Translations under genes and position numbers: made by a program
Assembly: GCA_951406725.2 (NCBI GenBank)
Contig: OX597814.1
Location: 115,754,001 to 115,818,000, forward strand
Direction: 5' to 3'
DNA from: Octopus vulgaris
Lineage: Eukaryota
Length of the DNA: 64,000 nucleotides
Shown here: positions 1 through 64,000 of the stretch, piece by piece
Layout: each line of letters begins with the position of its first letter
Position numbering within the stretch: position 1 is the stretch's first letter
Notes under the pieces: generated by a model
The model's database searches: none
Told to the model about the DNA's origin: nothing
The model's input: the letters and a program-made list of their open reading frames with translations, nothing else

Positions 1-3000
1 TTCCTATTATCATTATCATTACTATCATTATTATTATTATTACTATTATTACTATTATCACTCATGGAATGGTTGGCGTTAGGAAGGGCATCCAGCTGTA
101 GAAACACTGCCAGATCAGACTGGAGCCTGGTGCAGCCTCCTGGCTTCCCAGACCCCGGTCGAACCGTCCAACCCATGCCAGCATGGAAAACGGACGTTAA
201 ACGATGATGATGATTACTATCATTATTATTATCATTATCATTACTATCATTATTATTATTATTATTACTATTATCACTCACGGAACGGTTGGCGTTAGGA
301 AGGGCATCCAGCTGTAAAAACACTGCCAGATCAGACTGGAGTCTGGTGCAGCCTCCTGGCTTCCCAGACCCTGGTCGAACCGTCCAACCCATGTTAGCAT
401 GGAAAACGGACGTTAAACGATGATGATGATGATTACTATCATTATTATTATTATTATTACTATTATTAAGGCGGTGAGCTGGCAGAATAGTTTGCATGCT
501 GGGTAAAATGCTTCATGGCATTTTACCCATCTCTATGTTCCAAGTTCAAATTCTGCCAGAGTTGACTTTGTCTTTCGTCCTTTCAGGGTCAATAAAACAA
601 GCACCAGCCAAGCACTGGGGTTGAGGCCTTGTACCTATAGCAGAAAGAATTATGTCCATTTTAAAAAATGCCCAGTCACTGAAGTGACTACATCAAATTT
701 CAAGGCCAGGTCATGGACTGATTGATCATGGAAAAATACAAATTTCACTGAGTTGATTCAAAATTCCACCTTTCAGGTTCAATGAATGTAGTACCAGTTT
801 AGTACTGGGGTCAATATACTTGATTGGTCCCCACCCAGGAAATTTCAGACATTGTGCCTTTAGTAGAAAGGATTATTATTATTATAGATTATTGTTATTA
901 AGGAATATAATGAAAAGGATTATTATTATTAAAGTGAGGTAGAGGATAACAAGTGTGAGACATCTAAGAACATATCTTTTAAATTACAAAAAGTCGTTCA
1001 AACATGATATATACATGTATGAATTTTGGATATATTTTAAATATATTTGTACTAATTCCTCCACACAAAAATCAAGTACATTTTGTTTTTGGACTACAAA
1101 AATATATATTTATATTAATTATGGATACATTCCAGTTTCTAACTATATCTGTTCTAATTCCTCTATGCAAAAATCTGGTAGATTCTGGAATCACACGCAA
1201 GCATGTATCTGACTCATACACTGTTCACTTTCCAGACATTTGTACATTACTGCATATTCTTTATACACACTTTTGACAAGTTGTGGTGCACCTGAGCACT
1301 GTATACAATAATTTCATTATTATTATATTATTATTATCATCTTTAGTTACACTCTACAGCAGGCATGGGCAACTTTTTCGAGAAGCGGGCTGCATGGGAC
1401 ATGGTTCATCAAGTGAACCACATGACTAAAAAAAAATTCATGGTAATTTTTATCAAGTGTGTCATTCAGAAAGGCCCAGAGGCCACAATTTGCCCATGAA
1501 TGTTTTATATTAAAAGTAATCTAAATTTCAATAATACTGAGTAGCCAGAGTTTGGCGATATCAATTAACCCTTTAGTATTCAGATTATTCTACCAAATGT
1601 GATGCTTGTTTATTCACATTGCATTGAATTAATCATGCATTATCTCATAGCTGTGAGATTTCTGTGATAGGACTCTTTACTTTGGTAATAATATTGTTGG
1701 GATAGGGTAAGAGGCTGGATCTGACTGGTTTTGAACAAAAAGGAGGTAAAATATTTAGGCCGGATATGGCCAGGTTAAAACATTATTTCACAGACTACAC
1801 GATCATTATCTAATGGTTTGTGATATTCAGTTGGCATATAATTCTAATGATGTGCATATAGGAAAATCTTCAAGGCTAGCCATACATGCCATACCCAAAA
1901 ACTGATTGACTGAAACATACATGGAAAATTTGCATCATGATAAACTTGGCAGTGGAAGCAAATTGTGTTGACAAATTAATTTCAAATAATTAAGTGAAAT
2001 TTAAAATTAAAAAAAAAAAACCAAAGAATTTGTGGCAGTGATCAGATTAAAATGTTTTGCATAAACACAGAATTACTAAAAGGTAACTTATTTTTCAATT
2101 TACAAAATACTCTTAAAATTTGCATTGAAACTTCAATCTGTTAGAATAGAGATGGTGGTGGTAGTGGCAGTGACGGTGGTTGTGGTGATTAACAGTGATG
2201 GTGTTTACATTTAAATTTATTAATGGCTGAGGGGTTAAAAAGTTTACTATGAAACACATGGCCAGAGGTTCACTTCCACTACCTGGATGCTGTCGGCGGG
2301 TGTCCTTCCCGACAACCACTGGCTGATCAATTCCACAAGTATGAAATTTGGTAGAGAAGCCCCTTATAGTGTACATGCATATGGCTTGAAGTATCAAAGA
2401 CTTTTCCATTCTTTCTGAGCATCAAATTAACACACCTGTTCTCATCGTTTGATGTCTACATTTCCATGCTTCCATGGGTCAAAGAGAGTTTATTGAGGCA
2501 GATTTTCTACAGATGAATACCCTTCCTGTTGCCAAGCCAGCTCTAGATTATTTCCAAGCAAGGTAATATCCACAGCCAGGTATGTTCCCATAGAATATTA
2601 GAATGATCAGGCTTGTACGACAGTGACACTCATTTACAATTATCACACAATATCAAGACAAGGAGAGACAAACACACACACACATATATACATACATAGA
2701 CACACATCAACCAAATCCACTTGCAAGGCTTAGATCAGTCCATGACTATAGTAGATGACAGTTACCCATGGTGTCACGGAGTGGAATTGAGTCTCAAACT
2801 ATGTGGTTGGGAAGCAAAGTTCTTAAACACTAGCCATGCCTATCTGCATGCACATGTGTGCATGTGTATGTATACATATATATATATCACATGACTGACT
2901 AGGCTATCAGATGTTGTCACACATCGCTGGTCACAATGTGCTTTTGCATTGTTTTAACCTTCAAATGACGCCAACCCCGCTGGCTAGACAAGCAGGCCAA

Positions 3001-3379
3001 CATTCCCCACAATTTGAAAGGGGGGACTAGAGCAATATGCTATCAAGTGTTTTGCACAAAAACACAATGTGTTGCCCAATCAGGAAATTGAACCCATGAT
3101 CTAACAATCGTGAGTGCAACAGCTTAACCAGTAGGCCACAACTGTATGGGGAATGTTGGTGATTTTTTTTCCCTCTTTCTTCTGGACTTTCCTCTGTCTC
3201 CTGTTTCTAAAGAAGAGCTTTGCTTGAAACATAAAACAACCACTCTTTCTTTCCTTCTCTGAGCGTCTCATTAATACTTTGCATGTACTACGTCCTCAAG
3301 CTGTTGCTTTTTTTCTCCATTTTTTTAATTAATTGTTATACACACACATAAATATATATTACACAGATCTATGTATGAC

Positions 3380-3797
3380 AACATACGGATGTGAGACCTG
3401 GACACTAAAGAAAGCTGACCAGAAGAGAATTAATGCATTCGAGCTTTGGTGTTGGAGAAGACTTTTACGGATTCCATGGACAGCGAGGCTCAATAATGGA
3501 GAAGTTCTTAACCAGATCAAGCCGAAACTGTCGCTAGAAGCTAGGATCACCAAGCACAGATTGACATATTTTGGTCATATTATGCAGAGAAAATCCCTGG
3601 AGAAGGACATCATGTTTGGAATGGTCAGTAGCAAGAGAGGAAGAGGCCAATCAAGAACCCGCTGGCTTAACAACATTAAGAGTGACATGGGAATGGCCAT
3701 AGCCAATCTGAAAGAAGCGACCCGGGATAGAACTGGCTGGAGGACACTGATCCATCGAGTAACCGAGAGTCGACTTCGACTGAGCAGATAGATAGAT
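3380..3797 (+). mobile_element. RTE-clade LINE, 5'-truncated 3' end
   Basis: TYGCETWT...RINAFELWCWRRLLRIPWTAR...LTYFGHIM...RGRG..RTRW, followed by an (AGAT)n tail. Confidence 0.9.
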
Positions 3798-4536
3798 GTA
3801 TGACAGCATGTGTTCCACTTGTTTTGACTTGTACATGCTGATTGTAAACAAAAGTCACCATTCATACAGTGCTGTCTGTCTGCAACCTTCCACAAAAGCA
3901 TGACCAGCTGTTCATTGTTCAACAGACAAGGGGAAACATTACCTTGCATAGAAAGCGACAAGGGTTGGCAACGTGAAGAGCATTCAGCAATAGAAAACTG
4001 TACATTAACATCTCACTGGACCCTTCAAGCATGGAAAAGCAGATGTTAGATCAGTAATGATGAGTTATAGAAATATTTCGTTGTTATGTCCATTTTTAAG
4101 GCAGAAAACTGGCAGAATTTTTAGCATGCCAGGCAAAATGTTTCATGGAATTTCATCCGATTTTGAGTTCTAAAGTCAAATTATGCTGAGGTTGACTTTG
4201 CCTTTCAAGGTCAACGAAATAGGCACCAGTCAAGCACTGGGGTCAACTGGCCTCCTCACCCAACATTTCAGCCCTTGAGCCTATAGTATAAAGGATTATC
4301 TCACTTTGTTGATTCAAGAAACAATTTCATAGAAATGCTGTAGTTTACGAAATCATTAAGCTTTATAATGTTTTTTATTTTATTTGTTTCAGTTATTGGA
4401 TTATAGTCATGTTAGGGCATCATCTTGAAGAGTTTTTAGTCAATTGTATCAACCCTAATATGTATTTTAAAACATGATACTAATTTTAGTAACCAATGTT
4501 TACCACACTGTTAAGTCATACTTAGAGCCATTTCAA

Positions 4537-4770
4537 GGGCGGCAAGCTGGCAGAAACGTTAGCACGCCGAGCGAAATGTTTAGCAGTATTTTGTCTGTTT
4601 TTACATTCTGAGTTCAAATTCCGCCGAGGTCGACTTTGCCTTTCATCCTTTCAGGGTTGATAAATTAAGTACCAGTTGCACACTGGGGTCGATGTAATCG
4701 ACTTAATCCCTTTGTCTGTCCTTGTTTGGCCCCCTTCTATGTTCAGCCCCTTGTGGGCAATAAATAAATA
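4537..4770 (+). mobile_element. tRNA-derived SINE with Meta-like core (most abundant family); e.g. also 13315-13684(-), 22848-23250, 24643-24862(-), 33305-33538, 52608-52842(-), 55172-55578(-), 59995-60409
   Basis: Head GGCGG..AGCTGGCAGAA...GAGTTCAAATTCC and core GCCTTTCATCCTTTCGGGGTCGATAAA..AAGTACCAG. 14-bp TSD ACTTAGAGCCATTT here. Confidence 0.85.
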
Positions 4771-5628
4771 ACTTAGAGCCATTTTAGTAGTATTATGGGT
4801 CCCCAAGCTAATCAATGCACAGGGTCCAACAATATTTATTTATTTAACAACATAGCATACATAGATCAGAACTGGGTCACCAGACCCACAAGGTGCTGAA
4901 ATGACTGGCTAAGTGTGCCCATGCCCCTGACATTGGTCATATGACATAAACACTGTTTTTTCAAACTGTTTCAATGCAAAGCCAGACAGACACACACCAA
5001 CACACATACAACAGGCTTCTGCATAGTTTCCACTTACCATTTTCACTCATAAGCTCTAAATCCAACTGAGGCTATGATAGAAGACACTTGTCTAAGATGT
5101 CACACAGTAGGACAGAACCCAAGACCATATGTTTGTGAAGCAAACTTCTTAACCACGCAACCATGTAATGAAGCTCTCAACACATTTAGCTGAAGGGATC
5201 ACCCTGAAGACCATCTTTTATAGTGTACTCAGATTAGAAAACCCCACAGGGAAAGCTGAACTCAGCACTGCAAGTTTACAAACTACTTGTCATTTCCAGC
5301 ACTACCACTGCTTGGAATGGTAAATTGTTCCTAACCTGTGGTACTTATGTTTAGCCAGATGGACTGAGTCGATTGAACATTAGATGTTTTAGCCATGATC
5401 ACAGCTTCATATTACCAATGAAAATAATAAGCTCTCTAGGCATTATTTCAGCCAAGTTCTTTATTAGAAGACTAAAAGAGAAAAAAACCCCACTTGTATC
5501 TGTTTGACAACAAAAGGAATATTGGTAAGTGGAAACACCTTACAGGACAAGCAGACAACAGGAGAAATCTTCAGAGGAAGAACTCTCACCAACCAAGTGT
5601 TTCAGCCTGTTAGTTCCAGACACTTTAA

Positions 5629-6080
5629 CCCTTTTGTTACCAACCCGGTTGAAGCCAACTCTGGCCCTGAGTACAAATGTCTTATTTTCATAAGTTTTCA
5701 ATTAAAATCTTCCACCAAACCTTCCTAACACTAGCTAAATGATAACTAAGTTATTTTACTAAATTCTTTGTTATATTTAAAGTAATTGAAAGAAACACAG
5801 AGCATCTCAAAATAAATACAGTAACGAAAGGGTTAGAATATATAATAGAGAAGCAATTCTTAATCCTTTTGTTACCAACCCAGTTGAAACCGGCTCTGGC
5901 TCTGAGTACAAAAGTCTTGCTTCCATAAGTTTTGAATTAAAATCTACCAAACCTTAGTCACAGTTTATGTTCCTAACACAAGCTTGATGATAACTAAGTT
6001 ATTTTACTAAATTCTTTGTTATATTTAAAGTAACTGAAAGAAACACAGAGCATCTCAAAATAAATACAGCAACGAAAGGG
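5629..6080 (+). mobile_element. Two adjacent piggyBac-type MITEs (5629-5832, 5864-6080); same family at 21868-22088, 26170-26386, 31079-31298
   Basis: TTAA-CCCTTT(T/C)GTTAC...GTAACGAAAGGG-TTAA ends with a shared ~210-bp body. Confidence 0.8.
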
Positions 6081-9000
6081 TTAAGGGAGCAGGACCCATT
6101 CTGATCATGATCCTTAAGTGTTTTCAAAATGCCACTTTTAGCAGGGATTGAACCTGGAACTTCAGGATGATCTTATTTCCCTGAGCTGTGGTGTATATCA
6201 TTTGGTCATGAAGACCACCAAGAGAACTTGCACTGTAGATTGTTTTCAAGCTGGATTGTTGTAGTATAAGGTTAACATTTTGCAAGGTATTCTGCAGGGA
6301 TGATAGAAATATTTGAAAGACAACTCTATTAACATAATTTATGTGAAGGTTTAAATCAGATCAAACCATTTACAGAAGAAAAAAAAATTAATAAATAAAT
6401 AAAAAGTATTGAGAAATAATTGTTCAAAAATTCAAATAAGTTAGATCAGTGATTCCCAAAGTGGATAGTACTTCCCCTTTCGGGGTCGGTGGAAAATTCA
6501 GAGGGGCATTAAAGAAAATTGAGATGATAATGGGGTGGCCAAAATGGTGTGATAGATGTAAAACAATTAAAAATATTAATTGGTAAATTAGGTTTTTACT
6601 TGTATTTGTGAAATACAGCTGTTTTGAATTTGCTGTGGAACGTGGTTTATATTTTGGTTGGGGAGGGTTAGGGGGCACTAGGAATGTGGTCCAGGTGCCA
6701 AGGGGGTGGCAGCCTGAAAACGTTTGGGAACTATGGAGTTAGATGATACCTAATTGAAGGTAACACCAACATAATATAATAGATTATTAGAGATATTCCT
6801 TTCAGGATCTAGCTTTCATGTATTAGGAACAGATTACGGTATAAAGAGCCCTATAAATGAACGAATGAATAAGGGCCCCTGTTACAACCACCATTCTTTG
6901 CTACACACTGCAGTCTTGTGCTGTTAACCAAGAGCCCTATTCTGGTCCTAATATCCTAACTTGTTCCAAATACTTTATATGGAATCATGAGCAAAACAAA
7001 TATGAAGGGACTCGCTTTAAATACAGACAACAAATGACTGCTTCGGGTATTCAGCTCACAGTTGTAAGGTCATGGGTTCAATTCCAGCTGATGCATTGTG
7101 TTCTTAAACAAGACACTTTATTTCACATTGCACCAGTCCACTCAGCTGGTAAAAATGAGTAGTACCTGTATTTCAAAGGGCCAGCCTTGTCACACTATGT
7201 CACACTGAATCCCCTTGAGAACAATATTAAGGGTATGCATGTCTGTGGAGTCCTCAGTCACTTGCACATTAATTTCATGAGCAGGTTGTTAATTTGATTG
7301 GATCAATTAAGAACATTCATTGTCATAACTCACAGAGTGCCAGTTAATTGTTGTAATCAGCAGGAATGGTTTATAATTAATTAATGAGTCTTTTGTTAGC
7401 TTTCAGAGCTAAATACAACATAAATGTTCACATGAATTAAATATCTACAGGGGACTAGCATCCTTACCAGGAAGAATAGTGTTTCTAATCTGCCTAGTAC
7501 TAGCTCAGTTGGGTCCCATTATATTGTGACATCCATCTAAAAATGATGGAAATGAAGAAAATAATTCTAAAAATAAAATAACAAAACACTAAAATTATAA
7601 TGACTGCAGTGAGCAATCAGGCTATTTCATAATGACTATATCAGTTTCTTAATTAACCATGTCATAATTAAATCATTCAATCAAAAAATGCAAAAAGTGC
7701 AATGTGATATTAAATTTATAATTGTGGATACAAGAGTTTTGGAGGTCTTCCCTTCATCCACAGCACTTTTAATTTGTGATTTCTTTGGGTTAAAGAGAGA
7801 GAGAGAGAGATGTGGTCAACTGAATGTAACCTCAGCATGTAAGTGGTATTTAGCTGGATGGAAATAAAATGACAAGAAATGTGTAGAAAGGGATGTAAAA
7901 TGTACTCTAGCCTGATGTAACGAAACATGTCCCAAGTTGTCTTCCATACCTGAGAGAAAAATAATTCTTTCTTTCATCGCTAAATTAATTTTGCTGAGGA
8001 GGTCAGAATAAAAGTGAAACAAGTTCAGAGTTAACTCTTATGTACAAAAGAAACGTCTGAGATATTCTTTCTTCACTACAACAGTTAGTTTTCATAATGT
8101 CATATGCATATATTAGTTAGTTAATAATCTTTAATTAAAACCCTACCAGACCATTCCATCATCAATGGTCCATAACAGTCCAACAATTACTGGTATCTTT
8201 GCACACATTTCTTGACACAACATTGCAAAATTTAAAAATAAAAAAGACAATTTCATGTTTTGTTTGTGGCATTCTTCTCTTACCTTTTTTTTTTTAATTT
8301 CAAAATCTTTTTTCCTTTATTTTTTAAAATTCTTCTTTAATTTGTCCAGTGGTTCAAATTGATATTTTCATTAAAAAAAGATTTTTTTTGTTTTTTGGAA
8401 TGATTAAACAAAATGCTCTATATAATAATAATAATAATGATAATAATAATAATAAATACTACAGTTGATTCAAAAAATATAACAACAAAAAATAATTTTA
8501 TAAAAGCAGGTATAAATTAAAAATATAACAAATAACAGAAAAAAAGCTCAAATGAATAAACAAAAAAGAATTGAAATGTTAAATGAGCCTTCAATTTGGT
8601 CTATGCTTCTAAAGAACAAGAATGAACTCGTGTTGGAATACTGAGAAGTCAAAGAATGGAACTTAGTGTAAATTTATAAATATTCTTTCTAAATTTGGCA
8701 CAAGGCCAGTCGTTTTGGAGGGGAGGGAGAAGTCAATTACATTGACCCCAGTACACGACTGGTACTTGTTTTATCAACCCTTGAAAGGATGAAAGGCTAA
8801 GTTGACCTCGGCGACATTTGAACTCAGAATGTCAAGGGCTGATAAAAATGTCCAGCATGGTAATGATTCTGCCAGCCCGCCACTTTATGTTAGTTTATGA
8901 ATATAAACAAGGAATTGCATCAAGAATGCGATAAGGGATACGGTAAGAGATAATTAACCCCGTCTTTTGAGATGAAATACTTTATATTTAATCTTCACAT

Positions 9001-9121
9001 TTACACTTCATTTTAATCAGACTAATCTCCAATTCATCATCAGATATCCTATTCTTGAATAACTAGATTAAAAGATCAAAACTAGGAACTTTTATTTCTA
9101 AGCTAATATTTGCAATGCTGT

Positions 9122-9205
9122 GTACTATATATATATATATACACACATTATAATATATATACATATATAGATACATAATATATATACATATATAGATACA
9201 TTATA

Positions 9206-9246
<41 letters not shown>

Positions 9247-10156
9247 TAGATACATTATAATATATATATATATATATACTATATGTACTATATATATATA
9301 TACATATATAGATACATTATAATATATATATATATATATATATACTATATGTACTATATATATATATATACATATATAGATACATTATAATATATATATA
9401 TACTATATGTACTATATATATATATACATATATAGATACATTATAATATATCATCATCATCATCGTTTAACGTCCGTTTTCCATGCTAGCATGGGTTGGA
9501 CGGTTCAACCGGGGTCTGGGAAGCCAGAAGGCTGCACCAGGCTCCAGTACTATGTACTATATATATATATACATATATAGATACATTATAATATATATAT
9601 ATATATGTATATATATATACTATATGTACTATATATATATATATATATACTATATGTACTATATATATATAATAATATATATATACATTATATATATATA
9701 TATATATATATATACTATATGTACTATATATATATATATATAGATACATTATATATATATATATATATATATATATACTATATGTACTATATATATATAT
9801 ATACTATATGTACTATATATATATATATATACTATATGTACTATATATATATAATAATATATATATACATTATAATATATATATATATGTATATATATAC
9901 TATATGTACTATATATATATATATATATAGATACATTATAATATATATATATATGTATATATATATACTATATGTACTATATATATATATATACTATATG
10001 TACTATATATATATAATAATATATATATACATTATAATATATATATATATGTATATATATATACTCTATGTACTATATATATATAATAATATATATATAC
10101 ATTATAATTAATAAATATATATATATATATACATTATAATATATATATATATATAT
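9122..10156. repeat. Compound (TA)n satellite with an embedded SINE-tail fragment (9451-9548)
   Basis: TACTATATG / GATACATTATAA units separated by (TA)n. Confidence 0.95.
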
Positions 10157-10248
10157 ACAGGAATAAGACACTGCATGGTACCAGGCTAGATTTGAACCAG
10201 GAAGCTTTATTTCTAAGCCAATGGTTTTAAAGCTTTATACTATTTATA

Positions 10249-10467
10249 CAGGGTTGGCCAAAAGTCACCTGACAGAAATCAAAACCATTTGATTCCAAGG
10301 TTTATTTATGTTTAACAACTGAATGAATTTAACAAAAGCGTCTAAATATGAAACATCATGAAAAAGTCCTTCTTGAATGACACATTTTACCATTCCAGTC
10401 AATACAGAATTACAGATAGTATTTATGGAATTTTGATTTACTGTCGGGTGACTTTTGACCGTCTCTG
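10249..10467. mobile_element. Tc1/mariner-type MITE
   Basis: TA TSD and TIR CAGGGTTGGCCAAAAGTCACC..ACAG. Confidence 0.75.
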
Positions 10468-12359
10468 TATATATCCAAGAATAAGACATTTGATTACTGG
10501 AAATGAAACTGATCTAAACACAGTGCAGATATAAATAGTGGTTCCAAAATTTGGCACAAGGCCAGCAACTCCAGGAGAGGGGCTAAGCTGAATATATCAA
10601 CCCCAGAACTCAACTGGAACTTATTTTATCAACCTCAAAAGGATGAAAGGCAAAGTCAACCTTAGTGGAATTTAAATTCAGAATGTAAAATACATTTTGC
10701 CTGGCATGCTAACCATTCTGCCAGCTTGCTGCCTTGATGTGTAGATATAAATATTAATAAATGCTTCATCTCTAAGGATGAAGTTAATCGCTAGAAAAAT
10801 CAACTATTATAATTAACAATAATTATAATTAATAGCAACCCATCTGAGATATTTAAATATTCAATGATAAGAGATGATTTAATTAATTATTTCTTTTACT
10901 TTATTTATTTTTTAATTATTTCATTTTATAATAATAATAATGCTATCTTTTTAGTTAAAATTCCTGGCTACTGGGAAACGGTTTTCCAGCAATATTTTTT
11001 ATGATTACAGTGCCCAGTATGACCACAGCCAACTGGTCAAGAAAAGGATTAATTTATCCAAAGTAAGAACATCATGAAAGATTCTCTAAAAGACAGTTCT
11101 GGAATGAAAGAGAGCCATAAATATAGCCAAATTCCAATACTCAAAAGTGCCATAAAATATATTTATATTTCCTCATGTTAGTTAAATTTTTAAAATAGCA
11201 GCAGATTTGTCATAAAATAAATTTAGTCTGCTACACGTCGAAATTTCTTTTTTTATTTTAAAAAATATTTTAAAATAATTTCTGAAATTAAGTTTAATCA
11301 TTTCGTTTTAAAAAATGTGAAACTGTGAATTCTGAGGAAAACTAGTGATGGTCTGCCGTCAATAAGCGGTTAAAGTACAAAATGTTTACAACATGGAATA
11401 AATTAATTTGTCGTGGGAAAGAGATAAAGTTGAATGATTTGAACAGGACCTTTTCCAAAATAATTTGAAAAGAACTGTATGGTGTGGTGGTGGTGTTGTG
11501 GGCTAATATGTTCGGAGAAATCTTTTACTTTCAAGAAAATGTAACAACAACAGATCATTTTGTATTAAATGACTTCGGTGTGAAATGGAAAGGAATGAAT
11601 GTTTCAACTTCACTGACAACAAGAGTGAGAAATTGCTCTGTTCAGTATCAAGCATTAACCATTAACCCTTTAAGTCAGCCATATCTGGCCCAAATATTCT
11701 ACCTGTTTTATGTTCATTGTACGGTAGGTGTGCGAGGCCAGATCCAGCCTCTCACACCTACCCTATGATGTCATTCTAAAAATAAACTCACATCATTGAA
11801 ATCTCGAAGCTACGAGACGGTGCGTGATTAATCGAAAACAATGTGAATAAACAAGCATCGCATTTGAGTGAGTGACCTGAATGCTAAAGAATTAAAAGTT
11901 TCAAATCTGGTTTCAATCAGTAAAAGATTTAACCAATAACAAACCTTGATTTATAGACAGAAAAAAGGGTACACTTATTAATGCTAGCCAAATTGTAGTC
12001 ATGGGACTGAGCAGAAGGATTTTACAGTAGCTGTCTTAGCCTTCTCTGATCAGAAGAAAACTGACAGTGTCCTACCTTATTAGTAAGACACTCATCAGCT
12101 GTATAATAAATATAGTTTTCAAATAAATATACATCAAAGCATGTGATATAAAAATGCTCAAAAAAGGAAAAAAACACAAGAAAAAAATCACTCTCACTGC
12201 CACCACCACCACCAAACACAAAACAAACAAACTGAATTATTTATAAGACAATCTGTTTGTTTGTGTTTGACTTTTTTTGTGCAGTTTTCTTGTTTTCTCT
12301 TTAACAAAAGAACAAAATGATTGCAGAAATATATATAACAAAATGACTGCAGTTAATCT

Positions 12360-12361
<2 letters not shown>

Positions 12362-12403
<42 letters not shown>

Positions 12404-12710
12404 CACTTGGAAATGGATGCGTTGTGTTCAATTAAATAATAAATAATATGTAAATATATACATGCATATATGGGTACAGGATGACGTCCCTAACGGTGCT
12501 ATGTATTTCATGTTATTTGCACCATTGGTGACGTCCTGTACCTATATATGCATGTATATATAAATATGATATATACATATATATATATATATGTATGTAT
12601 ATATAAATAAATACGATATATACATATATATATATAGATATATATACATACATATATACAGATATATATACATACATATATACAGATATATATACATACA
12701 TATATACATA

Positions 12711-12795
<85 letters not shown>
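12362..12795. repeat. (TA)n-rich microsatellite region
   Basis: Long (TA)n runs. Confidence 0.9.
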
Positions 12796-12798
<3 letters not shown>

Positions 12799-12996
12799 CA
12801 TGTGTGGATGTGACTTAATTAAAGATGTGCATTATTCGTTAATATAGTACAGTACAAAAGTTGATATTGCACAAAATTTTAAAAATAATAAAAACTTACT
12901 TAATGCAAATGCATCGGTGAAACCGTTTTAAGAACTAAGTCCGTTTGTTGGATCATTGTATGCAGCAGAGAGTAATTAAATAAAATGCGTTCCCAA

Positions 12997-13187
12997 TTAA
13001 TTAAGTCCAATGGACTCCATACACCCACTGTTACCTTGTAAAGACAAGCCACCAATGATATAAAGCCGTCCGTCGTACATCGTATAAGCACACGAGCTAT
13101 GTGAGCTTGGAATATCTGAGAGAGTCGACCAGGTGCCGCTTGTAGGGTCATAACATTCCACAACACTCAAAGGTCGACCCAAATTTC
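12997..13187 (-). CDS. KLHDC8: KLHDC8 coding exon 5 with stop (191 nt); total CDS 1026 nt, 341 aa
   Basis: Acceptor AG 13189-13188. Reads GNLGRPLSVVECYDP...LYIIGGLS...IGLN*. The five exon lengths sum to an intact reading frame. Confidence 0.92.
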
Positions 13188-15661
13188 CTGAGAAAAGACA
13201 GAAGGAAATAACAAAAAAACAATTGACAATCAGGTGAAATTCCTTATTCATTAATTTTTTTTAGTTGTGTTAGTCAGTCAGTCATTGATTTGCTGCTATG
13301 TTGGAGTAACACTACCTATTTCTTTACTACCCACAAGGGGCTACACACAGAGGGGACAAACAAGGACAGACAAACAGATTAAGTCGATTATATCGACCCC
13401 CAGTGCATAACTGGTACTTAATTTATCGAACCCGAAAGGATGAAAGGCAAAGTTGACCTCGGCGGAATTTGAACTCAGAAGGTAAAGACAGACGAAATAC
13501 CTATATCTTTACTACCCACAAGGGGCAACACACAGAGGGGACAAACAGATTAAGTCCATTATATCAACCCCAGTGCGTAGGTAAAGTTGACCTCAGCTGA
13601 ATTTGAACTCAGAACGTTAACGGCAGACGAAATACCGCTAAGCATTTCGCCCGGCGTGGTAACGTTTTTGCCAGCTCACCGCCTGGGGTAACACTACCTT
13701 GAAGGGTTAAGTTCAGTTGTGGGCAAACTGTGACTTGTGGGACTTTCTAAAGGGTATGTCTAACAAAAAAATTTACTGAGAATTTTTTTTAGTAGTGAGG
13801 TCCACCTGTTAACGAGCCAGGTCTCATGTGGCCAGCTTTCAATAAAGGTTGCTCGTACCTGGTTTAGCCAATCAAATAAAACTCAGCATTTATTTTATTA
13901 GTCACTTTTAGTTGAACTGCTATGTTATGGGTGACATAAACAAACACCTGTTGGCAAGCAGTTACAGACAATTACAACACACACACACACGCACGCACAC
14001 AGAGGCTCTCACACAATTTTCAACCAAATTCGACTCACAAGGCATTCATTGATCTGGGCCTATAGGATACTTGGCCAAGGTGCTGTTCAGGGGGACTGAA
14101 CCTAAAATCATGTGGTTGCAAAGTGTACTTCACCACACAGCTACAGCTATGTGATAAAAAACAAAAAAAATGTAAATGACATTAAATGTAAAAAGCACAC
14201 TTGTGTTATGAAACAAATATTTAAAAATATCTATGTATCATGCTTAATGTGAATACACAGTTGAAGGGCAAATTTACTATTGTTTTTGTCCAGAGATAAC
14301 ATCTCTTACAGATGTGCTGTGTTTAAAATCACAATATATAACACACTGGCAAGTGGAGGCCCAATGGTTAGGGCAGTGGACTCGCGGTTTCGATTCCCAG
14401 ACTGGGCGTTGTGTGTGTTTATTGAATGAAAACACCTGAAGCTCCACGAGGCTCCGGCAGGGGCTGGTGGCAACCCCTGTTGTACTCTTTCGCTCCAACT
14501 TCCTCTCACTCTTTCTTCCTGTTTCATGTCCCCGACTTCCTATGCAACCACTGAGCCTGGATGCGCATTCATCCATCTGTCGATGCGCTCGGTGTCGGGG
14601 GTTGACCTGCTTTCTCTTTTGCGGGTCTTACGAATAGCAAAGGACCACGTTTCGGACTTCTCCCACTACAGAGGCGTGATCCTGCGAGCTCTGGGACGAA
14701 GACCGCTTCGCTCAACAAACAAACAAACTAACACTGGCAAGCTGGAGGACTGCACCAGCTCCAGTCTGATTTGGCATGGTTTCTACAGCTGGATGCCATT
14801 CCTCATGCTAACCACTTTACAGAGTGGTGCAGGATGCTTTTACATGGCAACAGCACGAATACTTTTTATATGGCACTGGCATAAGACTCTAGCAGGCTAA
14901 TCCTCTTTGCCAGGGGGAGCGGCCTTAACACTTCAGCTGTGGAGTATAGGGGTCTTCTTTAGTAACAATATGGGCAGCTGTTTGCAATCCCAATACATGT
15001 TTTTTACTGTTTTCCTATACATAAGAGGTAACAAACCTCAATTAACCATGTGGATGGATGTGAGTACATGCCATTGTTGGAGCCCAAAGAGGCTGAAATT
15101 CATCTAGCATTCTCGATAGCAACGGCCGGGACAATTTTCTTCTTTCATGCCGGGCGAAATGCTTAGCGGTATTTTGTCTGTCTTTATGTTCTGAGTTCAA
15201 ATTCTGCTGAGGGTTGACTTTGCCTTTCATCCTTTTGGGGTCGATAAATTAAGTATCAGTTGCATACTGGGGTCAATCTAGTCGACTGGCCCTGTCCCCA
15301 AAAATTTTGGGGCTTGTACCAAGAGTAGAAAAGAATTTTTTTCTTTCTCTGATATATATTGTTTTGAAACAGCACATCCATAACAGATGTTATCTCTCGA
15401 TGATTACAGCAGTAAATTTGCCTTTCAACCATGTATTTACATTAAGTATGATACACAGAAAGCTATTTTAATCAAATACTAATTCTATTGCATATAACTT
15501 AGCAACTCAGTAAAAGAGATCAACAGAATAAGTACCAGACTTAAAAAGTAAGTACTGGGGTTGATTTGTTTGATTAAACCCTTCAAGATGCTGCCCCAGT
15601 TTGAACATAACCACAGTCCAATGACAGAAACAAGTAAAAAACAATCCATTCCGGTACTTAC

Positions 15662-15754
15662 CAAATCCTCCAGCACATACAATTTTTCCAGCAATCATAC
15701 CAATTGCAAAATCCCCTCGTTTAGTAGGCATTGGCGGACAGGTCACCCAACTAT
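15662..15754 (-). CDS. KLHDC8: KLHDC8 coding exon 4 (93 nt)
   Basis: Acceptor AG 15756-15755, donor GTAAGT at 15661. Reads (N)SWVTCPPMPTKRGDFAIGMIAGKIVCAGGF(G). Confidence 0.92.
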
Positions 15755-16780
15755 CTGTGAAGAATTACATAAGAACATAAATCAGTGGAAGATCATTTAT
15801 TCTGCAAACCAAGACACCCATATATGTCCCTACTATACTTTAAATCTCTCAACTGGCACAAAGTCACACCCTCTCAATACTACCCCATCTCCAAGTTGAG
15901 TGGTTTTCTATTCTGATCTGTTAGTAACTACTACAATACACAATGAGGCCTGCCAAAACAGTAACATCAACCCTGACCTAGTTAAATGGAACCCTGATTT
16001 CGGACAGCAATCAGTGTAAAGCCGAGGACAACCGCTCAAGCTTACAAACAGATCAGATTTTAGTTTCTAAACAAGCTCTCCCTACCACCCACAGGACCCT
16101 AACTAACAAACAACTGACTGCATTCAGTTTGTTTTGAAACTAGCCAAATGGACAGACCCTGAAGATGCTGCACAGAAAATCATGCCCAGCTGCATGTTTA
16201 ACTGCCCATACTTCATGTGGAAACATGTGTAGGTCACAACCACCATAAAAATATGCTGTATGAAATTATAAAATAAGAGGAAATAAATCTTGAGGATGAA
16301 CAGGAGCCCATATTCATCATCATCATTTAACGTCCGTTTTCCATGCTAGCAAGGGTTGGACATTTCGAACGGGGTCTGGGAAGTCAGGAGGCTGCACCAG
16401 GCTCCAGTCTGATCTGGCAGTGTTTCTACAGCTGGATGCCCTTCCTAACGCCAACCACTCCGAGAGTGTAGTAGTGGGTGCTTTTTACTTGCCACCGGCA
16501 CAGGTGCCAGAGGAGGCTGGCAACGGCCATGATTGGTTGGTGCTTTTTATGTGCCACCGGCACGGAAGCCAGTCAAGGTGATATTATTATAATTATTGCT
16601 AATATATATATATATATATTTCAAAAGTTAGACAGCGAAGGGAAAATAGATGAAAACTGGGTGAGAACATAACAGACAGAAAAGGGAGACAAAAACACCA
16701 ATACAAGGAACATTAACAGCTGATTTTTTCATCAGTTGGTTTCCAAGATGTCTTTGTGGTTTCATGCTATTCAAATATCT

Positions 16781-17098
16781 ATATAGTAATGACTTTTTGC
16801 CAACATAATGTGGTAGTCCCAGGATGGGACAAATATTACTGTTATTTAGAGCCAGGAAACATTGTTTCCAGCTGGCTACACGACACAAAAAATTCCGTGT
16901 CCTTATGTTTCCGAACAGGGAAGATCAGCACCTCCACCCAGCACAACCTTGCATCCATATACCGGTTTCTGGGTTATTGCCCTTTATGCTTTGTGTTGTA
17001 TAGCCAGCTGGTAATGCTGTTTCCTGGGGCTAAATAACAGTAACATTCGTCCTGTCCTAGTACTGCATCATTATGTTGGCAAAATATCATTACTTTAT
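16781..17098. repeat. Hairpin element with ~110-bp inverted arms
   Basis: 16781-16890 is the degenerate reverse complement of 16989-17098. Confidence 0.75.
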
Positions 17099-17138
17099 GG
17101 TGCTGCTACTGTATATCTTTCTGAGAGATTTAGAAATA

Positions 17139-17169
<31 letters not shown>

Positions 17170-17350
17170 TACACACATATATATATATATATCGTGACAC
17201 ATATTTGCCATTTGAATATGGCTAACCCCTAAGGGTGGATGCTACTGTAGTTTGTAGCCCCAGGAAGATATCTCCTCCAGCTGGCTATAGACACACTATC
17301 TGTGTCCTCTCAGTATTTGTGAAGGGAAGTCATCCTCCCCGTCTTCAACT

Positions 17351-17411
17351 CATGATACACACGGACTCGAGTTTCAAGGTGTTTACCTATCATCAGCGTG
17401 TGACAATCATG
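17351..17411 (-). ncRNA. Type I hammerhead ribozyme motif (identical copy, sense to the KLHDC8 pre-mRNA)
   Basis: Exact reverse complement of 17897-17957. Predicted cleavage between 17364 and 17363. Confidence 0.8.
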
Positions 17412-17896
17412 GTTGTCGATGAGAAGTCAGCTCCCTTCACAAATACATATACTTTTTCCAGTGTCGATTGACACTGATATTGAAAAAGTGAAATCAAACA
17501 ATGATAAATCTCAGAGCGAGTTATAAACAGTAGCGGTAACACATCGTGACGCATATTTGCCATTTGAATATGGCTAACCCCTAAGGGTGGATGCTACTGT
17601 AGTTTGTAGCCCCAGGAAGATATCTCCTCCAGCTGGCTATAGACACACTATCTGTGTCCTCTCAGTATTTGTGAAGGGAAGTCATCCTCCCCGTCTTCAA
17701 CTCATGATACACACGGACTCGAGTTAGGGGTTAGCCATATTCAAATGGCAAATATGCGTCACAATGTGTTATCGCTACTGTTTATAACTCGCTCTGAGAT
17801 TTATCATTGTTTGATTTCACTTTTTCAATATCAGTGTCAATCGACACTGGAAAAAGTATATGTATTTGTGAAGGGAGCTGACTTCTCATCGACAAC

Positions 17897-17957
17897 CATG
17901 ATTGTCACACGCTGATGATAGGTAAACACCTTGAAACTCGAGTCCGTGTGTATCATG
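17897..17957 (+). ncRNA. Type I hammerhead ribozyme motif
   Basis: Stem I CACACG/CGTGTG, extended by CATGAT/ATCATG. CTGATGA at 17912-17918. Stem II AGGT-AAAC-ACCT. GAAA at 17933-17936. Palindromic stem III ACTCGAGT. GTC cleavage triplet ending at 17944. Confidence 0.8.
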
Positions 17958-18157
17958 AGTTGAAGACGGGGAGGATGACTTCCCTTCACAAATACTGAGA
18001 GGACACAGATAGTGTGTCTATAGCCAGCTGGAGGAGATATCTTCCTGGGGCTACAAACTACAGTAGCATCCACCCTTAGGGGTTAGCCATATTCAAATGG
18101 CAAATATGCGTCACGATGTGTTACCGCTACTGTTTATAACTCACTCTGAGATTTATC

Positions 18158-18203
<46 letters not shown>

Positions 18204-18217
18204 TATATACATATATG

Positions 18218-18293
<76 letters not shown>

Positions 18294-18554
18294 TATATAT
18301 AGGTTCCCCACCTGGACAGGATGCCGGTCCGTCGCAGGTGAGCTGCAAGATGCAGGAGGAAAGAGTGAGAGAAAGTTGTGGCGAAAGAGTCAGCAGAAGT
18401 TTGCCATTACTTTCTGCTGGAGCCGTGTGGAGCTTAGGTGTTTCGCTCATAAACACACTCATCGCCCTGTCTGAGATTTGAACCCGTGATCCCTCGACCG
18501 CGAATTCACTGCTCTAACTACTAGGCCGATGATATATATATATATATATAGTAA

Positions 18555-18893
18555 AGGCACATGGCTCAGTGGTTAGAGCGTCAAGTCTACGATTGTGAGG
18601 TCAATTCCTGGACTGGGCTGTGTGTTGTGTTCTTGAGCAAGACACGTTATTTCATGTTGCTCCAGTTCACTCAGCTGTAGAAATGAGTTGTGACATCACT
18701 GATGTCAAGCTGTATCGGCCCCTTTGCCTCTCCCATGGATAACATCGGTGGCGTGGAGAGGGGAGGCTGGTATGCACGGGCAACTGCTGGTCTTCCATAA
18801 AAACCACCCTAGGCTGTACGTTCACCAGTGAGGCAACTTTCTTCCCTGACTTGTACCCCAGAAGGGAACCTCTTAGGTGCACCCATGGTCATC
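18555..18893 (+). mobile_element. tRNA-derived SINE; related pieces ~7050-7340 and ~25200-25500
   Basis: TGGCTCAGTGGTTAGAGC head and GTGTTCTTGAGCAAGACAC...CACTCAGCTGTA core. Confidence 0.7.
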
Positions 18894-19261
18894 ATATATC
18901 ATTATCATCATTTAATGTCTACTTTCCATGCTAGCATGGGTTGGACGATTTGACTGAGGTCTGGTGAACCAGACTCCAATCTGATCTGGCAGAGTTTCTA
19001 CAGCTGGATGCCCTTCCTAATGCCAACCACTCCAAGAGTGTAGTGGGTGCTTTTACGTGCCACTGGCACAAAGGCTAGTTTGGTGGTACTGGCAAAGGCC
19101 ATGCCCAAATGGTGCTTTTTACGTGCCACCTGCACGGTAGTCAGTCCAGCGGCACTGGCAACAACTTCGCTCGAATGTTTCACGTGCCACCAGCACAAGT
19201 GCTAGTAAGGCGATGCATTAGTAAAATACAGAAAAATCAGGACATGCCATAAAGGACTTAC

Positions 19262-19468
19262 TTTCTACAATGTTATAACATTCCAAGATATTTGAGAATC
19301 CGTCCTCTGCTTTTTGATTTAATCCTCCAACACTGAAAATATGCATGTCATCAGTAACATACATAGCAAAGACTCGCTTTGAGGGGATATTTGGTAAAGT
19401 TTCCCATTCATTCGAAGAGAAGTCAAACTTTTCAAAGACATCGACTGGAAGTTTACCTTGCCGTCCAC
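19262..19468 (-). CDS. KLHDC8: KLHDC8 coding exon 3 (207 nt)
   Basis: Acceptor AG 19470-19469, donor GTAAGT at 19261. Reads GGRQGKLPVDVFEKFD...PNIPSKRVF...FSVGGL. Confidence 0.93.
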
Positions 19469-19737
19469 CTGTTAAGAAAAGAAAATAAAACAACCATTTT
19501 ATTCATATTATACAAAAGATATCAAAGGCAAGGTGGGAGAATCATTAGCAAGTTGGACAAAAATGATTAGTGGAATTCTCCTGATTCATTAGATTCTGAG
19601 TTCAAATTCTGCCGAGGTCGACTTTGCCTTTCATCCTCTTGGGATTGATAAATTAAGTACCAGTTGCATACTGAGGTCGATATAATCAACAAGTCCCCAC
19701 CTCACAAATCTGAGGCCTTGTGCCTCCAGTAGAAAGG

Positions 19738-19769
<32 letters not shown>

Positions 19770-20746
19770 GGCAGCGAGCTGGCAGAAACATTAGCATGCC
19801 AAGCGAAAAGCTTAGCAGTATTTCATCTGTCTTTATGTCATGAGTTCAAATTCACCTGAGGTTGACTTTGTCTTTCATCCTTTCGGAGTCGATTAAATAA
19901 GTACCATTTGCGTACTGAGGTCGATCTAATTGACTGCCCCCACCACCACCACTTCCCCTCAAATTTCGGGCCTTGTGCCTAGAGTAGAAATGATTATTAT
20001 TATAAAGGTAGCGAGCTGGCAGAATTGTTAGGGCAATGGATGAAATGGTTAGGAGTATTTCACCTATTGCCATGTTCTGAGTTCGAATTCAACCTTTCAT
20101 CTCTATGAGGTCAATAAAATAAGTACCAGTTGAAAAAACTGGGGTTGATGTAATCGACTCATCCCCTTCCACAAAACTGCTGCTCTTGTGGCAAAATTTT
20201 AAACCATTATTATTATTATTATTATTATTATTGAGTGAGAAAGAAATGCATGTGATCAAAGTGACATTGGGGTACAAATATATGAAGCCCAATATACCCA
20301 TCATGACCACCCATCAGATAAGGGTACACCAGGCCCATTGCATCACGACCATGTGTGCTACATGGTGACCTTATATCAAGATAAACAGCACATGACCATG
20401 CAGGTGGGGGTTCAGTTAGAATTTTCTTCCGGCTGAGTAGCCCAACCTGCTCAAAAGATCCCTGAATGAGTGTTGTTTAAATAGAGCACTGGAAAAAATG
20501 CCTTGCGGTATCTGTTCCGGCATTTTCACACTCTCAGTTGAAATCTCACGGAAGTCGGCTTTGCTAGTCATCCTTTCAGGATAAATAATGTATTGGTTAA
20601 CTACAGGGGTCAATGTAATCCACTAGCCCCTCACCCAAAATTTCAGGCCTTGTGGCTATAATAGAAAGGATTATTATTATTAGTATATAGCCTACTTTAT
20701 TGCAATATGAGAGAAATATATTTTCATTATTGTTGTATTTCGGGAT

Positions 20747-21134
20747 ACTCTTGTACTTGTTTCAATCATTTGACTGCAGCCATGCTGGAGCACCGCCTTT
20801 AGTCGAAGAAATTGACCCCAGGACTTATTCTTTGTAAGCCTAGTACTTATTCTATTGATCTCTTTTGACGAACTGCTAAGTTACGGGGACATAAACACAC
20901 CAGCATCGGTTGTCAAGCGATGTTGGGGGGACAAACACAGACACACAAATATATATATATACATATACAAATATACGACGGGCTTCTTTCAGTTTCTGTC
21001 CACCAAATCCACTCACAAGGTTTTGGTCGGCCTGAGGTTATAATAGAAGACACTTGACCAAGGTGCCATGCAGTGGGACTGACCCGGAACCATGTGGTTG
21101 GTAAGCAAGCTACTTACCACACAGCCACTCCTGC
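20747..21134 (-). mobile_element. tRNA-derived CORE-like SINE; also 22109-22517, 34229-34620, 32740-32934, 39640-39984
   Basis: tRNA-like head, a CCTTGG(G/T)CAAGTGTCTT block, an internal (TG/TA)n tract and a GGCGGTGCTCCAGCATGGC.GCAG tail. Confidence 0.85.
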
Positions 21135-22601
21135 AGGATGGTCATTTTTTGTATTTTTTTTGACCGAATAAACACATGCACTAAATATCCATTCTTCACT
21201 GGTTTATTACAGTTCTTATTTTAACTTGTGTCCGTTGTCTGGAAGTCTTTCGGTCACACATCTGTGACCTCTTCAGTGATATTTTCTGTCATGGCGTGTG
21301 CTCCTGCTCTGCTTAGTCCATTCCGAAAAATTTCCAGACAACAGATATGAGTGAGAATAAGAACAGTAATATAAAAAAAAAAAAGACCATCCCGAAATAC
21401 AATATCTGTTTCAACACATGGTTTCACATCAGGAATCTTGCAACACAAATCCATAAACGTATATTTTATCTTTAATTATTAGGAAAGGACCCAGGAACAT
21501 TGAAATTTTAGATTTGTATCTTCGAAGTGTAATGGATTAATGTTATAAAGAAGTTAAAGATGGCTGAGACAGAAAATTAGTCTAATTACTTTATTTAATA
21601 TAGTTTAGCACTACAATACTTTGAGTTCAACTTTCAGAGGGATTAATTCTGTCTGTACTCCCTCTGCAATCTACAAAAAAAAAATACATGTAATACACAT
21701 CTGTTATTCCAATCAACTACATCTAAAACTTGTAAATGTTGGAAGCATGTCTAGTCCAAAAAACAAAAATAAATAAAAGACCTGTCTGTTGAAATAAACC
21801 AACTATTGTTTTAAGACTAGTCTTTTATCACTGGTTTATATACAACTAAGATGCTGTAATTGTTTAAGCCTTTCGTTGCTGTATTTATTTTAAGATGCTC
21901 TGTGTTTCTTTCAATTAATTTTAAGTATAACAAAGAATTTAGTAAAATAAATTAGTTATCATTCAGCTAGTGTTAGGAACATAAATTGTGACTAAGGTTT
22001 GGAGGAATATATTAATACAAAACTTATGTAAAGAAGACATTTGTACTGAGAGCCAGAGCTGCTTTCAGCCGGGTTGGTATCAAAAGAGTTGAGAATTGTT
22101 TCTCTATTACTCTTTTTACTCTTTTACTTGTTTCAGTCATCTGACTGCGGCCATGCTGGAGCACCACCTTTAGTCGAGAAAATTGACCCCAGGACTTATT
22201 CTTTGCAAGCCTTGTACTTATTCAATTGGTCTTTTTTGCCGAACCGCTAAGTTACGGGGACGCAAACACACCAGCATCGGTTGTCAAGCAATGTTGGGGG
22301 GACAAACACAGACACACAAACATATATATAAATATATATATATATACACATATATACAATGGGCTTCTTTCAGTTTCCATCTACCAAATCCACTTAGAAG
22401 GCTTTGGTCGGCCTGAGTATAGTAGAAGACACTTGCTCAAGGTGCCACATAGTGGGACTGAACCCGGAACCATGTGGTTGGTAAGCAAGCTACTTACCAT
22501 ACAGTCACTCCTGCGCCTATTTTAAATAAATATTATTGAAGTTTTTTTAAAAAATTTACGCATTTTGTTTGAATATTTAAATCACTTTCATTGGACTTTA
22601 A

Positions 22602-22815
22602 CTCTTTAGCATTCAGGTTACTTTGTGAAATACAATGTTAAGTTATCCACATTGTTTTGAATTAATCCTGCATTATCTTGTAACTTTGAGAATTCAGTGA
22701 TGTGATTATACATATATATTTTTGGATTAACATTGTAGGGTAGGTGTGAGAGGCCAGTTCTAGCCAGATTGAATATAAAACAGGGCTGGATATGGTCGGT
22801 TTAAATGCTAAAGGG
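22602..22815 (+). mobile_element. Second TTAA/piggyBac-type MITE family; also ~1569-1778, ~11666-11891, and interrupted at ~27040-27760
   Basis: TTAA-C(C/T)CTTTAGCATT...AATGCTAAAGGG-TTAA. Confidence 0.7.
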
Positions 22816-23281
22816 TTAAAATATATTTATTGTTATCTCAGACTTAAAGGCAGCGAGCTGGCAGAATCGTTAGCACACCAGGTGAAATGCGTAGCCGTAT
22901 TTCGTCTGTTGCTACGTTCTGAGTTCAAATTCTGCCGAGGTCAACTTTGCCTTTCATCGTTTTGGGGTCAATAAATTAAGTACCAGTTACACACTGGGGT
23001 CGATCTAATCGACTTAATACCTATGTCTGTCCTTGTTTGTCCCCTCTATGTTTATCCCCTTGTGGGTAATAAAGAAATAGGTATTTCGTTTGACACTACA
23101 TTCTGAGTTCAAAATCTGCCAAGTTCAACTTTGCCTTTCATCCTTTTGGGGTCAATAAATTAAGTATCAGTCAAGTACTGAGGTCGATGTGATTGACTTA
23201 CCCCAACCACCAAAATTTCGGGCCTTATACTTACAGTAGAAAGAATTATTATCCCTGACCCCATTCTTTTTTTTTTTTAAT

Positions 23282-23662
23282 TCATCATCATCATCCTCAT
23301 TTAATGTCCACTTTCCATGCTAGCATGGGTTGGACGATTTGACTGAGGTCTGGCAAACCAGATGGCTGCACCAGGCTCCAATCTGATCTGGCAGAGTTTC
23401 TACAGCTGGATGCCCTCCCTAATGAGTCCGAGAGTGTAGTGGGTGCTTTTATGTGCCACCAGCACGAGAGCCAGTCAGGCGGTACTGGCAACAGCCACGC
23501 TGAAATGGTGCTTTTTATGTGCCACCTGCACAGGGGCCAGCCCAGCGGCACTGGCAATGACCTTGCTTGAATGTTTTTTTTACGTGCCACCAGCACAGGT
23601 GCCAGTAAGGCAACGCAGGTAACGATCACGCTTGAATGGTGCTTTTTACATGCCACCTGCAT
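23282..23662 (-). mobile_element. Interspersed retroposon family with internal subrepeats and GGAC(G/A)TTAAA-(GAT)n tail; also 66-213, 282-433, 16312-16582, 18902-19213, 27774-28180, 30452-30825, 34830-35286
   Basis: Shared TTAGGAAGGGCATCCAGCTGTAGAAAC block, variable 5' truncation and a microsatellite tail. Confidence 0.8.
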
Positions 23663-23962
23663 ATACTACAGAATCTAGGAGACCATCCTAACAAGCCTTT
23701 GGCATGGGAAGGACCTTTTGATTTTTTTTTTTGTTTTTTTGTTCATTAATTGTAATCATCTTTGCCTCTGGTCATTGGTCTGCTAAATGAAGACCAACCT
23801 GGGGCTAAACAAACAATAATACATACACACAAACTCTCTCACTCTCTCTCTCTCTCTCACACACACACACAAACACCACCACCACACTCTCTTAAAAGGT
23901 TTGATAAAGTAAAAACACAAATCTTATAACATGGTTGGCTGCTTACCAATTCCAAAACTTAC

Positions 23963-24127
23963 CGATTACATAGAGCTGGTTATCTATAAGAAATGAGAAA
24001 GTTGCATAGCGTTCGGTGGGCATCGGTGGTAAGCTTTTCCAGACATTTTTCTCCACATCGTAAGACATGAAATAGTTACGAGGGTTCCCATCTGCTGCCA
24101 TACCGCCAACGACAATTACATTACCAT
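23963..24127 (-). CDS. KLHDC8: KLHDC8 coding exon 2 (165 nt)
   Basis: Acceptor AG 24129-24128, donor GTAAGT at 23962. Reads (D)GNVIVVGGMAADGNP...MPTERYATFSFLIDNQLYVI(G). Phase 1/1 joins in frame with the neighbouring exons. Confidence 0.93.
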
Positions 24128-25676
24128 CTGTATGTAGAAAAACAAAAATGAACAGTGCCAGTTTCATAACATCAATCTTTAAGATTTGGTTTCCATGGAA
24201 ACATAGTATTCTACACATACACACACACGCACAGATATAATAGCTAAATTATTTTTTCTAAACGTATTTAAAATTTGTCATCATCATCATTTAATGTCTG
24301 CCTTCCATGCTGGCATGGGTTGGTCTGTCAATGCTTATCAAATCCTCATCACTATGTAAATTACAAAACATTTACAAAATGGTAAACTTAATTCAGTGGA
24401 CATATAAGTATAACAGGTTTTATGAGAATTTAAAAAAAAATTGGAATTGTAATAGTTTACTGCCTGATCATATTCTCTCCTTAATTTTTATTTTAATGCT
24501 TATCAATTATTTCCATGGTGAGCTAGAAGAATTGTTGACATCGAGCAAAATGCTTAGTGGCATTTCATTCTTTTTTACGTTCTGAGTTGAAACTCCAAGT
24601 TTGACTCGACCTTTCAACCTTTCAAGGTTAATAAATTAAATACCTATTTCTTTACTACCCAAAAGGGGCTAAACACAGAGGGGACAAACAAGGACAGACA
24701 TAGGTATTAAGTCGATTAGATCAACCCCAGTGCGTAACTGGTACCGAAACAATGAAAGGCAAAGTCGACCTTGGCGGAATTTGAACTCAGAACGTAGCGG
24801 CAGACAAAATACGGCTACACATTTCGCCCGGTGTGCTAACGTTTCTGCCAGCTCGCCGCCTTTACAATAAATTAAATACCAGTTGAGCACTGGGGTTGAC
24901 ATAATTGACTAGATCCCCCCCCCCGAAATTGCAGGCCTTGTACCAAAATTTGAAACCAGTTATTTCCATGAAACAAAGTACCATATTTAATAGCATATTA
25001 GATGCGTTTTTTCTCCAAATACATATTTCAAAAACTCACCCTGGGTCCTGTGGAGGACTCACAGTTGTAGGATTGCGGTTTCGATTCCCAGACCGGGCAT
25101 CGAAAATGTTTATTGAGCAAAAACACCTAAAGCTCCACGAGGCTCTGGCAGGGTGAACCCTACTGTACTCTTTCACCACAATTTTCTTCCTCTTTCTGTT
25201 GTACCTGTATTTCAAAGGGCCAGCTCTGTGACACTCTGTGTCACGCTGAATCTCCCCGAGGGTACATGTGTCTGTGGAGTGCTCAGCCACTTGCACATTA
25301 ATAAATGAGCTGCGACCTCACTGGTGCCAAGCTGTATCGGCCTTTGCCTTTCCCTTGGATAACATTGGTGGCGTGGAGAGGGGAGGCTGGTATGCGTGGG
25401 CAACTGCCGGTCTTCCATAAACAACCTTGCCCAGACTTGTACCTTGGAGGGTAACTTTCTAGGTGCAATCCCATAGTCATTCATGACCGAAGGGGGTCTC
25501 TACCCTGGGTCCTATATGCTAATTTTGTCCCTCACTCTTTTTTCCTGAATATATGCAGTTGAAATTGGGATGAGTCTAACATGTTTATACATTTTTTAAA
25601 AATAAAAATAAATTATGGTATATTTACACGCACGTAATAATTTTAGCGAAAGGTTAGAGAGAAACAAAAATCTTAC

Positions 25677-26046
25677 CGTGAACAGTTGCTGGAACTCCAA
25701 GCAAGCTTTCCCTCATGCTCTCTCCAACTGTCCATTCATTTGTATCAGTATCAAAGATCTCAACTGAATCAAGAGGCTTTTGAGTTTCAGAAACACCACC
25801 AAGCACAATGATTTTCTTTCCAACAGCGACCGCGGCAGCACCTGCTCTTTTAGTTGGAATGCCAGGGAGGGCTGTCCATGTATTGGCTTTCAAATCATAC
25901 ATCTCAAAGTTAGCTAGTGGCTTGCCACGCATATCACAACCTCCAATGACGTATAACTTGTCATTAAGAATAACAGGAGTTGCAAATACACGTTTTGATG
26001 GCATCGGGAGATGGATTTCCCATTGTCTTGGTTCTGTAGCTGCCAT
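25677..26046 (-). CDS. KLHDC8: Kelch domain-containing protein 8 homolog, coding exon 1 (370 nt)
   Basis: ATG at 26046. Kelch repeats (LYVIGGCD..., IIVLGG...W) closely resemble the vertebrate KLHDC8A/B N-terminus as I recall it. GTAAGA donor at 25676 (phase 1). A ttgcag acceptor at 26072-26073 implies an upstream non-coding exon. Confidence 0.93.
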
Positions 26047-27241
26047 GATTTATAAACAACAAACTAAATACCTGCAAGCAACAACAAGAAATATAACAGA
26101 ACTCATATAAAAATAGTCACCACAGGAGTTACACAACAGCCACCATTCATTATGATTTAAATTGCTAAACCCTTTCGTGACCAACCTGGCTGAAACCGGC
26201 TCTGGCTCTTTAGTATAAATGTCTTGTTTTCATAAGTTTTGAATTCAAATCTTCCACCAAATCTTAGTCACAATTTATGTTCTTAACATTAGGTCAATGA
26301 TAACAATGTTATTTTACTAAATTCTTTGTTATATTTAAATTGGAAGAAATATAGAGCATCTCAAAATAAACACAGTAATGAAAGGGTTAAAGACATTTTA
26401 AAAATCCACATAAATCTTTAAGTACATAAACACAAACATCAAGTCATTAAAAATGTCTGGCCTATTCATGGGATATTTGTGTGTTGTTGTTGTTAAGCAA
26501 CAAGACGGGTAAGGGTGATGGTCTAGGGCTTAGGGGCGGGAGACCCCAGATATTGGAAAAAAAAACAAAAACACTTTGGTTGTCTTGTTGTAGTCGAGGG
26601 CTCTTTGTTGACGTCCGACACCACTGGGAGGTGGCCCTCGAAGTCGCTGGAAATGGTGATCCCTAGGTCCAAATTCTTGGACAGCAGGATATTTGTGTGT
26701 GCATGTTCATTCCTTGAATGCAATGCTGAAGCCATGACTAAGCTAGCATGGGACTCACCTTTTGATTGCTAGATGTTGCAACTGAAATCTATTTTGCTTC
26801 TTTAACCCTTTGATTTGTAACCTGCCTGAGACCAACCCTAGTCCTATGATATAAAATACCTATTTTAAAGTGATCTAAATTAAAACCTTCCTTTAAAACT
26901 TCAAACCAATTTTAGCACACTGCACTTTCTCTAGAAATGATTTTCATACCACTGCCCTGTTACAGAGGAGATAACTCATACGGTGACATAATGCATCTAC
27001 AGGGTGCTGAAGGTTAATTTATGTTCCAAACACTAGCTTAACATTTCAGCATTTAATATTCTACCTGTTTTATGTTCAAACTGGCCAGACATGGCCTCTC
27101 ACACCCATCCTACAATGTAATTCTCAAAAGAAACAATCACATCATTGAAATCCCCAAACTATGAGATAATGCATGATTAATTCAAAACAATGTGAATACA
27201 TAAGGATTACAAGTTAAGATCACTGCCATGAATTCATTGAT

Positions 27242-27534
27242 GGAGGCACATGGCCTAGTGGTTAGAGCAGCGAACTCGCAGTCGAGGGGTCGTGGGTTTG
27301 AATCTCAGACCGGGCGATGTGTATGTTTATGAGCGAAACACCTAAGCTCCACGCAGCTCTGGCAGAAGATAATGGCGAACTTCTGCTGACGTTTTTGCCA
27401 CAACTTTCTCTCACTCTTTCCTCCTGCATCTTGCAGTTCACCTGCGACGAACCAGCGTCCCATCCAGGTGGGGAACTTATACGCCAAGGAAACCGGCCCT
27501 TATGAGCCAGGCATGGCTCGAGAAGGAACAACAT
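27242..27534 (+). mobile_element. tRNA-derived SINE (family with AAACACCTAAGCTCCACG body); related 14354-14728, 18297-18527(-), 38866-39147(-)
   Basis: A/B-box head GGAGGCACATGGCCTAGTGGTTAG...GGTTTGAATC, with an ATTCATTG duplication on both flanks. Confidence 0.8.
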
Positions 27535-28186
27535 CAATTCATTGCCGCAGAGTTCACCGCCATTAATTCCCCATGAAGAAAGTTCACCATGAACTTTAGA
27601 ATTTGAAAATAAAGTCTTCTTTCAATTATTTTACTGTGAACTTATCTCTGTCTAAACTTTCTTATGGTGAACTTTCCCGGCAGTGAATTGATGATGGTGA
27701 TCTTACCAGACATGACACTTAAGCACCACATTTGGCAGAGTAATCTGAATGCTAAAGGGTTAATAATGGCAGTTCATCATCGTTTAATGTCCACTTTCCA
27801 TGCTAGTATGGGTTGGATGATTTGACTGAGGACTGGCGAACCAGATGGCTGCACCAAGCTCCAATCTGATCTGGCAGAGTTTCTGCAGCTGGATGCCCTT
27901 CCTAATACCAACCACTCCGAAAGTGTAGTGGGTACCTTTACATGCCACCGGCATGAGGGCCAGTCTGGCGGTACTGGAAACAGCCACACTCGAAATGGTG
28001 TTTTTTACGTGCCACCTGCACAGGAGTCAGTCCAACGGTACTGGCAACGACCATGCTTGAATGTTTTGTTCACGTGCCAGTAAGGTGATGCTGGTAACAA
28101 TCACGCTCAAATGGTGCTTTTTACATGCCACCGGCACGGAAGCCAGACAGCTGCTCTGGCAGTGATTCCGCTTGGATGGAGCTTAA

Positions 28187-29250
28187 CCCTTTCGTTACTA
28201 TATTTCTGACCAAAATACACCCCTTATGTGTTTCAATTAATTTCTAACATAATCATAAATTTAGTCTGGTTTCATTAAACAACTATAACTTTTTTATTTA
28301 TCAATATATTAACGTGAATTTTGGAAGATAATTTAATGAAATGTTCTCAACCAATTCTATACTATAATTTTTGTCACAAAGTGACTCTAATTGCAGGTAG
28401 ATACAGGTAAATTCAACAAAATATAAAATTATTAAAATTTTGTTCAAACATCGCTATAGAAAATGGGTTATTAGCTAGTATTCAATTGGGTATACAACAA
28501 AATTTTATGATAGAATTTGTTATTCTGGGTAACTTTCTGATACCCATAATAATATTTATGGCAAAATAGTCTTAATTTCATTTAAGGTTGTGGGAAACCA
28601 CTAACAATCCTTTCTTTCGTTTTGTTTACATTTAGCGTAACGGTTCGTTTCTGCCGTAATGATTTCAAATAGGCTCATTCGAAAAAGTAAAAAGAAATAG
28701 TCTAAGGCTTTACTCTTCTGGGAAAGTCTGTGGCTTGGTCCAGTTTCTTCAGAAAAATCACTGAAAGAAACAGTTTTTAAATTTTCACTCCATTCAGGTG
28801 CCAATTCATTTTCTTTATCGCTGTCGGAGCTCTCGGATTCACTGTTTTCACTTTCGGAAAATGAAACATCAGATTCATTATCAAATAACATGCTTTTTTT
28901 TCAGTCATAGAGTTAGATTTATGAAGGTCTTCAGTAGAAAATCCTTCGAATTCTGACTCGCTGCTTGATATAATGAAATTCGTATCCATTTTTTTGTCAG
29001 AATTACAAATTTTGAAAACACAATAGGAACAAATTTCGGAAAAAAATCTCCCAAAATTCACGGAATTAAAATTACACTTCGATTTTTGTACAAAACTGTA
29101 GTTGAACTCTTTACGAAGTGTAATACGTATTTTCACGAATGTACTAAAGAGATTTGCTCTGATATTCTCATTTAAATATGAATAGGTAAATTCGAGCGGC
29201 TTTGGTCACATTAACCAAAATTTTTTTCGGGCGGTTTGGTAACGAAAGGG
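28187..29250 (-). mobile_element. Internally deleted piggyBac element with transposase N-terminal remnant
   Basis: TTAA TSD on both sides and TIR CCCTTTCGTTAC. Acidic N-terminus from ATG 28989 (frameshifted), then ALDYFFLLF...IITAETNRYA. Confidence 0.88.
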
Positions 29251-32200
29251 TTAAATTCCACATTATTTTCAAAACTGGGTGCACCTTGACATAACTTCCC
29301 CACCAGCCTCTTTTTCAAATGGGGTAACCATATATATCCCTACAGCAACACAGCTATTGCTGTCTTTCAATCATAGTTTAGCATCTCTACACCTGGCATA
29401 AAGTCACATCCCTCCACTCGGTTGAATGGGGGTGGGGGTTCTCGTCTTGCGAGTTACATGATGACTTCAGTGTCACATAAAAGGCATCCAGTCCAAGGCA
29501 GTAAGCTGGCAGAAATGTTAGTACACTGGACAAAATGCTTAGCAGTATTTCATCTGTCTTTACATTCTGAGTTCAAATTCCATCGAGGTTGACTTTGCCT
29601 TTCATCATCTCGGGGTCAATAAATTAAGTACCAGTTGCATACTGGGGTCGATCTAATCGACTAGCACCCTTCCCCAAAATTTCAGGTCTTGTGCCTATGG
29701 TAGAAAAGAATATCTTCAATATGTTTTAAGGTGGCGAGCTGGCAGAAACATTAGCATGCTGGGCGAAATGCTTAGCAGTATTTCGTCTGTCTTTGCGTTC
29801 TGAGTTCAAATTCCACTGAGGTAGACTTTGCCTTTCATCCTTTCTAGCTCAATAAATTAGGTACCCGTTGCATACTGGGGTCGATCTAATCAACTGCTCC
29901 CCCATCACTCCCCCAAAATGTCAGGCCTTGCGCCTAGAGTAAAGAAAAGGCACCCAGTCCACTCTATAAAATGGTTGGCATTAGGAAAGGCATCCAGCCA
30001 AAGCAGACACTGGAATCTAGTACAGTCTTCTGGTTCACCAGCTCCCCTCAAATTGTCCAACTCATGCCAGCACGGAAAACAAACATTAAATCAGTGGTTC
30101 TCAAAGTGGGTGATACTGCAAAGATCCAGAAGGGTGTTGAAGAAAAGTTGGGCAATAATATGAGGGGGGGGGGAGTGCCAAAATGGGACGATGGATGTAA
30201 AAACAACAAAATAAAGGGTTCATTTGGTTAAGTTTTCTTTGTGAAATACAGTTGCTTTGAATTGGCTGCAGAAAGTGGTCTACATTTGAGGTGGTGTGTG
30301 TGGGGGACGGGCCGATAGGAATGTGTCCTGGGTGCCAAGGGCGTGGCAGCCCGAAAAAGTTTCGGAACCCCTGCATCAGATCTGATGGTTAATCAAGGCT
30401 CGTTAATAATTTTGTGCAAGATTTACTTTGAAATTGTTGCCAGAGCAACAAGCTGGCCTTCGTGCCGATGGCACGTTTAAGCACACTATTTGAGCGTGAT
30501 CGTTACCGCATTGCCTTACTAGCACTTGTGCTGGTGGCAAGTGAACATTCAAGCGAGGTCATCGCCAGTGCTGCTGGACTGGCTCCTGTGCCGGTGGCAC
30601 TTAAAAAGCATCATTTGGGCGTGGCAGTTGCCAGTACCACCAAACTGGCCCTCGTGCCAGTGGCACGTAAAAGCACCCACTACACTCTCAGAGTGGTTGG
30701 TGTTAGGAAGGGCATCCAGCTGTAGAAACTCTGCCAGATCAGATTGGAGTCTGGTTTGCCAAACCTCAGTCAAATCATCCAACCCATGCTAGCATGGAAA
30801 GCGGACATTAAATGATGATGATGATGGAAGGGCAGTGGTGGGGGAGGAGGGATCGTTAAGTTGTTTAGGCCTCAGTCTGCCCCCTTAAGTGGTTTAGGCC
30901 TCAGTCTGCCCCGATCCAGCTGGCCTAATAACTAAATAATAACCATGGTGATGATGATGAATTGAAACAAGGCGATGTAATTTCGGCAGGAACATGGTAA
31001 CTAAAGAGTTAAGTCATTACTTAACTACTACTTAAACTACCATTCCATTTGCTCCACTTTACAACACAACAGAGTTAACTCTTTTGTCACTGCATTTATT
31101 TTGAGATGCTCTGTGTTTCTTTCAATTACTTTAAATACAACAAAGAATTTAGTAAAATCACTTAGTTGTCATTCAGCTGGTTTTAGAAACATAAATTGTG
31201 ACTAAGGTTTGGTGGAAGATTTTAATTCAAAACTTATATAAACAAGACATTAGTTCTCAGAGCCAGAGCTGGTTTCAGCCAGGTTGGTAATGAAAGGGTT
31301 AAATTTATTTCACTTATTCAAATGTTACAGAAGGCTCAGTTTAAAAAAAAAAAAAATATCAAGATAAAATTTGAAAGTGTAGATTTATAAACTTCTTAAC
31401 AGTTTTAGTAAAATTACAAACTAGGGATGGTCTAAATCATTGAAACTAGAAACATACCAACAGCTATCTTTTCAATCAAATTACATTAGTTTTTGACATA
31501 CCACAGCAGGGGTGGGGGTGGGGGTGTTGTGTAAAATGTTTTTGCTTTCTTTTCTCTAATTTTTTAAATTTCTAAATACAGTTATTTTGAACAATGGTGA
31601 CTTGTGTATTTCTCATTCTGTTTAAATGTCATTCCTCACAATTATATCCAGCAGTGACTTACTAGCTGAGGAATTCCACAGATTTCTGTCTAATCCCACT
31701 ATATACCCTGGGTATGTTTAAGCAAACTTACTTATATAATTAGCTGTGTAAAATGGCGTTCAGATCTGATGATTAATCAAGGCTCGTCGTTAACAATTTT
31801 ATGCAAGATTTACTTTGAAACTAAGTGGAGGGGCGGGGGAAGGGAACATGAAGTTGTTCTTGTTGTGACTTAGGCATCACTCTGTTCCGATCCAACTGGC
31901 CTAATAACCAAAACCATTCAACCATAACCATCCCCTCGTTTTCCTTCAGTCAAAGGCACAAGCATGACAGTTAAAAAGTTTGCACCTTGGGCAAGTGTCT
32001 TTTATTATAGCTCCAGGCCAATTTATGCTTGGCAAATAAAGAAACTGTGAGGTAACCTGTCTCACAGCCATACATTTGTGTCACGTTCCTGTAACTTAGC
32101 AGTTTGGCAAAAAGACAGAATAAGTGCCATTCTAAAAAAAATGTACTGAGGCTGAGTTGATTGATAAACCATTCGAGGTGCACCAGTACGGCCTCAACCC

Positions 32201-32452
32201 AGTGACTGAGTCAAATAAAAGAATAAAGGAATAGTGTATCTCATACCGAGTCACCTAGTATGTTAAGCTGGTAAGGTGTGATTTAAGGAAACTAGTTTCC
32301 ATTTAAAATATCATATGATAATGAACTTGTTAATGACTGTATATACATATTTCAAGAATTATTGCTCTTTCATCAGTACCACATCCAACCCACCAACTAT
32401 CCACTAAGTTTAGCGGTGTAACATTATTGGATAATATAGTGCTCAGGTGCAC

Positions 32453-32669
32453 TGAGGAGGTGTTGAAAAGTTCCTGGCTTTGGGTAAAAGAAAATGCAGG
32501 GGGATCAGTAAATTATGATTTTATTCAACATATTCCTCTCTCAGATTCACACACTTATTGCTGTGGTTCTTCATTTTTTCTAAGACCTGTAAAAGAACTT
32601 GGAAGGCTAGGCCTCCAACCAGGCCTTTCGTGATATCCTTAAAGCCAGGAACCTTTCAGCATCTCCTCA
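32453..32669. mobile_element. mariner-type MITE
   Basis: ~29-bp TIR TGAGGAGGTGTTGAAAAGTTCCTGGCTTT / AAAGCCAGGAACCTTTCAGCATCTCCTCA. Confidence 0.7.
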
Positions 32670-34426
32670 CATAACTAATTAGGCAAAGTAACCAAAAATG
32701 CATGATCAATACATAGAATGTGCACAGGAAGTGAACAGTACTCTTTTACTTGTTTCAGTCATTTGACTGCGGCCATGCTGGAGCACCGCCTTTAGTCGAG
32801 CAAATCGACCCCAGGACTTATTCTTTGTAGGCTATAGTAGAAGACACTTGCCCAAGGTGCTACGCAGTGAGGACTGAACCCCGAACCAAGCGGTTGGTAA
32901 GCAAGCTATTTACCACACATCCACTCCTGTGCCTAAATGAGATAATTAAAATAAAGGGTGGTGGTGGGGGACATCAAGTGTACTGTTGGTGAATTTCAAG
33001 AAACAATGATGTTTTGAAGGATGTGGTGCCCTGACAGCTAACAACTGATGCATGTTATTTATTCCATGCTTCAGTAATTCTGAGCATGAAAAAATGTTTC
33101 TGAAAAAAATGGGTGCCATGGTGTTTGCTAATTTTGCAACACGACCAGTCTCAGAGTTGTGGGCACTGCCCTTCCTCCCGACAGGGCTATTAGAAAAACA
33201 AAAAAGTAAAATACACACACACAAGAAGCTACTGTAGTAGAATGAGAGTTAATATATGTAACCCTTAAGGCAGTGAGCTAACAGAATCATTAGGACCCCA
33301 TTTAAGGCGGCAAGCTGGCAGAATTGTTAGCACACCGGGCGAAATGCTTAGCAGTATTTTGTCTGCTGCTACGTTCTGAGTTCAAATTCTGCCAAGGTCG
33401 ACTTTGCCTTTCATCCTTTCGGGGTCAATTAAATAAGTACCAGTTATGCCCTGGGGTCGATATAATCGACTTAATCCATTTGTCTGTCCTTGTTTGTCCC
33501 CTCTGTGTGTAGCCCCTTGTGGATAGTAAAGAAATAAGAAACATTAGGACACCAGGCAAAATGCCTCGCAGCATTTTGTCTGTCTTTGCATTCTGAGTTC
33601 AAATTCCACTGAGGTTGGCTTTATGTTCCATCCTTTGGGAGTTAAAATAAGTACCAGTTGAACACTAGTATTGATGTAATTGACTTAGCCCCTCCCCCAA
33701 AGTTGCTGGCCTTGTACCAAATTTTGATACCAACCAGGCTGGGACCATTCCTGGTTCTATGATACAAACCTCTTGTTTTAAAGTGGTCTAAATTAAAACC
33801 TTTTATTAAAATTTCAAGCTAATTGGTTTCAGACACCAGCTTAATAACAGCCAAGTGTGTTTTACTAAATTCTTCATTAGTTTCAAAATTAAATGAAACA
33901 AAGGCAGAGTATTTCAAGAGAAATACAGAAGGATTAAATGAAGAGAGAATCAATTAGATAATTAGTAATAATTAGATGATGGTAAGTTGACAACTTCGAG
34001 CAGAAAAAAATGAAGCAGTTGTTAGTATTAACCCTTTGGTTACTTGATTTCTGTTCAAATACAATGCCTTTCAGCATCATTATCTACAATAATAATACTC
34101 TTGTATTTTTTTCCATCACAACATATGAATGAGAAAGGAAGGGAGGGGTGAAAAAAAATCAAGCATTTCAATTCTGTGTGGGTATATGTTTGTGTATGTA
34201 AATGTGTGTGTGTGTAATGGAAGTGTATACTCTCTCTTTAACTTGTTTCAATCATTTGACTGCAGCCATGCTGGAGCACCGCCTTTAGTCGAGCAAATCG
34301 ACCCCAGGATTTATTCTTTGTAAGCCTAGTACTTATTCTATCGGTCTCTTTTGCCGAACCCCTAAGTTACGGTGACGTAAACACACTAGCATCGGTTGTC
34401 AAGCAATGTTGGTGGGACAAACACAG

Positions 34427-34457
<31 letters not shown>

Positions 34458-35999
34458 CGACGGGCTTCTTTCAGTTTTGGTCTACCAAATCTACTCAGAA
34501 GGCTTTGGTCGGCCTGAGGCTATAGTAGAAGACACTTGCCCAAGGTGCCACACAGTGGGACTGAACCTGGAACCATGTGGTTGGTAAGCAAGCTACTTAC
34601 CACACAGCCACTCCCACGCCTATGTATGTGTGTGCATGTACAAGGGAAGTATGTGAATGTTTGTATGTGTGAACTAACGTTCTTTCAGCAACAAACGATG
34701 ATTGATGTCACATCTCAAAAGACAACCACTAAACAACATTGACAAGTGTATTAATTTTACCATCCATAATTATATATAAAATACTACAATTAGCCATCAT
34801 TTTTTATGACACGAGGCCAGCTAGTTTAACATAAAAAGCACCTGTGCTGGTGCCATGTAAAAAGTCACTGTGCTAGAGTCACATAGGAAGCAGCCATGCT
34901 GATGTCACATAAAAAAAAACCCAGGCTGATGTCATATAAAAAGCACCTGTGCTGGACTCACCGAACAAGCATCTGTGCTGGTGCCACACACCACATAAAA
35001 AGCACCTGTGCTGGAGTCATATATGAAGCACCTCAGCTGGTGCCACATAAAAAGCACCTGTGCTGGAGTCATATATGAAGCACCCAGGCTGATGTCACGT
35101 AAAAAGCACCTGTGCAGGTGTCATGTACAAAGCACCCAGTAAACTGGTTGGCATCAGGAAGTGCATCCAGCTGTAGAAACCTTGCTAAAACAGACAAGTG
35201 GAACCTGGTGCAGCTCTCCCACTTACCAGCTCCTGTCAAGCTATCCAACCCTTGCCAGCATGGAAAACAGATGTTGGATGATGATGGTCCATGCAAGCAT
35301 AGGTTGGATAGTTTGATGGACAGTTTGACAGGATCCAATGGATCTAAGGATGCCATTGTATTCCAATGTCCGTTTTGGTATCATTTCTACAGTTGCATAC
35401 TTACCTAAAGCCAACCATTTTCTAGTGTATACTAGGGTGTTTATTCTACTATAGCCTCAGGCCAACAAAAGCCTTGTGAGTGGATTTGGTCGAGGGAGAC
35501 TGAAAGAAGCTCATTGTATATCCATCGTTTTCATGCCACCCTAATGAGGTCACTGTGCAGCTCACAGGACTATGAACCCAGAGGATGGGGAGGGAGGCAT
35601 TATACCAAGTGGGGATGGGTTAAAGTATGGGAGAAGGAAGAAGAGTAAGTTTTTTTCAGTGTAGGGACACCACATAGCTGCTCACACTTACAAGAGAGGG
35701 TGAGAATGATCTGCAAGAGCTACAAAAAGATAAAGAGTCATGGCAAGGAGTACAGGTGGTCCCTCAGAGTAGGAACTGATAAGAAGTGAGTGGGAACTAT
35801 TGATGAAATTATGTTTTGGGGACAAGTGCAGGCATGGCTGAGTGGTAAGAAGCTTGCTTCCCAACCACATGGTTCTGGGTTCAGTGCCACTGCATGTGAC
35901 CTTGGGCAAGTATATTCTACTATAGCCTCAGGCCAACAAAAGCCTTGTGAGTGGATTTGGTCGATGGAGACTGAAAGAAGCCCATCGTATATCCATCAT

Positions 36000-36296
36000 C
36001 TATCATTTCGAATCTGGGTTTTGTCCCCATTAACGAGGGTGGCTGGATCTAGCTTGATGCCATAGCGACCACCCTCACACCAGCTTGCCTGGTTTGGGGC
36101 ATCCTCCCAATTTCCTCTTCCACCTGTCCCCTCTACATTTTCCTTGGTCTACATTGATTTCACTGTTCTTTTACTCGAAACTCTAGCACCCTCTTCAGAA
36201 CATGCTCCTCATCCCTCCTCAACACATGCCAATACCACTGCACTCCATTTGCCTTTGCCAGCTGTTCCACTGATTCCTCCAACCCCAGCATCCCCA
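36000..36296 (-). mobile_element. Degenerate RTE-like LINE 3' fragment
   Basis: MLGLEESVEQLAKANGVQWYWHVLRRDEEHVLKRVLEF resembles the RTE C-terminal motif RW.GHV.R. Confidence 0.7.
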
Positions 36297-36298
36297 AA

Positions 36299-36329
<31 letters not shown>

Positions 36330-37593
36330 CTCTGTGTTTGTTCCCTACCATCATTTGGCAACTGTTATTGGTCTGTTTACATCTCAGTAACTTAGTGGTT
36401 TGACAAAAGAGACCAATGAAGTAAGTACCAAGCTCAAAGAAACAAAAAGCAAGCAAACTGGGGTCAATTCACTTGATTAAGATTCTTCGGATGATGCCCC
36501 AGCATGGCCAGAACAGAAACAAGTAAACGATTAAAAAAGAGATAAATTTAACAGTTTTGAATGTTTTAATTTAGATTACTTTAAAACATGATGTTTGCAT
36601 CATAGAAGCTTTGTCTTGGCTAGAATTAAATTAATATATGCACTTGAAATGGAATAAAATAATGATGAGTATAACATTTATAATGGACATATATACGAAA
36701 ACAGAATGGCCTAAGATGTAATATCTAGTCTCAGAGAAACTTCTTGTAGAGACTTGTGAGTTAAAATAACCTCACAGAACCCATTCGGAATGTCATTTGG
36801 TGGATGGTCACACACAGTGTTTATGTAGTTGTTCGTGTTACTTAGCCCTAGACCAACTATAATTGATGATAGTGTCTTTCATTCTTCCAATAACTCGCAT
36901 TTCTCGACCCCCCCCCACATAGTAAATATCTTTTGTGATAAGAACGTATCTTATTATGATATGATTCTTATTTATTCCCTAATGTATTTCTCATCAAATA
37001 TCTTTATGTATATATATATATATATATTGTACAAGCAGGTTAGTAAGCAAAGGATCAAACTGTGTTAATAGTGTCTCAAAGATTGTGGGACATTATACTA
37101 ACAACTAATGCAACCATATCTTTTATTGAGGGCTCAAAGTTCACGGAACACATGGAGTTGATGGTTTTTGATTAGCTTAGCAACGATAGCAATATTTTAT
37201 CAACTAGGAAGGTTTAAAATTACAAATTAAAGCTGAAGAGCATTGATAAAAAGAATAATTAGATTTTAAATTTTTAATTGAGGGTGTTGTCATTACAAAA
37301 AAGGTTGGTAAAAGGAAAAAAAAAAGTGGGGAACGATAGAATTGTACAATTTTGTTGCTGTTGTTTTAACTCCAGGTCAGCTCTGATGGAGCAGACCTAT
37401 AATCATAGGCATTCCAAGCATGACCAACTTGTCTTGATATATAGTGTGTCTAGGATCACATTATACAAGGTATCTTCCTATTTCTAAAACAGTAGGGTTT
37501 GATTTGAAGAAGATTTGGCTGATATTTATAGCATGGGAAGTGATGATGTAGAGTAGTGATTCTCAACCATTTTTTCCCCCTATGGACCCCTTT

Positions 37594-38690
37594 GAATGGC
37601 CAAAGAGGAAAGTGTCTGCCTTCAGCCCTTTCAGTCTGGTCCACCACACAACCTCTTTCACTACAGGCAAAGGAAAACAGCTAGGCCTTCTTGGCCAAAG
37701 GAAGGCAGTGGGACCATTTTCCCAATGACCTCAGCTGATAGCCGGATTCATCCCACACGTGACAGCAGGGGTTCAACATAAACCCACAAGTCAGAAATAC
37801 TTGGGCACTGGACAAGAATATGGAGAACAGTGTGGATGATTGCACTTCCATGGTCGTAGGGTTTATCTTGAACAGGCAGTGCCCCACAGTAGGACTGCCA
37901 GGCCAAGGATTTCTGGAAATTATCCATAGGCCCCGGCCCAAAAGTTCCCCGGAACAAACCAGCCAACTCATTCTTGTCGACACCCAGGGTCTCCCTGAGA
38001 ATGTCATTGCACTTACCCACCACTAACCCTCTACAGAAAGCTATAGTGGAACTTCCACTGATCGCATTGCCTAACTGGCAGAGGAGTGTGAGCGCCTGGC
38101 AACACTAGGTGCTAGTTGTCTTTCCTCGGTCTATGTTTGATCCAGGACTACAGCTCAGTCAAAGAGATGAGCTGTGAGAAACTGCATCTAACACACAGCA
38201 ACCACGCTTGCTCACCATCTAGGAAATGCTGGAGATACTGCAGCCTCAGTGCATGTCTGCACATCAGTAGTCATGGCATACACAGCAAATGGAGCGCATC
38301 CCTTCCACAGAAAGCAGAAGAACCAGAACAGGGTATGACGGTGAGGCAGTAATAGATGATGGATGTGATGCATGCATTCGCCACTTCTGCCTGACCTTTC
38401 AGGGATAGCTTTCTCTCAGCCCATTTCTAAGTGATATTGGCCACCCTGTCGCCACCTGGTCCTAGTTCTTCACCTAGAAAGCTGGACTGAACCAGCACCC
38501 AGGGTAATTTAACCAGTCCTTCCATCCAGTGTCCCACAACACTGTTGGAAGGCATGGATCTGCCTCTCCAGGCACCAAGTTGCAGGCCCACTGACTTCTG
38601 TTTAAATTTCACTTCTATCACAACCTTGTATTCTTTTAGAGAAGTGCCAACCAGGTCTATGTGCCTGGTGTTCAAACACTATGACGGTAA
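37594..38690 (-). mobile_element. Degenerate L1/Tx1-like LINE ORF2 fragment
   Basis: KWAERKLSLKGQAEVANACITSIIYYCLT near 38340-38425, and a zinc-knuckle-like TVLHILVQCP..SDLW near 37790-37830. Many stops and frameshifts. Confidence 0.75.
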
Positions 38691-39543
38691 TGTCATCCAA
38701 TCCTTTCTACTATAGACACAAGGCCTGAAATTTGAGGAAGGAGGCTAATCAAGATTCATTTTGAGGATCTGATTGAAGACTTTGCAATTAAAAAAAAAAT
38801 AGGAGAAAACTTCAAATACTTATAAAGTAAAAGTAAACAAAAATTAATTATTTTCCATCTTTTTTTTTTTTTATGCACCCTTTTCAAGCCTTGCCAGGCT
38901 CATGGACCTGGTTTCCTGGTTTCTATAGCGTATGTGTTCCCCCAAACTGGACAAGACACCAGTCCATCGCAGCGTTACTCAAGAAACAGGAAGAAAGTTG
39001 GGGCGAAAGAGTACAACAGGGGTTGCCACCACCCCCTGCCGGAGCCGTGTGGAGCTTTTAGGTGTTTTCAATAAACACACACAACGCCCGGTCTGGGTCC
39101 TCCGACTGCGAGTCCGCTGCCCTAACCACTGAGCCATTGCTCCTCCAGCAGTAAGATTCTCCATCTTACTGCTAGTTTTATTTCATTTTGAAGAAAGAAA
39201 ATTATGATTTATCATTATTTATATTTTGAATTACGAATATGAGTGGCCTGAATTTTTTTTAAATGTTTAGGGCCTTTATGGGTCTTAATCCGGCACCAGG
39301 TAAAACATTAAATTGTATGATAAAGGACAAGCACAAGTGTCTTACTGCAGAGCAGATACATGGTTGCCCCAGATAGAAAAGAAAGAGGATGATGGCAAAC
39401 ATATGTCAGGGCCTACCCTCAAGTTAGAGGAAGATGAACATAAGTGGTATGATGAGTTCATGGGAGTGTAAGGTGAGTGACAGAGAGAGATGGGGCTAGA
39501 AGGAAATGAAGTGGGTGGTGAACATGGTCAATTGTGTATAGAC

Positions 39544-40113
39544 CAGTGATTCTCAGTCAGGATCCATATGGCCCTTAAAGGTCTATATAAGAATTTGTTG
39601 TTAAAAGTTATCTGCAATAAATTGGTTATACTTCGACAATACTCTTTTACTTGTTTCAGTCATTTGACTGCGGCCATGCTGGAGCACCCCTTTTAGTCGA
39701 GCAAATCGACCCCAGGACTTACTCTTTGTAAACCTAGTACTTATTCTATCGATATCTTTTGCCAAATCGTTAAGTCACAGGGACGTAAATACACCAGCAT
39801 CAGTTGTCAAGCGATGTTGCGAGGACAAACACAGACACACAAATACACATATATATACATATATACGACGGTCTTCTTTCAGTTTCCGATCTACCAAATT
39901 CACTAACAAGGTTTTGGTCGGCCCAAGGCTATAGTAGAAGACACTTGCCTAAAGTGCCACGTAGTGGGATTGAACCCGGAACCATTAATACAATTCTCAA
40001 TAATATTTAATTATAAAAGCATGATTTTTAAAAAAATCAAATAGCTAGGAGAGTACATCCAGGTAAAATAGGAACTAAGGGGTCCATGAGTAAAAAATGA
40101 TTAAGAAACACTG
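39544..40113. mobile_element. hAT-type MITE containing a SINE (39640-39984); other hAT-like copies ~6448-6738 and 30092-30373
   Basis: CAGTG...CACTG ends and 8-bp TSD GTATAGAC/GTATAAAC. Confidence 0.65.
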
Positions 40114-41145
40114 GTATAAACCCTAATCTTCCAAGCACTAATAATCCATGGCAGGCAAAGCACTCAATAACTCCAGAACTATTAAAAAGATTGCTTCTGA
40201 TTTTGTTAAAACCTGCAGGTGGAGTAAGACCCAAACTAAAAAAAAGAAAAATTGCTAGTAATAAAGCTCCACTAAGAGCAGGCTAATATGAGTTTTATGA
40301 TCAAGTTTCGATAAGGATGATCGTAATTGAAATTTAGAAGTAGCTTATCAATGTTTAAACAAGACCATGAGTCAAAACACTCCATTTGATAAGAAGCAGG
40401 GAGAGATGGAAGACAATGGCGATAATAATGATAACAAATAAGAGGTGGTAACAAAATGGTGAAGAAAATGAAAGAGTAAAGTTAATTGGGGATTAGTGTA
40501 ATAAGGTCAGTCTTCAGAGAAAACAGCACCAAGCAATTTAACATTGACTAGAGTTGCCCTAATGAATAGTTTGTCGAATATGTGAGATAGTGTTCACTTG
40601 GGAAATAGTTGGCAAAAAATAATCAAAAGACGTGTCTTCCTACGGACAATATAAAGAACCAAGAGGATTTGTTCTGAGTGTGGTTAAATAAAACTTCTTG
40701 CATGGTGATCTGAAGTTTGTGTCCTAAATAATATGCGCTTTTCATTCTCTGCCGTTTTCACTTTCATTTGTGGCAATGCCATACGTTACTCAAAAGCACC
40801 ATAAATCAGTAAAGTAGTTCTGAAACTGACAAAAAACCACGCCCTGCCCACCAAAATATTAGAAGAATCCTTTGGTATCCCGCCCTTACATCTAAATGAT
40901 ACTTCTTTCTTTGTGATGGTGTTGCACAAATTCAAAATGTTGGAAATCCTCTACATTTTTATTGAACATGTTAATTTGCCGGATTGTAAAAATTTACCAA
41001 TTTGCTTTACCCCATTTCAAATCTTCAGTCTCCTACCCTGCCCTAGAGGCCTGGTCACTTCTATGGGAAGGGGTACCCTAAATTGTTTAACAAGTTACTA
41101 CTAAATGATGATAACCGAACGAATACCCAATGGGGAATCTAAGTA

Positions 41146-41690
41146 ATGGATTTCATGAGATACGTCTGTAACAGACGGTGTAAGGATCACAAAAATTCAA
41201 ATAAAAATCTACACATCGGTGGATTGGATCCAAATAACTGGGGATCGGATACTATTACTCCCGCTGAAAAGAAATATTACTATCGCTAATATGCTTCAGG
41301 TGTCTGGTTAGATGGACTTTGGGTATTTGGTGGGGATAATACGACGAGACTCTGAAGGTATGTCAGATTGTCGGGTTATTCCTCATCTACCCATTGTCAA
41401 TTAACGATAGACCTATCGTTTGTTTGGATAACCGGCTGTCTCAGGTGGGGGTTAAAGCCATGCTTAAGTGTTTTGGTTACGATAGGGAAAAATTTTGTAG
41501 ACACTGGAAAATTTGCTTGACCGTACACAGGGAGCCGAATCAAAAAACAGTTGAAATGAAGAAATGGGACATTACAAAGTCCCATTCTTAGTTGTTTCAG
41601 TTTAAAAGAACATGGCTAAATGACATATTTATACTAGAAGATGGAAAGGGTTTCAATAACATTTACTAATTTTATTAGCGATTGGAGAAA
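41146..41690 (+). pseudogene. Highly degenerate Merlin (IS1595/ISXO2-like) transposase remnant
   Basis: In-frame DFMRYVC...IGGLDPN...KKYYYR*YASGVWLDGLWVFGG, then after frameshifts NFVDTG...SRIKKQLK*RNGT. The motif order matches Merlin transposases. Confidence 0.55.
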
Positions 41691-42258
41691 AAAAAAAAAA
41701 AAAAAGGAAAAGCTATAATGCAATAAATTAGCAATTGGAGGTTAAAATTGCTTTTCGTTGCTAATACTATATTGGCAGTATTCGTATATTTATTTTCATT
41801 TTTAAGAATATAAACCGTACGCAAGTAACGTGAAAATAAATAAAAAAAAAAAACTGGGACAGCTAGAAAAGATATCCATGTATTTGTTCTTATTTAGAAC
41901 GTTAAGCATCAAGATCGCCGACAAAAATAGTAATAATAACAGATCGAAGAATGTGTATAATAAGTTTGTTGTGAAGATTTTGTTGGCATGGGTACAACGA
42001 GGACAACGGAACAACAGAGATAAATTAAAGAATGTTGACAAAGATAACTAGATTAGTGGGACGTTGGGGGGGGGGGGTAGTAACGAAATAAGGAACACTG
42101 GAAGGGAAGATTAATTAATATTGAAACTTGGAGTGAAAAAAATTACTCTGAAATAACTGCAGCTGAAATAACTACAGGGGTGAGTGTATATAAAATAGCA
42201 TATATGTGCGTGTGTGCTATAGATAAACAAATCTTTCATAGATTAAGAGTTAAAAGAA

Positions 42259-42306
<48 letters not shown>

Positions 42307-43493
42307 ATAAATAATATTAGGGTAATAAGAATTATAGAAATTATTATTGGTCTAGGAACTAAATTAGATGGTAAACGTTTTTAATTTTCATTCCTTTCGA
42401 GAATTTATCCCTAATTAGTTTGAATTTTCTACTGCTCTTTCTAGCACAAGGCTTTCCTATTTGGAAGCCTCTTAATGTGTTTTAATGTACACGATATTTA
42501 TATATATATATATAAATTTCAATTAAACTATTATGATTTCTAAAGTTAGTTATTTTCTAATTTTTCTGTAAAACTACATTTTCCATTTTTTTTTTAAGAA
42601 TTCAATGTAAATAAAATGCCAAACCGCTTCATTCAAAAATACCATCTACGCCCTTTCAATATTAAAAAATCAATTATAAACACTGTCTTAATATAATAAA
42701 GATCACTCCCCAAACATACGCCCTATGGCCAGATAAACATTCAAACAGAATACTTTGTATTATAGCTGATTTCATATCTTAACTATTATTCAAATTATAT
42801 AAAAAATTCAAATATGAATTAAAGAGAGGGAAAAAAAAAGATAAATTAATTACTTTTTACCAAGAATCCGGTTCAGCAAGCCGGTTGTTGAGTACATAAC
42901 AAATCATAATACCTATCCAGAGAAACAAAGATTCAGACATACTTCAGAGTTTCCACCAGTATTTTACACCAACACCGAAACGAACCAACTTTTTATACGC
43001 GTATTTTTGTTTTATATTAACGTTTCATATATTTGGCTTCTACAGCCTGTAATATACTTTTCTTTAAATGCAAGAAATTAAACAAGAAATAGATTACAAA
43101 CTACAGAATTTTCTCAAGAAAGTCAAGAGAAAAAGATGTTTTATTTGACACATTCTACCAGTATACGAAGTTTAAAAGTGTTTAGTTACAAAGAAATTAC
43201 TCAAAAAATCTGCCGGTCAAAGCGAAAAGATCCCTGTGTATTACTGTCTGAATTCAAAATCTGAAGGAATCTTCTTTATTTTTTTTTCCATCCTTCTAAG
43301 CTCCATGAAATAAATAACAGGACTGCGGTCTCGTTCCAATTGCGTGTCATCCTTCCGTAAGTATCTTCTAGCATAGCTTCAAGTAGACCAACACTGTGAA
43401 GGAAATTCAGTTATCAAAAATGATGTGGAAGCATGTTGGAGAGACTGCTGCTGTTCGTAATAAAATTAACCCGTTGCCCAAGCTAACACTACC

Positions 43494-44701
43494 ATCTTTT
43501 CGGTTTGAACGGCAGTTTTTAACATAATTTCTAGGTAACTAAAAAATTTTAAACTTCGTATACTGATAGAATGTGTCTATAAAACATCTTTTTCTCTTGG
43601 CTTTATTGAGAAAATTCTATAGTTTGTGAGATATTTGTTGTTTTTTTTCTTCAATTTCTGCAATTTCAACCAATCACTGACGTCTATTGAGGTAAAAAAA
43701 ACATTTTGTGCAGTATGAATATGTCCCCCGTTTAAGAAACAGATTGGGTTTATTTACATTTGTGAAGAAAAAAAGATACCCTTCCCCCACCCCTAACCCT
43801 CCTAACTAACCCTAACCCTAAAACAGATTGAAATGCAATAGATCGATACTAGGGTCATAATTATGGGTGACAATTTGGATCTTTTCCTTTTGAACGGCAG
43901 TTTTCAACACAATTTCTACTTAACTAAACACTTTTAAACTTCGTATACTGGTAGAATGTGTCAAAATAAAACATTTTTTTCTCTTGACTTTCTTGAGAAA
44001 ATTGTAATTTGTAAGTTTAACGTAGCTTAATTTTTCGAATTTTAACCAATCGATGGCCTATATTGATCTAAAATCATTTGCTGCGTCTAAAACTGAGACA
44101 ACATCCTGTCACTGACCCTAACCCTAACCCTAACCCCAATCCTAACACTAACCCTAACCCTAAATTTTAGCCTTTCGGTTTTTTTTTTCTTAATTGTTAA
44201 ATTAATTTAATTGTTACGCGTGTGTCTAAAATTATTCGTTTTGTTTTTGTTTTGAGATACACGTGTATTGTTTAAACTATTTTCCATTGCTTAAGAAAAA
44301 AAAAAAAAACGAAAGGCTAAAACGAAAGCAATGGAAAATAATTTAAACAATTAACAAACAAAATAATTCTATAATTTTATACACACGCTTTCCGAACTTA
44401 AACATAACAGTGACAGGATGTTGTCTCAGTTTTAGACGCAGCAAATGATTTTAGCTAAATAGAGGCCATCGATTGGTTAAAATTCGAAAAATTAAACTAC
44501 GTTAAACTTACAAATTACAATTTTCTCAAGAAAGCCAAGAGAAAAAAAAATGTTTCATGTTGACACATTCTACCAGTATACGAAGTTTAAAAGTGTTTAG
44601 TTAATTAGAAATTGTGTTGAAAACTGCCGTTCAAAAGGAAAAGATCCGACAATTTCAAATGACACCGCTAGAAAAAACTGCCGTTCAAACCGAAAAGATC
44701 C
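43494..44701. mobile_element. Nested Merlin-like MITEs; inner element 43877-44647
   Basis: GGATCTTTTC...GAAAAGATCC TIRs. The inner copy is flanked by the 8-bp TSD GACAATTT (43869-43876, 44648-44655). (CCCTAA)n tracts inside. Confidence 0.8.
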
Positions 44702-45944
44702 ATCTTGTCTTTAGAGAAGTCCACTTTACAGTAATCATTCGGATCAGGACTCCAGTTGGAGTATAACTGTTTCCTTCTTCTCAGATGCCCTGGAAAGAGT
44801 CATGAACGCTACGCTTTCTCCTCTGACAAATCCATTAAAATTTGATTAAAATTCAGAATTCGCAGAATGTATTCTAATCACAGGGAACAAGCAAGCCATA
44901 AGAACATATATAAACACAATAGACTACGTTTATTTTTTTTATTACTATTTCCATTCATTAAACAATATACCGCCTACTCGAGCTAATGAAGAAGTCTCCA
45001 CGCGGTCACTGGATCTGTTAAAAGTTGCAGCAAAATCTGCCAAAATTACATCTCCCAGACACAGTGACATAGTGTGGGGTACGCGGACCTCACAGGGTAA
45101 TTTCTTGTTCAAATATATGTTGAAGCTATGTTACATTTAGGGAAGAATTGGCCAATATAGCTACCGCTCAGGGTAGCCAAAACCCACGCTACGGCACTGC
45201 CCAGATAAACAGAAAAACAGGATGGTCATATCTCGAAGTCCTTTTTGGTTATTAGTCTTCTCAATAGGAGGTAGCCTAGACTGAATAATACAACATGTAT
45301 GCTGTGTACAATAAACAGAATAAACATTGGCTTTGTACCGAATAAAAAATATTACAACTTAGACGGCGAGCTGGCAGAATCGTTAACAAGTGGGCAAAAT
45401 GCTTAGCAGCATTTCACCCGACTTTATGCTCTGAGTTCAAATCCCGCCCATAACGACTTTGCCTTTTATTTTTTCGAGGTCATTAAATTAAGTACCAGCC
45501 AAGTGCTAGGGGCCAACGTAATCGATTAACTCCTATCCGCCCAAACTGTTGGCCTTGATGGTCTAGAAACAATCTTAGACGAAGAAACTTTATTGTACCA
45601 AACAAGCTACAGATCTTAATGAAATGTGAAGAGGGATCGATTGCCATACAAAATAAACGTTTTGCCGCATTCGTTAACATCTTTTCAGCGTTTTTATTCG
45701 AATTTTACCGTGGTTGAGTTTGATCTTTATCCTTCCAAAATCGATAAAATAAATACCTCTGAAGTACTCTGAAGTACTGCGGTCAGTATAATCGTTTATA
45801 CTTATCCCTGAAATGTTTGGCCTTGTTCCCATCTTTAAAATTCATTATTAATTCATCAGGAGCATTGAACTGATCACGGCAATAATTTATTGAAATCATT
45901 GTTCAATCTAACACAACAGACAGGAAAAATACATTTAAAGATAT

Positions 45945-47204
45945 TGTTACGGTTGGCTAAGTGCATTTCGGGTTTAATTAGTGTAGTGTTTCTGGTGACC
46001 CACATAGGAATAATGGTTCCAGTATGTCTGGTGAAAAGTGACGGGTCCTTTGTCTAGTGGGAGATTAATGAGACCTTTCTGACCTTGTGCGGTCGATTGG
46101 AGGTCATTCTAAGCACCCCTTGAAGAAGTGAAGAGGAGGACAGATTAAGGGAATCTAAGAGCAGATGGAGAGGGTATTGACAGTAGGAGAGAAGGACAGG
46201 CAGAGAGTATGGTAGAGCTGTCATGAGAGAGATAGAGTATAAGACTAAGGGACAGTTAGAGAGGGTATGAGCGGTACAGAGGGAGATGAGGGAGTGGAAG
46301 AAGCACAGAGACGAAGTGAGGTCTTGGCAGTCGTTGAGCGGTCGTCGAAGAACACAGACGGATCTTGCAGTCGCTGGCCGGTCCTCGAAGAAGACAGACG
46401 GACTCTGGAGGTCAGAGCGAGTGGATGGAACCTTGGATTTAAGGAGCAAGCGTTGGAATTCCTGGGAGCGAGCTGGGATGCGAGGAGGCCTAGGGGCAAG
46501 CGATTGGAATATGCAAAGAGGGGAATTAGCAGAGTATTCAGAGGATTTGGCAGTATTCAGAGATGAGTGCAGAATGGGACACTGGCGATTCAGTTAGGAA
46601 TTAAGGTATGTGTTTGTGCATTGATATGTGTCACGGTGTATACGGACCGACAGAAAAGAACAGTCAAGGACTCTGTCGATGTGGTCGATAAAGGACATTG
46701 TGAATTGAGTAAAGGACTTGTTGATTGTGATGTTCAGAAAGAGACTTTGAAGGAACTGTGTCTTCGGACGTGTACTCGTGAATTGTTGTGATACGAACAT
46801 TGTATAATGTATCGAAGTGTTCTGATTGGACTGTGACGTATCGTGAACATTATTTGATCTGGACTTGTTGTGTCGTTACTGAACACTGTTATATTGTTAC
46901 ATGCATGTTGTTAAATGCTTTGATCTGTGGTATACCGTATGATGTATTGATTTGTTGTTTGCCTTAAATGCTTTGATGTTGTAACAATTGTAATTGTCGT
47001 ATAAACTGTTGTTTGAATATAAGCCAGTGTCTCTGTTGCCTTGCCTCTTTGGGTTGTGTCTCGGGTTGTGCCTCTGTATCTCTGTGCTGCTGAGGTTGTG
47101 GCAGTATCTATCTGTATCTCCTCTCTCCGCCTCTTTGGGTTCCGTGGCGGAACTTGTGTGAGCCGTTCGGGGCGGGCGACGACGGGTGATTCCGTTCCGT
47201 AACA
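45945..47204. mobile_element. Solo LTR (Gypsy-like), 1260 bp
   Basis: Termini TGTTACGG...CCGTAACA. 4-bp TSD ATAT at 45941-45944 and 47205-47208. No internal coding region. Confidence 0.8.
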
Positions 47205-48958
47205 ATATATTCTTGTGCTGGTTACAGTCATCGTCGTAAATATAGTGAAAGTAAACGGTCCCTAAAAAATAAAAGTATATAGCAATAGAAGTCGGAAGTA
47301 ACATCCTGTAACTTCATGTAATCCATACATATATTTTATACAAGACGAGCAAAACGCTCCCTGTCCAATAGATGATGCTGAGTTGTCAAACATTTAAACC
47401 AAATTTTCTCAAAACAACTTGTCCAGCCGTCCCATAGGCCTCCCTTTTGAAAAACACTGATTTAACCAAAATTTGAGACACCAGCAAAAGAAGAAATAAA
47501 GATAGATTTTTTTTCCATTCCAAAGAAAAACGATTTTATTCACACAAATATGCAACCGAAGGGTTTAAAGTACCAGTAATGATAAGGTTGTTGACTGGGA
47601 GAACACAAACATGGTTTAAATAGTAAGCTTGGCAGGAAAGAAACGTGCCTTTAAGCAGTACAAAAACAACAAAAAATGGAAGGTGCAGTTATGTACAGGT
47701 TGACGGAAAAAAAGCAGGACAAAAACGGCTTTATCGATCGCATTCTCACCTGGAATCGATTTTTGTAATTTTTTTCAAGACTTATACACGCCCTGATACC
47801 CATTTCGGATCTTTTCTTTTTGATGGACGGAATTTTCTAGTTAACTAAACAATTTGAAACTTCGTATACTGGTAGAATGTGTCAAAAGAAAACATTATTG
47901 TAAACAAAATTGGAAACAAAATTGTAATTTCTAAGTTTAACAGATTGAAATGCAATAGATCGATACTAGGGTCATAATTATGGGTGACAGTTTCATATGA
48001 CACCGCTAGAAAAACTGCCGTTCAAACCGAAAAGATCCGCTCTGAATTTTTATTTGTAATATTCTGAAATAAAATATATTACTCTCTATGTTGCTCGGTT
48101 AACAAATATCGGTTTCAAATTTTAGCACAAAGTCAGCAATTTCGGGAGAGCAGTGCTCAACTGGTACTTATTTTATCGACCCCGAAAGGATAAATAACGA
48201 AGTCAATCCGGCGGAATTTGAACTCAGAAGGTAAAGTCAGAAGAAACGCGACAAAGCATTTAGTCCGGCGCAGTAACGATTCTTCCAGCTCCCTAACTTT
48301 AGGTTTGCAAATATTCCTGCAGCGCTGCATTAAGCAAATAAGCACATGCTTAGGGCATCAAAAGAAGGAGGTGAGCACCATAGAAATGGTAAATGGTTTA
48401 GGCACAAACGAAACCACTGTAACAGGATGTAAGGTCTGTAACACTGGATGGGTGCAGCTCTCAACTTTTACATAAAAATATTAATCGAAGGAAAGAGTCA
48501 AGACTTCCGATTAACTTCAACAGCATAAATATTTTATTTCTGGATTCGCAATATATACATTCTTCTTTCGGGGCGAATCGGCAGCCTAGGAGCTCGTCGC
48601 AGTAGTCAAGTGGAGTGAGCTAAATCCTGTCCGTTCAAGCATAGCGTAGCAACGCCACGAGGTAGCAGCTTGAGAGAGCTGCTAAAACACGACCGTCCTG
48701 TTCGGCTTTCTCTGACAGCAGTTTTACATTTTCCAGATACCTTTAACTAGGCCGAAATAATGTTTTCACTACTTGACCCTTTCTAACCTCTTCTACTTCA
48801 CCAAAAGCTAGAATAGATAACAAGACCACCAACTAAATCTATTATTTTCAATGATATATCTATCCTTCTGGATCTTTATATAAGCAATCACACCCCAAGC
48901 AAAAATCAGTTAGTGACCACTCAGTGATACGAGGGAAATTTTGCTGCTGCTAGTTTTC

Positions 48959-49043
48959 TGCGCATGTGCATAAGGGAACTTCCGACAGGCCTCCCGGAAG
49001 AATCCAACTCTGCGCATGTGTGCTAAAGATTTCCAAGATGGCG
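48959..49043. promoter_or_regulatory. Housekeeping-type promoter motif cluster (NRF1-like x2, ETS x2, YY1)
   Basis: TGCGCATGTGCA 48959-48970, ACTTCCG 48978-48984, CCGGAAG 48994-49000, TGCGCATGTG 49011-49020, CAAGATGGCG 49034-49043. Confidence 0.55.
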
Positions 49044-49386
49044 TCACTACAACACTTTAAACACGCTAAAATAATATTCAGGAAGCTTTATCTCTACTAA
49101 GTATAGAAGCAGACGCGTTATATAAGATTCGTTTTGAGGATCTGATAAAAAAAACTTTGCAATTTAAAAAATGTTGTAGAAAACTTTCCAAAATCGATAA
49201 GTTGAGAGTATCGAAAAATGAACATTATTTTCTATCTTACTGTTAGTTTTATTTCATTTTGAAGAATGAAAATTTATTTTATGGTTCATCATTATATATA
49301 TTTTGATCTACATATATATGGATGGTACCAAAATCTTTTAAATGCTTAGGGCTCTGTATTTCTCTCTAAATAAATCAATATATATA

Positions 49387-50218
49387 TGTAACGACAAAAT
49401 TTGGTTTAGTAAACATTATTATGAAGTTGATAGTCGGCTGGTATGACGATAAGAGTTTGTTATTATGGTTGCATACTGTAGGATGTGCGAGAGGAACAAT
49501 GCATGAAGTTTAAAGAAAGTATTTATTTACCGTTACGTTACAGTACCATGACTCGACGGGCAGGTTATGATAAATCCAAAAGCATGCGAAAGTTAGATGC
49601 GGTAGAATGTTTGAGTTTGGGTTCTCTTCATTGTTTAGTAGTAGTTGCCGAGACAGATAGAATGATGTAAGAGAACAGAATTAGAGCTAGTGAGAATTGT
49701 AGGGTGTGGGACGTTGCTGACAGTAAACTTCATTTCTCCCTCTGACCAATGTTCTAGCTGGTCAGCCAGACTTCGTTCTCACTGAGTGGTCACTAACTGA
49801 TTTTGTTTGGGGTGTGATTGCTTATATAAAGATCCAGAAAGATAGATATATCATTGAGAATAATAGATTTAGTTGGTGGTCTTGTTATCTATTCTAGCTT
49901 TTGGTGAAGTAGAAGAGGTTAGAAAGGGTCAAGTAGTGAAAACATTATTTCGGCCTAGCTAAAGGCATCTGGAAAATGTAAAACTGTTGTCAGAGAAAAA
50001 CCATTGTTCCATCGTGGGAAAAGTTCTGTAGCAGGGTTAATTTAAATTTGGCTGTGGTGGATCGAATCCACTTCATGCATGCAAGATCCACTACATATAT
50101 ATATATACTGAGATGTTTCAAAATGCCTCAACATTGAAGCTAGAACTATCTTGTAATAAAATTTATTTTGTTTGGAAAGGTATTATATTAAAAAACATGG
50201 AATAGGTTTAACGTTACA
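49387..50218 (+). mobile_element. Probable solo LTR
   Basis: TGTAACG...CGTTACA termini, imperfect TSD (TATA/TAAA), internal TATATAAAG near 49823. Confidence 0.5.
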
Positions 50219-50833
50219 TAAAGGTATCTTCTGCTGAATGTATTCCAAACGGGAGCGTTGGTGAATTTCAGACTGTGCAATGTGAAGCAACAGTAGCGCA
50301 TCTGACTCCTTATCAAAAGGCTGCATGCTCAAATCACTCCAGGGTCATAATAGATTTTTAGGTGCAGGTTTGGCTGGATGGTTAAGAAGTTCGTTTCACG
50401 TCTACGTGGTTTGGACCAGGCCGTCCAATGCCTTGTGAGTGAATCTGGTAGATGGAAACTTCGTGAAAGCCCGTCGTATGTATGCAAAGATGCATATTTA
50501 TATGAGCGCGTTCGCATTTCTTTGACTCCTCATGGCGTTGGTTTGTTTACGACTCCGTGACTTAGCTGTTCGGTAAAAGGTTTCGATAGAAAGATTGCCA
50601 GCCACTAAAGCAAACTTGTTCGGTTAAACCGCTCAAGGTGATGCTCGAGCATGGCTGCAGTCCAATGATTGAATCAAGAAAAGAATTGCTATTCAGTTCG
50701 AACCCATGACAGCTTTGAAGCAAATACATTACAAGAAAAGTTTAACGTAAACAGGAATTTTCTGTTGCATTTCAAATAGACAATTTGTTAACGAACAAAA
50801 CATCTTGAAAATATTCATATCGTCATAAACCGA

Positions 50834-51167
50834 TTATTACCTCCGCCTTCGCTAAGGCGGAGGTATTGTTTTCACTTGTGTTTGTTTGTCCGTGGACAAG
50901 ATATGTCAAGAACCGCTGGATGGATTCGGATGAAACTTTCAAGGATGTTTGGCCTCGTGACTGGCACGAACTGATTAGATTTTGGAATCGATCGTTTTTC
51001 TTTCACTTAATTTTTGAGTGCAGTCGAGTTCATTTTTAGTATTCTCGTTTGTGAGAGCAGTCGAATTTAATTCAAATATTCTCATTTTAAAAATCATCTC
51101 TGGCTAATCAGTGAGAGGACGTTGGTGTTGCCTTGTCAGAGGTTTGCACTCTCCGAATGCTCATGTT
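50834..51167 (+). mobile_element. Helentron/DINE-1-like non-autonomous element
   Basis: 5' TTATTACCTCCGCC with hairpin partner GGCGGAGGT and a GTTT/GTCC microsatellite. 3' GAGGTTT plus a short GCA..TGC hairpin. Ends in T-rich sites. Confidence 0.6.
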
Positions 51168-51260
51168 TTCTATTGAACTAGTCCAAAAAGAAAGAAAAAA
51201 AGTGAAGTTTAATGAGTGAACTTTGAACTGGCCCGTTTTAATACTACGCATTTTCGGTTG

Positions 51261-51404
51261 AAACACACACACATACATACATACATACATACATACTCAC
51301 AAGCACATACACGCACACACATACACACATACATACATACATACATACATACATACATTCATACATACATACATTCATAATACATACATACATACATACA
51401 TACA

Positions 51405-51437
<33 letters not shown>

Positions 51438-51811
51438 TTGTAACACACCGCCAAAATACTAATCTCGAGAAATTAGGCTTCTCAAAACCAGAAAGGAGAA
51501 AGCTAATTCGAAGACTACAGATCCAATCCATCACCGGAACTAAAAATCTGGAAAACTTTCCAGAAGTTTATATTCTAAGTATATATTAGCTTGTGTAGAT
51601 ATGCAGCTATATGCATGAGAATACATACGTAAAGTAAAACATACAAATCTGCACACCTTCATGCATACATACATACATGCATACATACATACATACATAC
51701 ATACATACATACATACATACATAATACATACATACATACATGCATGCATACATACATACATACATACATACATACATACATACATACATACATACATACA
51801 TACATACATAC
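51261..51811. repeat. (ATAC)n microsatellite blocks (51261-51436, 51661-51811)
   Basis: Direct inspection. Confidence 0.95.
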
Positions 51812-52269
51812 AAAAATAGCTTGTTGATGTTGAAATTCCAATGAAGGAACCTTGGTTCTAGGTCAGAAACTGGTTCCTTCTCTATTGGCAAGAAATCTTG
51901 AAATAAAACTGAACAATCCCATTCATACATGAAAGAGCCTCTTGTTGGTTTTGGAGCGAGAGAAGGGAGTTAAGCCTGAAGCCAGGAAATGAGGAGCAAT
52001 GATCGGGCCACTTCTGCTGACCCACCAACGGGAGCGTGTTTCGATTTGGGGTTGAAACACCCGATGAGCGTTGGATATCGTCTGATGACATCAGTTCCTC
52101 CTGATCAAAGCTCTATTCACTTAGGTGAGCGGAAAAAACACCTCATTCTAAGTGTTATTAACACACGCGCACGCGAACACACATACACACAGAGAAAGAA
52201 AGACAGGAAAAATATCAACTTTAAGTGCTTCGATTGGCCGCACATCACAAGGTTCAACAGAACCTACTG

Positions 52270-52975
52270 GTGTAAGCCAGCATGCTCGCATTGTTACCAC
52301 AGGCAATGGCGAGGCTAAGTCTTTGGAGCAGTCAAGTGCCCTCACGGGTATCACCAGAGACACCTCGGTAAAGTGATCCACCAACGATGGCAAGAACATT
52401 TGTTGTTAGCGGCCCAGCCCCACCAAACATTTCAAACGCCGCAGGCTGGAAGAAATTGTTCACCGACAAGTCTCGATACTTAAGGATTTTATTCTGTTTG
52501 GCTACAGAAGCAGTGACCCCGCCACCGCCATTTACCGCAGCATTCAGAATGTGAGAAGGACCAAAAGAATCACAGACTGTGGCGTCCCAGATGAGACACC
52601 TACCTCTTATTTCTTTACTGCCCACATGGGGCTGCACACAGAGGGGACAAACAAGAGCAGACAAAGGGATTAAGTCGATTACATCGACCCCAGTGCGTAA
52701 CTGGTACTTATTTAATCGACCCCGAAAGGATGAAAGGCAAAGTCGACCTCAGCGGAATTTGAACTCAGAACGTAGCGCCAGATGAAATACTTCTAAGCAT
52801 TTCGCCCCGGCATGCTAACGTTTCTGCCAGCTTGCCGCCTTTTAGGCACCTACCTCTTACTCTAGGAAAAGAGTAACACCTTCGTTTCTGGATAATTCCG
52901 CCGGCTCCAGAACTAAGGGGATATTAACCCAAGCCAGGGCCCGCTTAATGATCAGGTTCATAAGTAGTTCATAGG
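52270..52975 (-). mobile_element. CRE-like non-LTR retrotransposon restriction-like endonuclease fragment, interrupted by a SINE
   Basis: NLIIKRALAWVNIPLVLEP...GRCLIWDATVCDSFGPSH...KILKY...FQPAAFEMFG...GDTREG..LLQRLSLAIACGN. Confidence 0.65.
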
Positions 52976-53504
52976 TAAGCGGATTAAATGACTTCCAATT
53001 GGAGAGCATGTAATTATATGATAATGGAGCGTAGTCTGTGAGGGAATTTTGTATGTGATTATGCAGTTGAGGGAAACATCGATCATGAAACAGTTACTTC
53101 GACATGTGACAATCGCTCATTGGTTTTCTTGTTGAATATTTACTTCGAGTATTTATTTATACAAACGTATTCACACAAGAAAGAAGCATTTAAGACTTGC
53201 ATTGAAAACTAAAGCAATATTTGGAAGTTTAAAAAAAAAATGGCATTTATATGGAACTTGATGGCTTCTTTCTTAATCTTTCAATCAGGAGGGAAATAAA
53301 TTCCCATGAGCCTTTGCAGGGCCTTTGAGATTTGTGAGCAGGAGGGAGGAAGCTATCTTCAAACCGGAGTGGACTCTGATAAATGAATCCTTGGTGCCTG
53401 GTGATGGTATTAAGCCGGGTGGAAGGTCTCCCACTTGTGATACAAATGTAAAATAGATATGAACAATGCAAAGTGTCGTTTAGAGCTGGGTTTGTTATTT
53501 CCTA

Positions 53505-53563
53505 GAATAGAATAGTCTATAGTTTCCTTTATGACGTCACACTTGTAATAAAAGTCTATAAAA
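53505..53563 (+). promoter_or_regulatory. Promoter of copy A: palindromic CRE plus TATA box
   Basis: TGACGTCA at 53532-53539 and TATAAAA at 53557-53563. The upstream block AATAGAATAGTCTATA is shared with copy B. Confidence 0.65.
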
Positions 53564-53660
53564 GCGGCATAATTTCTTCCAGCGCTTACATTTGCCGTGT
53601 TCCATTAACCTCTTCGAGACCTATTTTTCTACATAGTGGCTTAAAACCTCAGATAGAAAG

Positions 53661-54209
53661 ATGACCAGTTTAAAAGGCTCTTCTCGTAGATGTCCATACA
53701 GAGTATGCAAAGAAGAGAGAAAAGCAAAGAAAAGGAATCAGAGATACCCCAAACTGAAATACTCTTCAAAACATAATACGGGGAGCAATCGGGTATTAAG
53801 CAATAGCAACCGGCATCCAAAGTGTCTGAGTAGAAGTCAATCGGGAAATTCTTACAGGGCTCTTTTCAGAACGAAGAAAAGAACCAAGAGTATGAGAGAC
53901 TCCAGGGGACATAATTGTACAAGAGTTCAAAGTACTTCGAATCGGAAGTTAAAACAGAGAAAGCCGAAACGTAGGACAGTTCCCAAGCACTCAACTTCAT
54001 CGGAAGTTCAAGCGGTAACCTCTCAAGAAATTTCAGAACAGGCAAATAATGACAAAATGTTATTGTCGCATGTTTCAGAAAGCAGTTCTTCGAAAGGAAC
54101 AGAAACAGATTGCAATGCTCAGGTGGATGAACCTGTATCGAATGCTTTGGATATGGACAGATATGATCAGACGATTACATCACAAAATACAATTCTCGGT
54201 AGGGTTTAA
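53661..54209 (+). CDS. Intronless 182-aa protein, basic (R/K/S) N-half and acidic C-half; candidate sperm/spermatid nuclear basic protein, copy A
   Basis: Open frame in unique sequence, colinear with the paralog at 61898-62437. CRE and TATA upstream, AATAAA at 54222-54227. Function is inferred from composition only. Confidence 0.7.
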   Translation: MTSLKGSSRRCPYRVCKEERKAKKRNQRYPKLKYSSKHNTGSNRVLSNSNRHPKCLSRSQSGNSYRALFRTKKRTKSMRDSRGHNCTRVQSTSNRKLKQRKPKRRTVPKHSTSSEVQAVTSQEISEQANNDKMLLSHVSESSSSKGTETDCNAQVDEPVSNALDMDRYDQTITSQNTILGRV

Positions 54210-54545
54210 TTATTTGTATTAAATAAAAATATATATTTAAATTTCTCTTGTCTTTATTCTCCACCGAGAACTTATATTTCTTGTAAAACTATACATGTAC
54301 ATGCATATTCAAATTAAAATATTGTCACATGTCTACCTGTATACATCAGAGTTTTAAGTAATAAAATTTTTAGAACCTCAATGGGTGTTTTGTGTTGTAA
54401 TATACATCGTTAGCAGATGTTAAAATACCAAGTATTCAACTTTAATTGACTGTAGAACGGTAAATTTTGCGTTATCCTCCCCAGGAAGGAAAAGAGATGG
54501 GGTTTCAACAATGGAGGCTACTTTCGAAGTTCAGTTTATGGAATT

Positions 54546-55036
54546 GTGTGTGTGTGTGTTTTGTGTGTGTGTTGTGTTTTGCGCGCGCGCGCGTGTGTGT
54601 GTTTTGCGTGTGTGTGTGTGTTGTGTGTTTTTTTTTTGTGTGTTGTATTTTGTTGTGTGTGTGTTGTAGTGCGTGTGTGTGTATGTTGTATTTTGTGTTG
54701 TTTTGTATTTTGTGTTGTTTTGCGTGTGTGTGTGTGCGTGTGTTTTGTGTTGTGTGTGTGCGTGTGTTTTGTGTTGTGTGTGTGCGTGTGTTTTGTGTTG
54801 TGTGTGTGTGTTTTGTGAGTTTTGTGTTGTGTGTGTTTTGTGAGTTTTGCGTGTGTGTGTGTTTTGCTTGTGTGTGTGTGTGTGTGTGTTTCGTGTGTTG
54901 TGTGTTTTGCGTGTGTGTGTGTATGTGTGTGCCGCTCGGTGTAATCTTTGAATCTGCCGGACTCCCCAAGCCTCCGTGTGTGTGTTTTGTGTGTGTGTGT
55001 TTTGTGTTGTATTTTGTGTGTGTGTGTGTGTGTGTG
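54546..55036. repeat. Degenerate (GT)n/GTTTT low-complexity tract
   Basis: Direct inspection. Confidence 0.95.
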
Positions 55037-55944
55037 CCGCTCGGTGTAACCCTTGAATCTGCCGGGTTCCCTCAAGCCTATCTCAAGATCATAGAGCAGA
55101 CCCAAAAGATGCCCTCCCTGTAAAAAGCGTTCGCCCGGGGCAGACCGCTACCCCCATATAACTGCGCTATTATTGCCCACAAGGGGCTAAACATAGAGAG
55201 GACAAACAAGGACAGACAAAGGGATTAAGTCGATTACATCGACCCCAGTGCGAAACTGGTACTTTATTTATCGACCCCAAAAGGATGAATGGCAAAGTCA
55301 ACCTCGGCGGAATTTGAACTCAAAACTAACGACAGACGAAATACCTATTTCTTTACTACCTACAAGGGGCTAAACACAGAGGGGACAAACAAGGACAGAC
55401 AAGCGGATTATAGGTGAGACATCGACTCCAGTGCGTAACTGGTACTTAATTTAATGACCCCGAAAGGATGAAAGGCAAAGTCGACCACGGCGAAATTTGA
55501 ACTCAGAACGTAACGGCAGACGAAATACCGTTAAGAATTTCGCCCGGCGTGCGAACAATTCTGCCTGCTCGCCGCCTTGAGCGGGCATTTTGGACGTGGA
55601 GGTCATCGATTTATAAGGAGGTATAAAACCGAATCCTGGAGCACACGGTGTCGCTTTTAAGGAATGTAAAATGTTCCGTCAATATATGCAACAGTAGTGC
55701 AATCTGAAAGGAGGCTATTGATCCAAAACATGCAGTTTCGATATGAAATTCGCATTATATATAAAGGTAAACTTTGCTATTATCGAAGACATTACTTTCA
55801 CCAAATTTCAGCCACAGCAAGTGTCCACTGATGGGCGACATAAGAAGAGGGTGTCTATGCCTGTTCGTGACAATGTAACCTAAAACTAGTGGTACAAACA
55901 TGTTAAAATTCGATTGAGAGTGACGGTTAGGTTTTACACGTAAG

Positions 55945-56360
55945 CAGGCGTGCGCGTGTGCATTCAGCAAACACACGCAGGCATGCGTGCGTGCATGCAT
56001 TCTTCAGCACCAACACGCGCAACACGTGCACGGGTGTACGCTCGGGCCGCGCACTCTCCTGCGCCAACACGCGCGCGGGCATGCGCTCGCGCCGCGCACT
56101 CTCCTGCGCCAACACGCGCAACACGTGTGCGGGCGTACGCTCGCGTCGTGCACTCTACGGCACCAACACACGCAACACGTGCGCGCGCACCGTGCACCTT
56201 TCGGCGCCAACACACACAACACGTGCGCGCTCCGTGCATTGTTCGACACCAACGTACGCAAAACGTACGCGGGCGTACGCTCGCGTCGCGCACTCTACAG
56301 CACCAACAAACGCGGGTGTGCGCTCGCGCCGCGCACTCTCCTGCACCAACGTACGCAAAA
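55945..56360. repeat. CpG-rich degenerate minisatellite
   Basis: Recurrent GCACTCTCCTGCGCCAACACGCGC / CGTACGCTCGCG units. Confidence 0.85.
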
Positions 56361-56419
56361 CGGACGAAGGTTGCAAATCGACTCAACCAAAAGTAGCGAA
56401 ACGTCCCGCCTAACAACAA

Positions 56420-58337
56420 CACTGATGGACATCGAAAAAAGACTGCAACAATCCTATGTGAGGGAGAAAGCAGACAAAGAAGCCTGGGTTATAAAAAACA
56501 TTAAGTCAAAGCCAAAGGCCTTCTTTCATTACGCGAAAGAAACAACCTCAGTACACTACAAGATAAGACCCCTCCTCCAAAAGGATGGCTCCCTCACAGA
56601 CAGTCCAACTAAGATCAGTGAGATACTGAATGACCAGTTCAAAAGTGTCTTTACCACCCAGTTGGAACACAGACAAGTGAACGAACCAGTGGACTTCTTT
56701 GCCGCCTCACCTATAACCAGCGAGGCAGTTACAATGGAATACATTGACATTAGCGAAGAAGATATACTACTAGCCATAGATGAAGTGGACACAAACTCAA
56801 CTGCTGGTCCTGGTGGTTTCCCAGCAATCCTCCTCAAATCGTGTAAGCATGCCCTGGCAAAACCCCTCAAGATTCTCTTCCAGAGCTTTCTTGCAAATGG
56901 CAAACTGCTAAGCAAGCTGAAGGAGGGAATAATATGCCCAATACATAAAGAGGGAAGTAGAGCAGATGCCAAAAACTATAGGCCTATCTCTCTGACTTGA
57001 AACATCAGCAAAGCCATGGAACGGATAGTCAGAGGGAAACTAATCGCATTCTTTGAAAAAAATAACCAGCATGATTTTCGACCAGGTAGGAACTGCCTGA
57101 CCCAGCTCTTACAACATTACAACAAATCAAATGTGGATGTAATATACCTTGATTTTACAAAAGCATAGCTGGAAAACTTGGAGTGTGTTTACATGACTTC
57201 CTGAAAGATAGGAGTCAGGCAGTAGTAGCTAATGGAGCCACCTCTTTGAACACACAAATAGTGAGCGGTGTTCCATAGGGCACTGTCTTGTGATCACTGC
57301 TCTTTATAGTGGCCCTCTCAGATATGCCCTCAAATGCCCGAATAGCCACCTTGGCAAGCTATGCAGATGATACGAAAGTCTCGCAGAAAATACAGAACCC
57401 CAGCGATGTTGCACATCTGCAGCAGGAGTTGGACTCAATTTACAGATGGGCTGAGGATAATAATATGCAGTTTAATACTGAAAAATTACAGGCCCAGCGC
57501 TACCAGCATCCAAAACTGAATATGAAACTTACAGGGTACACCGGTCCACAGGGAATTTCAATCCCAGAGCCTAAGTCAGTGAGGGACCTGGGTATCGACA
57601 TGAGGTATGATACCTATTTCCAAATGCACATTACCAGGATGGTGACAAAGTGCAGACGACTGGCTGGATGGATCCTAAGAACATTCAGAACCAGAGATAA
57701 GGAAACCATGATGGTCCTCTGGCGGACTTTCGTCCTCAACCGCCTGGATTATTGCTCACAGCTATGGTCACCCACCAGTATGAAATTAACAGCGGACCTT
57801 GAAGCAATCCAGAGAAGATTCACAAAGAAGATCGTCTCTTTGCAACAGCTCAGCTACTGGGAAAGGTTGAAACAGCTAAGACTCTACTCCCTGGAGAGAA
57901 GACGGGAGAGGTATGCAGTAATATATGTCTGGAAGATCCTGGAAGGAATTGTGTCATATTTTGGCACTGAAAGCTACACCAATACCAGAACGGGACGACA
58001 ATGCATAGTGCCAAAGATCCCAGCAATGCCATCACGCTTCAGGACCAGTTACTGCAACAGCCTGGGTTTCAAGAGCCCACAGCTTTTTAATATTCTCCCA
58101 AAGAGTCTGAGGAACTTGCACAAAGTAGATGTAGGGATTTTAAATCAAAGCTGGACCTCTTCATGTCGAGAGTCCCAGATGAACCTACCTCATGGCAAGA
58201 GGTGCAAATGAGGGTAGCTATATCAAACTCCATTCTTCACCAAGTGCCACATATTAGAGGAGGCTCTTGGTAATAACATTGTAGCAAAACGGTGGTGCAT
58301 CAGCATGGCCGCAGCTCTGAGCTGAGACTAAAAAAGA
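56420..58337 (+). mobile_element. CR1/L2-group LINE, 5'-truncated, disrupted RT
   Basis: NYRPISLT, DVIYLDF, YADD, LDYCSQLWSP and LYSLERRRERY motifs. Stop at 56998-57000 and internal deletions. Structured 3' tail at 58291-58337. Confidence 0.9.
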
Positions 58338-61099
58338 ATATATATAATAACTTTGATACGTTTCGGCCAGTACGGGCCCAGGCCATGTCTATATATATAC
58401 ATGTATGTATATGTACTCGTACAAAATGGATCCTCCGCCGTTTTCGTCGATGAGCATTCAACTGTTTGAGGCAGTCATAGAGAGACAGACAAATTGTTTT
58501 TCGCTGGGAACGGCCGAAAAAGTGTTTGGTGTCAGCTCACGACTACAGCAACACCTAAAACAATAATCGGTAGTATGGTGTATGTTACTAGCGAAACATT
58601 GAGCATGTAACCACTGAAGAAAGAGAGGAAGGACTACACCAGCACTTGGCTAGTACCAATCTTCATTTTACCACGTAAAATGGGGATGCCTTGCTGAAAT
58701 ACACAACACACCGGGATCTTTTCGGTTTGAACGGCAGTTTTTTCTAGCGATGTCATATGAAATTGTCACCCATAATTATGACCCTAGTATCGATCTATTA
58801 CATTTCAATCTGTTTTTGGTTTAGGGTTAGAGTTAGGGTTAGGGGGTATCATTTTTTCTTCAGAAATGTAAATAAACCCAATCTGTTTCTTAAACGCGGC
58901 ACATATTCATACGGCGCAGAATGTTTTTGCCTCAATAGACGTCATTGATTGGTTGAAATTGCAGAAATTGAAGAAAAAAACAACAAATATCTTACAAACC
59001 ATAGAATTTTCTCAATAAAGCCAAGAGAAAAAGATGTTTTATAAACACATTCTACCAGTATAGGAAGTTTTTTATAGTATAGGAAGTTTTTTAGTTACCT
59101 AGAAATTGTTAAAAACTGCCGTTCAAACCGAAAAGATCCCCAATCTTGGTACCAATGAAGATTGGTACTAGCCAAGTGCTGGTGTAGTCCTTCCTCTCTT
59201 TCTTCAGTGGTTACATGCTCAATGTTTCGCTAGTAACATACACCATACTACCGATTATTGTTTTAAGTGTTGCTGTAGTCGTGAGCTGACACCAAACACT
59301 TTTTCGGCCGTTCCCAGCGAAAAAATTTGTCTGTCGCTCTAATGACTGCCTCAAACAGTTGAATGCTCATCGACGAAAACGGCGGAGGATCCATTCTGTA
59401 CGAGTACATATACATACATGTATATATATAGACATGGCCTGGGCCCGTACTGGCCGAAACATATCAAAGTTATTATATATATTCTTCAATTTCAACCAAT
59501 CAATGACGTCTATTGAGGTGAAAACATTCTGTGCCGTATGAATATGTCCCTCGTTTAAGAAACAGATTGGGTTTATTTACATTTGTAGAAACAGATTGGG
59601 TTTATTTACATTTGTGAAGAAAAAAAGAAACCCTTCCCCCCACCCCTAACCCTAACCCTAACCAAGCCTAACTCTAACCCTAACCCTGAAACAGATTGAA
59701 ATGCAATAGATCGATACTAGGGTCATAATTATGGTGACAATTTCATATGACACCGCTAGAAAAAACTGCCGTTCAAACCGAAAAGATCCATTTGATGTCT
59801 AAAAAAAATCTTTTTATATTTTTATATTTTATATTTTTAGAATGAAATATATATCGTATATAATTAAAAGATACAGAAATATTTTATTCTCAAACGCATG
59901 ACAATGCCAATACAGTAGCATGAACAGGATAAACTACCCATTTATTGCAGAACAATTCGTTACTGGGCAGTTTAGCTTAAAGGTAAAGCACTAAGGCGGC
60001 GAGCTGGCAGAAACGTTAGCACGCCGGGCGTAATGCTTAGTGGTTCGTCTGCCGTTACGTTGTAGGTTCAAATTCCGCCGAGGTCGACTTTGCCTTAAAT
60101 CCTTTCGGGGTCGATAAATTAAGTACCAGTTACGCACTGGGGTCGATGTAATTGACTTTAATACCTATGTCTGTCCTTGTTTGTCCCCTCTGTGTTTAGC
60201 CCCTTGTGGGTAATAAAGAAATAGGTATTTCCTCTGCCGTTACGTTCTGAGTTCAAATTCCGCCGAAGTTGACTTTGCCTTTCATCCTTTCGGAGTCGAT
60301 TAAATAAGTACCAGTTACGCACTGGGGTCGATATAATCGACTTAATTCGTTTGTCTGTCCTTGTTTGTTCTGTCTGTGTTTAGCGCCTTGTGGGTAGTAA
60401 AGAAATAGGTAAAGCACTAACGCGTAATCACATGGATGTGAGTTCGAGTCTCATGGCTGGTCGGTAACGAATTTTTCTGCAATATATGGATAGGTTTATC
60501 CTGTTCATGCTATTGTATTAACATTATCATGCGTTTGAGAATAAATTATTTCTGAATCTTTCAATACATCTCAACGCTTCTATTTGATTACTTTCATCGT
60601 AAGTTGAATATATAATTAAATATTTTTGTAATTAATATGAATTTTATAAGAAAAATGTTAGACGTATAACCAATTTATTGCAAATAAAATTTAGAAAAAT
60701 CTAAGGTTGAGAAGGGACAGAATATGTCCATCAATACATTGAGAGTGGTGATATAGGATTTGTTAGAACTAGGATTCAGTCGATGCTCAGGAGTCTTGAA
60801 CAAGCTACAACATCTTCCGTGGGCGCTATGTGAACCCCATGAGCAATACAGACCTCGGTTGAGAACCATTTGTTGAGAGGATTATGCAAAGTGTGATAGC
60901 TGGAAGGAGTGAGGATTGTACTAGGATGGTACTCATTCTAGCAGAGCAGACTGGAATAACATGAAATGAGATGCCTCACTCAGAAACACAGCGTTTTGAC
61001 TAGCCGAGAATTGAACCCACGACCTTATGGTCGTCAGCGGAACACCCCCCAAACGGAAGCCTCGACTAAAATATTCAATTAAGCAGAAGCTAAAACAAT

Positions 61100-61516
61100 G
61101 GATCTTTTCGGCTTGACCGGGAGTTTTAAAAAATAATTTCCACGTAACTAAACACTTTAAAACTTCCTATACTGGTAGAATGTGTTTATAAAACATCTTT
61201 TTCTCTTGGCTTTATTGAGAAAATTCTATAGTTTGTAAGATATTTGTTGTTTTTTTTCTTCAATTTCTGCAATTTCAACCGATCAATGATGTCTATTGAG
61301 GTGAAAACATTCTATGCCGTATGAATATGTCCCTCGTCTAAGAAACAGATTAGGTTTATTTACATTTGTGAAGAAAAAAAGATACCCTTCCCCCCACCCC
61401 TAACCCTAACTCTAAAACAGATTGAAATGCAATAGATCGATTCTAGGGTCATAATTATGGGTGGCAATTTCATATGACACCGCTAGAAAAAACTGCCGTT
61501 CAAACCGAAAAGATCC
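61100..61516 (+). mobile_element. Merlin-like MITE
   Basis: ~28-bp TIR starting GG. 8-bp TSD AAAACAAT at 61092-61099 and 61517-61524. Confidence 0.85.
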
Positions 61517-61743
61517 AAAACAATATCGAGGAAGTTTTGATATGGTACTTCGTGTGTACAGATATAAATATAAACAGGATAAGATTCGTTCAGAAATGCA
61601 ATTGACCTTTTTGGTCAAGCTCTATCAAAGTTTGTCTTTTCTTATCATCTGTATGGGGCACCAGACATACTGGGTAGATTGAATAAACTATACTCTCCCC
61701 AACAATCTAGGGACTTATGTATATTATTATAATTATATTAGGG

Positions 61744-61790
61744 AATAGAATAGTCTATAATCTCTTTATGACATCACACTGACGTCACAG
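61744..61790 (+). promoter_or_regulatory. Promoter of copy B: decayed CRE plus adjacent intact CRE
   Basis: TGACATCA at 61769-61776 (homologous position to the copy A site) followed by TGACGTCA at 61780-61787. Confidence 0.6.
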
Positions 61791-61897
61791 AGGTAGATAT
61801 TGAACGTCATTCTTTCAAGCTTTTTCATTCACCGTGTTTCAGATTTAACTTCGTGACCAATTTTTCTATACAGCAGATTAAAACCTCAGATAGAAAG

Positions 61898-62437
61898 ATG
61901 GTTACCTTAAGCAGCAGTTCTCGCAGATATCCATACAGAGTATACAAAGGACACAGAAAAGTAAAGAGATGTTCGAAACACTCAAAACCGAGAAGTTCTT
62001 CCAAATATTTGTACGATAACCGAGGATCACAGAGCAAAAGTAACCGGTATCGCAAGAGTCTGAGCAGAAGTTATTCGAAAAATTCTTATAGGCCTCTTTC
62101 CGGGACGAAGAAAACTAAAAGAGATTCTAGGAGACATAGATTTCGGGGTAAAGGAACTTCAAATCGAAGGACGAGGCAGAGAGTCAAGAGGCGTAGGCGA
62201 ACTCGCAATCATACAGGCTCTTTGACGAAACAAGCTGAGATGCCTCAAGATTGTTCAGAACAGGAGAATGCTGATACCACGGAATTAAAATCGAATACTC
62301 CAGTAAATGATTCTACAAACGATGGGGAAACGGTTCGTAGTGTCCAGACGGATGAAAATATGCCAAATGCGTTGGCAATGGACAGTAAAGACCAAGGGGC
62401 AAAAACACAAAATGCGTCTGTCGGTACGATTGAATAA
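61898..62437 (+). CDS. Intronless 179-aa Arg/Ser/Lys-rich protein with acidic C-half, copy B
   Basis: ATG at 61898 follows the same leader as copy A (TTAAAACCTCAGATAGAAAG-ATG). SSRRYPYRV matches SSRRCPYRV, and LSRSYSKNSYR matches LSRSQSGNSYR. AATAAA at 62456-62461. Confidence 0.72.
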   Translation: MVTLSSSSRRYPYRVYKGHRKVKRCSKHSKPRSSSKYLYDNRGSQSKSNRYRKSLSRSYSKNSYRPLSGTKKTKRDSRRHRFRGKGTSNRRTRQRVKRRRRTRNHTGSLTKQAEMPQDCSEQENADTTELKSNTPVNDSTNDGETVRSVQTDENMPNALAMDSKDQGAKTQNASVGTIE

Positions 62438-62508
62438 TGATTTGAATTTTAAAAAAATAAAGAAATGAAAATATTAATTTTAGTCTTATTCTCAAATATA
62501 AATCTTTT

Positions 62509-62926
62509 GGATCTTTTCGGTTTGAACGGCAGTTTTTTCTAGCGGTTTCATATGAAATTGTCACCCATAATTATGATCCTAGTATCAATCTATTGCATTT
62601 CAATCTGTTTTAGAGTCAGGGTTAGGGGTGGGGGGAAGGGTATCTTTTTTTCTTCTCAAATGTAAATAAACCCAATCTGTTTCTTAAACGAGGGACATAT
62701 TCATACGGCACAGAATGTTTTCACCTCAATAGACGTCGTTGATTGGTTAAAATTGCAGAAATTGAAGAAAAAAAAACAATAAATATCTTACAAACTATAA
62801 AATTTTCTCAATAAAGCCAAGAGAAAAAGATGTTTTATAAACACATTCTACCAGTATAGGAAGTTTAAAAGTGTTTAGTTACGTGGAAATTATTTTAAAA
62901 AACTGCCGGTCAAACCGAAAAGATCC
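62509..62926 (-). mobile_element. Merlin-like MITE, inverted relative to the 61100 copy; other copies 58714-59139, partial 59482-59789, 47807-48038
   Basis: Same TIR and body. Flanks are TAAATCTTTT / TAAACCTTTT. Confidence 0.85.
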
Positions 62927-63084
62927 TAAACCTTTTTAAAGTCGTATTTCAATTTCTTCGTGTATAAAAAGAATAATTGTGCTTTGTTATAAGATGTTTT
63001 AGATAACGAAATCAATGTGTTAACTTGAATACATCAAACAGATGGCATATATGGCAAAGCATAGATAATTACTGGTGTAATTTA

Positions 63085-63470
63085 TGTGTGTATGTATGTA
63101 TGTATTTATGTATGTATGTATGTATGTATTTATGTATGTATGTATTTATGTGTGTATGTAAGTATGTATGTATGTATTTCTGTATGTATGAATGTGTGTA
63201 TGTATGTATGTATGTATGTATGTATGTATGTATGTATGTATGTATGTATGTATGTATGTATGTGTGTATGTATGTGTGTATGATGTATGTATGTATGTAT
63301 GTATGATGTATGTATGTATGTATGTATGTATGTATGTATGTATGTATGTATGTATGTATGTATGTATGTATGTATGTATGTATGTATGTATGTATGTATG
63401 TATGTATGTATGTATGTATGTATGTATGTGTATGTATGTATGTATGTATGTATGTATGTATGTATGTATG

Positions 63471-63504
<34 letters not shown>

Positions 63505-63606
63505 TGTATTTATTTATGTATGTATGTATGTATGTATTTATGTATATATGTATTTATGTATATATGTATGTATGTATTTATGTATATATGTATGTATGTA
63601 TTTATG

Positions 63607-63640
<34 letters not shown>

Positions 63641-64000
63641 TGTATGTATGTATGTATGTATTTATGTATATATGTATGTATGTATTTATGTATGTATGTA
63701 TGTATGTATGTATGTATGTATATATTTATGTATGTATGTATGTATGTATGTATGTATGTATGTATGTATGTATGTATGTATGTATGTATGCATGTATGTA
63801 TGTATGCATGTATGTATGCATGTATGTATGCATGTATGTATGTATGTATGTATGATGTATATATGTATGTATGTATGTATTTGTGTGTATGTATGTATTT
63901 ATGTATGTATGTGCGTACGTACGTACGTACGTATGTATGTATGTATGTATGTATGTATGTATGTATGTATGATGTTATGTATGTACGTATTTATGTATGT
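63085..64000. repeat. (ATGT)n microsatellite
   Basis: Direct inspection. Confidence 0.97.

What the first reader, a model, noticed from the sequence alone, without database searches (positions are those of the whole stretch)
17191..18160. Hammerhead-ribozyme-bearing 352-bp repeat: candidate cephalopod retrozyme or Penelope pseudo-LTR
Seen: a 352-bp unit repeated ~1.5 times, then ~1.25 times in inverted, head-to-head orientation. It is nearly mutation-free and sits between (TA)n tracts. Each full unit holds a type I hammerhead: CACACG-CUGAUGA-U-AGGU(AAAC)ACCU-U-GAAA-CUCGA-GUC^CGUGUG, with a palindromic stem III (ACUCGAGU). Predicted cleavage sites at 17716/17715 (truncated copy) and 17364/17363 are exactly one unit apart. 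Established: minimal type I hammerheads with palindromic stem III occur in Penelope-like element pLTRs and in animal non-LTR retrozymes, which are tandem units of a few hundred bp processed into monomeric circular RNAs. Inference: a young, non-coding, self-cleaving retroelement family in this genome. Caveat: the base of stem II is a U-U mismatch, which could lower activity.
Basis: partly seen in the sequence, partly recalled or inferred. Interest (0 to 1): 0.88.

Follow-up and report, generated by a model that had tools for sequence, protein, structure and literature searches.

The report
Ribozyme repeat copied by Penelope elements
This is a young copy of a protein-free 352-base repeat that carries a self-cutting-type RNA motif and is scattered through this animal genome; its copies end in the way Penelope-type jumping genes do, so it likely borrows their enzymes and is likely copied onto both DNA strands from one RNA source, which would help explain how such repeats spread.

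Summary
Observation confirmed: two head-to-head arms (1.52 and 1.24 units of 352 bp, about 99% identical) between (TA)n tracts, with two complete type I hammerheads and one truncated one. It lies in an intron of a kelch-repeat gene. It is one of at least 113 young dispersed insertions of an old non-coding family with four subfamily layers. No copy was continuous with a Penelope ORF, so this is a non-LTR retrozyme (non-autonomous Penelope-like element), not a pLTR. Copies have ragged 5' ends and 3' ends at two fixed internal sites 43-46 nt apart, not at the ribozyme cut. In 42 of 43 inverted insertions with two canonical ends, one arm ends at each site. Arms within an insertion share subfamily variants (6% mismatch against 46% between loci). 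This fits the two-site, two-strand priming shown in vitro for a Poseidon element. A circular template is likely but unproven, cleavage is untested and the partner enzyme was not identified. This locus is probably a dead end. An L1/Tx1-like LINE inserts at one site in other copies. This scan noted that LINE, and the two-strand reading, before on other DNA.

The parts
17191..17725 (-). Left arm, 1.52 units in ribozyme sense; outer (3') end at unit site 173 (unit numbered from the base after the GUC cut), 5' end at 343
17724..18160 (+). Right arm, 1.24 units; 5' end at unit 132, outer (3') end at site 216
18118..18160 (+). 43-nt tail (unit 174-216) between the two inferred reverse-transcription start sites; present at this end only
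   Evidence: tail concept from PMC8557442 and PMC11167929
17906..17950 (+). Complete type I hammerhead; predicted cut 17944/17945
   Evidence: Rfam RF00163 21.9 bits, E 0.0024, below gathering score; sequence
17358..17402 (-). Complete type I hammerhead; predicted cut 17364/17363
17710..17725 (-). Truncated hammerhead (stem III palindrome, GUC, 3' strand of stem I); site 17716/17715 could only be cut in trans
   Evidence: sequence; cleavage in trans is inference
17861..17996 (+). Long rod that closes the hammerhead, with compensatory changes between subfamilies
   Evidence: MFE -55.1, z -5.83
17857..17864 (+). TATA-like box (TATATGTA here, TATATATA in older subfamilies) about 25-30 nt upstream of the LINE target site; candidate promoter, untested
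17886..17905 (+). 20-bp site (unit 294-313) that an L1/Tx1-like LINE occupies and duplicates in other copies; empty here, as is its minus-strand copy at 17403-17422
17139..17192 (.). (TA)n target tract, left
18160..18301 (.). (TA)n target tract, right
16779..17136 (.). Much older, also inverted member of the same family (arms 16779-16987 minus, 16992-17136 plus) that shares the left TA tract
   Evidence: nhmmer E 2.4e-28 and 2.5e-19
15755..19261 (-). Host intron of a kelch-repeat gene (exons 25677-26071, 23961-24127, 19262-19466, 15661-15754, 12909-13186)
   Evidence: one spliced contig of run X1 joins the five exons; Pfam Kelch_1

Best explanation
This is one insertion of a dispersed, protein-free 352-nt hammerhead repeat (a non-LTR retrozyme) whose copies have fixed 3' ends, ragged 5' ends and (TA)n flanks; it was likely made by a borrowed Penelope-type enzyme that nicked both strands of the TA tract and copied one RNA source, probably a circle, from two fixed internal start sites, one per strand. 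Steps: (1) inferred: a donor copy with two complete hammerheads is transcribed, probably from the TATA-like box, self-cleaves (likely as a dimer through the palindromic stem III) and is ligated into a 352-nt circle. (2) Inferred from a published in vitro PLE: the RT-GIY-YIG protein nicks AT-rich DNA on both strands and starts cDNA inside the RNA. (3) Shown here: cDNA ends map to unit sites 173 and 216-219, run across the ribozyme cut site for up to 2.3 units and stop at scattered positions. (4) Inferred: when both strands prime, the two cDNAs join head to head, usually with a few bases of overlap, giving the inverted structure with a tail on one side only. The window copy is probably a dead end.
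For: 3' ends: 41 of 46 single-arm young insertions end at 173 or 216-219. Of 61 simple inverted insertions, 43 have two canonical ends, and 42 of these have one of each (0 are 173/173, 1 is 216/216; binomial p 5e-12 at 0.5). The same two ends recur in older subfamilies and, with other tail lengths, in ORF-bearing PLE families of this genome, where the tail is the start of the next tandem unit. One source per insertion: diagnostic-site mismatch is 20/310 between arms and 7/188 between tandem passes, against 46% and 40% between insertions, while background divergence within insertions is 2.4-2.7%, so this is not recent conversion. Variants private to one insertion and shared by its passes: 7, including 4 doubletons against 0.43 expected. 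Fold-back copying is excluded as the general rule: in 30 of 42 insertions the 173 arm is too long to lie inside the 216 arm. Template continuous through the cut: 150 crossings against 6 5' ends within 3 nt of it; 15 segments cross two sites. RNA structure is maintained: 12 of 12 core positions are unchanged between the young unit and two older consensuses that differ at 52-59 of 352 sites, with 5 and 4 double compensatory changes. In a 35-row alignment 91.4% of cells pair and 7 pairs change on both sides; 0/500 shuffles reach the covariation score and all slid controls are lower. Circular MFE -118.6, z -6.3. No ORF (longest ATG frame 56 aa). Literature: PMC11167929 (parts 1-2 of 4 read) shows that a Poseidon PLE nicks and extends both strands at AT-rich DNA and starts at two internal sites that bound the tail. 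PMC7229834 (parts 2-4 of 6 and passages) shows circles for coral, mussel and axolotl retrozymes, including an active hammerhead with a U-U at the base of stem II, and names PLEs as candidate mobilisers.
Against: No RNA evidence for cleavage or a circle could be obtained. The partner was not found: three ORF-bearing PLE groups (781-aa and 574-aa-fragment Neptune-like, 842-aa Hydra-like) share no detectable sequence with the unit, and their tails (about 38, 32 and roughly 50-70 nt, read from a few copies) do not match 43-46. In PMC11167929 hammerhead mutants inserted normally, unprocessed RNA was the main template, and start sites did not differ between strands in bulk. The oldest subfamily sampled has CUGAUAA (C3 opposite A8) in its matching copies; from established hammerhead chemistry this should cripple cleavage, yet that layer gave 2400 first-look candidates. 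Haplotype sharing could reflect one active donor at a time rather than one molecule. The structure counted was derived from the window sequence and the rows are related, so its shuffle counts are not probabilities (32/500 shuffles reach the pair count). Among young copies the core mutates as fast as the rest (1.44% vs 1.65%). Loci were chosen by full-unit similarity or an exact hammerhead match, so short 3'-only copies are under-sampled and crossings of the cut site are inflated. 18 of 61 inverted insertions have a non-canonical outer end.
Confidence: 0.62

Rival explanations
1. Same non-autonomous Penelope-like element and same two-site priming, but the template is an uncut linear multimeric transcript of a tandem donor; the hammerhead is dispensable or only a passenger.
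For: In vitro a Poseidon PLE inserts equally well with dead hammerheads and uses unprocessed RNA. 5' ends rarely fall at the cut site (6 vs 150 crossings). The oldest layer has a C3/A8 core. 12 of 113 young insertions hold two complete hammerheads in tandem.
Against: Core and stems are kept, with compensatory changes, across subfamilies that differ by 15-17%. The longest arm seen is 823 nt, so linear copying with 5' truncation should shorten arrays each round unless a circle restores them (inference). Successive passes share insertion-private variants more often than chance, although most private variants are unshared (146 vs 5), as expected for mutations after insertion.
Confidence: 0.27
2. 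The repeats are pseudo-LTR remnants of an autonomous, ORF-bearing PLE.
For: All insertion hallmarks are PLE-type, and PLE pLTRs carry type I hammerheads (PMC4209133, parts 1-2 of 4 read). Five loci have PLE ORF fragments upstream in the same sense within 1.2 kb.
Against: The unit repeats with a 352-358-nt period and no ORF in four subfamily layers. The five upstream ORF fragments are partial or carry their own 3' UTR and TA tract, and no such junction recurs. Only about 230 insertions out of thousands of candidates were read.
Confidence: 0.05
3. A satellite that grows by local unequal crossing-over, or a DNA-level rolling-circle element.
For: The 2026 preprint proposes local tandem amplification for vertebrate retrozymes (10.64898/2026.07.22.740005, parts 1-3 of 5 read).
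Against: Copies are dispersed over at least 27 contigs, at most 2.3 units per arm, with fixed 3' and ragged 5' ends, inversions and RNA-type covariation.
Confidence: 0.03
4. A SINE-like element mobilised by a LINE, for example the L1/Tx1-like LINE found inside it.
For: That LINE is physically tied to the unit at 19 loci.
Against: The LINE sits inside already integrated copies with its own 20-bp duplication, and other passes through the same site at the same loci are empty (L201, L353, L354, L355). The unit has no poly(A) end and uses two internal start sites.
Confidence: 0.03

Closest known systems
Metazoan non-LTR retrozymes (Cervera and de la Pena 2020, PMC7229834), e.g. mussel 350-390-bp repeats and axolotl Rtz_353 with HHR_Amex2
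   Same: Tandem unit of about 350 bp, GC under 50% (42.6%), one type I hammerhead per unit, short palindromic stem III, U-U at the base of stem II, no ORF, strongly self-paired circle predicted.
   Different: Dispersed short insertions with a documented Penelope-type end structure rather than long arrays; cleavage and circles not shown here; octopus and cephalopod do not occur in that paper's main text.
Animal retrozymes as non-autonomous PLE derivatives (Li, Clavereau, Pollet, bioRxiv 10.64898/2026.07.22.740005)
   Same: Same conclusion on dependence on PLEs.
   Different: Their evidence is co-occurrence and pLTR similarity in 35 genomes with no mollusc, and they favour local tandem growth. 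Here there is no similarity to a pLTR of the three PLE groups tested, and the evidence comes from insertion junctions.
EN+ Penelope-like elements (Neptune, Naiad, Hydra, Poseidon; PMC8557442; PAc in PMC11167929)
   Same: 5' truncation, partial tandems, inverted 5'-truncated arm, tail on one end only, (TA)n target, two internal start sites.
   Different: No RT or GIY-YIG ORF; tail of 43-46 nt against the 30-40 quoted; the strict one-site-per-arm count was not in the passages I read.
Non-autonomous Chlamys elements such as MRC1 (PMC8557442 passage)
   Same: Non-coding, head-to-tail multicopy insertions moved by a PLE.
   Different: Those share 3' sequence with an autonomous family; most Chlamys lack hammerheads.
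Target-specific Tx1-clade LINEs: Tx1L in Tx1D, Tx1-Mar in Mariner-N4_AMi, Keno (PMC4494074, introduction and passages)
   Same: For the LINE found inside other copies: a fixed site in another mobile element, with a target duplication.
   Different: The target is a ribozyme repeat; clade placement was not tested by a tree.

Membership tests
Metazoan non-LTR retrozyme | Type I hammerhead in each unit | tested here: met
Metazoan non-LTR retrozyme | Tandem unit of 150-450 bp, GC under 50% | tested here: met
   352 bp, 42.6% GC
Metazoan non-LTR retrozyme | No protein-coding capacity | tested here: met
   longest ATG frame 56 aa on the circular unit
Metazoan non-LTR retrozyme | Stable, highly self-paired monomer fold | tested here: met
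   z -6.3; covariation
Metazoan non-LTR retrozyme | Two consecutive complete hammerheads (the 'active' criterion of the 2026 preprint) | tested here: inconclusive
   not met by the window copy; met by 12 of 113 young insertions of the family
Metazoan non-LTR retrozyme | Self-cleavage of the transcript | not testable with these tools
   bench assay needed
Metazoan non-LTR retrozyme | Accumulation as circular RNA | not testable with these tools
   only assembled contigs were offered, no raw reads
Type I hammerhead ribozyme | Core CUGAnGA, GAAA, UH with stems I-III | tested here: met
Type I hammerhead ribozyme | Rfam RF00163 gathering score 34 bits | tested here: not met
   21.9 bits
Type I hammerhead ribozyme | Loop 1-loop 2 tertiary contact | not tested
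   not examined
Autonomous EN+ Penelope-like element (pLTR) | RT plus GIY-YIG ORF between the repeats | tested here: not met
   none in the window; no continuous link in about 230 insertions from 275 loci
Penelope-type insertion | Tail of a few tens of bases at one end only | tested here: met
   43-46 nt; 42 of 43
Penelope-type insertion | 5' truncation, partial tandems, inverted 5'-truncated arm | tested here: met
Penelope-type insertion | (TA)n target preference | tested here: met
   strict regex: 30 of 46 single 3' ends; at least one TA flank in 51 of 61 inverted insertions
Non-autonomous derivative of a named PLE family | Shared terminal sequence with an autonomous partner | tested here: inconclusive
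   none with three PLE groups; only the best 150 of 6136 and 150 of 19396 candidates were scored
Tx1-clade target-specific LINE (element inside other copies) | AP endonuclease, RT and zinc-finger ORF2; CCHC ORF1 | tested here: met
   (best solved relative: LINE-1 ORF2, E 2.5e-39)
Tx1-clade target-specific LINE (element inside other copies) | Fixed target with duplication | tested here: met
   20 of the 21 closest 3' ends (query included) abut unit 294; 14 of 19 loci have the unit up to about 313 on the 5' side
Tx1-clade target-specific LINE (element inside other copies) | RT phylogeny within Tx1 | not tested
   no named Tx1 references were available

The most novel reading that the evidence does not exclude
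Each inverted insertion is the product of one Penelope enzyme dimer working on one hammerhead-made RNA circle: its two halves prime opposite strands of a TA tract, one obligatorily at site 173 and the other at 216-219, and roll round the circle. That would explain the Penelope tail, tandems and inversions in one mechanism and prove that animal retrozyme circles are PLE substrates. A LINE has in turn evolved to land at the probable start site of this repeat.
Probability: 0.35. Interest if true: 0.75.

Novelty: new member of a known kind. Interest (0 to 1): 0.5.

Why it matters
Which enzyme spreads animal retrozymes, and how Penelope elements make their tails and inversions, are open questions; the first rests so far on co-occurrence and similarity, the second on one in vitro system. 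A 352-nt template with over a hundred young, unambiguous insertions gives exact predictions: start sites 173 and 216-219, one per strand, with read-through of the ribozyme site. These can be tested with purified protein. A minimal RNA that a PLE copies into TA repeats would also define the cis-signals of that enzyme. The class itself is known and this locus looks inert, which caps the interest.

Tried and rejected
Rfam over 16000-19500 gave only AT-repeat noise. Expression: no run on record as RNA was listed. Contigs of X1, X8, X10 and X15 cover the unit, but contigs cannot show strand, ends or circles and the family is multicopy, so this is no evidence either way. X1 was useful only for the host gene's splicing. 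Partner search: GIY-YIG scan, a Hydra-like protein scan, blastn and nhmmer of their UTRs against the unit; hits were separate neighbouring insertions (L095, L107, L119, L128, L049, L370, L372, L392, L402; those I read are). The 5.3-5.7-kb spacing of unit pairs at L201 and L291 looked like pLTR-ORF-pLTR but is a LINE inside the unit. Mobilisation of a LINE-plus-unit composite circle was rejected as the general rule because other passes at the same loci lack the LINE; L341 is a complex exception. Fold-back second-strand synthesis was rejected. A linear cleaved monomer as main template was rejected. The bacterial promoter scan is irrelevant and at chance level. The target of the LINE's older relatives had no Rfam match, and a protein search returned no informative names. 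L236 and L237 duplicate L086 and were dropped (113 instead of 115). Literature searches: hammerhead+Penelope+octopus, retrozyme, Penelope+octopus+retrotransposon+cephalopod, Tx1 searches. None listed a cephalopod retrozyme or a LINE targeting one; PMC13282606 (passages only) has no occurrence of 'ribozyme'. Supplements and Repbase/Dfam libraries were not read and may already hold this family.

Full report
Numbering. Unit position 1 is the base after the predicted GUC cut (minus strand, 17715) and 352 is the C of GUC. On the right arm, position p (132-352) is window 17592+p.

1. Observation. The region holds a left arm 17191-17725 in minus sense and a right arm 17724-18160 in plus sense, 535 and 437 nt of a 352-nt unit, 99.2-99.6% identical, between (TA)n tracts. 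Two hammerheads are complete (17906-17950 plus, 17358-17402 minus) and one is cut down to its stem III palindrome and cut site. Rfam Hammerhead_1 matches weakly: 21.9 bits, gathering score 34, E 0.0024 in a 141-nt search, and was not listed in a 3.5-kb search. The rod around the ribozyme folds at z -5.83 and the circular monomer at z -6.3. A spliced contig of run X1 joins five exons of a minus-strand kelch-repeat gene, which places the element in intron 15755-19261.

2. Family. The genome (G000, 2.8 Gb, 227 contigs) gave 2642 first-look candidates for the unit; the 40 scored were near-identical, with full-length matches at 95-100%. Exact pattern counts are 54 for the window's hammerhead, 117 for the young core with two variable positions and 785 for a 3'-proximal motif, each with 0 in the reversed control. 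Older layers exist: two whose consensuses differ from the young unit at 59 and 52 of 352 sites, and one with a 357-358-nt period that aligns only loosely and has a member right beside the finding at 16779-17136. More distant relatives also turned up. Between the young unit and the two older consensuses the 12 core positions are unchanged and 5 and 4 pairs change on both sides while staying paired; 12 and 9 pairs are broken by a single change. On a 35-row alignment, 91.4% of cells pair, and the outer Watson-Crick pair of stem II switches between A-U (17 rows) and G-C (14 rows); related rows and a window-derived structure inflate such counts. The U-U at the base of stem II is A-U or G-U in many young copies and C-A in older ones. 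An axolotl retrozyme hammerhead with the same U-U is active in vitro (PMC7229834). The oldest layer reads CUGAUAA, which should be weak or dead (general hammerhead knowledge, not a test).

3. Retrozyme or pLTR. The unit has no ORF over 56 aa. The window has no PLE protein similarity. In 275 loci (about 230 distinct insertions) five have same-sense PLE ORF fragments within 1.2 kb upstream, none continuous with the unit and none with a recurring junction. The genome does hold intact or near-intact PLEs: a Neptune-like family with a 781-aa RT-GIY-YIG frame, a second Neptune-like family and a large Hydra-like family with an 842-aa frame (clade labels by motif recall, not by tree). All end in TA tracts and have tails; in the first, the tail is the start of the next tandem unit. 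None shares sequence with the unit. So it is non-autonomous and its partner is unidentified.

4. Insertion anatomy. Among 115 distinct young insertions, 46 are single arms (26 end at about 173, 15 at 216-219, 5 elsewhere) and 61 are simple head-to-head inversions. Of these 61, 43 have two canonical ends, and 42 of the 43 pair a 173 end with a 216-219 end (p 5e-12); 18 have one or two other ends. 5' ends are spread over the whole unit. At the inversion point 31 of 61 overlap by 1-6 nt and 10 are blunt. Arms and tandem passes within an insertion share subfamily variants (20/310 and 7/188 mismatches against 46% and 40% between loci) while carrying ordinary independent divergence. Segments cross the ribozyme cut site 150 times and begin within 3 nt of it 6 times; the sample favours crossings. 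Neither arm is regularly contained in the other.

5. Mechanism. PMC11167929 (parts 1-2 of 4) showed that a purified Poseidon PLE, predicted to be a dimer, nicks and extends both strands of AT-rich DNA and starts cDNA at two internal RNA sites that bound the genomic tail. The window fits this directly: one strand primed at 173 (left arm), the other at 216 (right arm), and the two cDNAs met with a 2-nt overlap. The one-of-each rule is the added constraint. Whether the RNA was a circle or an uncut multimer is not settled. For the circle: conserved ribozyme and rod, passes beyond two units, shared private variants (4 doubletons vs 0.43 expected) and circles shown for other retrozymes. For the multimer: hammerhead mutants of PAc insert normally and the oldest layer has an altered core. 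I put the PLE-mobilised, two-site reading at about 0.9 and the circle at about 0.7 given that.

6. This locus. Each arm has one complete hammerhead, and when the whole locus is folded as host pre-mRNA or as the opposite strand, stem I probability is 0 because the arms pair with each other; for the left arm alone it is about 0.68. Only 12 of 113 young insertions have two complete hammerheads, 6 of them with the TATA-like box well upstream. The window copy is therefore probably not a donor.

7. A LINE that targets the repeat. At other loci a 5.3-kb LINE (CCHC ORF1; AP endonuclease, RT, zf-RVT) sits inside the unit. Its 3' end abuts position 294 in 20 of the 21 closest copies (the query is one of them), a diverged relative of the repeat in one more, and another recurrent target in older copies. 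At 14 of 19 loci the 5' flank is the unit up to about 313, giving a 20-bp duplication, in several subfamilies. A 22-nt 3'-end pattern gave 53 matches: 19 at this site, 29 at two other recurrent sequences and 5 elsewhere. Tx1-clade LINEs that target other mobile elements are known (PMC4494074). I found this before consulting earlier notes; other agents of this scan reported the same LINE in this genome and the two-strand reading in other genomes. Those notes are unchecked and are not independent support.

8. Comparison and verdict. It works like a Penelope-type insertion and meets the testable features of a non-LTR retrozyme; cleavage and circles are untested. The class and its link to PLEs are in print (PMC7229834; bioRxiv 10.64898/2026.07.22.740005, parts 1-3 of 5; PMC8557442 passages and introduction; PMC3846280 passages). 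My searches listed no cephalopod retrozyme and no per-insertion count of the two ends; supplements and repeat libraries were not seen. New member of a known kind, with junction statistics that make the mobilisation model testable. Interest 0.5.

Noticed in passing
L201:2240-7539 (G000:C7), L291, L292, L342-L358: L1/Tx1-like LINE inserted at unit 294/313 of the retrozyme with a 20-bp duplication, 6 nt before the hammerhead core; already noted by other agents of this scan.
   Followed up: yes
L353 and L344, 5' LINE junction: The bases just before the LINE differ from the downstream duplication (L353 matches another subfamily over about 40 nt), as if the LINE transcript carried upstream repeat sequence from its donor.
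   Followed up: partly
L359, L360, L332, L335-L340; one search list: Older and sister LINE copies abut other recurrent targets, some in tandem clusters on C27 and C2 and in 5.3-kb head-to-tail stacks on C5; no Rfam match for the one tested.
   Followed up: partly
window 16779-17136; L262-L290: Oldest subfamily sampled has hammerhead core CUGAUAA (C3 opposite A8) yet is abundant.
   Followed up: partly
L094:768-2207, L096, L098: The young 781-aa Neptune-like PLE has an upstream overlapping 479-aa frame and a U3-A8-type minimal hammerhead in its 3' UTR.
   Followed up: partly
L391-L402: Hydra-like PLE with an intact 842-aa frame, no Pfam hit, a 1.7-2-kb 3' UTR and a hammerhead with a very long stem II; 19396 first-look candidates.
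   Followed up: partly
L107, L110, L034, L119: Second Neptune-like PLE family whose hammerhead also has U-U at the base of stem II; some copies have an altered core.
   Followed up: no
L293-L304, L308, L358: Further distant relatives of the repeat (about 60-73% identical) with their own hammerheads; L358's two passes are identical over 71 nt, so another layer may be young.
   Followed up: no
L086, L236, L237 (G000:C14, 73.5-74.5 Mb): The same insertion with the same flanks three times, likely a segmental duplication.
   Followed up: no
window 12909-26071 minus strand: Five-exon kelch-repeat gene, spliced in run X1.
   Followed up: partly
window 44115-44163 and 59644-59687: Short degenerate (ACCCTA)n / (CCCTAA)n telomere-like arrays.
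   Followed up: no

Follow-up and report, generated by a model that had tools for sequence, protein, structure and literature searches.

An octopod orphan family of basic/acidic disordered proteins, represented by two tandem intronless genes in Octopus vulgaris: possible spermatid nuclear proteins

Two intronless genes on the forward strand of a 64-kb stretch of Octopus vulgaris DNA (the window, by which we mean the whole stretch analysed) belong to an orphan family of disordered proteins that join a basic N-terminal block to an acidic C-terminal tail. Gene A (53661-54209) encodes 182 aa (20.8 kDa) and gene B (61898-62437) encodes 179 aa (20.6 kDa); the distance from A to B is 8,237 nt, and the two same-strand frames, lengths and ~8.2-kb spacing given by an earlier sequence-only reading are correct. 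The orphan family itself is well supported, while its function is a plausible guess. Our best reading, to which we give a little less than an even chance, is that A and B are an octopod-specific, tandem-duplicated intronless pair coding for spermatid nuclear basic proteins that act like transition or protamine-like proteins. From gene anatomy alone, expression in the testis is likely.

A and B are real genes, as follows from their open frames, in-frame indels, dN/dS and a charge pattern kept beyond drift. The two proteins can be aligned colinearly over their entire length, with 79 of 183 positions identical (43%, E 6e-25), while the DNA is about 63% alike. Five gaps open inside the coding alignment (3, 9, 3, 3 and 3 nt) and all are in frame. 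It had been claimed that the copies are colinear and that both frames stay open despite heavy divergence, and this was borne out: neutral simulations, 3000 for each of two distances, never (0 of 3000) kept the frames open. The dN/dS (omega) between the paralogues was 0.61 (bootstrap 0.39-0.94). Comparing B with a contig of run X4 gave an omega of 0.97 from 5 synonymous and 18 nonsynonymous changes, these 23 coding changes being taken from 25 differing letters (one in the 5' UTR, one unlisted); for A, 9 of 9 changes were used. No positive selection was detected in binomial tests against neutrality (p 0.41 for A, 1.0 for B and 0.66 pooled); a post hoc subset had an omega of 1.92 (2 synonymous, 14 nonsynonymous). 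The earlier description of duplicated, fast-evolving, intronless genes that belong to no known family and carry a CRE in their promoters is upheld.

Selection acts on charge rather than on sequence, and amino-acid change is otherwise near-neutral. By charge composition, the basic part spans residues 1-110 of A (53661-53990) and 1-105 of B (61898-62212), and the acidic part residues 111-182 of A and 106-179 of B. Arginine and lysine make up 33% (A) and 37% (B) of the N-terminal part, with net charges of +33 and +37, and aspartate and glutamate 17% and 19% of the C-terminal part, with net charges of -8 and -9; the computed charges agree with the R/K-rich first ~110 aa and acidic last ~70 aa reported before. 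All seven members, at pairwise identities of 29-97%, keep a basic block of +31 to +37 (32-37% R+K) and a tail of -8 or -9, whereas none of eight settings of neutral simulation without stops kept both charges in more than 1 of 1000 runs. In a hydropathy scan of four of the seven members, the best 11-residue window of the first 35 aa scored below 0 every time, giving no sign of a signal peptide, and a secreted cationic peptide precursor with an anionic pro-piece was rejected on this ground. The AlphaFold2 model (pLDDT 50, pTM 0.11) was disordered and too poor for a fold search.

A database search found the family only in octopods, namely Octopus and Argonauta. A is 97% identical to O. bimaculoides P0003 and 51% to Argonauta P0004, and B is 90% identical to O. 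bimaculoides P0006 and 78% to P0007. The family's own database entries, A0A0L8GAK6 and A0A0L8GBG6 from O. bimaculoides and GAB1598102.1 from Argonauta hians, are annotated only as uncharacterised or hypothetical, and no literature naming them was found. That the proteins belong to no known family was confirmed: no remote or longer relative was found among 1.84 billion representatives, the Pfam matches all fell below threshold (E values: Transformer 2.6, Dsh_C 0.31, EsV_1_7_cys 0.42), and a PDB sequence search gave none. None of the seven members matched a linker-histone Pfam model, even at E up to 10, and the ESM Atlas, searched with B whole or with residues 1-106, returned no feature match and only structure rows with TM below 0.5. 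Rfam had no match within the window. The family tree is midpoint-rooted with long branches, so the duplication is not datable from it.

Upstream of both genes, a conserved block (53505-53544 in A, 61743-61787 in B) is 90% identical over 39 aligned nt; the coding halves reach 61-67%, and the DNA upstream of the block 41%. In A the block holds a perfect CRE, TGACGTCA, at 53532-53539 (-129 from the ATG). The site aligned with it in B (61769-61776, also -129) carries a decayed copy, TGACATCA, and a perfect TGACGTCA is found 11 nt downstream (61780-61787, -118). The conserved upstream block and the CREs proposed earlier therefore stand, but B's perfect CRE is not at A's aligned position; by motif, a CRE is kept or replaced in both promoters. 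The window contains two occurrences of TGACGTCA, at 53532 and 61780, both in these promoters; as two per window were seen in 14 of 100 shuffles, the count itself is not rare, whereas the placement is. A contig of organism C showed 0 differences from B at 61738-61789 among those listed. In passages of PMC10454534, TGACGTCA is bound by CREM in mammals and CREM tracks TNP/PRM expression, but CRE is also described there as a common element used by somatic CREB. A role of the CRE in spermatids is documented for mammals, and none was found for molluscs among the matches listed in a literature search.

Directly before the ATG, A (53641-53660) and B (61878-61897) share, as previously noticed, the same 20-nt leader, and leader plus ATG show no difference (53641-53663 against 61878-61900). 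This leader is a candidate translational control element. The duplication included the promoter. A clear TATA-like box, TATAAAA, occurs in A only (53557-53563), some 30 nt ahead of the most upstream contig start; contigs near A begin at 53588, 53590 and 53599, a weak hint of the start taken from contigs only. Candidate AATAAA polyadenylation signals follow the stop by 12 nt in A (54222-54227) and 18 nt in B (62456-62461), in line with the ~20 nt noted before, although in such AT-rich DNA AATAAA is weak evidence by itself. One contig stops at 54229, next to A's AATAAA, with 10 unmatched letters.

A and B were each covered by one unspliced contig in runs of probable RNA origin. Among the contig rows listed, none showed a joint within A or B, and the splicing into a larger gene that was named earlier as a counter-indication was not seen. 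None of the runs listed as containing the genes is on record as RNA; for the 14 labelled 'RNA?' the RNA nature is a guess, and they carry no tissue labels. Unique flanks had zero depth in X1, X4 and X20, which fits RNA, though contig holes prove nothing. Expression is not ubiquitous, since raw RNA run X21 (12.9 M reads, ~6% of the run) had 0 reads on A or B while run X6, of the same species label, holds both genes; ubiquitous expression, which would have spoken against a testis role, is thereby contradicted. Contig depths, a hint only that cannot rank expression, were 9,209 for B, 4,994 for the contig of A and 41 immediately before B in X6, 10,509 in X17, and 6-63 in X1, X4, X10 and X20. Run X20 had no contig on B and X24 almost no matching words; neither was counted as evidence.

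If A and B are spermatid nuclear proteins, the CRE would drive their transcription in post-meiotic germ cells and the 20-nt leader might delay translation. Clusters of arginine and lysine would bring the proteins into the nucleus. There, during the histone-to-protamine change, DNA would be bound through the charge of the basic block, tuned by serine phosphorylation. The acidic tail would temper DNA binding through partial self-shielding of the block, and LC8 dimerisation through a Q-x-D motif is possible; cleavage of the tail would not be needed. An improbable extension is that octopods invented a sperm chromatin class without H1 ancestry and back to front relative to described protamine precursors, with the DNA-binding block first; the C-terminal tail would shield it, dimerise it through LC8 and be removed or phospho-switched to trigger condensation, and the genes would encode intermediate proteins of octopus spermiogenesis. 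Should A and B be genes for histone-to-protamine intermediates, they would offer a testable case in which such proteins arose independently of H1 and carry an acidic regulator at the C-terminus, as well as a marker of spermiogenesis in the octopus. Should they not be, they still form a clean lineage-specific disordered family that conserves its charge blocks and CRE promoter although its sequence changes almost neutrally.

Protamines are given as 3-10 kDa proteins high in arginine, and protamine-like (PL) proteins as R/K-rich proteins of 6-40 kDa, in the part of PMC11607694 that treats these classes. Across the members, the whole protein is 19.5-20.8 kDa and the basic block 12.0-13.0 kDa, arginine accounts for 8-16% of the whole and 13-26% of the block, and arginines run to 1-4 residues at the longest. 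A P-type protamine was rejected by mass and by arginine; the block, with its 32-37% R+K, agrees with the protamine-like class in composition and is within its 6-40 kDa range. The sequence-only reading had proposed testis-specific DNA-condensing proteins, and in its strict form, a sub-case of our best reading, a protamine precursor whose acidic C-terminal chaperone is cut off. Real, constrained genes with CRE promoters were found, but the proteins are not of protamine type and the cleavable chaperone gained no direct support, and we consider the strict form distinctly improbable. The charge boundary is sharp, at about residue 105-110 in all members displayed, and sperm nuclear proteins are commonly trimmed from precursors, with a 177-aa precursor in Tribolium among the examples in PMC12216123; the precursors described there, however, shed an N-terminal leader, whereas here the basic block is N-terminal and the non-basic part C-terminal, a polarity on which a P-type precursor was rejected. 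The tail could offset only about one quarter of the block's charge, and no family match was found among database proteins of 30-90 aa (protamines under 30 aa fall outside this range). No arginine-cluster protamine ORF was found elsewhere in the window. It is known that homology searches detect sperm nuclear proteins only with difficulty (PMC12216123, in part).

Like mollusc PL proteins, as partly covered in PMC11607694, the family is R/K/S-rich, variable in sequence and of fitting mass, but it lacks the histone H1 winged-helix domain (Pfam, PDB, model), bears a 70-aa acidic C-terminal tail and has a whole-protein R+K of only 22-25%. The closest functional analogy is with TNP1/TNP2 and Drosophila Tpl94D/Mst77F, which are also small, basic and of mixed arginine and lysine; the mammalian transition protein genes are CREM-linked, and the A and B promoters carry a CRE by motif. 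The family differs from them in having no sequence match, zinc fingers, HMG box or H1 similarity, in its acidic tail and in being intronless. Cephalopod protamines (squid, Eledone) come from the same animal group and precursor trimming is described for them, but they are 3-10 kDa, up to 80% arginine (or Cys-rich) and lose N-terminal leaders, differing from the A/B block in arginine, in polarity and in the lack of a 30-90 aa match. Literature searches turned up no gene for an octopus histone-to-protamine intermediate.

A rather unlikely alternative, though one sharing the same gene anatomy and restricted expression, is a testis-expressed non-chromatin protein of the spermatid or sperm cytoskeleton or of RNA granules, whose block would bind microtubule tails or RNA and whose tail would dock LC8. 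Basic/acidic disordered proteins elsewhere act as microtubule- or RNA-binding proteins. The most conserved tail segment of A, E-x5-Q-x-D-E-x3-N-x4-D (54102-54158, residues 148-166), corresponds to 62327-62383 of B (residues 144-162), where R-S-V-Q-T-D forms a predicted LC8-anchor-like motif; Q, D and E of Q-x-D-E are invariant across the seven members, and Q154 of A is predicted to fit an LC8-type anchor. Six of the seven members resemble LC8 (DYNLL) clients in that a disordered tail bears a candidate x-Q-[T/V/I]-D anchor, and [TVIAS]-Q-[TVIC]-[DEP] occurs in these six at one aligned position; unlike in those clients, the motif is single, predicted from sequence and failing in Argonauta. The R at -3 and D at +2 of B, like the D at -4 of A, are preferences of LC8 binders in the sections of PMC6607443 concerned, and LC8 is found in mouse elongating spermatids, in the nucleus first and then in the cytoplasm (PMC10652042, in part). 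Against docking, Argonauta has K at +1, deemed unfavourable in the same sections of PMC6607443, the pattern arises by chance in 6-7% of shuffled tails, and tail conservation extends past +2, which LC8 binding does not explain.

It is rather unlikely that the pair is a cephalopod novelty serving oocytes or a non-gonadal tissue, where it would form an intracellular charge-block condensate or have a structural role, by analogy with lineage-specific genes of the reflectin type. Clustered taxon-restricted gene arrays of coleoids are tied to somatic tissues in the portion of PMC9068888 on such arrays, and low-depth contigs occur in several studies, but neither reflectin nor any other family was matched, and a tiny intronless gene with a CRE and an omega near 1 is more typical of male germ-cell genes (see also PMC6697446). 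A transposon-derived ORF, a pair of pseudogenes or exons belonging to some larger gene are largely refuted and hardly credible, even though MITE-like copies flank B and the spacer between A and B contains SINE-like repeats together with a decayed ORF of reverse-transcriptase type. Dispersed copies of the transposon kind, another earlier concern, left no sign in the window, protein sets or contigs: the window has two copies and O. bimaculoides one A and one B, a copy number that rests on the window, protein sets and run contigs. The family also has no transposase or RT domain match; each gene has a single contig, no longer relative turned up, and the frames did not stay open in the neutral simulations. 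B is flanked by a MITE-like element of ~420 nt with terminal inverted repeats (61100-61516) and by a second, inverted copy (62509-62926), the arms being 95-96% complementary. As these flanking elements are far more alike (95-96%) than A and B (~63%), a composite transposon was rejected as the cause of the duplication.

Two open reading frames on the forward strand, A (53661-54209, 182 aa) and B (61898-62437, 179 aa), can be aligned from end to end (43% identity, E 6e-25), and protein and DNA searches gave no third copy in the window. Since their DNA homology starts upstream, at 53505 and 61743, and ends at about the polyadenylation signals, the duplicated unit includes the promoter; a fresh retrocopy origin was rejected on this ground, and the alignment indicates that A and B arose by tandem duplication at the DNA level. 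Identity is 90% in a promoter block of 39 nt, 75% in the 5' UTR, 67% and 61% in the coding halves and 41% further upstream, and the family tree gives no date for the duplication.

A and B are real genes. All five gaps opening in the coding alignment preserve the frame, and in neutral-substitution simulations at two distances, with 3000 runs each, not one run kept both frames open; nor did any of 20,000 runs of a simpler neutral model. The claim of two colinear same-strand frames, open despite their divergence, was thus confirmed. The sequence-only reading had also proposed a dN/dS comparison of the copies, which gave dN 0.45, dS 0.74 and omega 0.61 (bootstrap 0.39-0.94). Against contigs of the sequencing run X4, all 9 differences in A were used, 3 of them synonymous and 6 nonsynonymous (omega 0.53). 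For B, 23 of 25 were used, 5 of them synonymous and 18 nonsynonymous (omega 0.97). Neither gene departs significantly from neutrality, and positive selection is not supported. As nonsynonymous change in B was about three times that in A in this same comparison (dN 0.047 vs 0.014), the sequences suggest unequal constraint on the two genes since duplication. What stays conserved in the family is charge: the net charge is +31 to +37 in the basic N-terminal block and -8 or -9 in the acidic tail in all seven aligned members, and under each of 8 stop-free simulation settings no more than 1 run in 1000 kept both of them.

The 20-nt leader before the ATG is the same in A and B, as had been noted from the sequence. 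Of the claim of a conserved upstream block with a CRE, the block and the presence of a CRE in both promoters stood, but the perfect CRE of B is not at the site aligned to that of A. TGACGTCA occurs only twice in the window, once per promoter, and because two per window also arose in 14 of 100 shuffles, it is the placement and not the count that matters. In B, TGACATCA stands at the site aligned to A's CRE (-129), with a perfect copy 11 nt downstream, an arrangement that looks like loss of the original site followed by its replacement.

A search for runs carrying A or B listed 20 runs from 9 studies, none of them recorded as RNA or assigned to a tissue, and runs were mapped onto 52800-62800 of the window. 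A is covered by one gap-free contig each in X1 (53599-54198), X4 (53590-54229) and X20 (53588-54204), and B likewise in X1 (61832-62422) and X4 (61838-62428), with zero depth on unique flanks in these three runs. X10 and X17 have a single piece each on B, and X6 has pieces on B and on its paralogue A plus a low-depth upstream piece. The single-piece contigs, with no splice joint within either frame among the joints listed, agree with the genes being intronless. In three studies the contigs on A begin within 11 nt of one another, about 30 nt past TATAAAA, which gives a weak hint, from contigs only, of a candidate transcription start. The X20 contig carries 23 extra letters (53565-53587, before 53588) unmatched to the window; these may be adapter sequence from the library and so mark a 5' end. 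Among 12.9 M raw RNA reads of X21, about 6% of that run, none fell on A or B and the repeats between them were deeply covered, although X6, of the same species label, carries B (23 differences across 509 nt), well inside the 88% threshold; expression is therefore not ubiquitous, and it was ubiquitous somatic expression that the sequence-only reading had named as refuting its proposal. Contig depth, which is no measure of expression, spans 6 to 10,509 across runs, a spread that hints at a single tissue in which levels are very high.

Word-index protein searches returned 2 clusters, then 5, B itself among the latter. The members with a named source are all from octopods: in O. bimaculoides A0A0L8GAK6 (97% identity to A) and A0A0L8GBG6 (90% identity to B), and in Argonauta hians GAB1598102.1 (53% to A, 29% to B). 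P0007 is a B-type protein (78% to B) and P0005 an additional A-type member; database entries are present but without names. Searching 1.84 billion representatives of any length with a profile yielded just three proteins, each already in the alignment, and none of 224 candidates of 30-90 aa scored. Pfam, PDB and ESM Atlas gave no usable match, in keeping with the initial failure to recognise a known family. Topic searches of the literature, with subscription papers mostly outside reach, found no description, and accession matches were unrelated substrings only. AlphaFold2 predicted disorder (pLDDT 50, pTM 0.11) with a single short helix, and hydropathy gave no signal peptide or membrane segment in the four members tested. 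This is a solid orphan family, cheap to test, whose function we infer.

Protamine-like proteins are defined in PMC11607694 as R/K-rich proteins of 6-40 kDa, and CREM has been linked to TNP/PRM in mammals (PMC10454534); PMC6341066 and PMC3710222 served as background only. Since A and B match this definition, carry the promoter CRE, are under selection on charge and are restricted in expression, we propose, at a little short of an even chance, that they are spermatid nuclear basic proteins acting like transition or protamine-like proteins. Transcription would start after meiosis under a CRE-binding factor, and the leader common to both genes may delay translation. The 12-13 kDa basic block (R+K 32-37%) would then reach the nucleus and attach to DNA through its charge, while the tail may shield that block in part. 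Any likeness would lie in the mode of working, as on the features tested A and B are not members of the protamine, H1-derived protamine-like or TNP families. Against this proposal stand the runs, which carry no tissue label, and the CRE, which CREB uses in somatic cells too; arginine occurs in short runs only, the family proteins have no H1 or HMG domain, and there is no protamine-type frame near A or B. The acidic tail as a cleavable chaperone, as first suggested, is improbable, since the precursors described in PMC12216123 are trimmed at the N-terminal side, and just about a quarter of the basic charge is offset by the tail.

The tail has one conserved segment, with five invariant columns among A residues 148-161, and in six of the seven members its Q-x-D fits an LC8 anchor, a candidate that offers a new lead. 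The surroundings in B (R-S-V-Q-T-D) and in A (D at -4, then A-Q-V-D) agree with LC8-binder preferences in PMC6607443, which also gives lysine at +1, found in Argonauta, as unfavourable. When tails are shuffled, 6-7% of them show the pattern. As LC8 in mouse is described in elongating spermatid nuclei and later in the cytoplasm (PMC10652042), the motif fits a cytoskeletal protein docking LC8 as well as a chromatin protein, and we consider the cytoskeletal role possible though doubtful. A cephalopod novelty outside the testis, for which arrays of such genes described in PMC9068888 would speak, appears rather unlikely. That A and B are a transposon, a pseudogene or an exon of a larger gene is largely excluded and very improbable.

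A kelch-repeat gene, presumably KLHDC8-like, has its first coding exon (Pfam Kelch_1) at 25677-26046 on the reverse strand, is directed away from A and could serve as a synteny anchor. An abundant SINE-like repeat has copies at 52615-52790, 55170-55529 and 60039-60411, very deeply covered in the mapped runs. An imperfect GC-rich tandem repeat of 44-54-nt units (55981-56362) directly precedes decayed reverse-transcriptase-like frames with a YADD motif (56425-58211), which we take to be probably a non-LTR retrotransposon; related copies are read-covered in X4 and X21. Gene B is flanked by two inverted copies (61100-61516 and 62509-62926, 95-96% alike) of an element of about 420 nt with terminal inverted repeats, a pair resembling a composite transposon, which was rejected as the cause of the duplication because the flanking elements are too young. 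Further copies lie at 58714-59139 and 59482-59790, and one copy is surrounded by arms of about 320 nt (58334-58667 and 59154-59486) that are 99% complementary, which would be either an inverted duplication of very recent date or a feature of the assembly.
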